A stretch of DNA of 38,322 bases from Klebsiella phage ST16-OXA48phi5.4. The DNA lies in sequence record MK416015.1; one strand, 5' to 3'. Under the pieces are notes generated by a model that made no database searches, was not told the DNA's origin, and worked only from the letters and a program-made list of their open reading frames with translations. The position numbers were made by a program, and so were the translations under genes. Numbering within the stretch: position 1 is the first letter of the stretch; every line of letters begins with the position of its first letter. Positions 1 to 38,322 of this stretch are shown piece by piece.

Positions 1-1014
1 TTAGTCAATATGAATGAAATTCTCCTGGCGGCGGGACTTCTTATCCTGGTACATCGCCTCATCGGCAGCGCGTAAGGCCGCTTCAACATCGATACTCTGC
101 GGATCGCAGGTGACCACCCCGAAGCTAGCGCCCTCATAGTCGATACGCTGTTCGCCGAGGAAGTAGACGCCGCACAGAGCCTGACGCAGAGACGTGACAT
201 ACGCCTGCTGTGCGGCAGGCTGCTGGGCGCTACCGACGATCAAAAACTCATCGCCGCCAAGACGGCCAACGATATCTTCCCGGCGCGCGACAGCGGTGAG
301 TCGTTTGCCGACCTGCACCAGAAAGCTGTCGCCGCACGGATGGCCGAACCGATCGTTAATGGCTTTGAAACCATCGAGATCGATAAAAATAAGCGAGACC
401 TGCTGCTGCTGGGCGCGGGCGGAGGCAAAGCGTAACGCCAGCTGCTTAAACAGCGCGCGGCGATTGGGAAGCTGGGTGAGCTCATCGGTAGACGAGTGCA
501 GCTCCAGCGCGACGTTTGCCGCCTGCAGCTGTTGCACCAGGGTGTCTTTTTCCACGTAGTGGGAAATGAGCTTCGCAAACAGGCCCATGACCTGTTCGCC
601 TTCGAGGTTATAAGGCTGTTGTTGCCGGCTGGTGGCGCAGAGGGTGCCGAACAGAGAGCCGTCGGCCAGGCGGACGGGAATGCTTAAAAAAGTAGCGATT
701 CCCAGCTCCTGGGCGGCGATGCAGGAGTGCCAGCGGTTGGCAACGTCATTGCTAAACGTACACTGATCCTCAAGGGCGCGTTTGCACAGGGATTCATCCC
801 AGGGGACGGAAAATCCTTCCGGGATCTGCATTTCGCTGCTGTTGTGGGCGAACATGATCTGCTGCCGCTGGGCGTTGGTATCAATGCGGGTGAGGTAGGT
901 GGACTCCATTCGCGTCACCGCCTCCAGCATCTCCAGCAGCTGGCGCACCAGGGTTTCCAGGGACTGTTCCGCAGCGAGGGTTTGCGACACCCGGGCAAGA
1001 ATAAAATCTGACAT
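1..1014 (-). CDS. GAF/GGDEF-domain diguanylate cyclase (host flank gene); ORF track extends to a GTG at 1137 but ATG at 1014 with GGAG upstream is the likelier start
   Basis: RLGGDEFLIV GGDEF signature, GxxGH-like regions, upstream sensory domain; lies outside the integrase/arm-site boundary. Confidence 0.8.
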   Translation of the reverse strand: MSDFILARVSQTLAAEQSLETLVRQLLEMLEAVTRMESTYLTRIDTNAQRQQIMFAHNSSEMQIPEGFSVPWDESLCKRALEDQCTFSNDVANRWHSCIAAQELGIATFLSIPVRLADGSLFGTLCATSRQQQPYNLEGEQVMGLFAKLISHYVEKDTLVQQLQAANVALELHSSTDELTQLPNRRALFKQLALRFASARAQQQQVSLIFIDLDGFKAINDRFGHPCGDSFLVQVGKRLTAVARREDIVGRLGGDEFLIVGSAQQPAAQQAYVTSLRQALCGVYFLGEQRIDYEGASFGVVTCDPQSIDVEAALRAADEAMYQDKKSRRQENFIHID

Positions 1015-1090
1015 GAATAATACAGCTCCAGCACGCCAAACGTCACCCCAGCATATTGGGCTGCAAACGGACATCAGCGTCAAATAAACA

Positions 1091-1112
1091 GTGATATTTT
1101 TAAATTTATCAC
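1091..1112. promoter_or_regulatory. 22-bp palindrome GTGATA-N10-TATCAC in the upstream region of the GGDEF gene
   Basis: perfect 6-bp inverted arms separated by AT-only spacer, read directly. Confidence 0.35.
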
Positions 1113-1187
1113 ATCTGTCTGGGGAATACTTGTCCACGCGGTGGGAAAAAAAGCCCCGTCGGGTGCGTTAGCCACCCCAGACACTAC

Positions 1188-1241
1188 GGCTTTCAACGGT
1201 GCAATGCGGGGTTGCGCGGCACGCAATACCGTTGAAAGCCA
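1188..1241. repeat. perfect 13-bp inverted repeat GGCTTTCAACGGT / ACCGTTGAAAGCC with 28-nt spacer (hairpin) between host gene and int
   Basis: read directly from sequence. Confidence 0.6.
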
Positions 1242-1257
1242 TATTTACCTACCTAAG

Positions 1258-1276
1258 TGTGGACATAATGTGGACA
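1258..1276 (+). repeat. two direct TGTGGACA repeats 11 bp apart (1258-1265, 1269-1276): candidate P2-type integrase arm-binding sites (attL side)
   Basis: exact 8-mer twice, one helical turn apart, directly abutting int stop codon; same arrangement at right end. Confidence 0.6.
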
Positions 1277-1278
1277 TT

Positions 1279-2262
1279 TTACGCATCAGCACCACCTCTC
1301 AGCGGGTTAAGTGAGATTGCATCCTGGAGGTATTCGGGCGCAAAGTGAGCGTAGGCCATAGTTTGCTCAATTCGCGCATGTCCTAGGATCCTCTGTAATG
1401 TAATGATGCTTCCCCCATTAATCATAAAGTGCGTCGCGAAACTGTGGCGTAGTGCATGCGTCGCCTGGCCGGTCGGAAGATCAGGTTTTACTTCCCTGAG
1501 TATCTGCCTGAAGTCAGAATAAGACGCCTTACCAAATAACAACCCTCGTTTACCATCCGCTATGAGTTTTGCCACTTCCGCTGAAACTGGAACAGTCCGC
1601 TGCTTGTTACTCTTGGTTTTAACGAACGTCACACGGTTCTGTATGATGTGTTCCGCCTTGAGTCGAGCCGCTTCGCCCCAGCGAGCACCAGTACTTAAAC
1701 ACAGAACAGCTATCTTCTTGTTGTCGCCATCCAGTTTAAAGAGCAAGTGCTTGATTTCGTCCTCTGTCAGATAGCCAGTTTCTGGGACATCTTCTTTCAA
1801 CTTCTTCCGCCCTCTGATCGGATGTTCACCCGAAAACAACTCGGCCTCGATAAGCGCTGTGAACATGCCACTGATGCTGTTGAGATCACGGTTAATGGTG
1901 GAAGCTTTAATGCCCTGGCTTCTTCTTGCCGCGTAATACTGACTAATCAGCGCTTTTGTAATCTGAAAAGCACAAGGATCGTCGGTAATCCTGCAAAAAA
2001 TATCTAACTTGTTGCGGTTTATCCGACCGTGCTCATCATGCTTGCCTTTCAAATTCCACCAAAGCTGTATCAGTTCAGACAGATGCCGCTTATCCGTCGG
2101 TTTTGATAACCATTCTTTGGTGTGGTGGTTGAACTGGGTATGCTTCTCGAAAGCTACCGCTTCACTTTTCTTATCAAACTTCCTGCGGATACGCTTTCCA
2201 TTGCGACCAGCAGGCCTGATGTCCACTTCATATCGACCATCATCGAGTTTCTTAATAGTCAT
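1279..2262 (-). CDS. int: tyrosine integrase (P2 Int family); start set at ATG 2262 (MTIKKLDDGRYEV, GGAGGG SD) rather than ORF-track alternative start 2313
   Basis: N-terminus MTIKKLDDGRY.VD..P.GR.GKRIRRKF matches P2 Int; C-terminal HxxR...Y catalytic region (HALRHSFATHF, YAHF). Confidence 0.93.
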   Translation of the reverse strand: MTIKKLDDGRYEVDIRPAGRNGKRIRRKFDKKSEAVAFEKHTQFNHHTKEWLSKPTDKRHLSELIQLWWNLKGKHDEHGRINRNKLDIFCRITDDPCAFQITKALISQYYAARRSQGIKASTINRDLNSISGMFTALIEAELFSGEHPIRGRKKLKEDVPETGYLTEDEIKHLLFKLDGDNKKIAVLCLSTGARWGEAARLKAEHIIQNRVTFVKTKSNKQRTVPVSAEVAKLIADGKRGLLFGKASYSDFRQILREVKPDLPTGQATHALRHSFATHFMINGGSIITLQRILGHARIEQTMAYAHFAPEYLQDAISLNPLRGGADA

Positions 2263-2377
2263 AAGAAAACCCTCCGATGGGTGCGTTTGCCTTTCGGCCT
2301 CAACGCGTTGCAATTATGTGATGAATACTTTTCGACCAATAATAGACATTTGAAATGTATGTAGGACTGGTTAATTG

Positions 2378-2677
2378 TTAACCAGTCTTTTGGTCTGAGT
2401 GCTGCGAGGTTGTTAAGTCTTGCCCAAAGTGTGCGAGGGCCGGTGCGATTTGACCGGCTTCAGGCGAAACCTGATCGGTCATAAACCACAGTGTGTATTT
2501 CACGAATCTAGGGTGTTGGAAGATTTTCATGATTGGTTCAAGGCTCGCACTTTTTGTACCAGCCTCATAGCCAGAAAGTGTGCTGTAAATTACTCCTGTT
2601 AACTCGCTGAATTGCCTACGATTAAGCCGTTCTGACTCCCTGATAAGCTTCAACTTCTCTGAAATAGGGATTGACAT
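2378..2677 (-). CDS. C: immunity repressor (P2 C-like), 99 aa HTH protein
   Basis: size, position divergent from cox, HTH-like N-terminus (LNRRQFSELTGVIYSTLSGYEAG). Confidence 0.85.
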   Translation of the reverse strand: MSIPISEKLKLIRESERLNRRQFSELTGVIYSTLSGYEAGTKSASLEPIMKIFQHPRFVKYTLWFMTDQVSPEAGQIAPALAHFGQDLTTSQHSDQKTG

Positions 2678-2743
2678 AAAAACCTCTTTGGGAAAATATT
2701 ACGCGTATGGATAATAAATTTTCATTTGAGTAAGTCTCTTAAC

Positions 2744-2773
2744 GGGCAATTAAAACCCATTAAGAGCAATTAA
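2744..2773 (+). promoter_or_regulatory. direct repeats GGGCAATTAA / GAGCAATTAA 20 bp apart in C/cox divergent promoter region: candidate C-repressor operator half-sites overlapping Pe
   Basis: two 10-bp near-identical direct repeats at two-helical-turn spacing; P2 C binds direct repeats flanking Pe -10. Confidence 0.45.
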
Positions 2774-2797
2774 TTACCCTAAAGGAGAATGTAACAG

Positions 2798-3076
2798 ATG
2801 AGCAAACAGCTTGTAAGTAGCACGGATGCTGTGCCTTATCAGGAGTTCGCCAGACTCATCGGGAAAACCCCTGCAGCGGTGAAGGGCATGATCGAAAAAG
2901 GGAAGCTTCCTGTAATCGAGATGACCGATCCCCAGTCAACTTCTGGCCGTGCGGGCGAGTACTGGGTTTACCTTCCAGCCTGGAACAACGGCATGAAGCT
3001 GGCCTACGAAAGTCGTCCGAAGGAGATCAGGGAAGGGTGGTTGATGTGGCTTGGTCTCGGTGAGCCAGGTCGATAG
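2798..3076 (+). CDS. cox: Cox-like excisionase/transcriptional switch protein (92 aa)
   Basis: position first in early rightward operon opposite C; size equals P2 Cox; AAGGAG SD. Confidence 0.8.
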   Translation: MSKQLVSSTDAVPYQEFARLIGKTPAAVKGMIEKGKLPVIEMTDPQSTSGRAGEYWVYLPAWNNGMKLAYESRPKEIREGWLMWLGLGEPGR

Positions 3077-3096
3077 CCGGTTTCAGGAGAGGAAAC

Positions 3097-3315
3097 ATGA
3101 AGAACGGTAACCGCGGATCAGTATCACAGCTCAATAGCAAAACCAGCCTCTACTGTGGCTTTACTATTCTGAAACTCCCACGCAAAAAACCGTACAACCG
3201 CCAGCGCTATCAAATTACGCACACAGGCCATTATTACGGCATCGACTTTGCTTTATCAGAAGCATGCCGAACGATTGACAGAATCATGAGTAAAAAGCGG
3301 TTTATTGCTTTTTAA
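3097..3315 (+). CDS. hypothetical early-operon protein (72 aa)
   Basis: ORF with AGGAGAGG SD, in early operon. Confidence 0.55.
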   Translation: MKNGNRGSVSQLNSKTSLYCGFTILKLPRKKPYNRQRYQITHTGHYYGIDFALSEACRTIDRIMSKKRFIAF

Positions 3316-3330
3316 TCTCTGGGAGCGAAA

Positions 3331-3708
3331 ATGAAACTCGAATATGCAGACAAAATTAACTCGCTTTTACAATGCTTCCATTTCAATAAAGAGTTTCTGG
3401 AATGGAATCATGATTACTCTCTCCAGCTTTTACGCCATGGCGTATCCCACCTTTATCATTTCGCAATGCTTCAAGGCGAGAATGATGAATGCACTCTTGA
3501 AGAACTCCGCAACATCATTATTTCCGTCACCGATGGTGATATCCCTAAACCATACGACCTGCTATCTCTGGACGCTGAGCAACTGAAGAAGGCTATGAAG
3601 TTTGTTCAGCCGCAGGAGGTAACCGTAGAGGTTACACCGGAGATCCTGGAACACCTGAAACTGGGAGCTAGAGCCTCCTGGCGGCTGGAGCCCCCTCGCT
3701 TTAACTGA
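3331..3708 (+). CDS. hypothetical early-operon protein (125 aa)
   Basis: ORF with GGGAG SD. Confidence 0.6.
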   Translation: MKLEYADKINSLLQCFHFNKEFLEWNHDYSLQLLRHGVSHLYHFAMLQGENDECTLEELRNIIISVTDGDIPKPYDLLSLDAEQLKKAMKFVQPQEVTVEVTPEILEHLKLGARASWRLEPPRFN

Positions 3709-3723
3709 TCATCGGAGTACGCC

Positions 3724-3996
3724 ATGTTCACCGAAGAAAAAACATCCTTTGAACAGGAAATGCTGATTCGAGAAGCAGTGGAAAGTGCCGAGCAGGGGTT
3801 CACTGTACATCTAAAAAATGGCGCTCGTATCACCATTAGTTCAAAAAGCCCGTCTAAAGATTTAATCATTTACGGGCTCGAAAAAGCAATACGCGGTAAT
3901 CACGATCGCGCGCGAATGACCTTTATTGATTTCATGTATTACTGGCATGAAAGGATATTTAAGCAGATTAAAAGAAAACAGCGTCCAAACAATTAA
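3724..3996 (+). CDS. hypothetical early-operon protein (90 aa)
   Basis: ORF with SD, tight spacing. Confidence 0.55.
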   Translation: MFTEEKTSFEQEMLIREAVESAEQGFTVHLKNGARITISSKSPSKDLIIYGLEKAIRGNHDRARMTFIDFMYYWHERIFKQIKRKQRPNN

Positions 3997-4064
3997 TTAA
4001 CCCGCTTTAAAAATGACGGCATTCACTTTGCCGGGGATTCGTTTTGCCTTTTTCAGGAGGTTGC

Positions 4065-4289
4065 ATGTCGGTTACGTCAATAAAGCCGGAAGGCGGAATA
4101 AGCGATCCAGAGTTTATGGGAATCAGCACCAATGCGCGCAAAGGCGAGCGCGCCCACTTACTCGGATTGCTGCGCATTCGTATGGGCCTACTGAAAGAGC
4201 AAGGCCTTACCCCCGAAGAGATTTATTCAGCACTTGAGCAGTGGATAGCCAACCACGAAACAATCACCAGCGAGGGCAGTAGACCATGA
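4065..4289 (+). CDS. hypothetical early-operon protein (74 aa; ATG at 4065 after AGGAGG, ORF track shows TTG 4044)
   Basis: strong SD AGGAGG 7 nt upstream of ATG. Confidence 0.6.
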   Translation: MSVTSIKPEGGISDPEFMGISTNARKGERAHLLGLLRIRMGLLKEQGLTPEEIYSALEQWIANHETITSEGSRP

Positions 4290-4852
4290 ATCACGTAATG
4301 ATCGATTTGATTAACGTTAGTAAGAAACCGTCATCACCTCTGTGTGCCATTGAAGCTGTGTTTTTTGAACCCTCAACAGGGCAGATCGGAAAGGTTTTTT
4401 ATTCTTCGATAGACATTCGTAAATCTGAAAGCTTGAAGGGCCGTATCAGCATTAGTACGGCATTCGATTGGATGAAAAAAGACTCTCACTGGCGCGCCGA
4501 AGTGATGAGCGCAACCGAAGCTGAAGAAGATGCACTTTGCAGCCTTGCTGCTTTCATCGCCGACAATACCTGTCCCCGGAACGCGGCGTTATTCGTATGG
4601 TTCAAAGATGCCCCGGAAAAACTGGTTTCACTTCGTTATGCCGTGGATCGCTTAGAGGTGTCAGGCATTTTTCCTGAAGGCACAAAATATCGCTGCATTC
4701 GTTCACTTCTCGACCTTGCTGCTGCCACAGACTATGCGCCTCATGCGAGAAGCGCCCTGGCATGTTACACGCTCACTGACGCGCGATATCAAGCGGAGCA
4801 AGTCTGCGAAATCTGGCAGCGCTTAACCTCCCCACACATTGGATCGCTGTGA
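4286..4852 (+). CDS. hypothetical 188-aa protein; N-terminus resembles DnaQ-like exonuclease fold proteins common in P2-like early operons but lacks the DxE motif (IDLINVS)
   Basis: pattern M.HVMIDL....KP.S.L.AIEAVFF.P.TGQIG similar to phage exonuclease-like proteins; catalytic acidic pair not conserved. Confidence 0.5.
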   Translation: MNHVMIDLINVSKKPSSPLCAIEAVFFEPSTGQIGKVFYSSIDIRKSESLKGRISISTAFDWMKKDSHWRAEVMSATEAEEDALCSLAAFIADNTCPRNAALFVWFKDAPEKLVSLRYAVDRLEVSGIFPEGTKYRCIRSLLDLAAATDYAPHARSALACYTLTDARYQAEQVCEIWQRLTSPHIGSL

Positions 4853-4860
4853 GGGCCGCC

Positions 4861-5088
4861 ATGCATTCGCGTCTGTCTGTTGTTTGTAACGCGCCGTTGC
4901 CGGTTTGTAAGAGGGCGCTTGCCGCCCTGAATTGCTTTGCTCGTGGACAGCGTAATTACACCCGCGTCAAGCCACACGCCTATCTCGTGATCCGCATTGG
5001 CCTCCGTTGGCGTTTGCTCAGCAAAAACGGTGGTAAGCAGTGGCGACTGATGACCCATGAAACCTATAACCAGGAATGCCGCAAATGA
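4861..5088 (+). CDS. small hypothetical protein (75 aa; ATG 4861)
   Basis: fills gap between flanking genes, stop overlaps dam start. Confidence 0.4.
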   Translation: MHSRLSVVCNAPLPVCKRALAALNCFARGQRNYTRVKPHAYLVIRIGLRWRLLSKNGGKQWRLMTHETYNQECRK

Positions 5089-6041
5089 TTAAGTCACCTC
5101 TTAAATGGGCTGGCGGTAAAACCCGCGTGTTGCCGGAGCTGCTGAAACACTTACCCAAAGCCGATTGCTTGATTGAGCCTTTTGTAGGCAGTGGCACAGT
5201 CTTTATGAATACGGAATACCGCCGCTATGTGCTTTGTGACAGCAATCGCGCACTGATTAATTTCTTCCTCGCGCTCAGGGAAGACCCAGAAAGATTGATA
5301 CTGATCGCCAGGAACGTATTCAGAAATGGCAATAACGAAGATAGCTATTACGAAGAGCGCAAGTTGTTCAACCACCTGTCGTGGGATGACGAGTGTGCAG
5401 ATGATTACGTTGTACGGTGGGCGGCATCATTTTTATACCTGAACCGCCACTGCTTTAACGGGCTTTATCGCACCAACAGGGATGGCGGTTTCAATGTTCC
5501 CTTTGGCAGCTATAAGGCGCCTTATTTTCCAGAAGCAGAAATGCGCCTATTTGCCGAAAAGGCGCAGGATACTCACGCGCTCTTTCTTTGTAATGATTTT
5601 CGTACTTCCATTCCGTACGTCGCCAGGAATAGCCTGGACTCCGTGATTTACTGCGATCCGCCGTACATCCCGACTAGCAAAACAGCCAGTTTTACCCCTT
5701 ACGGCAAGCCATTTACCCTGGATGATCACCGCGCTTTGGTTACGGCGTTGCTGGACGTTAATCGTCAGCATGGAACGCGCTCGGTCATCTCGAATAGCGA
5801 CACACCAGAAACACGCCAGATCTACTCCGCTTTCAATCTCCACGCATTCAGAGTTCGACGTTCCGTTAGCGCCAAAACCCGCCATATTGCCGGTGAAGTG
5901 ATTGGCGTACTTCGCGTGTGCGGCGGTTGCGGTCGTTCTGGTGGTGGAGGTTGCCCGGACTGTGGGGCGGTTATGGGCGATGCGGCATATGCCGAAATGT
6001 TTGGCGTGCCGGCTTGTTGTGGCGTAGCCCAGGCAAAATAA
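5076..6041 (+). CDS. dam: DNA adenine methyltransferase (Dam family, GATC-type N6-MTase) with C-terminal Cys/Gly-rich tail
   Basis: N-terminal LKWAGGK..., FVGSG SAM motif, DPPY catalytic motif (IYCDPPYIP); extra ~45 aa tail CGGCGRSGGGGCPDCG. Confidence 0.9.
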   Translation: MPQMIKSPLKWAGGKTRVLPELLKHLPKADCLIEPFVGSGTVFMNTEYRRYVLCDSNRALINFFLALREDPERLILIARNVFRNGNNEDSYYEERKLFNHLSWDDECADDYVVRWAASFLYLNRHCFNGLYRTNRDGGFNVPFGSYKAPYFPEAEMRLFAEKAQDTHALFLCNDFRTSIPYVARNSLDSVIYCDPPYIPTSKTASFTPYGKPFTLDDHRALVTALLDVNRQHGTRSVISNSDTPETRQIYSAFNLHAFRVRRSVSAKTRHIAGEVIGVLRVCGGCGRSGGGGCPDCGAVMGDAAYAEMFGVPACCGVAQAK

Positions 6042-6058
6042 GATAACGACGGTGAGCT

Positions 6059-8110
6059 ATGCCTGATTCCACAGCCCTGGCATGGAGCTGGAATGCCCAA
6101 CGGCGGGCTATTAATCCAAGCAACGCCGAAGAGTCTGCAATTGAGTATCTCACCCCAAAAGGCGAGCGTAAGGCACTTGCCTATAGCGATCTTGTTGATG
6201 TTGTTTATCGGGTACCGTTGCGCCCTCGTGATGGGGAGGCGCGCAGGGCATTTGATCGCACAAGACTGGAGCGTCATCTGCGGCGCCGCGTCCAGGCTCT
6301 CCCTGCGTTTATCCGCAAGCGTTTTTCAATGCACCTGGAAACTCTGGACCGTAGGAACCCGAAAGAGGCTGTACGCTGGTTATTCAATACGTTTGAGCGC
6401 CATGTATTGCGTCGAGTTGATGCGGTAAACGCACAATATCTGCCACAAGGTAATCTGCCTGCAATTCTCTTTCCGCTACGTGATGATTTTCATCTGCTGC
6501 CATGGGCAGATAAAAAGCGCCTGAAAAGACTGGCGTATAAGCTCGCGAACCTGATGAAAAGCGAGTTTATGCGCGAGTTTGATTTTCGGTACGAGAAAAC
6601 GGCAGATGTGGAGTTTTCCACGATCTACGCTTACGGCGCCATTGCCAGTAAAGCGACCTCACTCAACATTGCAATCCCTGGTTGGAAACAGTATTGCGAT
6701 GAAGTACTGACAGCAGAAGATGCATTACGTGTCATTGCTAGACTTCAAAAGGAAAAGTGGTGGCTAGGTAAGCTCCGCAAAATTCATGACCGCTGGCGTG
6801 AGCACCTCATGATCGCCACTAGCTACGTCAGCAAAGTGGCATCCCCTTATTGCTCTGAACCTTGCCTCAGGGAGTGGGTAGCTCAAAAAAAAGCCAACTT
6901 TGAATACCTTCAGGCGATGGAGCTGGAAGACCAGGACACTGGCGAGCGTACCTCCTTGCTCGACAAGGTCATGGGCAGCGTTTCCAACCCGAAGATCGCC
7001 CGTCACGAATTGATGGTGCGCATGCGCGGTTTTGAGGATATGGCTAACGAGATGGGACTGGTTGGCATGTTCTACACATTGACCGCACCGTCACGTTATC
7101 ACGCCACGCATGTGCATTCCGGCAAGCGCAACGATAAATACTGCAATGCCAGCCCACGCAAAACTCAAAAGTACCTTTGCAACGTCTGGTCGCGTGTCCG
7201 CGCCAAATGGGGGAGGGAAGGCATCCGCACATTTGGTTTTCGTGTAGCCGAACCACATCACGACGGAACACCACACTGGCACCTGCTGTTATTTCTCCGC
7301 CCTGAAGAGGTGGAGCTTGCCACTGATATTTTTCATGAGTACGCCCTCCAGGAGGATGGAAACGAACGCGGCGCGGCTGAGTATCGTTTTACTGCCAAAC
7401 TAATTGATGAAGAGTTTGGATCGGCAACGGGATACATCGCGAAGTACATCTCAAAAAATATCGACGGTTATGGAATGGATGGCGAGTTTGATCACGAGTC
7501 AGGCAAGCCCGTTAAAGAGATGGCAAAGCGCGTGCGGGCGTGGGCTTCGCGCTGGAGTATTCGCCAATTCCAGCAGATTGGTGGCGCGCCTGTATCCACC
7601 TGGCGGGAGCTGCGGCGGCTAGGAAGTCGTGAGCTTATCTTGCTCCCGGAACTTGAAGCTGCCCGCGCTGCTGCTGATGCGCCCGACTGGCCGGGATACA
7701 TCAACGCCCAGGGCGGCCCGTTTGTAACCCGTGATTGTCTGCGCGTGCGCCTCCATTACGAATACACCGAAAACGGCAATGATTATGGTGACACAGTCGC
7801 CAAAATCACCGGCGTCTATTGTCCTTTTACGATCAGTGAAGCGGTCATTTATACTCGTACCAACGATTACAAAATTGTACCGAAACGTAAGCCATCGCCG
7901 GTCGAGAATTTGACCTTAGAAGGCCGCGACGCGGCCCCTTGGAGTTCTGTCAATAACTGTACGGGTCGCGCCGAATCGGACGAAAAACCACCACCACTAA
8001 AGACAGAACTTACGCAGAATGTCGTCGATTTCATAAGATATTCACGCCAGCAAAGGCAGGAGATCAGCGAAAGTTTGAGGCAAGATTTTGGTGAAAGGTC
8101 AGATATATGA
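6059..8110 (+). CDS. A: replication initiation protein gpA (rolling-circle nickase, P2 A family)
   Basis: FGFRVAEPHHDGTPHWHLLLF and YIAKYISK motifs characteristic of P2 A; position before cargo hotspot. Confidence 0.92.
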   Translation: MPDSTALAWSWNAQRRAINPSNAEESAIEYLTPKGERKALAYSDLVDVVYRVPLRPRDGEARRAFDRTRLERHLRRRVQALPAFIRKRFSMHLETLDRRNPKEAVRWLFNTFERHVLRRVDAVNAQYLPQGNLPAILFPLRDDFHLLPWADKKRLKRLAYKLANLMKSEFMREFDFRYEKTADVEFSTIYAYGAIASKATSLNIAIPGWKQYCDEVLTAEDALRVIARLQKEKWWLGKLRKIHDRWREHLMIATSYVSKVASPYCSEPCLREWVAQKKANFEYLQAMELEDQDTGERTSLLDKVMGSVSNPKIARHELMVRMRGFEDMANEMGLVGMFYTLTAPSRYHATHVHSGKRNDKYCNASPRKTQKYLCNVWSRVRAKWGREGIRTFGFRVAEPHHDGTPHWHLLLFLRPEEVELATDIFHEYALQEDGNERGAAEYRFTAKLIDEEFGSATGYIAKYISKNIDGYGMDGEFDHESGKPVKEMAKRVRAWASRWSIRQFQQIGGAPVSTWRELRRLGSRELILLPELEAARAAADAPDWPGYINAQGGPFVTRDCLRVRLHYEYTENGNDYGDTVAKITGVYCPFTISEAVIYTRTNDYKIVPKRKPSPVENLTLEGRDAAPWSSVNNCTGRAESDEKPPPLKTELTQNVVDFIRYSRQQRQEISESLRQDFGERSDI

Positions 8111-8319
8111 GTGTGCCGCATAAAAAATTGCACATGTCGAATTATGATATCTATGTGCTGTCGTGGGGGGGCAAAGGTTACCGATAGTAAAGATATGAGT
8201 ATGACATAGGAAGATGCGGATCTGCGCTGATATGAGCGGCTACAACTAGTAGCGAAACGGTGGGCAGAAAATTATGACGCTATGGGTGCTGAATTTTTGA
8301 GGAAAAAAGCCCCGCAAAC

Positions 8320-8640
8320 TTGCAGCCGCTAAAGAAGAGATATGCGGAGCTAGAAAGCTTAATAAACGAAAAGGCAATAGTAATTGTTTGCGATAAACTG
8401 CGCACCTACTGTTTCTTCGCCAGCGATAAAATAGTGAGATCGAATGTTAGCAACGCTAGCATTCGGGACGGCGGACAAGTTTACGCTATCAGTAGTGGCA
8501 TTCTGCGACAGGCAACAGTTGATGATTCTGGTAATAAAGTAGGATCAATAACCGAATACATAGCAGCGTATGAACTGGTCGTGCGCTGGAAGAAAACAGC
8601 TAGCAAAAATTCCAAGGCTGAAGTTGAAAGTAAACAATGA
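8320..8640 (+). CDS. hypothetical 106-aa ORF in cargo island; only a TTG start is available (no Met in ORF), so coding status doubtful
   Basis: ORF track only; no ATG, weak SD spacing. Confidence 0.25.
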   Translation: MQPLKKRYAELESLINEKAIVIVCDKLRTYCFFASDKIVRSNVSNASIRDGGQVYAISSGILRQATVDDSGNKVGSITEYIAAYELVVRWKKTASKNSKAEVESKQ

Positions 8641-8930
8641 AATTATTATATATCAGCAACTCCGATGGGGGCGACTCAACAGAACATCTAATCTTTAACA
8701 GCCATATAGCAGTGATTGTAGAGCACGATCATGAAGAGTCTATCAATTTATTAGATCACAAAGATTAATGCCATGGCTAACTTTTCGCGAAGGCTAAAAA
8801 CCATAAAGAATATGAATTTTACTATATATTTATAAGTGATGTATATTAATAAGTCATAGCTTAACTCTAATTATTAGAGCAAAAGTAAATTTGCGCATCA
8901 TGTTTAATACATAACGCGCAAATCTGTTAA

Positions 8931-11201
8931 TTATAGTCTGTTTGAAAGTTCATCATTGTAAGTCAATAATCCCTCGGTTACAGCTGTTTCGAGTAATGGA
9001 CTTATTTTTTGAGTCTTTTCAGCTATAAAAACAATTTGATATTTAGCCCGTGTTATAGCCACATATAATTTATTAAATGATGAGTAATTAATGAAGTGCA
9101 GAGATTCTCCAGTATAAGTCGATTGTTCAGGGAATTTGTCAGAATCAGCACCAACAATCACTACGACTGAAAATTCCAAACCACCTATATAATCCATCCC
9201 TCCTATTACATAAAGGTTGTTTGTGGCTGCAGCTTCTACAGCTAAATTATCACCACGCCTTTCAATTGATATATATTCCTTATCATTTGATTCAGCAAAA
9301 TTTTTTAATTCCTTGAAAACTTGATCTGTACATGGGACTATTAAAACATCACTTTTTGAAATATCTAATTCTTGAGCAATATGATCAACAAAAGAGAAAG
9401 ATGCTCTGTAAACTTCAGAAGCATTTTGTTTGGTTATTATATATGGGACACAGCATTTATCCTCAATCAAAGATGTATGGCCAGTCATCGATTCTGCCAA
9501 AGGATTTTCTAACTCCTGAAATAATGTAGCCCCAGATGCTAAAACACAACTTGCTAGATTTATGATATGTTCAGAAGAACGAAATACAGCACTTAAACCA
9601 TGCTCATTTGCTAAGTTGGCATCAAGTTCTTTGGCTACATCTTCTTTGGTTATAGTCGTATCTCCGGTTGCTTGACTTCGATCCATTGTAAATACAATAT
9701 GATTAGAGTTGGGTTTGAGGAGATTATGGAATAAACTTAGCTCATTAATATTAAAAAGATGTGTCTCATCAATATACATAATATCAAACCCAGCGGTCAT
9801 TCTACGCCTTTTCCATATCGGAGTTGACGTTTCTTTAAGCGCGGATAGAGTAATGTCGTCACTATCAAACAAGTTTAATGCTATAAGTTTTTCTTGATAT
9901 TTATTGTAAATCGAGAATATAGTTTTAAAATCATCATCGTTCTCTATTGGGATGATATTTTTGGTCCTGGGAAGTGACATATAGGTCTTAAGATCATCAC
10001 CAGCACGACCTTTAATATACGTTGATATTTCCTCTTGGAGTAATATAGATATGCCCCAAGGATCGTTATTGCCAAAGAACTTCTTAAGTTTAGGCGAAAT
10101 GAAATTAAGTGAACCAGCATAATCCTTGATGAAAAAATCCTCTAGTGCTTCATTTATGTAAAGTAGTTGCAACTGTTTTGACTCTAATGCATCACTATCA
10201 AGATATTCAGTTGCAGATATTCTATTACCTAAATTATTTATGCACCATTCTTGTAGAGTAGTAACTTCAATTGACTGTAATTTACCAGAGTTAATGAACT
10301 CATCTCCACCGTTAGACGCTATTAAATTTTCAATGTTATTTTTAGTCGCTATGCTGTGAGTTATGAAGATCGCTCGAAGTTGGTTGTCCGTTTTTTTGGC
10401 ATTTTTGAGTTGAACAACAGATCTCAGGATTAAGCTTAATGTTTTTCCTGTTCCTGCAGCTCCTTTAAGAATGTCTGGCCCAAAGCTTTCGCTGAAAACA
10501 AATTTCTTTTGGCTTTCTGTTAGGTTTTTTGTCCAGTAATCTAAGCCCATATGAGGATTGTTTAAATTCCCCGCTTCATGAATCTCGCTAACACTTAAAT
10601 AAGAACTTGATGGGTCTGATTGGTTTTCAGAACTTTTAAATAAAGTGAGGGGGTCTATTTCCAAAAATCCTTCTTTTGCCTTTCGGAAATTAGCTAGCTT
10701 GGGTTCGTTCTCAGCTGTATCATACCCATCTTGAAAAATTAAGAAGCTACTTTCATTCCTTTTTTCTTGCCTTTCCTTATCCGGAGATTTATCAAGTATT
10801 ACTTTATAAGATTTTCCAGTGGTAAATGAGAGCGGTAAAAGGGCAATTAATGATGTACCATTAATTATTTTTTCGCAGGGACTATGACCAATTTTATCCC
10901 ATAGCTTAATAGCTAATCTACACGATTTTTGAAGAATGGTAACAACTTCACTACTACTCCTTTGAAAACCATTAAATGTAGTGGTATCGAATATCAACAG
11001 GTTTTTCTTATTTGGGTTTTTACTTAAAATATAAATTCCGGAGTTTATAGACAAGGCTTTAATGTCTAAACTGAAGTCGGATATTTTACCATCTTTTAAT
11101 AAGCGTGCCAAAATTTGGCCCTTGTCGTAATCTGCAGACTGAAGCATCCTTTCCGATACTATTTTCCGCGCTGCATTACTTTCTATAGCAATAAAGTTCA
11201 T
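8931..11201 (-). CDS. SF1 helicase-family ATPase (Upf1/AAA_11-AAA_12-like) with ~230-aa unknown N-terminal domain; cargo gene in P2 tin/old hotspot
   Basis: Walker A GAAGTGKT, motif II-like YIDETH, C-terminal GGLEFSVVVIVG ... LYVAITRAK (SF1 motifs V/VI); 30-35% GC versus ~55% phage backbone. Confidence 0.75.
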   Translation of the reverse strand: MNFIAIESNAARKIVSERMLQSADYDKGQILARLLKDGKISDFSLDIKALSINSGIYILSKNPNKKNLLIFDTTTFNGFQRSSSEVVTILQKSCRLAIKLWDKIGHSPCEKIINGTSLIALLPLSFTTGKSYKVILDKSPDKERQEKRNESSFLIFQDGYDTAENEPKLANFRKAKEGFLEIDPLTLFKSSENQSDPSSSYLSVSEIHEAGNLNNPHMGLDYWTKNLTESQKKFVFSESFGPDILKGAAGTGKTLSLILRSVVQLKNAKKTDNQLRAIFITHSIATKNNIENLIASNGGDEFINSGKLQSIEVTTLQEWCINNLGNRISATEYLDSDALESKQLQLLYINEALEDFFIKDYAGSLNFISPKLKKFFGNNDPWGISILLQEEISTYIKGRAGDDLKTYMSLPRTKNIIPIENDDDFKTIFSIYNKYQEKLIALNLFDSDDITLSALKETSTPIWKRRRMTAGFDIMYIDETHLFNINELSLFHNLLKPNSNHIVFTMDRSQATGDTTITKEDVAKELDANLANEHGLSAVFRSSEHIINLASCVLASGATLFQELENPLAESMTGHTSLIEDKCCVPYIITKQNASEVYRASFSFVDHIAQELDISKSDVLIVPCTDQVFKELKNFAESNDKEYISIERRGDNLAVEAAATNNLYVIGGMDYIGGLEFSVVVIVGADSDKFPEQSTYTGESLHFINYSSFNKLYVAITRAKYQIVFIAEKTQKISPLLETAVTEGLLTYNDELSNRL

Positions 11202-11992
11202 TATTTGGCATCCATTATTGTTGTTAATAATTTACTATGGTGATTTGCAACGCCAACCCTAACGAAATTATTAGTAAAACGCTGCATAAGTAATTCAATA
11301 AATGGTGACTTGAGTTGGCCTACAATACTGCAAAACTTATTTGTTACATTTATGTTTAGGCCTGAATAATTTTCACCATTATCTAGTTCAATACCATTTG
11401 GTATTTTTTTTGCTAAGGAGATGTTCAATTCATAAATTTCTCTTAGGTTGACAACAACAGAATTGTAACCATCAACATTATCAATAAAAAAATAGTCAGG
11501 GTTTTTATTTTCGATTATATCTTTGAGGGCCTTTTCACATTCATCTCGAAAATGGATAATAATTTTTTCATATGCTGAGTTTTCATCTAAGCAATTTATT
11601 TTAGTTTGAAGTGAATCTAGGCGTGTTAATTCCCTGTTATTTAGTAAATTCTTTTCTTTTATTACGGCGTATATCCTGTGATAACCATAAGTTGTAACAT
11701 TGAGTTCTGAGAAAGATGCTTTTTCAAGAAGCTCAAGAAATTGTCTTTTTAAATTTTTAAAAACTTGCTTTTTTACTATTGGTTGTAATTCTTTATCTCT
11801 CCAGATGCTGAATGGAACTGCTGGAATAAAATTGTAAAACTTAACCTTTTCTTTATTTGCAATATCACATCTTGCGGTGATCACAAGACCTAAAGTTTCA
11901 TTGTTAGGGTAAGAGGCTGAGTAAGCACAATTAAAAATTGTCCCTTGGGTTAAAGTCCTATCATCCGTAACATCAACCATGTCACGTTGCAT
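11201..11992 (-). CDS. hypothetical 263-aa protein, upstream partner of the helicase (ATGA start/stop overlap = translational coupling)
   Basis: ORF, AT-rich like its partner, overlaps helicase start by 1 nt; no recognisable motif. Confidence 0.65.
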   Translation of the reverse strand: MQRDMVDVTDDRTLTQGTIFNCAYSASYPNNETLGLVITARCDIANKEKVKFYNFIPAVPFSIWRDKELQPIVKKQVFKNLKRQFLELLEKASFSELNVTTYGYHRIYAVIKEKNLLNNRELTRLDSLQTKINCLDENSAYEKIIIHFRDECEKALKDIIENKNPDYFFIDNVDGYNSVVVNLREIYELNISLAKKIPNGIELDNGENYSGLNINVTNKFCSIVGQLKSPFIELLMQRFTNNFVRVGVANHHSKLLTTIMDAK

Positions 11993-12539
11993 AAAATCTC
12001 CTTATTTTGAATATCAGAGCCCTAAACTATAAGTGCTTTATCATCAATCCTTTGACTTGGATTCTGATGAAATGTACTTATGGTTTCTTATCTATTATAT
12101 ATACATACGATGAATAATTATCAATAACATTTCATTATAAGTTTTGGTTGTTTCATGGATGCCTTGAATTTAGCTACCGTTGCTTTTGTCAATGGAATTT
12201 TTATGATTGTTTGATTTAAATCAATAAATTTAATGTAACTGTATGATTTTTATTGGGGTGGCGTGCTCATTTATTGGAAAGCTATGTTCTCCATAACATT
12301 AGTGCACGTTGTACTTCGATGATGTTTTTTTATTTGATATGGACTATCCATAACGAACGCTAATCAAATTGACTAAATTCTCCTAACCCAGCTATACAAA
12401 AGATTTAGATACTTCTACTAATTGACTGGGAAACATCCTAGTGAGTTAAATGTGAAAATTAGTGGTTGTTATTGAACTTATTTGCACAAAATTGCAAATG
12501 ATCTATTGATATCGATATTTCGTGTATTGCGCCACAGTA

Positions 12540-12836
12540 GGTATGCAGCTCTGATTCTAAGCATGCACGAAAAAAGGAAGGATAGTTGCGCGCAGGTGAC
12601 GGGGGGCAAGCCCCCGCAAGCGGGTCAGGGTAGGGAAGGCGGCAGAATACGCAATTTGACGGTTTCTGCGTCACGGTGAGCGGTCGTTTTGGTTGGAGGC
12701 ATGCCCTTGGGAAAAAGCAGCGACGCGCAGAGGGGCGCTGATGCGGGATTTTTTCAGCAGAAAAGATGAGGCCAGCGAAAACGCTGGCCTGTTATAAATG
12801 GCTGATGTTGTTTAAAGAAACTGAGTTTTCTGGCGG
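12540..12836. other. GC-rich non-coding block immediately downstream of portal gene Q: probable cos / packaging site region (by P2 analogy)
   Basis: P2 cos lies between old-side cargo and Q; G-rich tracts (GACGGGGGGCAAGCCCCCGCAAGCGGGTCAGGGTAGGGAAGGCGGCAG) reminiscent of P2/186 cohesive-end sequence; not verified. Confidence 0.35.
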
Positions 12837-13898
12837 TTATTTCTCAGCGGTAAGCAATGCGTAAGGGTTAAAGCGGATCACTTCTTCTCCGATCCACTCA
12901 TTGACCACCTTCAGCGCCTCCATTACGGGCGTCAGCTCGTTGATAGCGTAGACCCGGGCGGCTTTCTCGATATCCCCAAATGAGCCGTTTCCCTCTGGCA
13001 TGGCGCCCATCAGCTGCGGCGGGATACGGTGCGCTGCGAGTATGTCGTCACGTGTGGCGTTCTTAATGTTGATAAACTCATCTTTCGCCGTGATCTGCTG
13101 GAAGGGGAGGATTTGCACGCCGTCTTTGCCGCCGCCTGGCGCATGCAGCAGCAGGTTTTTAAATGCCCCTTTCCCACGCGCACCGGTCAACGTCTCTTTG
13201 ACTGCCTTCATGCTTTTATCATCAACCTGTCCAGCGCCAATATAGACAATACATCCAGCATGCGATCCGTTGTCGTAGTACAACTTACGGAACATGTCAG
13301 CGGAGTGGGCCAGGCTGGCGGCCAGCAGTGCTGCCATATATTCCGGCATACCGTAGACCTCCTGATTAATATCAGGGTTCAGAACGTGACAAACCGTTCC
13401 TGATTTGAACGTGTGCTCTTCTTTCCAGCGCCGGATAAACCAGTATTGATCGAGATCTGTGCTCCCACGCCGGGTGTACTTCGCCAGAGAGTGTTTGAAG
13501 GGTAGCGGGCCGCCCAGGCGATTACGCGGCAATTCGAGATAGGCATTGCCAAACGTGAACCAGTCCAGCACAAACGCGGAAAAGGTCTGGCGATTGAGCA
13601 GCTTGTGCGGGATAAAGCAGCCGGTGAGCACATTTCGTTTGAAATACAACGCTGACTCATGCCAGGCGCTCTGACGTGGAGCTTTAGCCAGCCCGTAAAA
13701 ATCCACTGGCGTCTCATAGTATCGCCCGTTGTCCAGGCAATAGAGATTGTCCAGCAAATCGGCCATATCACGCACGGGATAAGGGCCATCAAAGCTGAAC
13801 GCTGTCAACGCGGGATCGGCCTTCAGTGACTCCGCAATGTCAGAACCGGCGGTGCTGGCTATCGGCTTTTTACCGTATTTCTTTTTCACAGTTACCAT
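12837..13898 (-). CDS. Q: portal protein gpQ
   Basis: size 353 aa, position, P2 Q-like sequence. Confidence 0.9.
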   Translation of the reverse strand: MVTVKKKYGKKPIASTAGSDIAESLKADPALTAFSFDGPYPVRDMADLLDNLYCLDNGRYYETPVDFYGLAKAPRQSAWHESALYFKRNVLTGCFIPHKLLNRQTFSAFVLDWFTFGNAYLELPRNRLGGPLPFKHSLAKYTRRGSTDLDQYWFIRRWKEEHTFKSGTVCHVLNPDINQEVYGMPEYMAALLAASLAHSADMFRKLYYDNGSHAGCIVYIGAGQVDDKSMKAVKETLTGARGKGAFKNLLLHAPGGGKDGVQILPFQQITAKDEFINIKNATRDDILAAHRIPPQLMGAMPEGNGSFGDIEKAARVYAINELTPVMEALKVVNEWIGEEVIRFNPYALLTAEK

Positions 13899-15622
13899 CC
13901 CATTGCGAAACCACCGCCGCCACTTTCCTGGCCCAACGGTTCATTAATAATCGAAAGCATGGTTGCCCACGCCATATCACCATGGCTTACGCCGCGCGAT
14001 CGGTCAGTTTCGTAAGTGATGAAACCGCCGGGCGTAACAACTTTGCGAACAGCGTTAAAGGCTCTGACCAGGCCCTGCTCGCTGCGGTCATATTCCCAGC
14101 GGCCGGCGCGGATGACCTGCAACATTTTGAGGACAAGGGCGCGCTTGGAAGAGAGGCTCATCTGGTAGCAAATAGCGGCTGGGAACCAATTTTTAACAAT
14201 CTGCCAGACCGCCTCCCCGACGCCTTGCCCGTCAATGGCGATGTGAGTGACGTTGTAGCGCTCGGCAGCCTCTTTGATGACCGCCGCCTGCTGTTCAAAC
14301 TCAAGCCCTCGCAGTTGCTTCAATTCAACCGTGCGAAATCGGCCGCCGGCTACAAGGGGAGGTACCGTCACGGACAGAGCACCGGCATCACCATTGCCGC
14401 TGCCGCCGTTGGCGTCGTAGCCCAGCCACACCTCACGTTGCCCCATAGGGCGACTGGCGAACGGTTTCCAGTCGGGCCAGTCGTCATACCCGTCAGCGCC
14501 GCACCCCAGTAACTGGCTAAGATTGAACGCGCTTTCGCCGTCTTTGACGAACTCGCACATGTACAGGTTTTCAAATTCATCAGGGCTGTTTTCGTCCCGG
14601 ATTTCATCAATGTCGGTGTAGTCCCAGCCGTTGTTGATAGCGTCCTGAATAGTGACGATCTGCCGCCACGTTTTATCCGGGTAAAGCACGCCGCTATGCG
14701 TTTTCTTCCAGGACACGTCGAAATCAACCCGCTGCGCTTTAGGTCGTTTCGCATTCCATCGATCGCCGGTCCAGAACTGATAGGCTTCATGGCTTTCACT
14801 CGATGGCGTGGAGAAGTACGTGCGTGTTAAGCCTTTGAGCGTTGCCATGGCGCCGGCAACCTTGCGCAGGTTGATAAAGTTTCCGGTCCAGAAAAACTCA
14901 TCAAATCGCAGGTGCCCCGTGTAGGACTGCGCGGTCGCAGCTGATGTCCCGAGAAAATGCAGCTCCGCGCCGTTTGACAGCGTAATTTGCTCACCACCTT
15001 TAAGTTCGACGTCCACCTCTTCAGCCGCTTTGCGGATGAAGTTGCGGAACTGTAGCGCTTGCTTTCGTGATGCTGACAGAAAGATTTGGTTGCGCTGGTA
15101 GTCGTGCTTAACGTCCGTTCTCAGTGCGCCCAGCAACGCCTCGCGTGCAAAGTACCAGGTAGCGCCAATCTGCCGCGATTTGAGGATCATCCGGTTACGC
15201 TGATCGCGCTGTTCGTACCAGCCGCGCTGGTGCCATGCGAGAGAGTCGAGAATTTTTAAGCGCAACGCCTCGATCTGCTCCTCGGAGAAGTGATTTTTCT
15301 TCTTGCGTCGACTGGTTTTTTTAGCGCCTGTGGTAGTGGAGGCCTGCCCGGTATCCAGCTTTTTCAACTGCCGGGTTAACAGATCAATCTCTTTGAAATC
15401 GCCACTGGTTTTATTGTCTTTCGCGCTCAGCTGGCAGAGACGGGTATCAATGGATTGCGTCACCCGTTTGATGGGCGTTGTGTCATCCCATGCGTCGCGC
15501 TTTTTCCACGAATAAACCGTGTTTGAGTTGATGCCCATGAGTCGCGAAATTTCGGCGGGCGGGTAACCCTGCCAGTAGAGCTGTTTTGCCCTTAATCGAA
15601 TAAACGCATCCTGAATCATCAC
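13892..15622 (-). CDS. P: terminase large (ATPase) subunit gpP
   Basis: 576 aa, position upstream of Q on same strand, terminase-like. Confidence 0.88.
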   Translation of the reverse strand: MMIQDAFIRLRAKQLYWQGYPPAEISRLMGINSNTVYSWKKRDAWDDTTPIKRVTQSIDTRLCQLSAKDNKTSGDFKEIDLLTRQLKKLDTGQASTTTGAKKTSRRKKKNHFSEEQIEALRLKILDSLAWHQRGWYEQRDQRNRMILKSRQIGATWYFAREALLGALRTDVKHDYQRNQIFLSASRKQALQFRNFIRKAAEEVDVELKGGEQITLSNGAELHFLGTSAATAQSYTGHLRFDEFFWTGNFINLRKVAGAMATLKGLTRTYFSTPSSESHEAYQFWTGDRWNAKRPKAQRVDFDVSWKKTHSGVLYPDKTWRQIVTIQDAINNGWDYTDIDEIRDENSPDEFENLYMCEFVKDGESAFNLSQLLGCGADGYDDWPDWKPFASRPMGQREVWLGYDANGGSGNGDAGALSVTVPPLVAGGRFRTVELKQLRGLEFEQQAAVIKEAAERYNVTHIAIDGQGVGEAVWQIVKNWFPAAICYQMSLSSKRALVLKMLQVIRAGRWEYDRSEQGLVRAFNAVRKVVTPGGFITYETDRSRGVSHGDMAWATMLSIINEPLGQESGGGGFAMGW

Positions 15623-15681
15623 TTCCCCCTTTTGAGCAGGGAGATTACCTGCGCGCGATCCCCGCGGCTCGGGCTTTCAGG

Positions 15682-15705
15682 TCTGGCCGTTCTCCGACAA
15701 CAAAA
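15682..15705 (+). promoter_or_regulatory. Ogr-type late promoter activator site TCT-N12-ACA followed by ACAAAA, in P/O divergent region
   Basis: TCTGGCCGTTCTCCGACAACAAAA; near-identical copy upstream of D (36714-36738); matches P2 TGT-N12-ACA class. Confidence 0.55.
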
Positions 15706-15775
15706 CCGCGTGGCGCCGGGCTTTCAGGCTCTGCGATGATGCAGCGACTGACATAAATCAACAGGATAAAACGAC

Positions 15776-16615
15776 ATGGCCAGCACGACTAAACCCGCCC
15801 GCAAAAAGTTTCGCGTTGCGGTTTCCGGCGCCACCGTTGACGGGCGCGAGATCCAGCCGCAGCACCTCCGCGATGCGGCGGCGAGCTACAACCCGGCCGT
15901 TTACGGCGCCCGCGTGAACGTGGAGCACTATCTCTCCATGCTTCCTGACAGCAATTTTGGCGCCATGGGGGATGTTGTTGCTTTAAGCGCGGAGGATATC
16001 ACCGAAGGGCCGCTGGCCGGTCGTACGGCGCTCTATGCCGAGATCGACGCTTCGGCACGAATGAAGCAGCTCACCGATGAAGGAAAAAAAATCTATTCCA
16101 GTATTGAGCTGCATCCGCAGTTTGCCCTTAACGGTAAGGCGTATGTGGTCGGCCTGGCGATGACGGACACCCCGGCAAGTCTGGGGACTGAGCGCCTTAA
16201 ATTTGCTGCGCAGCAGCGCGCGCAGGTGATGGCCTTCAATAACCAGCAGATCGAGGCGCCGCTGTTCTCTGATGCGCTTGAAGCTGAAGTGATCGAACTG
16301 GCCGCTCATCGCAGCGAGGAGGGCGTCAACTGGTTCAACCGCGTGATGGGCATCCTTGGTAAAGGCCAGAAAACCGACGATCAGCGGTTCAGTCAGTTGC
16401 ATCAGGTTGTTGAAGCCGTTGCTCAATCTCAGGCAGACCAGATTGACCGGTTCAGTGCCCTGGAACAGGACCGCCAACAGGATAAAGCCACCATTCAGCA
16501 ACTGACCAGCGAACTTAACGAGCTGCGCGGTCAGCTTCAGCTCCAGCCCGCAGAAAATTACAGCGCACGACCGGCGGCAACCGGCAACAGCAGCGTGCAG
16601 CTTGCAGACTTCTAA
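15776..16615 (+). CDS. O: capsid scaffolding protein gpO
   Basis: 279 aa, first gene of rightward head operon. Confidence 0.88.
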   Translation: MASTTKPARKKFRVAVSGATVDGREIQPQHLRDAAASYNPAVYGARVNVEHYLSMLPDSNFGAMGDVVALSAEDITEGPLAGRTALYAEIDASARMKQLTDEGKKIYSSIELHPQFALNGKAYVVGLAMTDTPASLGTERLKFAAQQRAQVMAFNNQQIEAPLFSDALEAEVIELAAHRSEEGVNWFNRVMGILGKGQKTDDQRFSQLHQVVEAVAQSQADQIDRFSALEQDRQQDKATIQQLTSELNELRGQLQLQPAENYSARPAATGNSSVQLADF

Positions 16616-16624
16616 GAGGTAACC

Positions 16625-17659
16625 ATGGAAAACCAGACCCGCGAACTATTTGATAAGTACATTGTGCGCCAGGCACATCTGAACGGTGTCTCACCCTCAG
16701 CCGTTGCCAATCGTTTCAGCGTCGATCCGACTATCCAGCAAAAACTGGAACAGGCCGCCATGGAGTCGGATGACTTCATGAAGCTGGTTAACCACTTTGG
16801 GGTTAAAGAGCAGGAAGGGCAGAAAGTAAAAATTGGCAGTAAGGGACCGATGGCGAGCACCAATAACAGCTCGGACGGCACCAACCGCCGTAACCCTGCA
16901 CCGAACCATAACAAAGAGCCGCAGAACTACCACTGCCGCAAAACCAACTATGACTATGCGCTTTCGTATGCGGAGCTGGACGCGTGGGCCGGTCACCCTG
17001 AATTTCAGTCATTAATCAGTAATGCGATGGCCCGTCAGCTTGGGCTGGATCGCCAGATGATTGGCTTTAATGGCACGCATTACTCTGAAAACTCCGACCG
17101 CACGACCTATCCGTTATTGCAGGATTGCGGCGTTGGCTGGCTGCAAAAGATCCGCAATGAGGCGCCGCAGCGCATTATGCCAGGTATCACGCTGACTTCC
17201 CGTGATGAGAATAACGCGGTAATTGCGTCAGGCACCTACGGCAATATTGATGCCGCCGTGCTCGATGCACGCCACAGCCTTATGGATCCCTGGTTCCGCC
17301 GCGCTCCCGGTCTGGTGACTGTGCTCTCGTCCGATCTGCTGCTGAAAGTGAACCTGCCGAAAGTGAACGCGCTCAGCCAGACCAATCCGAATACCGAACT
17401 ACTGGCCGCGCAGCTCATTGTCAGCCAGGAAAAGATCGGCGGCCTGCCGACGGTCTTTGTCCCGGGCATTCCTGAAGATGTCGTGCTCATCACCAACCTG
17501 AAAAACCTCTCTGTGTACTACCAGAAAGGCTCCCTGCGTCGCTCTATCCGGGAAGAGCCGCAATACAACCGCGTGGCGACTTACCAGTCCAGCAATGATG
17601 ACTATGTCATTGAAGAGTACGGCATGATTGCCATGATCGACGGCGTGACATTCGCCTGA
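16625..17659 (+). CDS. N: major capsid protein gpN
   Basis: 344 aa, position. Confidence 0.88.
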   Translation: MENQTRELFDKYIVRQAHLNGVSPSAVANRFSVDPTIQQKLEQAAMESDDFMKLVNHFGVKEQEGQKVKIGSKGPMASTNNSSDGTNRRNPAPNHNKEPQNYHCRKTNYDYALSYAELDAWAGHPEFQSLISNAMARQLGLDRQMIGFNGTHYSENSDRTTYPLLQDCGVGWLQKIRNEAPQRIMPGITLTSRDENNAVIASGTYGNIDAAVLDARHSLMDPWFRRAPGLVTVLSSDLLLKVNLPKVNALSQTNPNTELLAAQLIVSQEKIGGLPTVFVPGIPEDVVLITNLKNLSVYYQKGSLRRSIREEPQYNRVATYQSSNDDYVIEEYGMIAMIDGVTFA

Positions 17660-17672
17660 TAATCCCCATCAC

Positions 17673-18566
17673 ATGGCGGGCAGCAAGCCCGCCCAGGAGA
17701 ATGAACCCATGCTGACACCGGCACAAAGACACTTTCAGAAGGTCATGGCAGAGAGGCGGGGCATCAGTGATGAGCGTGACGCGGAGACGCGCACCGCGCA
17801 TGAGCAGATCCTCTTTCGCCTGCATATGCATAAATCTTCGCTAAGCCAAATCCAGTCCCGCCAGGCGAAGGCCGCTGTAAAGGCCAGCATCCTTCCTGAG
17901 TTTCAGGGATGGATTGACGGCACGATCGAGGGCGACAGCGGGCGCGCGGATCCGGTCATCACCACGCTGATGGTGTGGGCGGTGGACTGCTCCGACTATG
18001 CGCTGGCGCTGCGTATCGGGCGCTATGTCGTTAAGCATGGCCTGAGCATGCCGGATGACAACTATCGCCGCCCGGCACCCACGGTACTGGCCGAGGAAAT
18101 CTGCAATCCCATTCTGAACCTCGCCACCACGGACGCCGGAGCCGATTTGTCAGGCTATATCCCCATGCTGGACGAGCTGGCCGAAATTGTGGCTGACAGT
18201 GATATGCCGGATGAGGTCCGCGCGAAGCTGTGCAAGGTGAGGGCGTTTTGCCGTCGCGACACGGAAGACGCGGAAACCATAGGCGAAGCGCTGAAACTCT
18301 TCCGGGAAGCCATGAGCCTGAACCCGGGTGCCGGTGTGAAACGGGAGATCGCTTCTCTGGTCAGCGCTTTGAAAAAGGCGCCGCAGACCAGCGCGGCAAG
18401 TGGTGATGCGGAAGATGAGACTTCATCCAGCGATACAGCAGCAACCGAAACACCCGCAACAGAAAAAGCAACACGAACGCGCAAGCAGACGAAAACGGCG
18501 GCCGGCACTCAAAAAGCCACCCGCAAAACGGCGGCAAAAAAGACAACGAAAACCGCCACAAAGTAA
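17673..18566 (+). CDS. M: terminase small/endonuclease subunit gpM with Lys/Thr-rich C-terminal tail
   Basis: DMPDEVRAKL and GVKREI motifs match P2 gpM. Confidence 0.9.
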   Translation: MAGSKPAQENEPMLTPAQRHFQKVMAERRGISDERDAETRTAHEQILFRLHMHKSSLSQIQSRQAKAAVKASILPEFQGWIDGTIEGDSGRADPVITTLMVWAVDCSDYALALRIGRYVVKHGLSMPDDNYRRPAPTVLAEEICNPILNLATTDAGADLSGYIPMLDELAEIVADSDMPDEVRAKLCKVRAFCRRDTEDAETIGEALKLFREAMSLNPGAGVKREIASLVSALKKAPQTSAASGDAEDETSSSDTAATETPATEKATRTRKQTKTAAGTQKATRKTAAKKTTKTATK

Positions 18567-18678
18567 ACGCCTGAGCGTAATGAACTGGCCCCGCGCCACA
18601 GGCGGCGCGCCCGGCGATCTGCCCGTAATGCGGTCTTTTTACCGGACGCCCACCGCCTGACCTACCGGAGAAACGACG

Positions 18679-19194
18679 ATGAGTTTTATCGCACAGCGCC
18701 CCGTCAGACCTGCTGAAAGTGATGTGACAGACGTGGACGACGGCGGCGCACAGATTGCCATCGACACTTTCTGGCCGACGGTAAAACTCCACGATCTGCG
18801 CCTGGCTGCCCGCATCGCCGGTGACATTACAACATCCCGATTAATGCATATGGCAACGGAGGCCGCGCTGCATGTCGCGGATCAGTTGAAGGACTGGCGC
18901 AAGCAAAGGGAAGCGGAAGGTGCGGAATCTCTGGCCTCTGTGCTGCTGACTTCTGTCGGTGAACCTGTCGAGCAGATTAATGGCGAAAGCGCAAAAGTTT
19001 ACCGCTTCCGGCGTGCGGTCTACTCCTTCACGCGCGCCAGTGTTCTGGAGGGTTACAGGGATGTTGGCACCACGCCAAAAGGTGACAAAGACGCCGAAGC
19101 CCTGGACAGGCAAATAGATGATCTCTGGCGGGACGGACGCTGGAGTATCGCTGACATTCGGGAAGAAGCCCGTATCTATGCGGAACTGTTCTGA
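18679..19194 (+). CDS. L: head completion protein gpL
   Basis: 171 aa, position. Confidence 0.85.
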   Translation: MSFIAQRPVRPAESDVTDVDDGGAQIAIDTFWPTVKLHDLRLAARIAGDITTSRLMHMATEAALHVADQLKDWRKQREAEGAESLASVLLTSVGEPVEQINGESAKVYRFRRAVYSFTRASVLEGYRDVGTTPKGDKDAEALDRQIDDLWRDGRWSIADIREEARIYAELF

Positions 19195-19394
19195 TGAAAG
19201 TCAGGGCGTTGCAAAACGACACGGTTGATCAGCTCTGCTGGCGTCATTACGGCAAAACCGCAGGTGTCACGGAGAAGGTGCTCGAAGCCAATCCGGGACT
19301 GAGCAACCAGATATTTTTGAATGCCGGGCAGGAGATCGAAATGCCCGTGATAACCAGCGAGGTGGAACGGGTAACCGTCCAGTTATGGGAATGA
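19194..19394 (+). CDS. X: tail protein gpX
   Basis: 66 aa, position, overlapping stops/starts. Confidence 0.8.
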   Translation: MKVRALQNDTVDQLCWRHYGKTAGVTEKVLEANPGLSNQIFLNAGQEIEMPVITSEVERVTVQLWE

Positions 19395-19669
19395 CTCTGG
19401 ATCGTATTAACGAATATTTTGCGTTTGCAACATCCGCCCTGGTGACCGGCGTGGGCGTGATGACCGTCAGCGAAAAGCTGGCGCTGGCTGGACTTCTTCT
19501 GGGGATTGTTTCCGCCGTCCGGCTGGCGATTCACCGCCGCCGCATTGAGCAGGCCAGCCAGCGCCGTAACGATTTGATCGAGCAGATTCTCCGCCAGGCG
19601 GAAACCCGCAATCTGTCGGACCGCGAGCGGCAGTTGCTGGAGCAACTGCACGGAGACAAACCTGCATGA
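19385..19669 (+). CDS. Y: holin (two predicted TMDs, possibly pinholin-like given SAR endolysin)
   Basis: 94 aa, two hydrophobic stretches then charged C-terminus; precedes endolysin. Confidence 0.8.
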   Translation: MGMTLDRINEYFAFATSALVTGVGVMTVSEKLALAGLLLGIVSAVRLAIHRRRIEQASQRRNDLIEQILRQAETRNLSDRERQLLEQLHGDKPA

Positions 19670-20211
19670 AGAACATCATCAAAAAATGTTCGATTGCGGT
19701 GATTGTGGCTCTGGGCATTTCGCTGGCGCCCGGGAGCGTCAGAACGTCGAAAGAAGGGCAGCAGAAAATTGCAGGTTGGGAAGACTGCCGCAGCACGCCT
19801 TATTACTGCACGGCGGGTGCTCTGACCATTGGTATCGGCTCCACGGGCGGCGTGGAAAACCGCGAATACAGCAACCAGGAAATAGCGCGACGCTGGATCA
19901 ATGATCTGCAACGGGCAGAAAACTGTATTAATAACAATTTTCACGGCGCCGACATGCCTCAGCTCACCTTTGAGGCCATGACTGATGCCGCCCTGAATCT
20001 GGGCTGCACCGGGCTGATGTGGTTCACCGATAAAAACGGACGCAAGCAGAGGACCACGATCTGGAAGCATGCCCAGGCCAGACAATGGCCGCAGATGTGC
20101 AACAGGCTGACTGATTTCGTCAATGTGGGCGGTAAGCGCTCCGCCGGCCTGGTTAACCGGCGCAATGATTTTAAAGCCTGGTGCCTGCTGGGCCTGAGTA
20201 CGCCGTCATGA
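19666..20211 (+). CDS. K: SAR endolysin, T4-lysozyme/GH24 family (P1 Lyz / P21 R21-like) with N-terminal signal-anchor-release segment
   Basis: N-terminal KKCSIAVIVALGISLAPGSVRT hydrophobic SAR; E..CRSTPYYCTAGALTIGIG catalytic region matches P1 Lyz. Confidence 0.88.
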   Translation: MKNIIKKCSIAVIVALGISLAPGSVRTSKEGQQKIAGWEDCRSTPYYCTAGALTIGIGSTGGVENREYSNQEIARRWINDLQRAENCINNNFHGADMPQLTFEAMTDAALNLGCTGLMWFTDKNGRKQRTTIWKHAQARQWPQMCNRLTDFVNVGGKRSAGLVNRRNDFKAWCLLGLSTPS

Positions 20212-20552
20212 GGGCGGGCAGTGTGATTGTGATGCTTGTCCTTCTGGCTGCTGTCTGGTGGCAGACCGACCAGCTGAGCGAGGCCAGGACCCGCAACAAG
20301 TTGCTGACCGAAACGGCGACCGGTTACGACCAGGTTATTCAGGAAGTGAAGGCGACCGCCATACAAACCCATAAGTTACTGGCAGAGGTAAAAGTCCGTG
20401 AGCAACAGCGTAATGCAGAAGGGGAGCGACGACGTGAAGCAATGCAGACCGCGTTCAATGGTGACACGTGCGCTGTTACTCCTGTGCCTGACGCTGTCAG
20501 CCGCAGCCTGCAAAAACGCACCGCCCGCGCCGATCATTCAACAGGTCCGTGA
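20208..20552 (+). CDS. lysB: i-spanin (Rz/LysB-like; N-terminal TMD plus coiled coil)
   Basis: TM segment VIVMLVLLAAVWW, charged helical remainder; overlaps endolysin end. Confidence 0.75.
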   Translation: MRAGSVIVMLVLLAAVWWQTDQLSEARTRNKLLTETATGYDQVIQEVKATAIQTHKLLAEVKVREQQRNAEGERRREAMQTAFNGDTCAVTPVPDAVSRSLQKRTARADHSTGP

Positions 20553-20733
20553 ACCCGTCCCGGAGAGCCTGACCGAAGAGACGCCACGCCCGGCGCTGGA
20601 TAAGCCAGTGACCTGGGGCGCGGTGGCGATATTCAGCGACAGGCTGATGGATGCGCTTGATGCCTGCAATGCTGACAAAGCGGCGATCCGCCAGTGGGAC
20701 AGTCTGCGCCAGAACACCCGAAAGGAGCCATAA
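20458..20733 (+). CDS. lysC: o-spanin lipoprotein (Rz1/LysC-like), +1-frame overlapped with i-spanin
   Basis: signal peptide with lipobox LSAAAC, Pro-rich mature part; embedded/overlapping arrangement. Confidence 0.75.
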   Translation: MVTRALLLLCLTLSAAACKNAPPAPIIQQVREPVPESLTEETPRPALDKPVTWGAVAIFSDRLMDALDACNADKAAIRQWDSLRQNTRKEP

Positions 20734-21201
20734 ATGCTGAAGATAAACACACTCCGCGCCGCCATAGAGAAAGCAAACACCTGGTGCCGGGCGAACCCGG
20801 AAGCCTGGACGGTGTTTGTTGAAGAGGGTGGCATTGAAACGACCGGTGAAACGCCGTCTTTCATGTACCGCTATTCTCTGGTGCTGTTCGTCATGAACTA
20901 CGCCGGGAGCATTGACGACTTCACGCTGCCACTGATGGCCTGGCTCTGGTTTAATCAGCCCGATCTGCTGCTGAACCCGGATAAAAACCAGCAGATTAAA
21001 TTCACCACGTTGATTAACAGCGATGACACCGCCGATCTTATGTTTGAGCTGCCGGTGCGTCAGCGGGTACTGGTGCAGCTGGATGAAAACGGGGTGCCGT
21101 ATGCCGTGCATTTGCCGGAGCCGCGCCCGCGCGTGCTGGCACCCCACGCCGCAGGCTGGGGGCTGGTATTTGAAGGCATGCTTCAGGAGGCCGGAGCGTG
21201 A
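20734..21201 (+). CDS. R: tail completion protein gpR
   Basis: 155 aa equal to P2 R, position. Confidence 0.85.
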   Translation: MLKINTLRAAIEKANTWCRANPEAWTVFVEEGGIETTGETPSFMYRYSLVLFVMNYAGSIDDFTLPLMAWLWFNQPDLLLNPDKNQQIKFTTLINSDDTADLMFELPVRQRVLVQLDENGVPYAVHLPEPRPRVLAPHAAGWGLVFEGMLQEAGA

Positions 21202-21833
21202 GCGATCGCATGTTCAGCGAGCTGGATCAAGTCTTTCAGGACATCCTCGACGGCGTCAGCCCGGCGGGGCGCACCCGTACCGCGCGCAAAATTGGTCTGG
21301 CACTGCGTCGCAGTCAGCAGCGCCGTATCGCGTCACAGAAAAACCCGGACGGCAGCGGCTATGCCGTGCGCCGCCGTAAGGTTTACCGCACCCAGCAGGG
21401 GATCAAGTTCTTCTGGAATAACGAGGTGCGGGCGCTGAAAAACTGGCGCGGCGGGCGCGGTAAATATGGCCGGACAATCACTGGTTTTGACGAGAAGCGC
21501 CGGGATATCCGCACCTTCTACCGGGCCGATATCGAGCGGTATCTGGAAATCAAAACGCAATCAGCTACGCATTCAGAGACAAAAAAAGCACCGATGTTTA
21601 CCCGCCTGCGCACCCTGCGTTTTATGAAGCTCAGGCCGGACGCGGGCGGCGTCACCGTAGGATTTGACGGCATCGCTGCGCGCATTGCCCGTATTCACCA
21701 GTACGGCCTCAAAGACGAGGTTGGTCCGGGCGCTTACGCGCAGTACCCGGCGCGTGAACTACTGGGCATAACTCCGGCAGACCTGAGCGCTACGGAAAAC
21801 GCCGTTATCAGCAGTCTGGGCGGTGCGTCATGA
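21198..21833 (+). CDS. S: tail completion protein gpS
   Basis: position between R and V. Confidence 0.8.
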   Translation: MSDRMFSELDQVFQDILDGVSPAGRTRTARKIGLALRRSQQRRIASQKNPDGSGYAVRRRKVYRTQQGIKFFWNNEVRALKNWRGGRGKYGRTITGFDEKRRDIRTFYRADIERYLEIKTQSATHSETKKAPMFTRLRTLRFMKLRPDAGGVTVGFDGIAARIARIHQYGLKDEVGPGAYAQYPARELLGITPADLSATENAVISSLGGAS

Positions 21834-22417
21834 ATGCTGAGCTGATGCGCCTGCTGGAAAACATTCTGCGCCTGGGCGTCGTGGAACAAATCAGCGCCGA
21901 CAAGAAAGCGGTGCGCGTTCGCTCCGGCAGGTTGCTGACCACCTGGATCCGCTGGAACGTCACCCGCGCAGGGGCATTCAGCATCTGGCTGCCGCCCTCG
22001 ATAGGGGAGCAGGTCTGGATCGGTTGTCCGGGCGGCAACCCTGAAAACGCGTTTGTGATTGGCTCTGCATACAGCGCAGATAATCCGCCAACGGGCAGCA
22101 ACCTGCTGGAAATCAGCATCACCGCACCGGATGGCGCGCGCCTGCATTACGACGCCGCCGCCGATGCCGGAGCACTGTCCGTGACCGGTATTAAAACCGC
22201 GCATATCCAGGCAGAGACCCGCGTCACGCTGGACACACCGGAGGTGGAATGCACGGAACACCTCAAAACGCGCACTTTCGAACTGACCCACGGCGGCACG
22301 ATGGCCGGTGATGTGTTCCATTCCGGCGGCGTGTTGCAGTCAAACGGGATCACCGTACATGAACATAAACACGGTGGCGTGCAGTCTGGCGGGAGTACCA
22401 CGGGAGGTCCGCAATGA
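21830..22417 (+). CDS. V: baseplate spike/assembly protein gpV
   Basis: 195 aa, position. Confidence 0.85.
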   Translation: MNAELMRLLENILRLGVVEQISADKKAVRVRSGRLLTTWIRWNVTRAGAFSIWLPPSIGEQVWIGCPGGNPENAFVIGSAYSADNPPTGSNLLEISITAPDGARLHYDAAADAGALSVTGIKTAHIQAETRVTLDTPEVECTEHLKTRTFELTHGGTMAGDVFHSGGVLQSNGITVHEHKHGGVQSGGSTTGGPQ

Positions 22418-22764
22418 CAGCCAGTTATACCGGGATGAACCCGGAGGGCACCGGCGCGCTGACCGATCACGATCAGCTCTGGCAGTCCGTGACAAAAATC
22501 CTCACCACGCCAACAGGCTCCCGTGTGATGCGCCGGGACTTTGGCTGTGTGGTACCTGATTTACTCGATGCGCCACAGAACACCGTCACCCGCATGCAAC
22601 TGATGGGCGCCACCGCTATTGCGCTGGCGCAGTGGGAGCCGCGGATCAGTCTGACCACCGTCAATGTGGTGTTTTCAGAAACAGGCGCGGTGACTGCTGA
22701 ACTGACCGGCACTATCACGGAAACCATGACAGAAACCAGTAACACCATCAGGCTAAGGAGCTAG
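22414..22764 (+). CDS. W: baseplate wedge protein gpW (gp25-like)
   Basis: 116 aa, position. Confidence 0.85.
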   Translation: MTASYTGMNPEGTGALTDHDQLWQSVTKILTTPTGSRVMRRDFGCVVPDLLDAPQNTVTRMQLMGATAIALAQWEPRISLTTVNVVFSETGAVTAELTGTITETMTETSNTIRLRS

Positions 22765-22765
22765 T

Positions 22766-23689
22766 GTGCAAACGTCCGTCGATTTATCTCAGATCCCACA
22801 GCCTGATATCGTCGAGGTGCCCGATTTTGAAACGGTGCTGGCTGATATCCGGGCGCTTATCGTGGCGGCCATGCCTGTGGAACTTCAGGCTTCTGTGTCT
22901 GCTGCGCTGCTGCTGGAATCTGAACCGATGGCGGCACTGGCCCAAGCCTTCACCTATCGCGAGATCCATCTGCTGCAACGTATCAATGAAGCCGTGCGCG
23001 CGGTGCTGCTTTCGAGCGCCTTGGGGGCGGATCTCGATCAGATCGCCGGGAATTTTGACACTGAACGCCTGCTGATTACCGAAGCCACCGACGAGGCGGA
23101 CGCAGTATATGAAAGCGACGAAGAGCTGCGCGGCCGCACGCTGCTCTCATGGGCTCGCCTTAGCACGGCGGGCGCCAGAAATGCCTATCACTATTTTGCG
23201 CGAGGTGCGGATGCGGATGTGCTCGATGTGCGCGCCTATGGCCCTGAAACCCATAACCAGGAAGGACGCGTTTTTCTCTACGTGCTGTCACGTACCGGAG
23301 ATGGGACTGCCCCGCAGGCGCTGCTTGATAAAGTCCTGTCAGCGGTAAACCCGGAAGATGTGCGTCCGATTACGGATTATGTGGCTGATTATGTCCGCTC
23401 CGCTGTGATTGTGAATTATCAGGTGGTTGCTGACATTTACGTCCCTTACGGCGTGGACACCGCCACGGTGCTGGAAAAAGCCACCGCAGCACTGAACGAA
23501 TACACCGCCTCTGTGCATCTCATCAACGCCACAGCTGCACGGTCGGGCATAGACGGGGCGCTGCATCAGGACGGCGTTGTTACCGTCGATTTGCATTCAC
23601 CGGCCGCCGACGTCGTTGCGACGATGGGCGAAGCGCCTCATTGCACCTCTGTGAAAATCAATCTTGTGGTGATGGACTATGACCGCTAA
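22766..23689 (+). CDS. J: baseplate wedge protein gpJ (GTG start after AGGAG)
   Basis: 307 aa, position. Confidence 0.85.
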   Translation: MQTSVDLSQIPQPDIVEVPDFETVLADIRALIVAAMPVELQASVSAALLLESEPMAALAQAFTYREIHLLQRINEAVRAVLLSSALGADLDQIAGNFDTERLLITEATDEADAVYESDEELRGRTLLSWARLSTAGARNAYHYFARGADADVLDVRAYGPETHNQEGRVFLYVLSRTGDGTAPQALLDKVLSAVNPEDVRPITDYVADYVRSAVIVNYQVVADIYVPYGVDTATVLEKATAALNEYTASVHLINATAARSGIDGALHQDGVVTVDLHSPAADVVATMGEAPHCTSVKINLVVMDYDR

Positions 23690-26600
23690 TTATCCCGCCA
23701 GCATTCTGCCACCCAACGCCACCGCCGTGGAGCGGGCCATAGACAGGGCCAGCGCCGCCGCACTGGAGAGGTTGCCGGTATATCTGATCCGTTGGGTTAA
23801 AGATCCGGACAGTTGCCCGCTGGCGCTGCTGCCGTGGCTGGCGTGGGAATATCAGGTTGATACCTGGAATATTAACTGGTCAGAACAAAAGAAACGCGAT
23901 GCGATCAAGCGCGCCCACTACATCCACCGCCATCGTGGTACAGTCGCCGCCGTCCGTCATGCCCTGGTGGACAGTCCTTTCGGGACGGATATTGTTGAAT
24001 GGTTCAATCAGAACCCGAAAGGGGATCCGTATACCTTTCGCCTGAATGTGTATCAGAACGATTTGCCGGTGACGGAATACGACCAGCAGGATCTAAAACT
24101 GGCGGTGCTGCGCGCCAGGAATCTGCGCAGCTGGTTTTCCGTTCATGTATTTGGCCGACTTCATGGAACCTCGTATGCGGCCGGTTACATGTACGCCACG
24201 GAGAAAATCACGCCGCGCTTTGTCCCGTTGCAGGTGGTTTTATCCCGCTACGAGCTGAATCTGGCCCCCGGGGACGCGGAAACGGTCACGGTGACAATTC
24301 TCCCCGAATACGCGGAAGATAAAACCTTTACGGTAACTACATCGGATCAAACAATCGCGACCGCCCGGATAGTAAACGGCGATATTCTGGTTACGGGCAT
24401 GAAGCGAGGTACCTGTTCGGTCACCGTTACGACGACTAATGGCGTCAGTGCGGTGATCAGCATAAAAGTGGTCGCGGTAATGAAGTTCATTACCCGCATC
24501 GACAGTGCAACCAGGCCAATATTCTTTGCTCATATGGACGAGGGTTTCACGGTTGACTATGGCGACGGCATTGACAGCCGGGACTACCGTTTCGATCCCG
24601 CCAGTGAAGCTTCAGGTTGGGTTATTCCTACACGTGAATTAGTACAGGGAAAGGAATACACCATCACGGTTAAGAACACGGAAACCGCCTGTCTGCGCAG
24701 CCGTTTATCTAACTATTCTTCGAAACTGAACCCTGTTGTGGAATTGATTAGTGTTACAGGGGAAAGAGGTCATCTTTCAGGGTTCGCTTTGGATACCACC
24801 GGATTAATGGCTATTCGTCCCGGAGCATTTGACGATTTGCCAAACGTGAATAACTGCAAAAATATTTTTACCAACTGCTCGTCGCTTGCAGGTATTCCGG
24901 CATCGTTGTTTTCTCGCATGAAGATAGAGGATTTTTCAGACGCATTCAGAGGGTGTACATCGCTTACTGAGGTTCCATCGGGGCTATTTGCAAACCAGCC
25001 TGATGCGATCGACTTCTCATCGGTATTTGCAGGCTGCACCGGCCTGATCAGTATCGGCAATAATCTGTTCCACAGCTGTGTATCTGCGGTGAATTTCAGT
25101 TACGCGTTTGATGGTTGCTCAATGCTTGCAAATATCGGCACGGGAATATTTACAGGATGCGGTTCAGCAGGGACATTCTCTTATAGCTTCAGGGCGTGTA
25201 AAAATCTTCTTGTCTTGCCTGCTGATATGTTTGCGGATGTTCCGGGCGGCGCATTCACCGGCGTATTCCAGAATTGCATGGCACTGACGGCAATTCCCGC
25301 CAACCTGTTTAAAACATGTTCTGAAGCGAATCATTTTGGCGGTGCATTCTCTGGCTGTTCGCAGCTTCTTTCTGTTCCTGCCGGTCTGTTTGCAGGTCTG
25401 TCGAAAGTCACCTATTTCGGGACAGTCTTTTCTGGTTGCAGTTCGCTGAAAACGGTCGGCGCGGGTTTATTTGCCGGGTGCAGCCAGGCGCAGACATTCG
25501 CCTCTGCATTTTACAGCTGCCGCTCTCTTGAAACTGTAGCGAAAGATATTTTCAGCGGCTGCGTAGAGGTGACGACCTTTGCCAGTACGTTTTATGGGTG
25601 CAGCAGCCTGACGGCGCTCCCGTCTTTTACTGACTGCGCGAAAGTCACCACTTTCTCATACGCTTTTGCTAACTGTGGATCGCTCACGAAAATTGATGCA
25701 GATGCTTTTGCTGTTAAAGCGCTGGTCACGACATTCACATACGCTTTTGTAAACTGTACTTCGCTGGTTTCTGTGGAGGACGGTGCATTTCGGGGATGTA
25801 GCGCGTTAACCAGCTTGGGCTATACGTTTTCAGGTTGCCGCTCTCTGGTTTCTCTCGCGGGAGATATGTTTGCCGGTTGCGCCAAAGTGACAGCCGTCGA
25901 TTTCTTATTCGACAAGTGCTCCGCGCTGGTTGAACTGCCAAAAGAGCTATTCAGCGACATGGTGTCCTTGAAAGGCATGGGATCGACTTTCCGGGATTGT
26001 ACTGCACTCATCTCGCTACCATCCGGCCTGCTTGATGGTTGCATCAATCTCACTTCGTTAACGCTGACATTCTCGGGCTGCACCTCACTGGCGTTATTGC
26101 CTGGCGATTTGCTGAAAAACAACATTCTTCTGTCCGGCGCCGGATCGACGTTTTACGGTTGCACCTCACTGGTAAATATTCCGCCGACGCTGTTCGCGTC
26201 CTGCTCTCTTATTACCTCGTTTGGCGCCACGTTCCAGAATACCGGCGTGGAGGAAATACCGGAAAACCTGTTCAGCGGCAACCCGCTGGTGACCTCTTAC
26301 GGCCAGACTTTCAGGGGCTGTAAAAACCTGCGCTCAGTGCCAGCCGGTCTTTTTGCCGCCAGCATAAGTGCCACGGTATTCACGAATGTCTTTTCGGAAT
26401 GCAGTGCGCTGGAAGTCGTCGGGGCGGGATTACTCAACACCACGGCGGTAACGACGGTGGGTTATCTGTTTGACGGCTGCGCGTCATTACACAGCGACGT
26501 TAACACGATATTTAATCTTGCGAGTTACCCGGAGATTGTCACCACAACGGCAATATTCAGGAGCTGCGTATTACTCGCCGGCAAAGGCCTGGTATTTATG

Positions 26601-26705
26601 GGCAAAGTGCCGAACGTCACCGCGCACTATTACGCGTTTTATGCCTGTGCGGGCCTGGACGATTACGACGATTTACCCGGCAACTGGATAACGAACAAAC
26701 TATGA
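23679..26705 (+). CDS. I: baseplate protein gpI fused in-frame to a bacterial Ig-like (BIG2-type) domain and ~24 BspA-type leucine-rich repeats (1008 aa)
   Basis: first ~180 aa match P2 gpI (CP.ALLPWLAWEY.VD.W...KR.AI..A..IHRH.GT); residues ~195-265 Ig-like; residues ~395-950 tandem ~23-aa F..C..L..IP..LF..... repeats. Confidence 0.8.
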   Translation: MTANYPASILPPNATAVERAIDRASAAALERLPVYLIRWVKDPDSCPLALLPWLAWEYQVDTWNINWSEQKKRDAIKRAHYIHRHRGTVAAVRHALVDSPFGTDIVEWFNQNPKGDPYTFRLNVYQNDLPVTEYDQQDLKLAVLRARNLRSWFSVHVFGRLHGTSYAAGYMYATEKITPRFVPLQVVLSRYELNLAPGDAETVTVTILPEYAEDKTFTVTTSDQTIATARIVNGDILVTGMKRGTCSVTVTTTNGVSAVISIKVVAVMKFITRIDSATRPIFFAHMDEGFTVDYGDGIDSRDYRFDPASEASGWVIPTRELVQGKEYTITVKNTETACLRSRLSNYSSKLNPVVELISVTGERGHLSGFALDTTGLMAIRPGAFDDLPNVNNCKNIFTNCSSLAGIPASLFSRMKIEDFSDAFRGCTSLTEVPSGLFANQPDAIDFSSVFAGCTGLISIGNNLFHSCVSAVNFSYAFDGCSMLANIGTGIFTGCGSAGTFSYSFRACKNLLVLPADMFADVPGGAFTGVFQNCMALTAIPANLFKTCSEANHFGGAFSGCSQLLSVPAGLFAGLSKVTYFGTVFSGCSSLKTVGAGLFAGCSQAQTFASAFYSCRSLETVAKDIFSGCVEVTTFASTFYGCSSLTALPSFTDCAKVTTFSYAFANCGSLTKIDADAFAVKALVTTFTYAFVNCTSLVSVEDGAFRGCSALTSLGYTFSGCRSLVSLAGDMFAGCAKVTAVDFLFDKCSALVELPKELFSDMVSLKGMGSTFRDCTALISLPSGLLDGCINLTSLTLTFSGCTSLALLPGDLLKNNILLSGAGSTFYGCTSLVNIPPTLFASCSLITSFGATFQNTGVEEIPENLFSGNPLVTSYGQTFRGCKNLRSVPAGLFAASISATVFTNVFSECSALEVVGAGLLNTTAVTTVGYLFDGCASLHSDVNTIFNLASYPEIVTTTAIFRSCVLLAGKGLVFMGKVPNVTAHYYAFYACAGLDDYDDLPGNWITNKL

Positions 26706-26914
26706 AAACATTCAATCAATTAAAAAGCCTGATCGACTTTTGTCAGACCGATGCGTTTTTCCTGGAACACCTGAACCGACTTCAGATCGCTGGCGTGATT
26801 TATCTTGATGAAGGCGATATCGATGCTGACCACAAGACCGTGAGTGATGATTTTTATGATCGACTTGCCAGCGTGTACGGCATTGAGCCAGAAATAAAAA
26901 GTGAGGAGGCATAA
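26702..26914 (+). CDS. small acidic protein (70 aa), translationally coupled between gpI-LRR and gpH
   Basis: ATGA overlap with upstream stop and TAATG overlap with H start. Confidence 0.55.
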   Translation: MKTFNQLKSLIDFCQTDAFFLEHLNRLQIAGVIYLDEGDIDADHKTVSDDFYDRLASVYGIEPEIKSEEA

Positions 26915-28011
26915 TGGCCACGGGACTGACACTAACCACGGCGGGCGCCGCCGAAATCGAGGCCGCGTATCAGGCGGGGGAGGTTGTGCATATTACCTCC
27001 GTGCTGATCGGCGATGGTGGCGGCGTGACATTGCCGGCTGATCCCGATGAGCTGGCGGCGGTGACGGCGCTTTTTGGACAGTTTGGCCGTGAAACCTTTG
27101 ACTCTGATTCAAGCTATGAGGGGTTTATCAGCGGGCAGATCGTTATCAACTGCCAGGATTATCCGGGTAAAACGCTCAGAGAAGCGGGGCTGGTCAGCGC
27201 TAAGGGTACGCTCATCGCTTACGGCACATACCCGGCGACATACCTCCCGGCGCAATCGGATTCCATTATTAAAGAGATCATGCTGACGCTGGTGTTGACG
27301 CTGACGCACAGCTCAAACGTGCAGCTTGTTATCGATCCGGCGCTTGCCACACTCACGCAGGAAACAGGTGATAAACGCTATCTGCGGCGAGCACAAAATC
27401 TTTCTGATTTAAACGATCCCAAAGAGGCCAGGGATAATCTTGAACTGGGTAACTCAGCTACGCGGGACGTGGGCACCGAGACGGGAATGGTAGCTGCGGG
27501 GGATGACTCGCGCATAACCGGCGCACTTCAGAAAGAAAATAATCTTTCCGATCTGAGCGATACATCCGAAGCCCTGAAGGCGCTGGGACTCAACAGCGAC
27601 GGAGCGGCTTATAGGGCTATTGTTGACGCTATTTTTTACGTTGGGATCATCATTTCAGGTGAAAAAAGCCCAGCAGAGCGTTTCCCTTGGCAGACGTGGA
27701 CGGATTTAAGCGAAACCTTTGCTGATAGGGTTGTCAGGATTGGTTCTCAGTATGGTGTGACCGGCGGCAGCAACAAGGTGAAGCTTGAAGCCGATAATTT
27801 GCCTCCACACTGGCACCGTTCTGGTGATAGGTCTCCGGGAGCAACTTGGGATCCCAGTGCCACTCACGGAACAGATAACCAGAAAAGTGGTCCGCTAGCG
27901 CTCACTGAAGGAACCTACATCGATGCGGCAGGTCTGAAGGCGTCCGTAAACAAGGATTTTGATGTGACTAACGAATATACAACGTTGTGTATGTGGAAGC
28001 GAAAGGCATAA
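26914..28011 (+). CDS. H: tail fibre protein gpH (short form, 365 aa) with C-terminal tail-collar-like domain
   Basis: N-terminus TTAGAA...ITSVLIGDGGG matches conserved P2 gpH N-terminal domain; C-terminal LPPHWH ... TLCMWKRKA resembles tail-collar domain motif. Confidence 0.82.
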   Translation: MATGLTLTTAGAAEIEAAYQAGEVVHITSVLIGDGGGVTLPADPDELAAVTALFGQFGRETFDSDSSYEGFISGQIVINCQDYPGKTLREAGLVSAKGTLIAYGTYPATYLPAQSDSIIKEIMLTLVLTLTHSSNVQLVIDPALATLTQETGDKRYLRRAQNLSDLNDPKEARDNLELGNSATRDVGTETGMVAAGDDSRITGALQKENNLSDLSDTSEALKALGLNSDGAAYRAIVDAIFYVGIIISGEKSPAERFPWQTWTDLSETFADRVVRIGSQYGVTGGSNKVKLEADNLPPHWHRSGDRSPGATWDPSATHGTDNQKSGPLALTEGTYIDAAGLKASVNKDFDVTNEYTTLCMWKRKA

Positions 28012-28503
28012 AAAATGTGTGTTTGTTCAGAGTTGCTCCTTCATAAAATAAGAAATGAGTAGTGGTGGATATGAAAATCTAATAGCCTGTAAAGCGTATC
28101 CTCAATTATCCGTAGATGAACAATTATTCTTAAGGTGGCCTCGCTGGCTTTGATGCTGTGGTCAAAAGAACATAGATTGATGCTGAAGTTTGTTAAATGT
28201 GGAGAAGCTCACACGGCGTTTTTTAATCAATTTATTTAAACGCACAGATCTGGTGAAATACAGTTTTTAAGTTATGAAATGGCTTGATTTAAATTTTGAT
28301 AAATGAGTTCTTTCTGATTGGGTTTAATAATCATTGATTAAATTAATAAGCATTTCAACAGTAATGGCTGAAGTCTCAAAAATGGATTTCCAAGATTTTT
28401 GTGAAAGGAAGGTTTAGATGCTTACATTGTCATTTTAAACCTGAGTGGTTTCTAAATATTAAGGTGGGTTAAAGCATTTTAATGAATTTTAGATGTATTA
28501 AGA

Positions 28504-28544
28504 GGGAGGTGAATTAAAAGATGCTGTTTATACATATATTTTGA
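28504..28544 (+). other. 7-codon mini-ORF (MLFIHIF) with strong SD GGGAGGTG, upstream of the DUF262 gene
   Basis: read directly; possible leader peptide, speculative. Confidence 0.2.
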
Positions 28545-28558
28545 AATGGATTTTTTTG

Positions 28559-28598
28559 TTGTTGTATGGTATCATGTACTGTAGTATGACATAATTTC
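28559..28598 (+). promoter_or_regulatory. candidate sigma70 promoter for DUF262 cassette (TTGTTG ... TAGTAT / CATAAT)
   Basis: hexamer-like elements 20-50 bp upstream of ATG 28611 in AT-rich leader. Confidence 0.3.
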
Positions 28599-28610
28599 AG
28601 AGGAATTAAA

Positions 28611-29834
28611 ATGGAAGAAAAACATTCGTTAGAAGAAAATGCCATAGCTGTTTCTGAAAGTGACGATCTCGAGATTATCGAGTCTAATCAAGATATAATA
28701 AGTGATGATCCTGTTACAAAGGAAGACATTGAAAATCTTGTAATTTATTCGCGGGATTGGACTATTGAAACAATAATTAGCCAAATAGAATCTGGGAATA
28801 TTGATCTCAACCCTGCTTTTCAAAGGAGAAATGTCTGGGAAAATGATAAGCGTTCTAAGCTAATTGAGTCATTTATTGTAGGGTATCCTGTTCCAGAAGT
28901 TGTTTTGGCTGAAATACCAGGTAAAAAGAAACAATATGTTGTTATTGATGGTAAGCAACGCCTTCTTGCCATTCATGGTTTTTTTAAACCTGAAAATAAA
29001 TATTGGAAAGGTAAGGCTGAGTTAAAAGGATTAACAATTCGTAAAGATTTGGAAGGTGTTTCATTTGATAGATTAGATGGAGATGACCTTAGGCTGTTGA
29101 ATAACTCAGATCTAAGATGCACCATTCTATCAGGATATCAAACAACAGCTGTACTTTACGATGTATTTTATCGTTTAAATACTGGTTCTGTACCTTTGTC
29201 GATGCAAGAACTAAGAAATTCATTACATAAAGGAGATTTTTCTGTTTTCATAACTGAGAAGACTAACTCTGAAATCCCACTGCATGCTATTATGTCATTG
29301 CCAGGTCCAGATAAAAGATTTAAAGATATTGAAGTAATGCTTAAGTTTTTAGCCCTTAACTTTAATAAAGACAAGTATAATGGTAATTTAAAAGTTTTCC
29401 TAGACGGGTTTACAGAATATGCTAATCAATCTTGGTCTTCTAACAATAAACTTATAACCAATGCTTGTGATGAGTTTGATCAGGCGTGTTTATTATTGAT
29501 TGATATTTTTAACACTCCAAAACTAGTCGGTAGAAAATGGGTTCCTATCAAAGATAATTGGGAGTCGAGATTTAATCGATCTGTTTTCGAAGTTTTAGTT
29601 CAGTACGCATTTAATATAATCAAAGATGGCAATTCTGCATTATTTTCCGGTGATAATGAAAAAAATGATTTTATAGAGTGTATAAAACAAGCATTCACAG
29701 GGCAAGAATTTGCAGCCTCTGTATCGACTACGACAAAAACAGTTGAACAACATTCGATAAGATTTAATGTTTTATTTGGCATTTTAAATAGCAAATTTGG
29801 TTTGCATTATACTCTACCTCAGACAATTCAATAA
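28611..29834 (+). CDS. DUF262-domain protein (ParB/Srx-like NTPase domain as in GmrS/SspE/BrxU type IV restriction modules), 407 aa; cargo in P2 Z/fun hotspot
   Basis: signature NPAFQRRNVW ... VVIDGKQRLLAI (DUF262 FQR..W and DGQQR motifs); ~33% GC. Confidence 0.75.
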   Translation: MEEKHSLEENAIAVSESDDLEIIESNQDIISDDPVTKEDIENLVIYSRDWTIETIISQIESGNIDLNPAFQRRNVWENDKRSKLIESFIVGYPVPEVVLAEIPGKKKQYVVIDGKQRLLAIHGFFKPENKYWKGKAELKGLTIRKDLEGVSFDRLDGDDLRLLNNSDLRCTILSGYQTTAVLYDVFYRLNTGSVPLSMQELRNSLHKGDFSVFITEKTNSEIPLHAIMSLPGPDKRFKDIEVMLKFLALNFNKDKYNGNLKVFLDGFTEYANQSWSSNNKLITNACDEFDQACLLLIDIFNTPKLVGRKWVPIKDNWESRFNRSVFEVLVQYAFNIIKDGNSALFSGDNEKNDFIECIKQAFTGQEFAASVSTTTKTVEQHSIRFNVLFGILNSKFGLHYTLPQTIQ

Positions 29835-29851
29835 TAAAATGAGAGGGCGAA

Positions 29852-30514
29852 ATGGACTATTCAGTTGATATAATGAAAGCCTTCGATACTCTGGTTAGAG
29901 TAAATACGAATCTTTACAATAGATATATATTACCACATATAGGCGTTGTAGACTCAACTGATGAGGTGTTTTCCTTAGACGTTAAATCATATTTAATATT
30001 GTTGCATGCAGCCATTGAGGACTACATAGAAGGAATCAGTGTCTTCACTAGTAATGCAGCTTGCGAGCTATTCAAAAATGAAGGCAAAATAACCTTGCCA
30101 CTTATGTTTTTGTTTGCAAAAAGTAAATCATTCAAAGACAGAGTATCCGATAAAAAATTATCAGAAGAATTACATGACTCTCCGCGAGATTTTATGGTTA
30201 GTTCGTTGGGGGATATTAACGCAAATGCAGTTGCAGGTGCGATTGATAATAATGGAATAAATGTCAGGTATCTCAATAATCTTTTGCAACATTGTGGCAT
30301 TAATTTTGATGTGTCTGAAAATGATTTTATTAGTTGGAAAAGTTTAGCTGACTATAGAGGTGATTATGCTCATGCAGTGGTATTTAATCATGGCAAAAAG
30401 CCTAAGGCGACAAAGCTTATATCACCAGAGGATGCTAGAGATCTAGGTAATGATTGCATCAGATTTTCGGAAAAGATAAGAGATGAAGCATTAAGTAGTT
30501 TAGGTTTAAATTAG
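29852..30514 (+). CDS. 220-aa partner protein with HEPN-like Rx4H motif (YRGDYAHAV) near C-terminus
   Basis: follows DUF262 gene by 17 bp, same strand, same low GC; R-x4-H motif; assignment is inference. Confidence 0.6.
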   Translation: MDYSVDIMKAFDTLVRVNTNLYNRYILPHIGVVDSTDEVFSLDVKSYLILLHAAIEDYIEGISVFTSNAACELFKNEGKITLPLMFLFAKSKSFKDRVSDKKLSEELHDSPRDFMVSSLGDINANAVAGAIDNNGINVRYLNNLLQHCGINFDVSENDFISWKSLADYRGDYAHAVVFNHGKKPKATKLISPEDARDLGNDCIRFSEKIRDEALSSLGLN

Positions 30515-30523
30515 AGGCTTATA

Positions 30524-30552
30524 AGGCGAAAGAATTAGTTTCGCCTTTTTTC
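30524..30552 (+). terminator. rho-independent terminator after cargo cassette (AAGGCGAAA-loop-TTTCGCCTT + T5)
   Basis: 9-bp perfect stem followed by TTTTTT. Confidence 0.75.
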
Positions 30553-30977
30553 ATTCTTTCAGTGTAATAGTGGTGAAATATATATTTTAAAATGTTTGGT
30601 TTTTTTAACAACCAGCTTACTCTTGCTATTCGTGGTCGCTACCAATTTGGCAGAGTTCTTCGAAGTAAATATATAGACTATGCATGATTTGTCTTTTGGT
30701 TGCTGGATATATCTCACTTCATTTGTAAGTTTTTTTTGCTAACCTTAATTATGGGGTGGTGTGATTTTTGTTGACCGATGTGTAAAAATGTTTGTGTTTT
30801 TAGAAGCTGTGGTAATTGTAAGTATTCAGTGTTTGCAGATTATTGGATTCTATCTATTTGGAGTGGGAATAATCTCTATGGTCAGGTCTGAGCTTATGTG
30901 AAATACGTTCAGTAATGACTGTTTTTGTCTATGTCTAGTACCATAATAATTATTTTCTGCATTGAATATGAGGTCAC

Positions 30978-31451
30978 CTAGCGTATTTTAGTTACATCTG
31001 ATACCGTTTTGGCTCCATCCTTCAGTATTGCCATCATGTCGCTGACGGAAGAACTATGCAACCTCTCCCTGATATCCTCATCAACCCGCTGCAACGAGAG
31101 TGTGAACTCTATTTTTTTAGCTTTACCGTAACGATCCAACTCCTGATGCGTCTCCTGTAAACCCGTGATGACATACATCCCGTAAATCGAGCCAACCCCA
31201 TCAATCAACGGCCAGGCAAGCCCGGTGTAAGCCATTGTCGAGACCGCACCCAAAGACAGGTTGTCTCCAGTGATTTCAGGGTACAGCAGCCCACCCAACG
31301 TCAACTGGTTCTCGCCGGCGCCAACGTACTGCCATTTTGCGCTCCGGCCCACCCGGTCATTCTTAACGTGCCGCCAGTTACGTGACAGCTGCAATTGCTG
31401 ATAGGGCAGCGTCCTGAGTTCAAATACAAAGAGACCGAATACCATCATCAT
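30978..31451 (-). CDS. U: tail protein gpU
   Basis: MMMVFGLFVF...WQYVGAGENQLTLGGLLYPEITG matches P2 gpU. Confidence 0.9.
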   Translation of the reverse strand: MMMVFGLFVFELRTLPYQQLQLSRNWRHVKNDRVGRSAKWQYVGAGENQLTLGGLLYPEITGDNLSLGAVSTMAYTGLAWPLIDGVGSIYGMYVITGLQETHQELDRYGKAKKIEFTLSLQRVDEDIRERLHSSSVSDMMAILKDGAKTVSDVTKIR

Positions 31452-31466
31452 AGTTATTACTCCTAA

Positions 31467-34442
31467 TTAATCGTTATCCCGGAACGAACCCCGGGCAGCG
31501 CGTTGCTTTTTATCAATTTCCGCGCGGACAGCCTCGCCAACAAGTCGCGCCAGTTCGCGCGGATTGTTGCTCTGAATGCCGTGCAGATGGACGTGAATAT
31601 CACCGGGAAAACTACCACCTGAAGCTGTAGCCGCCGTGTGGGTGCTTTGATTTCGGCGTACCGGTTGCCATGCCTGCGTCTGTTTTATCGATGGCTCGCC
31701 AGCGGCAATAACCGGGCGAGCGCTGACAGACTGGCGGACAAGCTTCGACTCCTGCCATTCACCACGTACTGCAAGGGCTGGAGGGAGATTTTTAAATACA
31801 ATGTCACCCGGCCCGATACGTTTGCGTTTTTCCTCATCTAAAAGGCCTTTGGTGTTATCCGCGATTTGGCCCAGCCGCCGCTCTGTTCCAGAGTTGCCCC
31901 CGAGCACATTGGGCGGCGGGGCGCTGCCTTTGCTTGCAGGCTTTTCAGATGACCATTGCCACTCCCTTTTAACCATGCGCCCGGATTTTTCATCCCATTC
32001 CCACATAACCGGAATAGCCCTGAGTCTGGCCGCTTCCAACCTGGCTCTTTCAATGCCATCGGGGATGAGATCGAGCTTCTCCAGTAACCAGCCGACGCCT
32101 TCCATTAACTTCTGAAGCGGCCAAAGCAGAACGCTAAGTGCGGTCCCCAGGACTTCGCCAAAAGTCTGCCCGGCGCTGGCGCATTTGTTTAGCGCCTCGC
32201 GACTCTCCTCAACGGGCGTTAATACTTTTTTAAACCAGTTCCAGACGTTTTTGACGCCATCCCCAATGACCCCGAAAACGGGCGCCAGCCGGGAAAATGC
32301 GTTATAAACTGGCGCTAACCCCTGGATGACGCCTGTAAAAAAACCGCTAAAGAAGGCCTTAATTGGTCCCCAGTATTTCCAGATCAGTACTCCCGCAGCT
32401 ACAAACGCAGCACCCACTAAACCGATTGGGCTCAAGAGCATTGATAATCCGCCGCCCAGTGCAGCAATACCGCCTTTTACAATGCCGAAGAGAGCAGGGA
32501 TCCCGGTTAGCCGCAATGCCAGCCCGCCAATGCTTTTTGACAGGGCGCTGATAGCAGTCCCCAGAGAGGTAAAGGCACCAAGTAACGCACCGCGCAGGGG
32601 TACCATCATTCTGGTTAATACGCCGATGCGTCCTGCCAGGCCGCTGAGTAAAGCACGCCATCCGCTAATTTTTACCAGTGAGCTACCGCCCGCAGCACTC
32701 AACATGCGGAACGCTGATACCGTACCTCCGATTCCGCTCCCGCCGGACAGCAGCGCAAACCCCAGTCTGAGCTTCGCCAGCGGACCTATCAGCAGACCAG
32801 CAGCTAATGACATACCGCCAATTACTGCGGTCAGTGCCAGTACAGTCCCGCCGGCGAGTAACAACGTTTGTGAAAGTCTGGGGTTTTCTTCTACCCAGCT
32901 TTGAACAGTGCCAATAACCCGGCTAAGCCCCTGTGTCAGTCTGCGCAATGGGCCGTCCACTGTCTCAGCTACAGAAATGCGGAACGCCTCCCACGCGCTG
33001 TCCAGCTCCTTCAAATCGCCGCCAAGGTTGTCTTTTTTCTTGTTAGCGACGGCGAAGGCCTCCTGATTTTTATGCGCTTCAGCAATTTGTCCATAGAGTG
33101 ACTGGAGGTAGCCATCACCTGCGCCGTTGACCAAAGACTGGAGACTCGTAAAACCCTCTTCTCCGGCGATATCTTTGAAAAATGAAACCTGATCCACCTC
33201 GCCAAAGCGGGAAACGCGTTTTTGTAGATCGAGAAGAATATCGAACGGACGTCGCATTTTTCCGCTCGCGTCGGCAGTTTCCACTCCCAGCTCTTTGAGT
33301 GCCTTTTTGGCTGCCGTAGTAGGGGAGGCCAGGCGGGAGAGGGAGCGACGCATTGCAGTACCGGCCTCGCTACCGCGAATACCCACGCGCGCCAGCGTGC
33401 CGGTCATCGCTGCGGCTTCTTCCAGGCTAATCCCTAGTCCCGCGGCTACCGGTCCGACAACTTTCATTGTCTCGCCGAGGCTGCTAAGCGTGGTGTTGGT
33501 ACGGGTAAATGTACCTGTCAGCACATCGCTGACGCGGTCCATTTCCCCGGCATCGAGGGCGAACTGTGAAAGAATATTTGAGCCGATGTCTGCCGTTTCA
33601 CCCAATTCCATACTGCCCGCTAGTGCCATATTGAGTACGCCGGGCAGTGCGGCACGGATAGCATCTGGCGTGAAGCCCGCCATTGCCAGAAAGGCCTGGC
33701 CGCTGGCGGCGTGACGTGTGGTGAAGGCGGTTTCAGCACCGAGTTTTTTTGCCTGAGTGCGCAAGGCGGCCAGCTGCGAATCGCTTTTATCGAGTCGCGT
33801 CAGCGCCTGGACGTTTGACATTTCCTCATCAAAACCAACCGCAGGCGACAGGAAGCGTCCGGCGCCATACCCGGTAGCGGTTGCTGTACCTAATGCTATG
33901 GCACCACCAGAGCGCAACTTCCCGGCCATCTGCTGTGCACCCTCGTAACGTTTACGAGCTTGAGTGACCGCAGCAAGTTGCCGTTTTTCCCGTTCAAGGG
34001 ATTGGTTGTATTGTTCTGTGCGGCGTATCGCGTTACCGATGGTGGCGCTACTACCGGAAAGCATGACGCCATGCTGGCGCAGGGCTGATGCACTCTCACG
34101 GAGGCGGGCCACTTCCGTCACGCGTTTTGCGGTCAACCGATCAAGCCGCTCACCCAATCGGGACATCAGTATTTGCTGTTTTTCCGTCAGAGTTCCGTTT
34201 TTACGTTGCGCTTCTGACAAGCCATCAAAGCGGGCACGGGCACGTGAGATGGAACGGTCGGTTTTGCCGACGGCCGCGGTCATTCGCTGAAAAGTGGCAC
34301 TGCTCTTATCGAGTCCTTTCAGGGTGGATTGTGTTTTTCTGAGGGAGTCGGATAGGCCGCCCGCACTCTGGCGGGCAGCATTAACGGGGCGGGTAAATCT
34401 GTTGATCGCGCTGAAAGCAACGCGGATATCAAGGCTCTTCAT
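31467..34442 (-). CDS. T: tail tape-measure protein gpT (ATG at 34442; ORF track alternative GTG 34454)
   Basis: ~990 aa, Ala/Gly-rich helical, position between E' and U. Confidence 0.88.
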   Translation of the reverse strand: MKSLDIRVAFSAINRFTRPVNAARQSAGGLSDSLRKTQSTLKGLDKSSATFQRMTAAVGKTDRSISRARARFDGLSEAQRKNGTLTEKQQILMSRLGERLDRLTAKRVTEVARLRESASALRQHGVMLSGSSATIGNAIRRTEQYNQSLEREKRQLAAVTQARKRYEGAQQMAGKLRSGGAIALGTATATGYGAGRFLSPAVGFDEEMSNVQALTRLDKSDSQLAALRTQAKKLGAETAFTTRHAASGQAFLAMAGFTPDAIRAALPGVLNMALAGSMELGETADIGSNILSQFALDAGEMDRVSDVLTGTFTRTNTTLSSLGETMKVVGPVAAGLGISLEEAAAMTGTLARVGIRGSEAGTAMRRSLSRLASPTTAAKKALKELGVETADASGKMRRPFDILLDLQKRVSRFGEVDQVSFFKDIAGEEGFTSLQSLVNGAGDGYLQSLYGQIAEAHKNQEAFAVANKKKDNLGGDLKELDSAWEAFRISVAETVDGPLRRLTQGLSRVIGTVQSWVEENPRLSQTLLLAGGTVLALTAVIGGMSLAAGLLIGPLAKLRLGFALLSGGSGIGGTVSAFRMLSAAGGSSLVKISGWRALLSGLAGRIGVLTRMMVPLRGALLGAFTSLGTAISALSKSIGGLALRLTGIPALFGIVKGGIAALGGGLSMLLSPIGLVGAAFVAAGVLIWKYWGPIKAFFSGFFTGVIQGLAPVYNAFSRLAPVFGVIGDGVKNVWNWFKKVLTPVEESREALNKCASAGQTFGEVLGTALSVLLWPLQKLMEGVGWLLEKLDLIPDGIERARLEAARLRAIPVMWEWDEKSGRMVKREWQWSSEKPASKGSAPPPNVLGGNSGTERRLGQIADNTKGLLDEEKRKRIGPGDIVFKNLPPALAVRGEWQESKLVRQSVSARPVIAAGEPSIKQTQAWQPVRRNQSTHTAATASGGSFPGDIHVHLHGIQSNNPRELARLVGEAVRAEIDKKQRAARGSFRDND

Positions 34443-34904
34443 CACTGGCACCACTTCGAAGCGCCGCCCGCTTGCGCCAGGCTATCACCTCGCCAAGATC
34501 CATGCCGAAAACTTCAGAGGGCGGCCAGTTAAAAATAACGGCAATATCAGCAACCAGATCGTCTATCTGGTCAAACGCAACGGTGATTACTCGCTCTCCG
34601 TCTCCGCCACGTTCGACGCTCCAGGCTCCGGCGGATTCAAGAAAGGGACCAGAAGCTCTGCCAGCCCGATAAAGTCCAGGGTGTGCATTTCGTTGATTTC
34701 TTTTTGTGTCAGCGCAGGCGCGGTGACTCGCGTCAACAGCGTGGCAATTGAGTCTGCATCCATATTGGCAACGCGGATAAGATTCAGGCCGCGCAACGAT
34801 CCGGCCTGACTGATGGCGCCAGTGATTTCCACCTGACCGATCTCACTGTCTTTACGAACTACCGGCTGCATCAGCGTGAACAGGTTTTTAGTTTTTTTAG
34901 CCAT
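34429..34904 (-). CDS. E: tail assembly chaperones gpE (34587-34904) and gpE+E' produced by -1 frameshift at slippery heptamer C CCT TTC (minus-strand, 34641-34647); E' ends 34429 overlapping T start
   Basis: canonical X XXY YYZ heptamer in E frame; -1 frame stays open ~72 codons and terminates just inside T start, as in P2 E/E'. Confidence 0.7.
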
Positions 34905-34949
34905 GTTTAAAATCTCCGGGCGGCATCGTTGCCACCCTCTTAAAGGTTA

Positions 34950-35465
34950 TCAATTGCCCATGCCAAGGGCAGAGGTGATGCGGTCCGGGAACATGTTCTG
35001 ACCGTTCTTTTTGTAGATGAAATTCAGCAGATCGATTTCGATAATGGGCTGATCATCTATGGAGAATTTGTAGTAGGTGGATTTAAAGGTGTAGCTTTCC
35101 TCGGTGTCTTCTCCCTGTTTTGAATCTCCACCGTCGAGTTCAGTAAATCGCCCGCGCAGCTCCACCTCGACAAGCTGGCTTTCGCCATCAGTGAAATATT
35201 CACCCGCAAAGCGCAGCCGCGTGCCGTCAATTTCTGCTCCGTATTCGAGAAACAGAGCCTTAATGACGCCGCCAAAAACAATGGTGGAATCCAGCGCGCC
35301 AGCCTCAAGGCCGAGATCAACACCGACCGCACCCAGCATGCCACCGCCCTGATAGTCCTCTACCTTTCGTGACAGTTTGGGGCGAGTGAAAGAGGTCACT
35401 TTTCCCAGATAGTTGTCGCCGTTAACAAAGCAGCTAAAAAGCCGCAGTTTGTGAGGAATAGCCAT
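34950..35465 (-). CDS. FII: tail tube protein gpFII
   Basis: 171 aa equal to P2 FII, position. Confidence 0.9.
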   Translation of the reverse strand: MAIPHKLRLFSCFVNGDNYLGKVTSFTRPKLSRKVEDYQGGGMLGAVGVDLGLEAGALDSTIVFGGVIKALFLEYGAEIDGTRLRFAGEYFTDGESQLVEVELRGRFTELDGGDSKQGEDTEESYTFKSTYYKFSIDDQPIIEIDLLNFIYKKNGQNMFPDRITSALGMGN

Positions 35466-36637
35466 TATTCACCCCCGAGCGACGCGAACGCCGGTTCGTA
35501 AAAATCATCAGTAAAGGTCTGGTATAGCGTCAGATCTTCAAGCGGTGGGACCGGGCTGTAGCTATAGCGCACAATCAGTTTTCCCTGGCGCAAATCCGTG
35601 GTGCCGTTATCCAGCGTGTCATACCAGCAGTCAGCGCCGATAAGCTGGCCGGCAGTGACTTTTTTGCTGAGAGCAGAGCGGATGCCGCTTACCACATCTT
35701 TCACGTTGGCCGGAGTGAGCGGGCTGTCAACAGAGGTAAATTGCGCCTCCGCAATACTGTCCGCCAGGATCTGCGCGGTACGGGTAAACACCTCAAAAGT
35801 GTAGGTTTCGGTGTCCGTGGTGCGGTTACCCCAGAAGCGGAAACCGTCACGCTTGATAAGCGTCGTGATTTCGTTGTTGTTCAGCTCGTTAGCGTCGCTG
35901 TCTTCTGCCTGCAATGCCCAGAACACATCTTTCGAAATACCCAGAACGTTATTCACCACAACATTCGACAGCGATTTGTGCCAGCCCTGGCTGTTATCGA
36001 TAGCGGCGCGCAGGCCGCAGGCGTAAGCCGGGGCAGGAAACGTTTCGTTATCATCCGTCAGGGGGTTGTAAGCGATGAAGTCCGGCCAGATCAGCATCAG
36101 CTCGCGGTAAGCGAAGGTTTTGCGATAAGCAATAGCCTCCGCCATGGTCGCGCAGCCGTTACAACCGGCATAAACAAAAGCCCGAAGATTCTGGGCAATC
36201 ACGCAAAGCTGTGACGTTACCTCCTCGGTGTCGTAGTCCGGTACCGCCAGGATGCGCGGACGATAGCCGGTTTTGGCTTCCGCCGTCAGCAGGGCATACA
36301 TTCCCGTATAGCTGTCGCCATCTGTTCCGCCAATAACGGCCTGGGACTGGCTGGCACCGTTACCGGAAGCCTCTTTCACCCGGACAATTACAACGCGCGA
36401 GCTGCACTGATCGGAAATGGCTTTGAGAGCTTTGTAAAGTGACCCGGTTTTACCTGCCTTGCCGAGGACGTTACGCACCCGAGTCAGCAGAACCGGCGTA
36501 TTGAGCGGGAAGGTTTCCGGATCGGCGTCATCAGCAACCGCGACAATACCGATCACGCTGGAATCAATGTCATTGATTGCCTGCTGTAGGTCGGTATTTT
36601 CGCGAGAGCGGACGCCGTGAAAACGAGTTTCAGACAT
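35465..36637 (-). CDS. FI: tail sheath protein gpFI (ATG 36637, MSETRFHGV...; ORF track extends spuriously to 36946)
   Basis: multiple conserved blocks matching P2 FI (RELM.IWPDF, GWHK.LSNV, RDGFRFWGNRT, VPPLE.LT). Confidence 0.92.
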   Translation of the reverse strand: MSETRFHGVRSRENTDLQQAINDIDSSVIGIVAVADDADPETFPLNTPVLLTRVRNVLGKAGKTGSLYKALKAISDQCSSRVVIVRVKEASGNGASQSQAVIGGTDGDSYTGMYALLTAEAKTGYRPRILAVPDYDTEEVTSQLCVIAQNLRAFVYAGCNGCATMAEAIAYRKTFAYRELMLIWPDFIAYNPLTDDNETFPAPAYACGLRAAIDNSQGWHKSLSNVVVNNVLGISKDVFWALQAEDSDANELNNNEITTLIKRDGFRFWGNRTTDTETYTFEVFTRTAQILADSIAEAQFTSVDSPLTPANVKDVVSGIRSALSKKVTAGQLIGADCWYDTLDNGTTDLRQGKLIVRYSYSPVPPLEDLTLYQTFTDDFYEPAFASLGGE

Positions 36638-36713
36638 AAGTTCACCATCATGTTGCTCTTTGAGTTCAGGGCCATATTCAACGTTAAGTCTGCTGGCGTC
36701 GCCTGGTTGCCGG

Positions 36714-36738
36714 TCTGCCCGTTCGCTGACAACAAAAA
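36714..36738 (+). promoter_or_regulatory. second Ogr-type late promoter site TCT-N12-ACA + ACAAAAA in FI/D divergent region
   Basis: TCTGCCCGTTCGCTGACAACAAAAA, 19/24 identical to site at 15682. Confidence 0.55.
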
Positions 36739-36791
36739 GGGATTCAGCCCCGCGCGCGGGCATGGAATCATCAGCAAAAAACGGGGGAGTT

Positions 36792-37931
36792 ATGTCGATA
36801 GCAGACACGCTAACAACAGCAGCCGAAGGGTATTTAGAAAAATTAAGTGAGGTCGTAAAGACACCGGATTTTAGTATCACGTTGGGTGGGGTCGCCCTGA
36901 CTGAACTGGCCGACCGCATCACCTCGCTATCTGTTACAGATAACAACGGTTTTGATGCTGATCAGCTAACTTTGTCAGTAGATGACTCCGACGGAGTAAC
37001 GGATTTACCCCCACGCGGTGCGGAGCTGGCGGTGTCCATCGGCTGGCTGGGTGAGGCGTTGATCTACAAAGGTCTCTACACCGTTGACGAGGTGGGGCAT
37101 AGCGGGCCGCCGGATGTAATCGACATCACCGCGCACAGCGCTGATTTTCGCGAAGAGATGAACGTCAGGCGGGAGGTGTCCTGGCATGATGTGACGGTAG
37201 AGCGGGTGGTATCGGCCATAGCCCGGCGTTATGACCTGAAGCCGATGATTAGCGAGGCCCTGATCGACATTGAGATCGACCATGCGGATCAGACCGAAGA
37301 GAGCGACATGTCGTTTTTAACGCGCATGGCGGAGATGTTGGGGGCCATTGCCACCGTGAAAAATGGCTGTCTGCTGTTTATCCTGCCTGGGGGCGGCGTC
37401 AGTGCATCCGGTAGGGCGCTGCCATCGGCTGAGATAACCCGTGCCAGCGGAGATCGTCACAGGTTCCGCATTGCCGATCGTGATGCTTACACTGGTGTGC
37501 GGGCGTACTGGCTGGATCTTAATTTCGGCAAGAAAAAACCGGTCAAGGTCACTAAGCGCAAAACAAATACTGCCAGAAAAAAGGCTGAGGAGAAAAGCAG
37601 CCGGCCGGAGGGGGATTACTTGGAAGGCGCTGAAGGTAACGTGTATGTTTTGCGTAAAACCTATCAGAACGAAACGGCGGCCAGGCGCGCAGCTGCGGCA
37701 AAATGGATACAACTCCAGAAAGGCGCAGCACAGTTTTCGATAACCCTGGCGCGCGGCCGCGCCGATTTATACCCGGGTATGCATCTGACCGTGTCGGGCT
37801 TTAAGCCTGAAATCGATACTCAGGATTGGATCATTGCCAGAGCGGAACATGTAATCGGTGATAACGGATTTACCACGAAAATGGAGCTTGAAGCGAAAAT
37901 AAGCGACTGGATTGCAGAAACTGAACAGTAG
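36792..37931 (+). CDS. D: tail protein gpD (late control D family); ATG 36792 after GGGGAG
   Basis: 380 aa, phage_GPD-like sequence, SD; ORF track start 36660 is upstream alternative. Confidence 0.9.
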   Translation: MSIADTLTTAAEGYLEKLSEVVKTPDFSITLGGVALTELADRITSLSVTDNNGFDADQLTLSVDDSDGVTDLPPRGAELAVSIGWLGEALIYKGLYTVDEVGHSGPPDVIDITAHSADFREEMNVRREVSWHDVTVERVVSAIARRYDLKPMISEALIDIEIDHADQTEESDMSFLTRMAEMLGAIATVKNGCLLFILPGGGVSASGRALPSAEITRASGDRHRFRIADRDAYTGVRAYWLDLNFGKKKPVKVTKRKTNTARKKAEEKSSRPEGDYLEGAEGNVYVLRKTYQNETAARRAAAAKWIQLQKGAAQFSITLARGRADLYPGMHLTVSGFKPEIDTQDWIIARAEHVIGDNGFTTKMELEAKISDWIAETEQ

Positions 37932-37974
37932 CGGCCATAATAGCCGTGAGTTCAACTCCCTATGGGAGATCATC

Positions 37975-38226
37975 ATGTTTGTTTGTCCCTACTGCGGCGC
38001 AAACGCCCGCACCCGCACCAGCCGCCGGTTAAGCGAGTTCACCATCCGGCAATATCATCAATGCCAGAATCTTGAATGCAGCGAGTCATTCACGACACTT
38101 AACACCGTAGAGCGCAGAGTAACGAAGCGCTCAACCAGCGCAGATCCTTTGCCGCCAGGATTTATCCCCGGCGATGCTTTCCCGGCTTCTCATTACGGGA
38201 ACAGTCAACTTAGTCTTGCAGTATAA
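37975..38226 (+). CDS. ogr: late gene transcriptional activator Ogr (zinc-finger, CxxC...CxxC)
   Basis: MFVCPYCGANARTRTSR....YHQCQNLECS matches Ogr/Delta family; GGGAGA SD. Confidence 0.92.
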   Translation: MFVCPYCGANARTRTSRRLSEFTIRQYHQCQNLECSESFTTLNTVERRVTKRSTSADPLPPGFIPGDAFPASHYGNSQLSLAV

Positions 38227-38230
38227 AAAT

Positions 38231-38250
38231 AGCCCCCTGGAAAGGGGGCT
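38231..38250 (+). terminator. hairpin AGCCCCCT-GGAA-AGGGGGCT after ogr (terminator-like, weak U tract)
   Basis: perfect 8-bp GC-rich stem 4 nt after ogr stop. Confidence 0.6.
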
Positions 38251-38261
38251 ATTCTTGTCAA

Positions 38262-38280
38262 TGTGGTCGATATGTGGACA
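38262..38280 (+). repeat. paired arm-type repeats TGTGGTCG / TGTGGACA 11 bp apart (attR side)
   Basis: same motif and spacing as 1258-1276 at opposite prophage end. Confidence 0.55.
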
Positions 38281-38322
38281 CTTTTGAAATAAATCCTTTT
38301 ATTTCAATTTATTAAATCCCAA

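Follow-up and report, generated by a model that had tools for sequence, protein, structure and literature searches.

A Klebsiella P2-like prophage, analysed here as a window of 38,322 nucleotides from phage ST16-OXA48phi5.4 (MK416015.1), carries two overlapping minus-strand genes for a 263-aa protein and a 756-aa helicase, which raises the question of whether the pair is a defence system and, if so, which one. An initial annotation had described a two-gene operon of a helicase and a small partner, interpreted it as anti-phage cargo in a P2 hotspot, and concluded that it could not be placed in any known family. The operon and the hotspot interpretation hold, but the pair very probably belongs to an already published system, not to an unassigned one. 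By fold and literature, although not by a confident HMM match, it corresponds to a named two-gene system, Liu-DS1, which Liu et al. described as "type II Gabija" (GajC-GajB; bioRxiv 10.64898/2025.12.08.692795, Dec 2025; NAR Apr 2026, PMC13069673).

The locus comprises the following features.

6059-8110, plus strand: gpA, bordering the cargo island
8111..12560, unstranded: whole low-GC cargo island, between gpA and the cos/portal side
11993..12560, minus strand: AT-rich upstream non-coding region within the island (~570 bp, GC 0.31)
11998..12003, minus strand: AAGGAG Shine-Dalgarno, read from the sequence, 5 nt upstream of the partner ATG
11201..11992, minus strand: partner gene (GajC-like), 263 aa, with a split MazF/CcdB-fold beta-core
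11198..11204, minus strand: gene junction AATAATG, with the TAA stop at 11203-11201 and the ATG start at 11201-11199 sharing one base
8931..11201, minus strand: helicase gene (GajB-like), 756 aa, identified from the ORF and PF00580
8887..8925, minus strand: terminator-like hairpin (consensus scan only), a 17-bp stem followed by a T-rich tail, 6 nt past the helicase stop

Both genes appear in the open reading frame list at the coordinates originally annotated, on the minus strand, and the low-GC cassette flanked by AT-rich non-coding DNA is equally evident. GC content is 0.311 in the partner gene and 0.344 in the helicase gene, compared with 0.52-0.55 in gpA and the portal gene, and the downstream flank consists of 820 bp of AT-rich non-coding DNA (8111-8930, GC 0.39). 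Homology with related phages resumes at 12561. According to PHROGs, the neighbors are a gpA-type nickase on one side (phrog_91, E 1e-252) and portal and large terminase genes on the other (phrog_68, phrog_5751), in agreement with the proposed location between replication gene A and the cos/Q side. We take this site, from P2 gene order, to be the P2 tin/old position. In a related Klebsiella phage whose cos/portal flank is 95.7% identical, an NsnB/HEC-03B-like ATPase cassette occupies the same site instead, which supports the view of a variable P2 hotspot with the pair as its mobile anti-phage cargo. A survey of P2/P4 hotspots (PMC13586616) mentions neither Gabija nor MazF, and its two uses of "helicase" concern other matters.

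The native promoter presumably lies within 11993..12560; a promoter scan of the AT-rich DNA returned 18 candidates versus 18.7 expected in shuffled sequence, and no individual promoter is claimed. The gene junction, reported initially as a four-nucleotide ATGA overlap, actually reads AAA TAA TGA ACT, and the one-nucleotide TAATG overlap is predicted to couple translation of the partner to that of the helicase. The hairpin probably marks the end of the operon. Neither a small antitoxin-like ORF nor any other additional ORF was found within the operon in the ORF list. A 106-aa ORF at 8320..8640 is probably not a gene: it matched nothing in four libraries, and none of the six Klebsiella loci examined has it called.

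In the larger protein, an N-terminal extension of ~225 aa precedes an SF1A helicase core of the UvrD/Rep type, which covers about residues 227-756. Its coding segments are as follows.

10899..11201, minus strand: helicase residues 1-101, RelE/ParE-like subdomain (beta1, alpha1, alpha2, beta2-beta4, alpha3)
10506..10898, minus strand: helicase residues 102-232, second N-terminal subdomain and low-confidence linker, without fold assignment
10440..10463, minus strand: Walker A (motif I) GAAGTGKT, residues 247-254, with K253/T254 as the counterparts of K252/T253 in the E. coli homologue

In addition to Walker A, the motifs YIDETH (476-481), GGLEFS (673-678), and VAITRAK (714-720) are present, as the initial annotation had recognized, and all SF1 motifs, including Walker A, are invariant across the family. 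Their assignment to AAA_11/AAA_12, and with it the Upf1-like SF1B class, was not sustained: no match to PF13086 or PF13087 was obtained at E<=0.1, and the protein instead matches PF00580 (UvrD-helicase) of the UvrD/Rep-type SF1A class at 36.4 bits (cut-off 23), with a weaker match to UvrD_C and a match to AAA_30, all at E<=0.1. A single-sequence phmmer search against the PDB gave no match. With the family profile, weak matches to PcrA, AddA, UvrD, FBH1, HelD, and Rep were found at E<=0.01, and no chain named GajB was among them. In PADLOC, the best GajB model matches only residues 424-553 (44.7 bits, 1.9e-12), and the AbiO and RTasHel matches are confined to the motif II region (E about 1e-8).

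The N-terminal extension had been considered a possible NERD/PD-(D/E)xK-like domain, but fold search did not find a restriction-endonuclease-like fold. Structural modeling suggests that residues 1-101, which contain the conserved residues Q21, G55, D72, Q91, and K92, look RelE/ParE-like, an observation that this analysis adds to the publication by Liu et al.; the best Foldseek E value for this fold is 0.07, which is not significant. Residues 102-232 contain conserved E110, P123, R144, and R148. A Pfam scan of the N-domain across family members at E<=10 revealed no recurrent toxin family, and comparison of its profile with PDB sequences produced chance matches only. Compared with the RelE/ParE superfamily (YoeB, YafQ, HigB, RelE, ParE), whose members are free toxins of ~90 aa, the domain is fused to a helicase and lacks a sequence-level signal, and no RelE, YoeB, or HigB catalytic constellation is recognizable in it.

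For the partner, searches of PADLOC, Pfam, NCBIfam, and PHROGs yielded nothing usable, with PADLOC and Pfam giving no match of any kind; its single NCBIfam match, to an anti-phage dCTP deaminase, scored 16.5 bits against a cut-off of 400 and was dismissed as noise. The predicted structure contains a MazF/CcdB-fold beta-core (strands 18-23, 33-37, 52-60, then 167-190 and 223-227, with a C-terminal helix at 231-247) that is split by five helices spanning residues 61-160. Seventeen residues are invariant: Q16, G17, F20, Y28, I38, A40, R41, C42, D43, K49, W64, G200, S229, P230, E233, Q237, and G247. Homology to MazF is undetectable at the sequence level by profile, Pfam, and hhalign comparison. 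None of 43 family members matches PemK or CcdB in Pfam at E<=10, nor does any other toxin family recur; the partner profile matches PDB sequences by chance only; and hhalign of the beta-core without the insert against MazF/Kid sequences returned a probability of 0.08%, an alignment that was not used as evidence. The chance PDB matches of the partner and helicase N-domain profiles include optineurin and PPAR-gamma.

The partner also departs from MazF at the catalytic positions. When MazF-equivalent positions are mapped by topology, not by structural superposition, those of EcMazF R29 and T52 are unconserved across the partner family: position 34 is L in 18 sequences, R in 8, H in 7, Y in 5, and C in 3; position 60 is P in 17, S in 14, and T in 4; and position 62 is R in 16, D in 8, and E in 5. 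A conserved Arg where beta2 begins and a conserved Thr/Ser where beta3 ends are both absent, and the family instead has invariant motifs of its own, R-C-D/K and SP-E-Q. This apparent lack of the MazF catalytic positions, as judged from sequence conservation, goes beyond the publication by Liu et al. Further differences from MazF/Kid/CcdB toxins are the 100-residue five-helix insertion, the absence of a MazE- or CcdA-like antitoxin beside the gene, the missing PemK or CcdB Pfam signal, and the coupling to a helicase.

Considering gene order, the split MazF fold with its insert, the helicase N-domain, and the Walker A numbering, the pair is very probably the Klebsiella P2-like-prophage copy of Liu-DS1 ("type II Gabija"), residing as an accessory cassette in the tin/old hotspot. 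In both systems, gajC lies directly upstream of gajB (with a 1-nt overlap in Klebsiella), GajC has a split MazF-like fold with a five-alpha-helix insertion, and GajB combines a UvrD-family helicase, its Walker A intact, with an additional domain. The match rests on description, residue numbering, and prevalence, and sequence comparison was made with a homologous E. coli pair, WP_001696616.1 and WP_001610298.1, whose identities to the window proteins are 61% and 74%. Megablast returned no E. coli variant other than this pair, which occurs in 109-113 of 5,426 complete genomes (~2%), similar to the prevalence of >1.5% in E. coli reported for Liu-DS1, and whose numbering is that of the mutated Walker A residues K252/T253. 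The preprint designates GajC as DS1-1 and GajB as DS1-2 (bioRxiv 10.64898/2025.12.08.692795). Liu-DS1 was described from E. coli, where the homologue resides on a plasmid, whereas the Klebsiella copy occupies a P2-like prophage hotspot. The assignment is also favored by conservation: about 1,200 partner clusters were found, the pair is conserved across phyla, with members in alphaproteobacteria, Vibrio, Bacteroidales, and metagenomes, a helicase adjoins the partner at every locus examined, and the three upstream partners compared by hhalign each gave a probability of 100%. The defence context points the same way, since besides occupying the variable P2 hotspot the pair is IS-flanked on conjugative plasmids and lies elsewhere beside ParE/PhD, DUF1016, and a group II intron reverse transcriptase. 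Functionally, the E. coli system protects against 20 of 70 coliphages by abortive infection, with culture collapse at high MOI, and defence is abolished both by the helicase mutation K252A-T253A and by replacement of the required beta1-beta2 loop of the partner with Gly (Liu et al., PMC13069673 and preprint).

Canonical Gabija (GajA-GajB) is likewise a two-gene defence operon with an SF1A UvrD-like helicase; however, GajA, an OLD-family ATPase with a TOPRIM nuclease, is absent here, and the partner is instead a MazF-fold protein unrelated to it. The 225-aa N-domain of the helicase is an extra that the preprint presents as additional in comparison with B. cereus GajB (bioRxiv 10.64898/2025.12.08.692795), and by profile the helicase resembles solved GajB no more closely than it does PcrA, UvrD, or AddA. 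Because the partner is unrelated to GajA, the PADLOC GajB matches are weak and partial, and no solved GajB chain is matched at E<=0.01, the "Gabija" label for the pair is weak. Hachiman, Mokosh type I, AbiO, and DRT-associated helicases share a general design in which a helicase or ATPase sensor works together with an effector. The suggested resemblance to Hachiman or Mokosh did not withstand comparison: there is no HamA or HamB match in PADLOC and no DUF1837 in Pfam, the helicase being SF1A rather than SF2, and Mokosh type I (MkoA/MkoB, an RNA helicase plus a PLD nuclease) has neither a PADLOC match nor a PLD match in Pfam.

In the proposed mechanism, one translationally coupled operon would yield both proteins. 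The UvrD-type SF1A helicase, using ATP, would engage an infection-specific nucleic-acid structure, for example phage DNA ends, ssDNA, or replication intermediates, and this engagement would license a toxic activity dependent on the MazF/CcdB-fold partner, putatively a nuclease, while the RelE/ParE-like N-domain may have a further role. The infected cell would then halt growth or die ahead of phage release, thereby protecting the lysogen population.

How the roles are divided, and whether the pair is a Gabija variant at all, could be viewed differently. A tentative possibility, which we consider somewhat improbable, is that the pair represents a family of its own, a helicase-gated "double toxin" in which a UvrD-type motor carries a fused RelE/ParE-fold domain and has an obligatory MazF/CcdB-fold partner. 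If so, neither toxin fold would have a canonical active site. One of them might hold back or dock the other until the helicase encounters phage DNA, or the two might act on targets other than mRNA, for example gyrase (as for CcdB and ParE) or phage DNA. Slightly less likely still is that the same defence system operates with its roles redistributed: the partner would be an adaptor, a regulator, or a CcdB-like binder instead of a MazF-type RNase, and the RelE/ParE-like domain of the helicase would serve as the effector, as an additional effector, or as a docking or inhibitory site for the partner, giving a helicase-gated double-toxin module mechanistically unrelated to Gabija. The unconserved Arg and Thr/Ser positions of the partner argue for this redistribution, as do its invariant residues elsewhere (I38, A40-R41-C42-D43, K49, S229-P230, E233, and Q237); however, the RelE/ParE assignment has a nonsignificant Foldseek value, no Pfam support, and no recognizable catalytic residues, and the published loss of defence in the loop-to-Gly partner mutant fits an effector role for the partner without proving it.

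Compared with these defence readings, a toxin-antitoxin-like addiction or stabilization module for prophage or plasmid upkeep, in which any anti-phage role would not be primary, is improbable. Both proteins appear to have folds typical of type II TA toxins, the E. coli copy occurs exclusively on large conjugative plasmids, and a ParE/PhD pair lies beside one locus. However, an antitoxin-sized ORF is lacking from the operon, a 756-aa ATP-dependent helicase is always present and its Walker A is required for the phenotype, direct phage protection has been demonstrated for the matching E. coli system (Liu et al., PMC13069673 and preprint), and in P2-like phages the site is a defence hotspot, occupied in relatives by other defence genes. 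It is highly unlikely that the cassette is a phage-beneficial replication accessory, with a Rep/UvrD-like helicase beside gene A driving P2-type rolling-circle replication: the cassette does adjoin the gpA nickase, and P2 rolling-circle replication relies on a host Rep-type SF1A helicase, but the helicase gene is convergent with gpA and has a foreign GC content, the one closely related phage examined lacks the cassette and bears different cargo there, and the pair also occurs in non-phage chromosomal and plasmid contexts, always with the MazF-fold partner.

The assignment of the pair to Liu-DS1 has several consequences. Since PADLOC 2.0 and the 2025 Pfam copy both miss the pair, defence annotation would show this hotspot as empty. 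The RelE/ParE-like domain and the missing MazF positions provide concrete targets for mutagenesis, and they also cast doubt on "Gabija" as a name and on the nuclease mechanism that has been assumed. Moreover, a defence system recently validated from E. coli plasmids would also be very common in Klebsiella, where P2-like prophages carry it, a point relevant to the host range of phage therapy in K. pneumoniae; the helicase has 100% identity to P0083, an entry listed in 3,236 index blocks, most of them from Klebsiella.

The two low-GC genes of the window, encoding a 263-aa protein (the partner) and a 756-aa helicase, very likely represent a Klebsiella P2-like prophage copy of a kind of system already validated and named in 2025-26 as Liu-DS1 or 'type II Gabija' (Liu et al., bioRxiv 10.64898/2025.12.08.692795, December 2025; NAR, PMC13069673, April 2026). 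The initial annotation correctly recognized defence cargo at this locus. It left the system unassigned and likened it to Hachiman or Mokosh; that analogy is abandoned here, and the pair is assigned by its agreement with Liu-DS1 in every architectural feature. The locus is organized as follows:

6059..8110, gpA-type replication nickase, one flank (phrog_91, E 1e-252)
~8111 to 12560, low-GC island
8111-8930, spacer from the gpA stop to the helicase stop (820 bp, GC 0.39)
8931..11201, minus strand, helicase ORF, 756 aa
11201..11992, minus strand, partner ORF, 263 aa
12837..13898, portal gene, other flank, with the large terminase also on that side

Both ORFs lie exactly where they had been annotated, and their low GC is borne out (0.311 for the partner and 0.344 for the helicase, versus 0.52-0.55 in the neighbouring gpA and portal genes). 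Besides the spacer, the island contains ~570 bp of non-coding DNA (GC 0.31). An AAGGAG ribosome-binding site precedes the partner ATG by 5 nt, and 6 nt past the helicase stop begins a hairpin whose stem spans 17 bp, with a T-rich tail. The gene junction reads AAA-TAA-TGA-ACT, so that stop and start overlap by a single base (TAATG) rather than through the ATGA proposed earlier. Within the spacer, a 106-aa ORF (8320..8640, plus strand) has no matches across Pfam, PADLOC, NCBIfam and PHROGs and is uncalled in all six Klebsiella loci examined; it is therefore probably non-coding or a leftover of earlier cargo. In a K. pneumoniae copy of the prophage, a Dam-type methyltransferase (PF02086) and a 75-aa ParE_like protein (PF24732) belong to the backbone directly upstream of gpA (L013 11165-12345, corresponding to window ~4800-6050).

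From the known P2 gene order, we take the site to be the tin/old position. Its description as a variable cargo hotspot is upheld by the related Klebsiella phage Kp4845-1 (OK490394.1), in which the cos/portal flank has 95.7% identity to the window and the site holds an NsnB/HEC-03B/PDC-M55A-like ATPase cassette instead of the pair. That cassette (2184-6804) encodes a 648-aa ATPase (PADLOC NsnB 6e-77, HEC-03B 8e-59, PDC-M55A 8e-42) together with 338-aa and 250-aa ORFs that have no PADLOC matches, and may be another incompletely described system.

The helicase matches UvrD/Rep-type SF1A models in Pfam (PF00580, 36.4 bits against a cut-off of 23; UvrD_C and AAA_30 weakly), with AAA_11 and AAA_12 absent, which overturns its earlier Upf1-like classification. 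PADLOC returned only partial matches, to GajB (1.9e-12), AbiO and a DRT-associated helicase. In a family alignment of 34 sequences, all SF1 motifs are invariant (Q231, G247-T254, T281-H282-S283, D478-E479, D507/Q510, R541, G673-F677 and Y713-R718). Searched against the PDB, the family profile weakly matched PcrA, AddA, UvrD, FBH1, HelD, UvrD1 and Rep, and no chain named GajB at E<=0.01. The N-terminal domain, modelled with a pLDDT of 83.7 and well across residues 1-190, shows in its first ~100 residues the element order beta-alpha-alpha-beta-beta-beta-alpha found in RelE/ParE toxins. Foldseek was weakly concordant (HigB, E 0.07), and sequence-level support for this assignment was not found. 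With moderate confidence, the model points to a RelE/ParE-like fold, which would be an addition to the published account of the system. The NERD-like domain previously guessed is rejected.

The partner has no matches in Pfam, PADLOC or PHROGs. Its family comprises stand-alone proteins, nearly all of 250-300 aa, in 1,197 clusters at 50% identity, with invariant residues Q16, G17, F20, Y28, I38, A40-R41-C42-D43, K49, W64, G200, S229-P230, E233, Q237 and G247. In the AlphaFold2 model (pLDDT 89.8), five helices (residues 61-160) split the beta-core, which has a MazF/CcdB-like fold. Across the family, the positions that correspond by topology to EcMazF R29 (start of beta2) and T52 (end of beta3) are unconserved. 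Sequence homology to MazF is not detectable, and the fold is common to CcdB, a non-nuclease; the proposal of Liu et al. that GajC, the counterpart of the partner, is the nuclease effector is therefore a plausible hypothesis.

Of 70 phages tried on E. coli by Liu et al., Liu-DS1 protected against 20; cultures collapsed at MOI 5, indicative of abortive infection, and defence was abolished by GajB K252A-T253A and by replacing the GajC beta1-beta2 loop with Gly. An E. coli homologue pair (WP_001696616.1 and WP_001610298.1), with 61% and 74% identity to the window pair, carries the Walker A Lys/Thr at exactly 252/253. Megablast turned up no other E. coli variant; this one is present in 109-113 of 5,426 complete genomes, on plasmids only, a prevalence (~2%) comparable to the >1.5% reported for Liu-DS1 by Liu et al. 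From architecture, Walker A numbering and prevalence, we infer that this pair is the tested Liu-DS1. The literature search yielded no other paper using GajC in this sense and no other name for the pair. Unlike canonical Gabija, the window pair lacks GajA, and the 'Gabija' label rests solely on the distant SF1A helicase. The E. coli copies reside on large conjugative plasmids, and many of these come from avian and extraintestinal isolates; on pSA186_2 (NZ_CP022731.1, 1-14804) the copy sits between remnants of transposases (ISNCY, IS4 and others) and adjoins a MacB/TolC efflux operon.

The two genes are conserved together as a mobile module. In alphaproteobacteria, where partner identity has dropped to ~27%, a UvrD helicase of 761-765 aa still comes immediately after the partner gene. 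For distant relatives of the helicase, from Bacteroidales, a metagenome contig and Vibrio parahaemolyticus, the gene upstream encodes 266-280 aa and in every case matches the partner profile (hhalign probability 100%). Genomic contexts are mutually unrelated and several are defence-like or mobile, including IS-flanked copies on E. coli conjugative plasmids and copies adjoining ParE/PhD or DUF1016 and a group II intron reverse transcriptase. The exact window helicase was found in 3,236 index blocks, and among the matches listed the layout portal-partner-helicase-gpA recurs in six of six places. In V. parahaemolyticus, one flank of an identical pair differs between strains (AHL synthase and sensor kinase, or GemA-like and IspA), indicating recent mobility.

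Tentatively, the translationally coupled operon would supply an ATP-dependent UvrD-type helicase that senses an infection-specific nucleic-acid structure and unleashes a toxic activity requiring the MazF-fold partner, with abortive infection protecting the lysogen population. A less probable version of the same system would make the RelE/ParE-like domain the effector or docking site and GajC a non-nuclease partner; a double-toxin architecture is possible. An addiction module for prophage or plasmid is improbable, and it is scarcely credible that the helicase is a P2 replication helicase.

A second low-GC island (window 28000-31000, GC ~0.32) occupies what is presumably the other P2 hotspot, the Z/fun position:

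26914..28011, tail-fibre-like gene, one flank
28611..29834, plus strand, 407-aa DUF262/GmrSD_N protein (PADLOC NsnA 1.5e-61, PD-T4-2_A 1.6e-34)
29852..30514, plus strand, next gene, 220-aa RiboL-PSP HEPN protein (31 bits, cut-off 28.4)
30978..31451, gpU, other flank

The HEPN protein has no PADLOC model, and together the pair of genes looks like a candidate defence system related to PD-T4-2 or Menshen.

Follow-up and report, generated by a model that had tools for sequence, protein, structure and literature searches.

The window analysed here, a 38,322-nt stretch of Klebsiella phage ST16-OXA48phi5.4 (MK416015.1), carries between its gpJ and gpH genes a single unbroken open reading frame of 1008 aa with an ATG start, in which a baseplate domain of the gpI type continues into an Ig-like domain, a β-sandwich, a long array of leucine-rich repeats (LRRs) and a C-terminal cap (Table 1). 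As in P2, the genes run in the order J - I - H. The last 11 nt of gpJ are shared with the 5' end of the LRR gene, and a small acidic ORF lies between the LRR gene and gpH. An earlier note on this DNA had described a gpI of this size with ~180 N-terminal residues of P2 type, fused to a Big_2 domain and BspA-class repeats, followed by a translationally coupled small acidic ORF and a shortened gpH; the analysis agrees with it on all these points, to the exact coordinates of the frame, and the profiles that it proposed to search for (Phage_tail_I, Big_2 and LRR_5) were all matched, with the scores given below.

Table 1. Genes and protein domains around the LRR-bearing gpI gene (positions in the window).
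Feature	Position	Strand	Evidence
gpJ (Baseplate_J, 307 aa)	22766..23689	+	Pfam Baseplate_J E 6e-20; phrog_6
Whole fusion gene (gpI anchor, Big_2, β-sandwich, LRR array, cap)	23679..26705	+	ORF; phrog_9915; AF2 model
Anchor domain, aa 1-180, gpI/Tri2-type triplex subunit	23679..24218	+	Tail_P2_I; TIGR01634; P2 gpI alignment; PDB 6u5b
Big_2 Ig-like domain, aa 181-270, joins anchor to exchangeable body	24219..24488	+	Pfam Big_2
Unassigned β-sandwich, aa 271-390, first part of exchangeable body	24489..24848	+	AF2 strands, pLDDT above 90
About 21 BspA/PARCEL-class LRRs of 26-27 aa, aa 391-955	24849..26543	+	LRR_5, DUF285, LRR_8, TIGR02167
C-terminal cap, aa 956-1008 (ends ...LDDYDDLPGNW...), and stop codon	26544..26705	+	AF2 helices; conservation
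Acidic protein of 70 aa, pI 4.3	26702..26914	+	phrog_11426
Short gpH, 365 aa: N-terminal baseplate-attachment domain and variable tip	26914..28011	+	Phage_tail_fib E 1e-15; phrog_4618

The gene and its domains

The fusion gene probably encodes a genuine structural protein; the prophage that carries it is a P2-like (Reipivirus-type) one of Klebsiella. The gene product matches phrog_9915 over the full length (2022 bits) and belongs to a cluster, formed at 99% identity, of 1551 member sequences named 'phage tail protein I'; LRR-gpI is the standard design in a very abundant Klebsiella/Raoultella prophage group. A search of the phage collection found the full ORF in 12 GenBank records, all of them unannotated 'UNVERIFIED' in-silico prophages; no phage that has been propagated carries it there. 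Among the IMG/VR contigs found by searching with the 70-aa ORF (n = 65), the LRR frame lies directly upstream of that ORF in every case, one of them frameshifted, and it is open in 62 of the 63 loci that are not cut by a contig end, the exception (L023) having a 1-nt indel. With the same frame in the cluster, the 12 phage records and these loci, a frameshift or stop error at about 24200-24300, which the earlier note had asked to be checked, is excluded. The 62 open copies among 63 suggest that the frame is maintained intact by selection.

The identity of the anchor is established by several matches. Pfam Tail_P2_I covers aa 10-150 with 131 bits (cut-off 20.6; E 3.6e-38), the TIGR01634 tail_P2_I equivalog scores 113.8 bits (cut-off 30.05), and P2 gpI (176 aa) is collinear end to end, its residues 4-172 aligning with residues 7-178 of the window protein at 33% identity (E 3e-30). 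Since this alignment covers the whole length of P2 gpI and ends at about aa 178, the extension begins where P2 gpI stops. The anchor further matches the PDB entry 6u5b, 'Tri2 PA0619' (E 5.6e-23). At 1008 aa, against ~176 aa for a small single-domain gpI, the protein lies outside the small size characteristic of the family. Among the best 150 representatives of the gpI family, most measure 165-280 aa and about one in six is 350 aa or longer; the modules of other extended members include Laminin_G_3 lectin-like, Kelch, and Big_12 plus LamG domains. In E217, the baseplate triplex consists of two copies of a Baseplate_J-type protein and one copy of the product of the following gene, and this single-copy subunit holds the fibre and relays the trigger (PMC10329688). 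By homology to Tri2 PA0619 (6u5b) and to E217, one gpI-type copy would likewise be combined here with two copies of gpJ per triplex.

Downstream of the anchor, Pfam Big_2 is matched at aa 189-258 (E 1.6e-8), and this domain resembles the C-terminal Ig domain of lambda gpV (2l04). The repeat array is recognised by LRR_5/BspA (E 1.7e-10, 41.3 bits against a cut-off of 27.7), by DUF285 (E 9.5e-8, 32.3 against 25) and by the TIGR02167 PARCEL 26-residue repeat (53 bits against 30). Phasing of the repeats over aa 391-955 gives the consensus xxFxxxFxGCxSLxxxPxxLFxxCxxx and, together with a period of 81 nt in the DNA, corrects the ~24 repeats of ~23 aa counted previously to about 21 units of 26-27 aa. 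The array contains 31 cysteines, and F7, C10 and L13 are invariant in all 15 units of exact length. Core positions of the repeat are fixed and x positions vary among homologs, the variable residues being scattered over all x positions with no single face picked out. A dyad-symmetry scan of the LRR DNA yielded one weak inverted pair (26 nt, 73% complementary), along with weak direct repeats, mostly spaced at multiples of 81 nt. As to export signals, the N-terminus (MTANYPASILPPNATAVERAID...) is that of the gpI anchor and has no hydrophobic leader, signal peptide, lipobox or wall anchor.

Two parts of the protein were absent from the earlier description. One is the β-sandwich at aa 271-390, for which the profile search of the window proteins gave no Pfam match; it is common to P0011 (87%) and P0032 (45%), both of which have other anchors. 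The other is the conserved cap at aa 956-1008, with helices modelled by AF2 at aa 970-976 and 1001-1004, which is kept in P0032 and even in the short 546-aa variant P0203.

The AF2 model of the whole protein has a mean pLDDT of 87.8, with values above 90 for aa 180-1000 and of 95-98 over the solenoid array. The anchor is modelled poorly (pLDDT below 60-80), so the geometry of the arm has to be taken from homologs. Foldseek neighbours of the model are TLR3/8, Toll5A and the BspA-like 4gt6 (E 3.9e-6), with TM-scores kept low by the multidomain nature of the query; 4gt6 is also found by profile search, as are 4fs7 and the TpLRR protein 6mlx. The modelled combination of Ig domain, β-sandwich and LRR solenoid, with TLR/Toll ectodomains and a BspA-like cell-surface protein as its nearest folds, would thus be of a ligand-binding type of architecture.

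The neighbouring fibre gene is short, its product measuring 365 aa compared with 669 aa in P2. Likeness to P2 gpH is limited to the N-terminal ~160 aa (aa 25-161), and the gpH N-terminus is 88-99% conserved. No gpG/Caudo_TAP assembly-chaperone gene was found after gpH.

Exchange of the LRR body and its linkage to the 70-aa ORF

Anchors are 97-100% identical among 62 IMG/VR loci, and behind them the body (β-sandwich, LRR array and cap) is 43-100% identical. The transition is abrupt: in L008-L015, the anchors share 97-99% identity with a dS of 0.15-0.44, and from aa 271 on identity falls to 56-63% and dS rises above 1. Sharp boundaries lie at about aa 270 and at the start of gpH. Within the body dS is high or saturated, and because of this saturation dN/dS is not estimable for the LRRs; the divergence pattern shows the exchange of old alleles. 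Seven body classes and 19 gpH-tip classes occur in 30 combinations (rho 0.015 between body and tip), i.e., the body reassorts freely with the gpH tip alleles. Despite the range of body identities, frame length is nearly fixed, at 1008-1011 codons in 70 of 72 loci; outside the Klebsiella group, array length ranges from 546 to 1071 aa.

The body is also found on other baseplates. Three or four different anchors bear one and the same cassette, namely P2-, HP1- and E217-like ones and that of Serratia. On an HP1-like anchor the body is 95% identical (P0011; L002/L003), and on the DUF2612/Wedge1 anchor of an E217-like cluster it is 41% identical (P0032; L004). The Big_2 domain follows the anchor lineage, with 84-100% identity to its counterparts on P2-type anchors and about 40% to those on the HP1 type. 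Comparison of related prophages, which the earlier note had suggested, showed gpI fused to the body across the Klebsiella/Raoultella group and separate from it in Serratia, where the split falls within the Ig domain and is accompanied by a ribosome-binding site and a start codon that are themselves conserved. Among cellular proteins, the body is closest to surface proteins of the BspA family from Bacteroidetes (P0038-P0046), at about 34-35% identity. A conserved anchor followed by a hypervariable, exchanged distal part is suggestive of a host-range cassette.

The 70-aa ORF is translationally coupled to both of its neighbours, to the LRR gene through ATGA and to gpH through TAATG, and a GAGGAGG Shine-Dalgarno sequence is present. 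Homologs of the protein, with 78% and 49% identity across lineages, are encoded after the LRR gene in Serratia and in clusters of the P2-, HP1- and E217-like types, even beside an unrelated fibre; E. coli relatives with an LRR of only ~31-35% identity lack the ORF. Its identity tracks that of the body (rho 0.67, a link confounded by physical adjacency) and not that of the gpH tip (rho 0.08). Collectively, these comparisons show that the ORF is genetically tied to the LRR body and not to the fibre, and body and ORF move together as a cassette. Searches of Pfam, NCBIfam and PADLOC gave no match to the 70-aa protein, the sole match being phrog_11426, of unknown function, and Foldseek gave no PDB match with E below 5; these searches place it in no known chaperone family or fold, that of Caudo_TAP/gpG included. 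The chaperone role proposed in the earlier note thus finds backing in the linkage to the LRR body across anchors and none in family or fold. Its gene is placed like that of a chaperone, directly 3' of the LRR gene and inherited together with the distal part of the LRR protein, and the protein may serve the body as a chaperone or cap.

A possible second host-binding device

By homology to pyocin R2 and E217, the gpI-type subunit would join two gpJ in each of six triplexes and would be the docking site of the fibre. With one anchor copy in each of the six triplexes, the rest of the protein would project as six monomeric arms from the baseplate rim. Our preferred reading, held with moderate confidence, is that these LRR adhesins constitute a second exchangeable host-binding device on the fibre-docking subunit, with the 70-aa protein as their dedicated partner. 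The arms would recognise some variable surface structure of the bacterium, host recognition by them would be exchanged independently of the gpH tip, and they would be mounted on the very subunit that relays fibre binding to the opening of the baseplate; the acidic protein would assist in the folding or capping of the LRR body. The position of the gene and its evolutionary behaviour fit the earlier proposal of an extra receptor-binding device beside a short gpH; we infer incorporation into the virion, six-fold monomeric display and ligand binding of the arm. If so, the phage would possess a second means of host recognition beside its tail fibre, swapped separately from the gpH tip.

Alternatively, the Ig-LRR arm could be a peripheral strut, comparable to the extra domains of T4 gp7, that positions, retracts or stabilises gpH or the wedges and binds no receptor. 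Such a strut would suit an arm fused to the subunit that docks the fibre, a body length that is near-invariant across alleles 43-55% identical, a cap that is kept even in the short variant and a gpH of unusually small size with no chaperone gene of its own. We nevertheless regard it as unlikely, since body and gpH-tip alleles assort freely next to a conserved gpH N-terminus, the same body occurs on unrelated anchors and beside unrelated fibres, the array varies widely in length outside the Klebsiella group, and the binding modules found in other extended gpI proteins are of lectin-like or Kelch type. At least seven allele classes within one bacterial genus are, moreover, more typical of bacterial-receptor recognition than of an arm that binds mucus or non-bacterial material and concentrates virions near Klebsiella, in the manner proposed for capsid Ig-like decorations. 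This latter role, to which the likeness of Big_2 to the lambda gpV domain and the Bacteroidetes relatives of the body lend some colour, as does the occurrence of BspA/PARCEL proteins on the surface of host-associated microbes, seems improbable for a body that is swapped between three tail lineages of phages infecting Klebsiella and Serratia and is placed on the triggering subunit, in tight coupling with the fibre operon. Finally, a sequencing or assembly error joining gpI to the gene behind it, or a non-functional relic of a defective prophage, might be read into the frameshifted L023 copy and the separate Serratia ORFs, but has next to no probability and is refuted as far as sequence data go by the identical architecture of 1551 near-identical sequences, many diverged alleles and nearly all complete IMG/VR copies, by the core residues kept in every repeat, by translational coupling inside an intact late operon, and by the ribosome-binding site and start codon conserved at the Serratia split.

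The earlier note took the fusion to be undescribed for P2-like phages. Indeed, no published description of a gpI-LRR fusion was found in the literature; the protein is, however, not rare, and PHROG 9915 and the NCBI annotation ('phage tail protein I') already include it. A 2020 paper stated that PARCEL domains had not previously been described in phages, and our literature search found no ligand described for any phage PARCEL/BspA protein.

Comparison with known systems

The closest counterparts of the anchor are P2 gpI, Tri2 (PA0619) of R-type pyocins and E217 gp45, with which it shares its family (by HMM, P2 alignment and the Tri2 chain) and the order J - I - H. P2 gpI and PA0619 measure 176 and 177 aa, whereas our protein adds about 830 residues (Ig, β-sandwich, 21 LRRs and cap); E217 gp45, of 504 aa, belongs to a different (Wedge1-type) fold family and is devoid of LRRs. 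A parallel is offered by T4 gp7 and other enlarged wedge proteins of complex baseplates, gp7 being a subunit of a (gp6)2-gp7-type triplex to which extra domains have been added at the periphery. Our extension showed no relation to the gp7 domains in sequence or fold, and it is a repeat scaffold swapped as a cassette.

The repeats themselves resemble those of BspA/PARCEL proteins (DUF285, TIGR02167, LRR_5) in their period of 26-27 aa, their hydrophobic/Cys core and their variable hydrophilic positions, and the solenoid fold is like that of the BspA-like 4gt6 and 4fs7. The BspA/PARCEL proteins of bacteria and protists are surface proteins, whereas ours is anchored to a baseplate domain, and its gene belongs to a late tail operon. 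PARCELs are defined by dyad symmetry, of which no strong instance was seen in our DNA, and they spread horizontally with mobile elements (PMC2996958), a likeness to our cassette. Similar arrays occur in other phages: in phapecoctaviruses, LRR 'tail proteins' that are homologous or structurally similar to ours adjoin fibre/depolymerase genes, a homologous one closing that gene cluster, and BspA-like proteins are found in jumbo phages (gp353 of Bacillus phage G, Klebsiella phages N1M2 and Eowyn, and ORF200/287 of Vibrio phage pir03). In none of these is the LRR array joined to a gpI anchor as it is in ours.

Modular receptor-binding proteins are trimeric fibres or spikes that bind via a β-helix or fibre tip, whereas the carrier here is a triplex subunit, by homology monomeric in each triplex, that bears an LRR solenoid, and their chaperones (Caudo_TAP etc.) are unrelated to our 70-aa protein. 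What such modular fibres and tailspikes share with the LRR-gpI is a conserved anchor, a hypervariable and exchanged distal part, sharp boundaries between the two, and a small downstream gene that is co-transferred.

Architecture and distribution of the extended gpI protein

The gene is a single intact ORF of the window, and its 1008-aa product matches Tail_P2_I over residues 10-150 (131 bits against a cut-off of 20.6), the NCBIfam equivalog TIGR01634 (113.8 bits) and Big_2 at residues 189-258, as well as LRR_5 (BspA type), DUF285, LRR_8 and TIGR02167, the 26-residue "PARCEL" repeat. Residues 4-172 of P2 gpI (176 aa) align to residues 7-178, so the ~830 extra residues start exactly where P2 gpI ends. 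These matches bear out the earlier note, which had placed a gpI N-terminus, a Big_2 domain and BspA-type leucine-rich repeats (LRRs) in one frame; its ~24 repeats of ~23 aa are instead an array (residues ~391-955) of ~21 units of 26-27 aa each, with 31 cysteines and the consensus xxFxxxFxGCxSLxxxPxxLFxxCxxx. Absent from that description were a beta-sandwich at residues 271-390, to which profile searches assigned no family, and a conserved C-terminal cap (residues 956-1008), which together with the array are referred to here as the body. AlphaFold2, run with a 36-sequence alignment, gave a pLDDT above 90 for residues 180-1000 (95-98 in the array) and modelled the anchor (residues 1-180) poorly, as expected because this chain folds inside a heterotrimer. 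TRF and a repeat finder returned only weak DNA-level repeats in the array, mostly at multiples of 81 nt; the repeats are old at the DNA level, ruling out recent tandem duplication or slippage-prone repeats.

A frameshift or other sequencing error, raised in the earlier note as a possible source of the long frame, is ruled out by the protein, GenBank, chromosomal and IMG/VR data. In a large protein database, the 99%-identity cluster "phage tail protein I [Klebsiella pneumoniae]" holds 1551 member sequences; full-length relatives down to ~36% identity occur in Klebsiella species, E. coli, Salmonella, E. albertii and Trabulsiella, and the family is already present in PHROGs as phrog_9915, with its function unassigned there. 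At 98% identity the gene is found in 12 GenBank records (Klebsiella phage Kp48xx-1; Peduoviridae, Reipivirus), all 12 being unannotated "UNVERIFIED" prophage predictions; the paper behind these records does not mention the gene, and no propagated phage in the phage collection carries it. Two abundant 71-aa variants of the downstream small ORF were used to sample seven chromosomal loci, which share the order gpJ, gpI-LRR (1009 aa), small ORF, gpH (365 aa), variable cargo and inverted gpU; for L012, one of the seven, gene calling gave no fibre, and the open frame at that place has 413 codons. Additionally, 65 IMG/VR contigs were retrieved via the 70-aa ORF, and in every one an LRR-encoding frame lies directly 5' of it, intact at ~1008-1023 codons in 62, cut by the contig end in two and frameshifted by 1 nt in L023. 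The latter (contig 2808606811_000003) is the sole disrupted copy among the complete IMG/VR loci; apart from a single 1-nt indel, its gene has 97.7% DNA identity to the window, and the indel reflects either a sequencing error or recent inactivation. Megablast against E. coli complete genomes gave no DNA-level match, the E. coli relatives being found solely at the protein level (~38-40% identity).

The family profile matches the "Tri2 PA0619" chain of the pyocin R2 baseplate (6u5b; E 5.6e-23), which is also found by Foldseek. The baseplate "nut" of phage E217 consists of six triplexes, each formed by two copies of gp44 (Baseplate_J-type) and a single gp45, which is encoded by the gene that follows (PMC10329688); the fibre gp46 docks on gp45, which was proposed to relay the pulling signal to its triplex (PMC10329688). 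Homology and gene order predict that residues 1-180 form this single-copy triplex subunit. On this reading, each virion would carry six monomeric copies of the extension at the baseplate rim, beside the attachment site of gpH.

Enlarged gpI proteins are not restricted to LRRs. Of the best 150 gpI-family representatives (clustered at 50% identity), the majority have 165-280 aa and about one in six reaches 350 aa or more; the long proteins scanned contain Laminin_G_3 (ConA-like lectin), Kelch repeats, Big_12 plus LamG, or Big_2 plus an unassigned region. The family members P0258, P0272 and P0288 carry ConA-like lectin (Laminin_G_3), Kelch and Big_12 plus LamG modules on the gpI anchor. From these architectures, binding modules of several kinds (LRR, lectin-like, Kelch) seem to have been attached repeatedly at the gpI-type C-terminus, making it a general site for mounting them. 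A 546-aa homolog with an 87% identical anchor (P0203) has the architecture of the window protein with few repeats.

Arrays of the PARCEL/BspA type are also present in many further phage proteomes. The 890-aa "tail protein" gp118 of the phapecoctavirus Escherichia phage Mt1B1_P17 is a homolog with ~32% identity to the LRR array, and its gene comes last in a cluster that also has colanic-acid degradation and tail fibre genes. Mycoplasma surface lipoproteins are where the PARCEL repeat was defined, with no function assigned to it (PMC2996958), and according to a 2020 paper no phage example had been described (PMC7765460). Literature searches gave no account of a gpI-LRR fusion, in agreement with the earlier remark that none is known for P2-like phages.

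Exchange and splitting of the body

Identity and synonymous divergence (dS) were compared segment by segment between the window and related prophages.

Segment-wise identity and dS of related prophages L008-L015 against the window
Segment	Identity	dS
gpJ	96-98%	0.08-0.37
Anchor	97-99%	0.15-0.44
Big_2	91-94%	0.21-0.46
Beta-sandwich (aa 271-390)	60-62%	above 1
Array, N-terminal half	45-56%	saturated
Array, C-terminal half	43-72%	above 1 or saturated
Cap	49-79%	0.5-1.0 or saturated
Small ORF	59-73%	about 1 or more
gpH, first 150 aa	91-95%	0.16-0.45
gpH tip	72-87%	0.7-1.6

From the abrupt rise in dS it is clear that old alleles have replaced the body through recombination. Rapid evolution in place does not follow from this rise alone, and a dN/dS test for positive selection in the array is uninformative because dS is saturated. 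Across 72 complete loci, seven body classes (90% identity) and 19 classes of gpH tip occur in 30 combinations. Body identity and tip identity are uncorrelated (Spearman coefficient 0.015), and small-ORF identity tracks that of the body (0.67) but not that of the tip (0.08), figures that are descriptive only because locus pairs are non-independent and the small ORF adjoins the body.

The same body is also found on other anchors. P0011, a 1011-aa Klebsiella protein, is 95% identical to the window protein in the array and 96% in the cap; its first 180 residues, in which BLAST detects no similarity to the window protein, belong to phrog_1228 and score only 28.9 bits on Tail_P2_I. Its gene lies in an HP1-like tail cluster, following Baseplate_J and followed by a 68-aa small-ORF homolog and a fibre. 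Likewise, P0032 (1071 aa) has a DUF2612/Phage_Wedge1 N-terminus in an E217-like cluster, with a 76-aa small-ORF homolog (49% identity) downstream and then a fibre without detectable similarity to the window's gpH. E. coli relatives with arrays only ~31-35% identical lack the small ORF; their fibre is conventional and is accompanied by a Caudo_TAP chaperone. The mobile unit is the beta-sandwich, LRR array and cap together with the small ORF, with a 5' junction at ~aa 270; the small ORF is counted into it because body and small-ORF homolog recur together on P0011 and P0032.

As to whether relatives are fused or separate, a point left to comparison in the earlier note, the Klebsiella loci are fused, whereas a genome scan run with a 10-sequence alignment identified three independent Serratia assemblies in which anchor (262-263 aa) and body (810-816 aa) are separate ORFs in different frames. 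The body ORFs show 40-41% identity to residues 170-1000 of the window protein, and the 44-45-nt spacer contains a conserved TGGAGG ribosome-binding site and ATG. The split falls inside Big_2: positions 1-49 of the 79 in the Big_2 profile lie at the end of the anchor proteins, and the sequence MADGQIIITGG.KFG.TNVTVT that opens the body proteins aligns to the latter half of this domain in the window protein. The simplest reading of these sequences is gene fission, in which the Ig fold would be re-formed from two chains and the LRR body would dock non-covalently, suggesting a testable docking mechanism.

The small ORF and the surrounding prophage

The small ORF encodes an acidic protein (pI 4.3, net charge about -9) and overlaps the LRR gene at ATGA and gpH at TAATG, so that the translational coupling of an acidic 70-aa ORF noted earlier holds on both sides. 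Its 146 homologs, nearly all from Klebsiella and Raoultella, are annotated as hypothetical without exception. AlphaFold2 modelled a small alpha/beta domain (pLDDT 77.5) without a PDB match, and no Pfam, NCBIfam or PADLOC family matched the protein; PADLOC likewise gave no match for the LRR protein, and a defence-system role for either was dropped.

In its position and its co-inheritance with the body, which are the basis of the comparison, the 70-aa protein resembles fibre chaperones and may be a chaperone or capping partner of the LRR body. A partnership with the gpH tip is ruled out, as the fibre of comparison locus L004 is unrelated to gpH, yet LRR body and small ORF are shared, and also by the low correlation with the tip. 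Electrostatic complementarity with the LRR is ruled out as well, since both proteins are acidic (the LRR with pI 4.8).

Coordinates of features in the window and in comparison loci
Sequence	Feature	Position	Strand	Remark
Window	Integrase	1279-2313	-	
Window	gpA	6059-8110		
Window	Second island	8000-12500		GC 0.31-0.35; after gpA
Window	UvrD-like helicase, 756 aa	8931-11201	-	weak GajB-type matches (1.9e-12)
Window	263-aa protein	11201-11992	-	no family match
Window	gpV-W-J	21830-23689		
Window	gpI-LRR fusion	23679-26705	+	
Window	Small ORF	26702-26914	+	
Window	gpH	26914-28011	+	365 aa
Window	Cargo island	28011-30978		GC 0.32; between gpH and inverted gpU
Window	GmrSD_N/DUF262 protein	28611-29834		PADLOC NsnA 1.5e-61
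Window	HEPN RiboL-PSP protein	29852-30514		
Window	gpU, tape measure, tube (FII), sheath (FI)	30978-36946	-	
L023 (IMG/VR)	Disrupted LRR gene	2977-6004		
L082 (Mt1B1_P17)	gp118	4895-7567		
L085 (Serratia)	Split anchor/body	1253-4536		
L086 (Serratia)	Split anchor/body	2410-5677		
L087 (Serratia)	Split anchor/body	2410-5689		

The P2-like prophage in the window also holds the portal and terminase to capsid genes. The gpU-to-sheath block lies on the strand opposite V-W-J-I-H and converges on the cargo island, whereas in P2 these genes come after H-G without a change of strand; L007-L015 show this inversion too. The length of gpH agrees with the shortened fibre described earlier (a 413-aa version occurs in six of the 72 loci), and no Caudo_TAP/gpG-type assembly gene comes next (28011-28611). 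Its tip has no Pfam match and contains an NLPPHWH motif reminiscent of collar-type fibre tips.

In related prophages, the slot of the cargo island holds GAPS4-like genes, HD plus ion channel, a 1287-aa TPR protein, SIR2 plus nSTAND, AAA_15/21, or DUF6650; because the cargo differs so widely, the slot is regarded as a defence hotspot equivalent to the Z/fun position of P2. The gene pair in the second low-GC island may be an uncharacterised two-gene defence cargo.

Possible roles of the baseplate extension

On balance, the extension is probably a six-fold, monomeric LRR adhesin of the baseplate, acting beside the short fibre as a second device for host binding, with a dedicated small partner and with an exchange history independent of that fibre. 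The main rival, which we consider unlikely, is that the arm is purely architectural; the nearly fixed length of the body supports it. Binding of the arm to non-bacterial material is more improbable still.

Extending the adhesin reading, it can be proposed tentatively, and with more doubt than conviction, that these proteins represent an uncharacterised receptor-binding class: a monomeric PARCEL/BspA solenoid, mounted six-fold on the triplex subunit, whose ligand binding would act directly on this contraction-triggering subunit, and which would be a main determinant of host range in one of the most common groups of Klebsiella prophages, with a new 70-aa chaperone and with attachment either covalent (Klebsiella, E. 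coli) or via a split, re-formed Ig domain (Serratia).

Temperate Klebsiella phages are drivers of gene flow in a priority pathogen, and current host-range prediction for them considers fibres and depolymerase spikes. Should the LRR arm bind a receptor, a whole class of specificity determinants would have been overlooked in thousands of genomes, annotated merely as "tail protein I". Moreover, LRR scaffolds are readily engineered, and a cassette-like baseplate LRR with a defined junction (~aa 270) could provide a handle for retargeting P2-like phages or tailocins. The sequence itself is not new, as the family is abundant and already named in databases; its architecture and exchange behaviour appear undescribed. 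In kind, the LRR fusion belongs with the known modular host-recognition proteins of phages and with enlarged wedge subunits.

Follow-up and report, generated by a model that had tools for sequence, protein, structure and literature searches.

A PD-T4-2-type DUF262-HEPN gene pair, probably an anti-phage defence cassette, in a Klebsiella P2-like prophage

A variable cargo island next to the tail fibre gene

The stretch of DNA that we analysed (the window) comes from Klebsiella phage ST16-OXA48phi5.4 (sequence record MK416015.1) and is 38,322 nucleotides long. It contains an island of about 3 kb and about 33% GC (0.32-0.36 over positions 28001-31000; 0.50-0.58 in the flanks), which carries two co-oriented genes, called here A and B, 17 nt apart. 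The features of the island and its borders are the following.

26914..28011, + strand: left flank, tail fibre gene (phrog_4618 'tail collar fiber protein', 4.8e-136; PF12571)
28012..31005, no strand: variable cargo island in the Z/fun-equivalent slot of the P2-like fibre/tail hotspot, defined by the homology break with phage Kp4848-1 and a GC content of 0.32-0.36
28012..28610, + strand: AT-rich non-coding leader of 599 nt, with no ORF of at least 60 aa and no Rfam match above threshold
28541..28570, + strand: weak candidate sigma-70 promoter, TTGAAA-18-TATGGT, from a consensus scan
28611..29834, + strand: gene A, for a 407-aa DUF262 (ParB/Srx-fold) protein with an all-helical C-terminal domain and without HNH/DUF1524
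28764..29228, + strand: DUF262 domain of protein A (residues 52-206, Pfam envelope), with the QRR..W and DGKQR motifs
29841..29847, + strand: Shine-Dalgarno sequence GAGAGGG of gene B, in the 17-nt spacer, 4 nt 5' of the ATG
29852..30514, + strand: gene B, for a 220-aa RiboL-PSP-type HEPN protein, putative RNase effector
30356..30373, + strand: HEPN R-x4-H motif, R169-G-D-Y-A-H174, invariant across DUF262-partner HEPNs
30523..30557, + strand: intrinsic terminator (hairpin 30523-30547, with a 9-bp stem, a 7-nt loop and a T-run), 9 nt past the stop codon
30978..31451, - strand: right flank, gene of a gpU-like tail protein (phrog_76; PF06995 Phage_P2_GpU)

When the window was compared with Klebsiella phage Kp4848-1, the match ended at 28015 and restarted at 31006, with 92% and 97% identity on the two flanks. 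The slot of Kp4848-1 holds a different cargo of 1.8 kb, PD-T7-1 (531 bits), and that of Kp4861-1 a SAMHD1-like dNTPase. With the DUF262-HEPN pair, three cargo alleles are found in this slot among sister Klebsiella phages, both flanks being 92-97% identical despite the differing cargo. The last ~9 codons of gpU lie inside the variable segment, and the C-termini of the protein differ from the sister phage, homology being observed only from 31006. The island had no Megablast match in complete E. coli genomes or in phage records.

As in the P2-type defence hotspot 2 (the Z/fun slot), the island lies between tail-fibre genes and the tail block and its cargo varies; the fun-containing slot was described by Vassallo et al. 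as a second P2 defence locus. The slot of the window is thus a genuine variable defence hotspot. An earlier note on this DNA had placed the pair in a position analogous to P2 Z/fun, between tail fibre and tail block, and this is correct, with the precision that the neighbour of the island is the 3' end of gpU rather than FI, since the block from sheath to U has the opposite orientation to that in P2. The same note had described an AT-rich island of about 33% GC with a leader of about 600 bp and its own terminator, in agreement with the features listed above. In Rfam searches, the segment 27900-31100 had chance matches below the threshold but no others, so that no RNA antitoxin or riboswitch is evident. 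The promoter is a candidate only, since promoter-like sites are not above the level of shuffled sequences (12 found, 14.7 expected).

Protein A and protein B

Protein A matches Pfam GmrSD_N/DUF262 (PF03235) with E = 3e-23, and the Pfam search gave neither DUF1524 nor any other significant match, as expected from the earlier proposal of a DUF262 protein that has FQRRNVW but lacks the DUF1524/HNH half. FQRRNVW and DGKQR are both present; Q71, R72, R73, W76 and D113-R117 are invariant among 50 homologues. In the model, the C-terminal half consists of helices, except for one short predicted β-hairpin.

Protein B was assigned to Pfam HEPN_RiboL-PSP (PF18735) with 31.0 bits, above the gathering cut-off of 28.4. 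It combines the two hallmarks of the HEPN superfamily, an all-alpha HEPN fold and an R-x4-6-H motif (RGDYAH, residues 169-174). Among 145 family representatives R169 and H174 are conserved in 99%, and E56 and E60 in 100%. The HEPN-like nature of the 220-aa partner, suspected in the earlier note from its R-x4-H motif, is therefore well supported. PADLOC, NCBIfam and PHROGs gave nothing useful for protein B, and tblastn against phages gave no match. The closest structural matches are HepT/HEPN toxins from HEPN-MNT pairs (5yep_B, 7ae2_A and 8xdj_A). Foldseek with the HEPN model gave no significant PDB match. Profile searches of the PDB retrieved no solved structure for the family of either protein.

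Strict pairing of the two genes

We then looked at the neighbourhood of DUF262 genes of this family. An ORF of the HEPN family is found directly 3' of the DUF262 gene in 76/76 genomic loci (a count that includes L019, whose HEPN ORF is a 105-aa fragment only), from Pseudomonadota, Bacteroidota, Actinomycetota and several other major groups, and the HEPN gene is also directly downstream in all 12 viral loci. The pair is kept outside prophages as well, in Pantoea, Agrobacterium, Sphingobium, Kosakonia and Morganella. Moreover, A and B co-diverge (r = 0.88; Mantel test, 0/999 permutations). Domain content, strict pairing and hotspot location are thus established.

This pairing bears on the best PADLOC match of protein A, which is the NsnA model of the Menshen system NsnABC (206.8 bits, 1.5e-61), aligned over almost all of the profile (residues 17-393 on positions 18-380 of 385). 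The locus could accordingly be viewed as a remnant or orphan of Menshen, of which NsnA is matched in full length. However, the downstream gene is a HEPN gene in every genomic locus, the NsnB ABC ATPase (DUF3696) and the NsnC inPIN-nuclease are missing, and HEPN directly follows A instead. Authentic PD-T4-2A matches the NsnA model equally well (197 bits), and we conclude that this model recognises a shared two-domain DUF262 scaffold. In the absence of NsnB, NsnC and any third gene between 28012 and 31005, a Menshen fragment is effectively refuted and its probability is negligible.

Comparison with PD-T4-2

The earlier note did not recognise the pairing as a named system. In fact, PD-T4-2 from E. 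coli ECOR65, listed as 'DUF262, HEPN' by Vassallo et al. (2022) with HHpred matches to PF03235 on A and PF18735 on B (97.8% for the latter), is such a pair. It defends ECOR65 and K-12 against T4, and its deletion from ECOR65 allows T4 to form plaques again. In addition, an operon of RiboL-PSP-HEPN with ParB ("in operon with ParB") was catalogued by Anantharaman et al. in 2013. Architecture, hotspot and operon association have all been described before, and the locus involves no new principle.

For this comparison, the authentic PD-T4-2 copy was recovered as L091:5968-7603. The two systems have in common two adjacent co-oriented genes, DUF262 first and HEPN second; an A protein that has DUF262 but lacks DUF1524, whose C-terminal half is helical and whose N-terminus is acidic and includes an EDIENL motif; a small HEPN B protein that matches PF18735 and has an R-x4-H motif (RNAAAH in PD-T4-2B); and carriage in a hotspot of a P2/P4-type mobile element. 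Protein A and authentic PD-T4-2A are homologues, with 28% identity over 265 aa (E = 4e-23). Protein A matches the PADLOC PD-T4-2_A model with E = 1.6e-34 over profile positions 9-278 of 363, but with only 117.6 bits, compared with 538.2 for authentic PD-T4-2A, and thus falls outside the core family.

Protein B differs more. It has 220 aa, compared with 167 in PD-T4-2B, and BLASTP gave no alignment between the two. The three PADLOC PD-T4-2_B models gave no match to protein B at E <= 1, whereas authentic PD-T4-2B scores 212.7, 126.4 and 111.1 bits on them, and ten other HEPN partners submitted to PADLOC had no PD-T4-2_B match either. With hhalign, protein B and PD-T4-2B aligned over short stretches only, with a probability below 5% (the R-x4-H helix with the 145-sequence profile, the IEDYIEG helix with A2). 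No relatives of PD-T4-2B were found in the viral contigs scanned in order to build a profile, and a word-indexed search from the HEPN alignment did not recover PD-T4-2B. The elements differ too: a P2-like prophage with its fibre/tail slot here, a P4-like satellite with its psu-int slot for authentic PD-T4-2.

According to the earlier note, a match to a described system would speak against its own proposal. Such a match exists for the architecture, that of PD-T4-2, but not for the sequence family, which is separate and whose B protein is missed by the PADLOC PD-T4-2_B models. Judged by its sequence, the locus belongs to a distinct, deep-branching family, clearly separate from authentic PD-T4-2; since its architecture is that of the validated PD-T4-2, we class it as a divergent representative of a known type.

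Proposed function

We propose that the pair is a two-gene PD-T4-2-type anti-phage defence cassette and forms the exchangeable cargo of a Klebsiella P2-like (Peduoviridae) prophage, a reading to which we give a probability of roughly 70%. Most likely, the DUF262 protein would sense phage DNA using NTP and the HEPN protein would be the RNase effector. The description given in the earlier note, a DUF262 sensor in which the HNH half is replaced by a HEPN effector, is a reasonable one and in line with the treatment of such pairs in the literature. In the Menshen study, NsnA is composed of ParB-DUF262 and ParBDB and was proposed to be a DNA sensor feeding an RNase effector. In the present pair, protein A would be the sensor, with its ParB/Srx-fold DUF262 NTPase domain and a helical domain that, from the full-length NsnA match, may correspond to the DNA-binding domain called ParBDB. 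It would bind incoming phage DNA, possibly modified DNA as GmrSD, BrxU and SspE do, and activate protein B through NTP binding or hydrolysis. Protein B, a putative HEPN RNase, would then cut RNA (tRNA, rRNA or mRNA) with its R169-x4-H174 site, to which both subunits of a dimer probably contribute. This would halt translation and thereby the production of phages, and the cassette would shield the lysogen, hence the prophage, from other phages. Our literature searches for a mechanism of PD-T4-2, or for RiboL-PSP together with DUF262, yielded no mechanistic study.

The roles could also be distributed differently, as in a type IV restriction system: the ParB-like DUF262 protein would nick or cleave (modified) phage DNA and the HEPN protein would be a non-catalytic adaptor or regulator. 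Indeed, the type IV restriction and PT-sensing enzymes GmrSD, BrxU and SspE have DUF262 as their N-terminal half, the protein encoded in operon with the related MAE_28990 HEPN family was labelled 'ParB nuclease' by Anantharaman et al., and the phage on which PD-T4-2 was selected, T4, has modified DNA. However, protein A shares with these enzymes the N-terminal NTPase domain only; their cutting domain, the C-terminal DUF1524 His-Me finger/HNH, is absent here and a separate polypeptide, the HEPN partner, is present. The conservation of R-x4-H, E56 and E60 at 99-100% in this partner points to a catalytic role. Moreover, the HEPN histidine of PD-T4-2B is among the residues mutated to test function: a plasmid with H127A, the His of PRNAAAH, was built, and Vassallo et al. 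state that protection was lost in the four mutated systems. We consider DNA cleavage by protein A quite improbable.

The structural likeness of protein B to the HepT/HEPN toxins, together with the tight two-gene organisation on mobile elements, is also what would be expected of a toxin-antitoxin or addiction module, in which the DUF262 protein would neutralise a HEPN toxin and the main role would be prophage stabilisation rather than phage sensing. In HEPN-MNT (HepT/MntA) pairs, however, the partner is a nucleotidyltransferase. Pfam found no such domain (the cognate MNT antitoxin) here, the partner being a ParB-like DUF262 protein, and protein B is ~80 residues longer than HepT. Furthermore, the gene in first position is the large one, whose product has conserved NTPase motifs, the architectural relative PD-T4-2 confers phage defence, and the alternative cargoes of the slot are defence genes. 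An addiction module as the main role is therefore unlikely, and the two roles are compatible: many toxin-antitoxin pairs act as abortive-infection systems.

Related pairs and occurrence in Klebsiella

Similar pairs are found in other phages. In Peduovirus P24B2 (gp44/gp43, P2 hotspot 1) and in E. coli phage vB_EcoM-689R6 (URC08986/URC08987), a prophage DUF262 gene is likewise followed, within ~10 nt, by a gene for an R-x4-H protein of 216-239 aa. Nevertheless, the best match for the partner in P24B2 is HEPN_MAE_28990 (PF18737), and the A proteins of P24B2 and vB_EcoM-689R6 reach only 94 and 49 bits, respectively, on the profile of the present family.

The present family, in which a DUF262 protein of ~380-410 aa (QRRN[AV]W / DGKQR / YD[IV]FYRLN) is strictly coupled to a HEPN protein of ~205-260 aa across many phyla, might even differ in function from PD-T4-2. 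It could, for example, respond to another trigger (DNA that is unmodified or that carries a specific modification), or its ParB/Srx-fold protein, instead of being a simple sensor, could regulate the RNase through a covalent or conformational switch that depends on NTP. We regard this as rather doubtful, albeit conceivable; if true, the family would be the abundant archetype of a DUF262-HEPN class that is incompletely matched by the models of PADLOC, the only tool tried. In any case, it provides a large data set of strictly paired loci, of wide phylogenetic range, on the communication between a putative DUF262 sensor and a putative HEPN effector.

Since the PADLOC models match gene A only, surveys relying on PADLOC may under-count the cassette. 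The exact HEPN protein encoded by gene B is indexed in >3,000 blocks of the assembly collection, and the copies examined are all in Klebsiella assemblies and all in the same prophage slot; the cassette is therefore a common, and probably active, barrier to phage-therapy candidates against K. pneumoniae.

A DUF262 gene and a HEPN gene form the cargo of the island

On the evidence of sequence comparisons, we consider the two genes of the AT-rich island (28012-31005) to be a new, divergent and very widespread member of an already known class of defence, DUF262 sensor plus HEPN effector, of the type of PD-T4-2, an anti-phage system of E. coli ECOR65. The locus is organized as follows:

26914-28011, tail-fibre gene, left neighbour of the island (the tail block being the right neighbour)
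28541-28570, weak sigma-70-like site, a candidate only
28611-29834, plus strand, gene A, ORF of 407 aa
ending 4 nt 5' of the ATG of gene B, plus strand, Shine-Dalgarno sequence GAGAGGG read from the sequence
29852-30514, plus strand, gene B, ORF of 220 aa
30523-30547, terminator-like 9-bp hairpin and T-run, 3' of the gene B stop codon

The GC content is 0.32-0.36 across 28001-31000 versus 0.50-0.58 in the flanks, a gap of 17 nt separates the two genes and the 599 nt 5' of gene A contain no ORF of at least 60 aa. All the features observed in the earlier note (two ORFs, their spacing, low GC, a leader of about 600 nt and a terminator) were thus found again. In a scan of the island, sigma-70-like sites were not enriched in comparison to shuffled sequence, and Rfam gave no credible match.

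Residues 52-206 of protein A correspond to Pfam GmrSD_N/DUF262 (E = 3e-23), the Pfam search gave no DUF1524 match, and Q71, R72, R73, W76 and D113-G-K-Q-R117 are invariant among 50 homologues, which agrees with the earlier description of a DUF262 protein devoid of the HNH half. In the AlphaFold2 model (pLDDT 88.2), a mixed alpha/beta N-terminal domain is followed by a C-terminal half that is almost all helical, with one short predicted β-hairpin.

Gene 2 had been proposed to encode a HEPN-like protein with an R-x4-H motif, and this assignment is well supported. Protein B belongs to Pfam HEPN_RiboL-PSP (31.0 bits for a cut-off of 28.4) and its predicted structure is all-helical (pLDDT 85.9, pTM 0.84). 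An exhaustive HMMER search yielded 159 representative clusters, most of them of 200-260 aa with full-length matches. Among 145 of these representatives, conservation is 99% for R169 and H174, 100% for E56 and E60, and 96-99% for H52, N133 and G135. R169-x4-H174 also remains invariant when the alignments extend to distant DUF262 partners.

A and B form a conserved pair

In Pantoea, Agrobacterium, Sphingobium, Kosakonia and Morganella, where the chromosomal or island surroundings are unrelated, a PF18735 gene comes after the homologue of A (46-72% identity). We then considered one genome per species, which gave 80 loci; Pseudomonadota, Bacteroidota and Actinomycetota are represented, as are several other major groups. 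A HEPN ORF lies downstream of A in all 76 loci where the sequence extends far enough, 67 by an automatic rule and nine after correction of ORF calling, one of which (L019) has only a fragment of it. In IMG/VR, the partner is present in 12 of the 12 loci where A reaches at least 300 bits on the family profile and there is room downstream, and DUF262 proteins below 200 bits lack it. Pairwise identities of A and B are correlated (r = 0.88, 70 pairs; Mantel test, 0/999 permutations), B evolving faster with a mean identity of 24% versus 39% for A.

The Kosakonia sp. MUSA4 pair (L009:549-4528) lies in a small defence island adjoining guaA, beside genes for a DUF4062-SIR2_2 protein, a TPR protein and a ParE/Phd toxin-antitoxin pair.

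Relationship with PD-T4-2 and Menshen

The earlier note did not recognise the pairing as a named system, and this claim of novelty is not upheld since the architecture is already known. Indeed, Vassallo et al. (2022) entered PD-T4-2 as 'DUF262, HEPN', with HHpred matching A to PF03235 and B to PF18735 (97.8%), Anantharaman et al. (2013) already had 'Ribo L-PSP-HEPN ... operon with ParB', and reviews and the Menshen study group PD-T4-2 among DUF262-centred systems. T4 plaquing was restored on ECOR65 lacking PD-T4-2; a PD-T4-2B H127A plasmid was also built and the mutated residues were stated to be essential (Vassallo et al. 2022).

We retrieved the authentic locus by means of a published lambda-Red primer arm. 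An exact match to its 50 nt is present in 17 of 5,426 complete E. coli genomes, and strain 2009C-3133 (L091, NZ_CP013025.1) is an exact match for the two primer arms and the two cloning primers. There, PD-T4-2 (L091:5968-7603) lies in a P4-like satellite, with psu on one side and an integrase next to ssrA on the other, and H127 of PD-T4-2B falls within PRNAAAH.

Over 265 residues (E = 4e-23), protein A and PD-T4-2A share 28% identity, and an acidic N-terminal EDIENL motif is common to both. BLASTP revealed no similarity between protein B and PD-T4-2B, and each profile comparison aligned only one short helix at low probability, either the IEDYIEG helix or the R-x4-H helix. With the window family's own A profile, members score 520-620 bits versus 122 bits for PD-T4-2A. 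Judged from these comparisons, the two systems have the same design, their sensors are homologous and their effectors belong to one Pfam family, yet the window pair represents a separate, deep-branching sequence family. Other prophage variants on the DUF262 and HEPN theme are P24B2 gp44/gp43 in P2 hotspot 1, with a HEPN of the MAE_28990 type as partner, and that of E. coli phage 689R6.

The PADLOC check suggested in the earlier note was positive for one partner only. Protein A is matched over its whole length by the model of NsnA, the DUF262 protein of Menshen (206.8 bits), and by PD-T4-2_A (117.6 bits), but no model matches the HEPN partner, so that PADLOC would not call a complete system; the authentic PD-T4-2 proteins, as positive control, scored 538 (A) and 213 bits (B). 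This is of practical value, as is the fact that the pair is very common in K. pneumoniae. The NsnA match could suggest an orphan Menshen fragment. However, the NsnA model matches authentic PD-T4-2A just as well (197 bits); the match reflects a common two-domain scaffold, described for NsnA as ParB-DUF262 together with ParBDB, a domain that binds DNA (Menshen study). An orphan fragment is less well supported than a defence role and effectively excluded.

The pair occupies a cargo slot of a P2-like prophage

The window is a P2-like prophage of Klebsiella: it has domains of integrase, gpA, portal, gpD and gpU, and over 13000-28000 it shares 96% identity with a group of Klebsiella phages (Peduoviridae, genus Reipivirus). 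In comparison to the P2 gene order, the sheath-tube-E-tape measure-U block (30978-36946, minus strand) is inverted, followed by a plus-strand gpD-domain ORF (about 37000-37931). The Z/fun-like position proposed earlier is thus right as regards the tail-fibre gene and the tail block, but because of the inversion the island adjoins the gpU stop codon (30978) and not FI.

This fibre/gpU slot is a true exchange point and a known P2-type defence hotspot. The sister phage Kp4848-1 aligns until 28015 and again from 31006 (92% and 97% identity), with another insert of 1.8 kb in between, encoding a 452-aa full-length PADLOC match to PD-T7-1 (L001:1724-3082, OK490400.1; 4.3e-160, 531 bits). A third cargo, in Kp4861-1 (L173:848-2380, OK490414.1), encodes an HD-domain protein of 510 aa that is related to SAMHD1-type dNTP triphosphohydrolases (phmmer against PDB, 1e-22 to 5e-32); enzymes of this kind serve in defence by dNTP depletion. 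The final ~9 gpU codons belong to the variable segment and vary with the cargo allele. In the assembly collection, 3,282 indexed blocks contain the identical Klebsiella protein B, and the fibre-A-B-gpU arrangement is the same in all 27 contigs examined. The slot, with its alternative cargoes, favours a defence role; a toxin-antitoxin or addiction role for the pair is less well supported.

By analogy with GmrSD, BrxU and SspE, the DUF262 domain of A would bind and hydrolyse NTP, and DNA binding would fall to the helical domain. Like NsnA, for which a sensor role has been proposed, A probably recognises phage DNA as it enters the cell; DNA cleavage by A is less well supported. B is a likely RNase effector, given its strictly conserved HEPN catalytic motif. 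The earlier functional reading, DUF262 sensor plus HEPN effector, is thus reasonable. Our literature search found no mechanistic study of PD-T4-2.

Other regions of the prophage

Immediately beside the integrase (1279-2313, minus strand) is a gene for a GAF-GGDEF diguanylate cyclase (1-1137, minus strand, running off the window), which probably indicates the host side of the attachment site. The 1008-aa protein encoded at 23679-26705 is an unusually large gpI homologue: besides the N-terminal P2 gpI baseplate domain, it has a Big_2 Ig-like domain and faint DUF285/LRR-like repeats in a long array, and this may be a receptor-binding extension.

The first AT-rich island (8320-12500, GC 0.30-0.35) occupies the classical old/tin hotspot of P2, with gpA (6059-8110) on one side and the portal gene (12837-13898) on the other. 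PADLOC called no named system there. A 756-aa UvrD-like helicase (8931-11201, minus strand) with weak GajB-like PADLOC matches is overlapped by the gene for a 263-aa protein (11201-11992, minus strand) having no Pfam or PADLOC match, and the two are a candidate for an uncharacterised defence pair.
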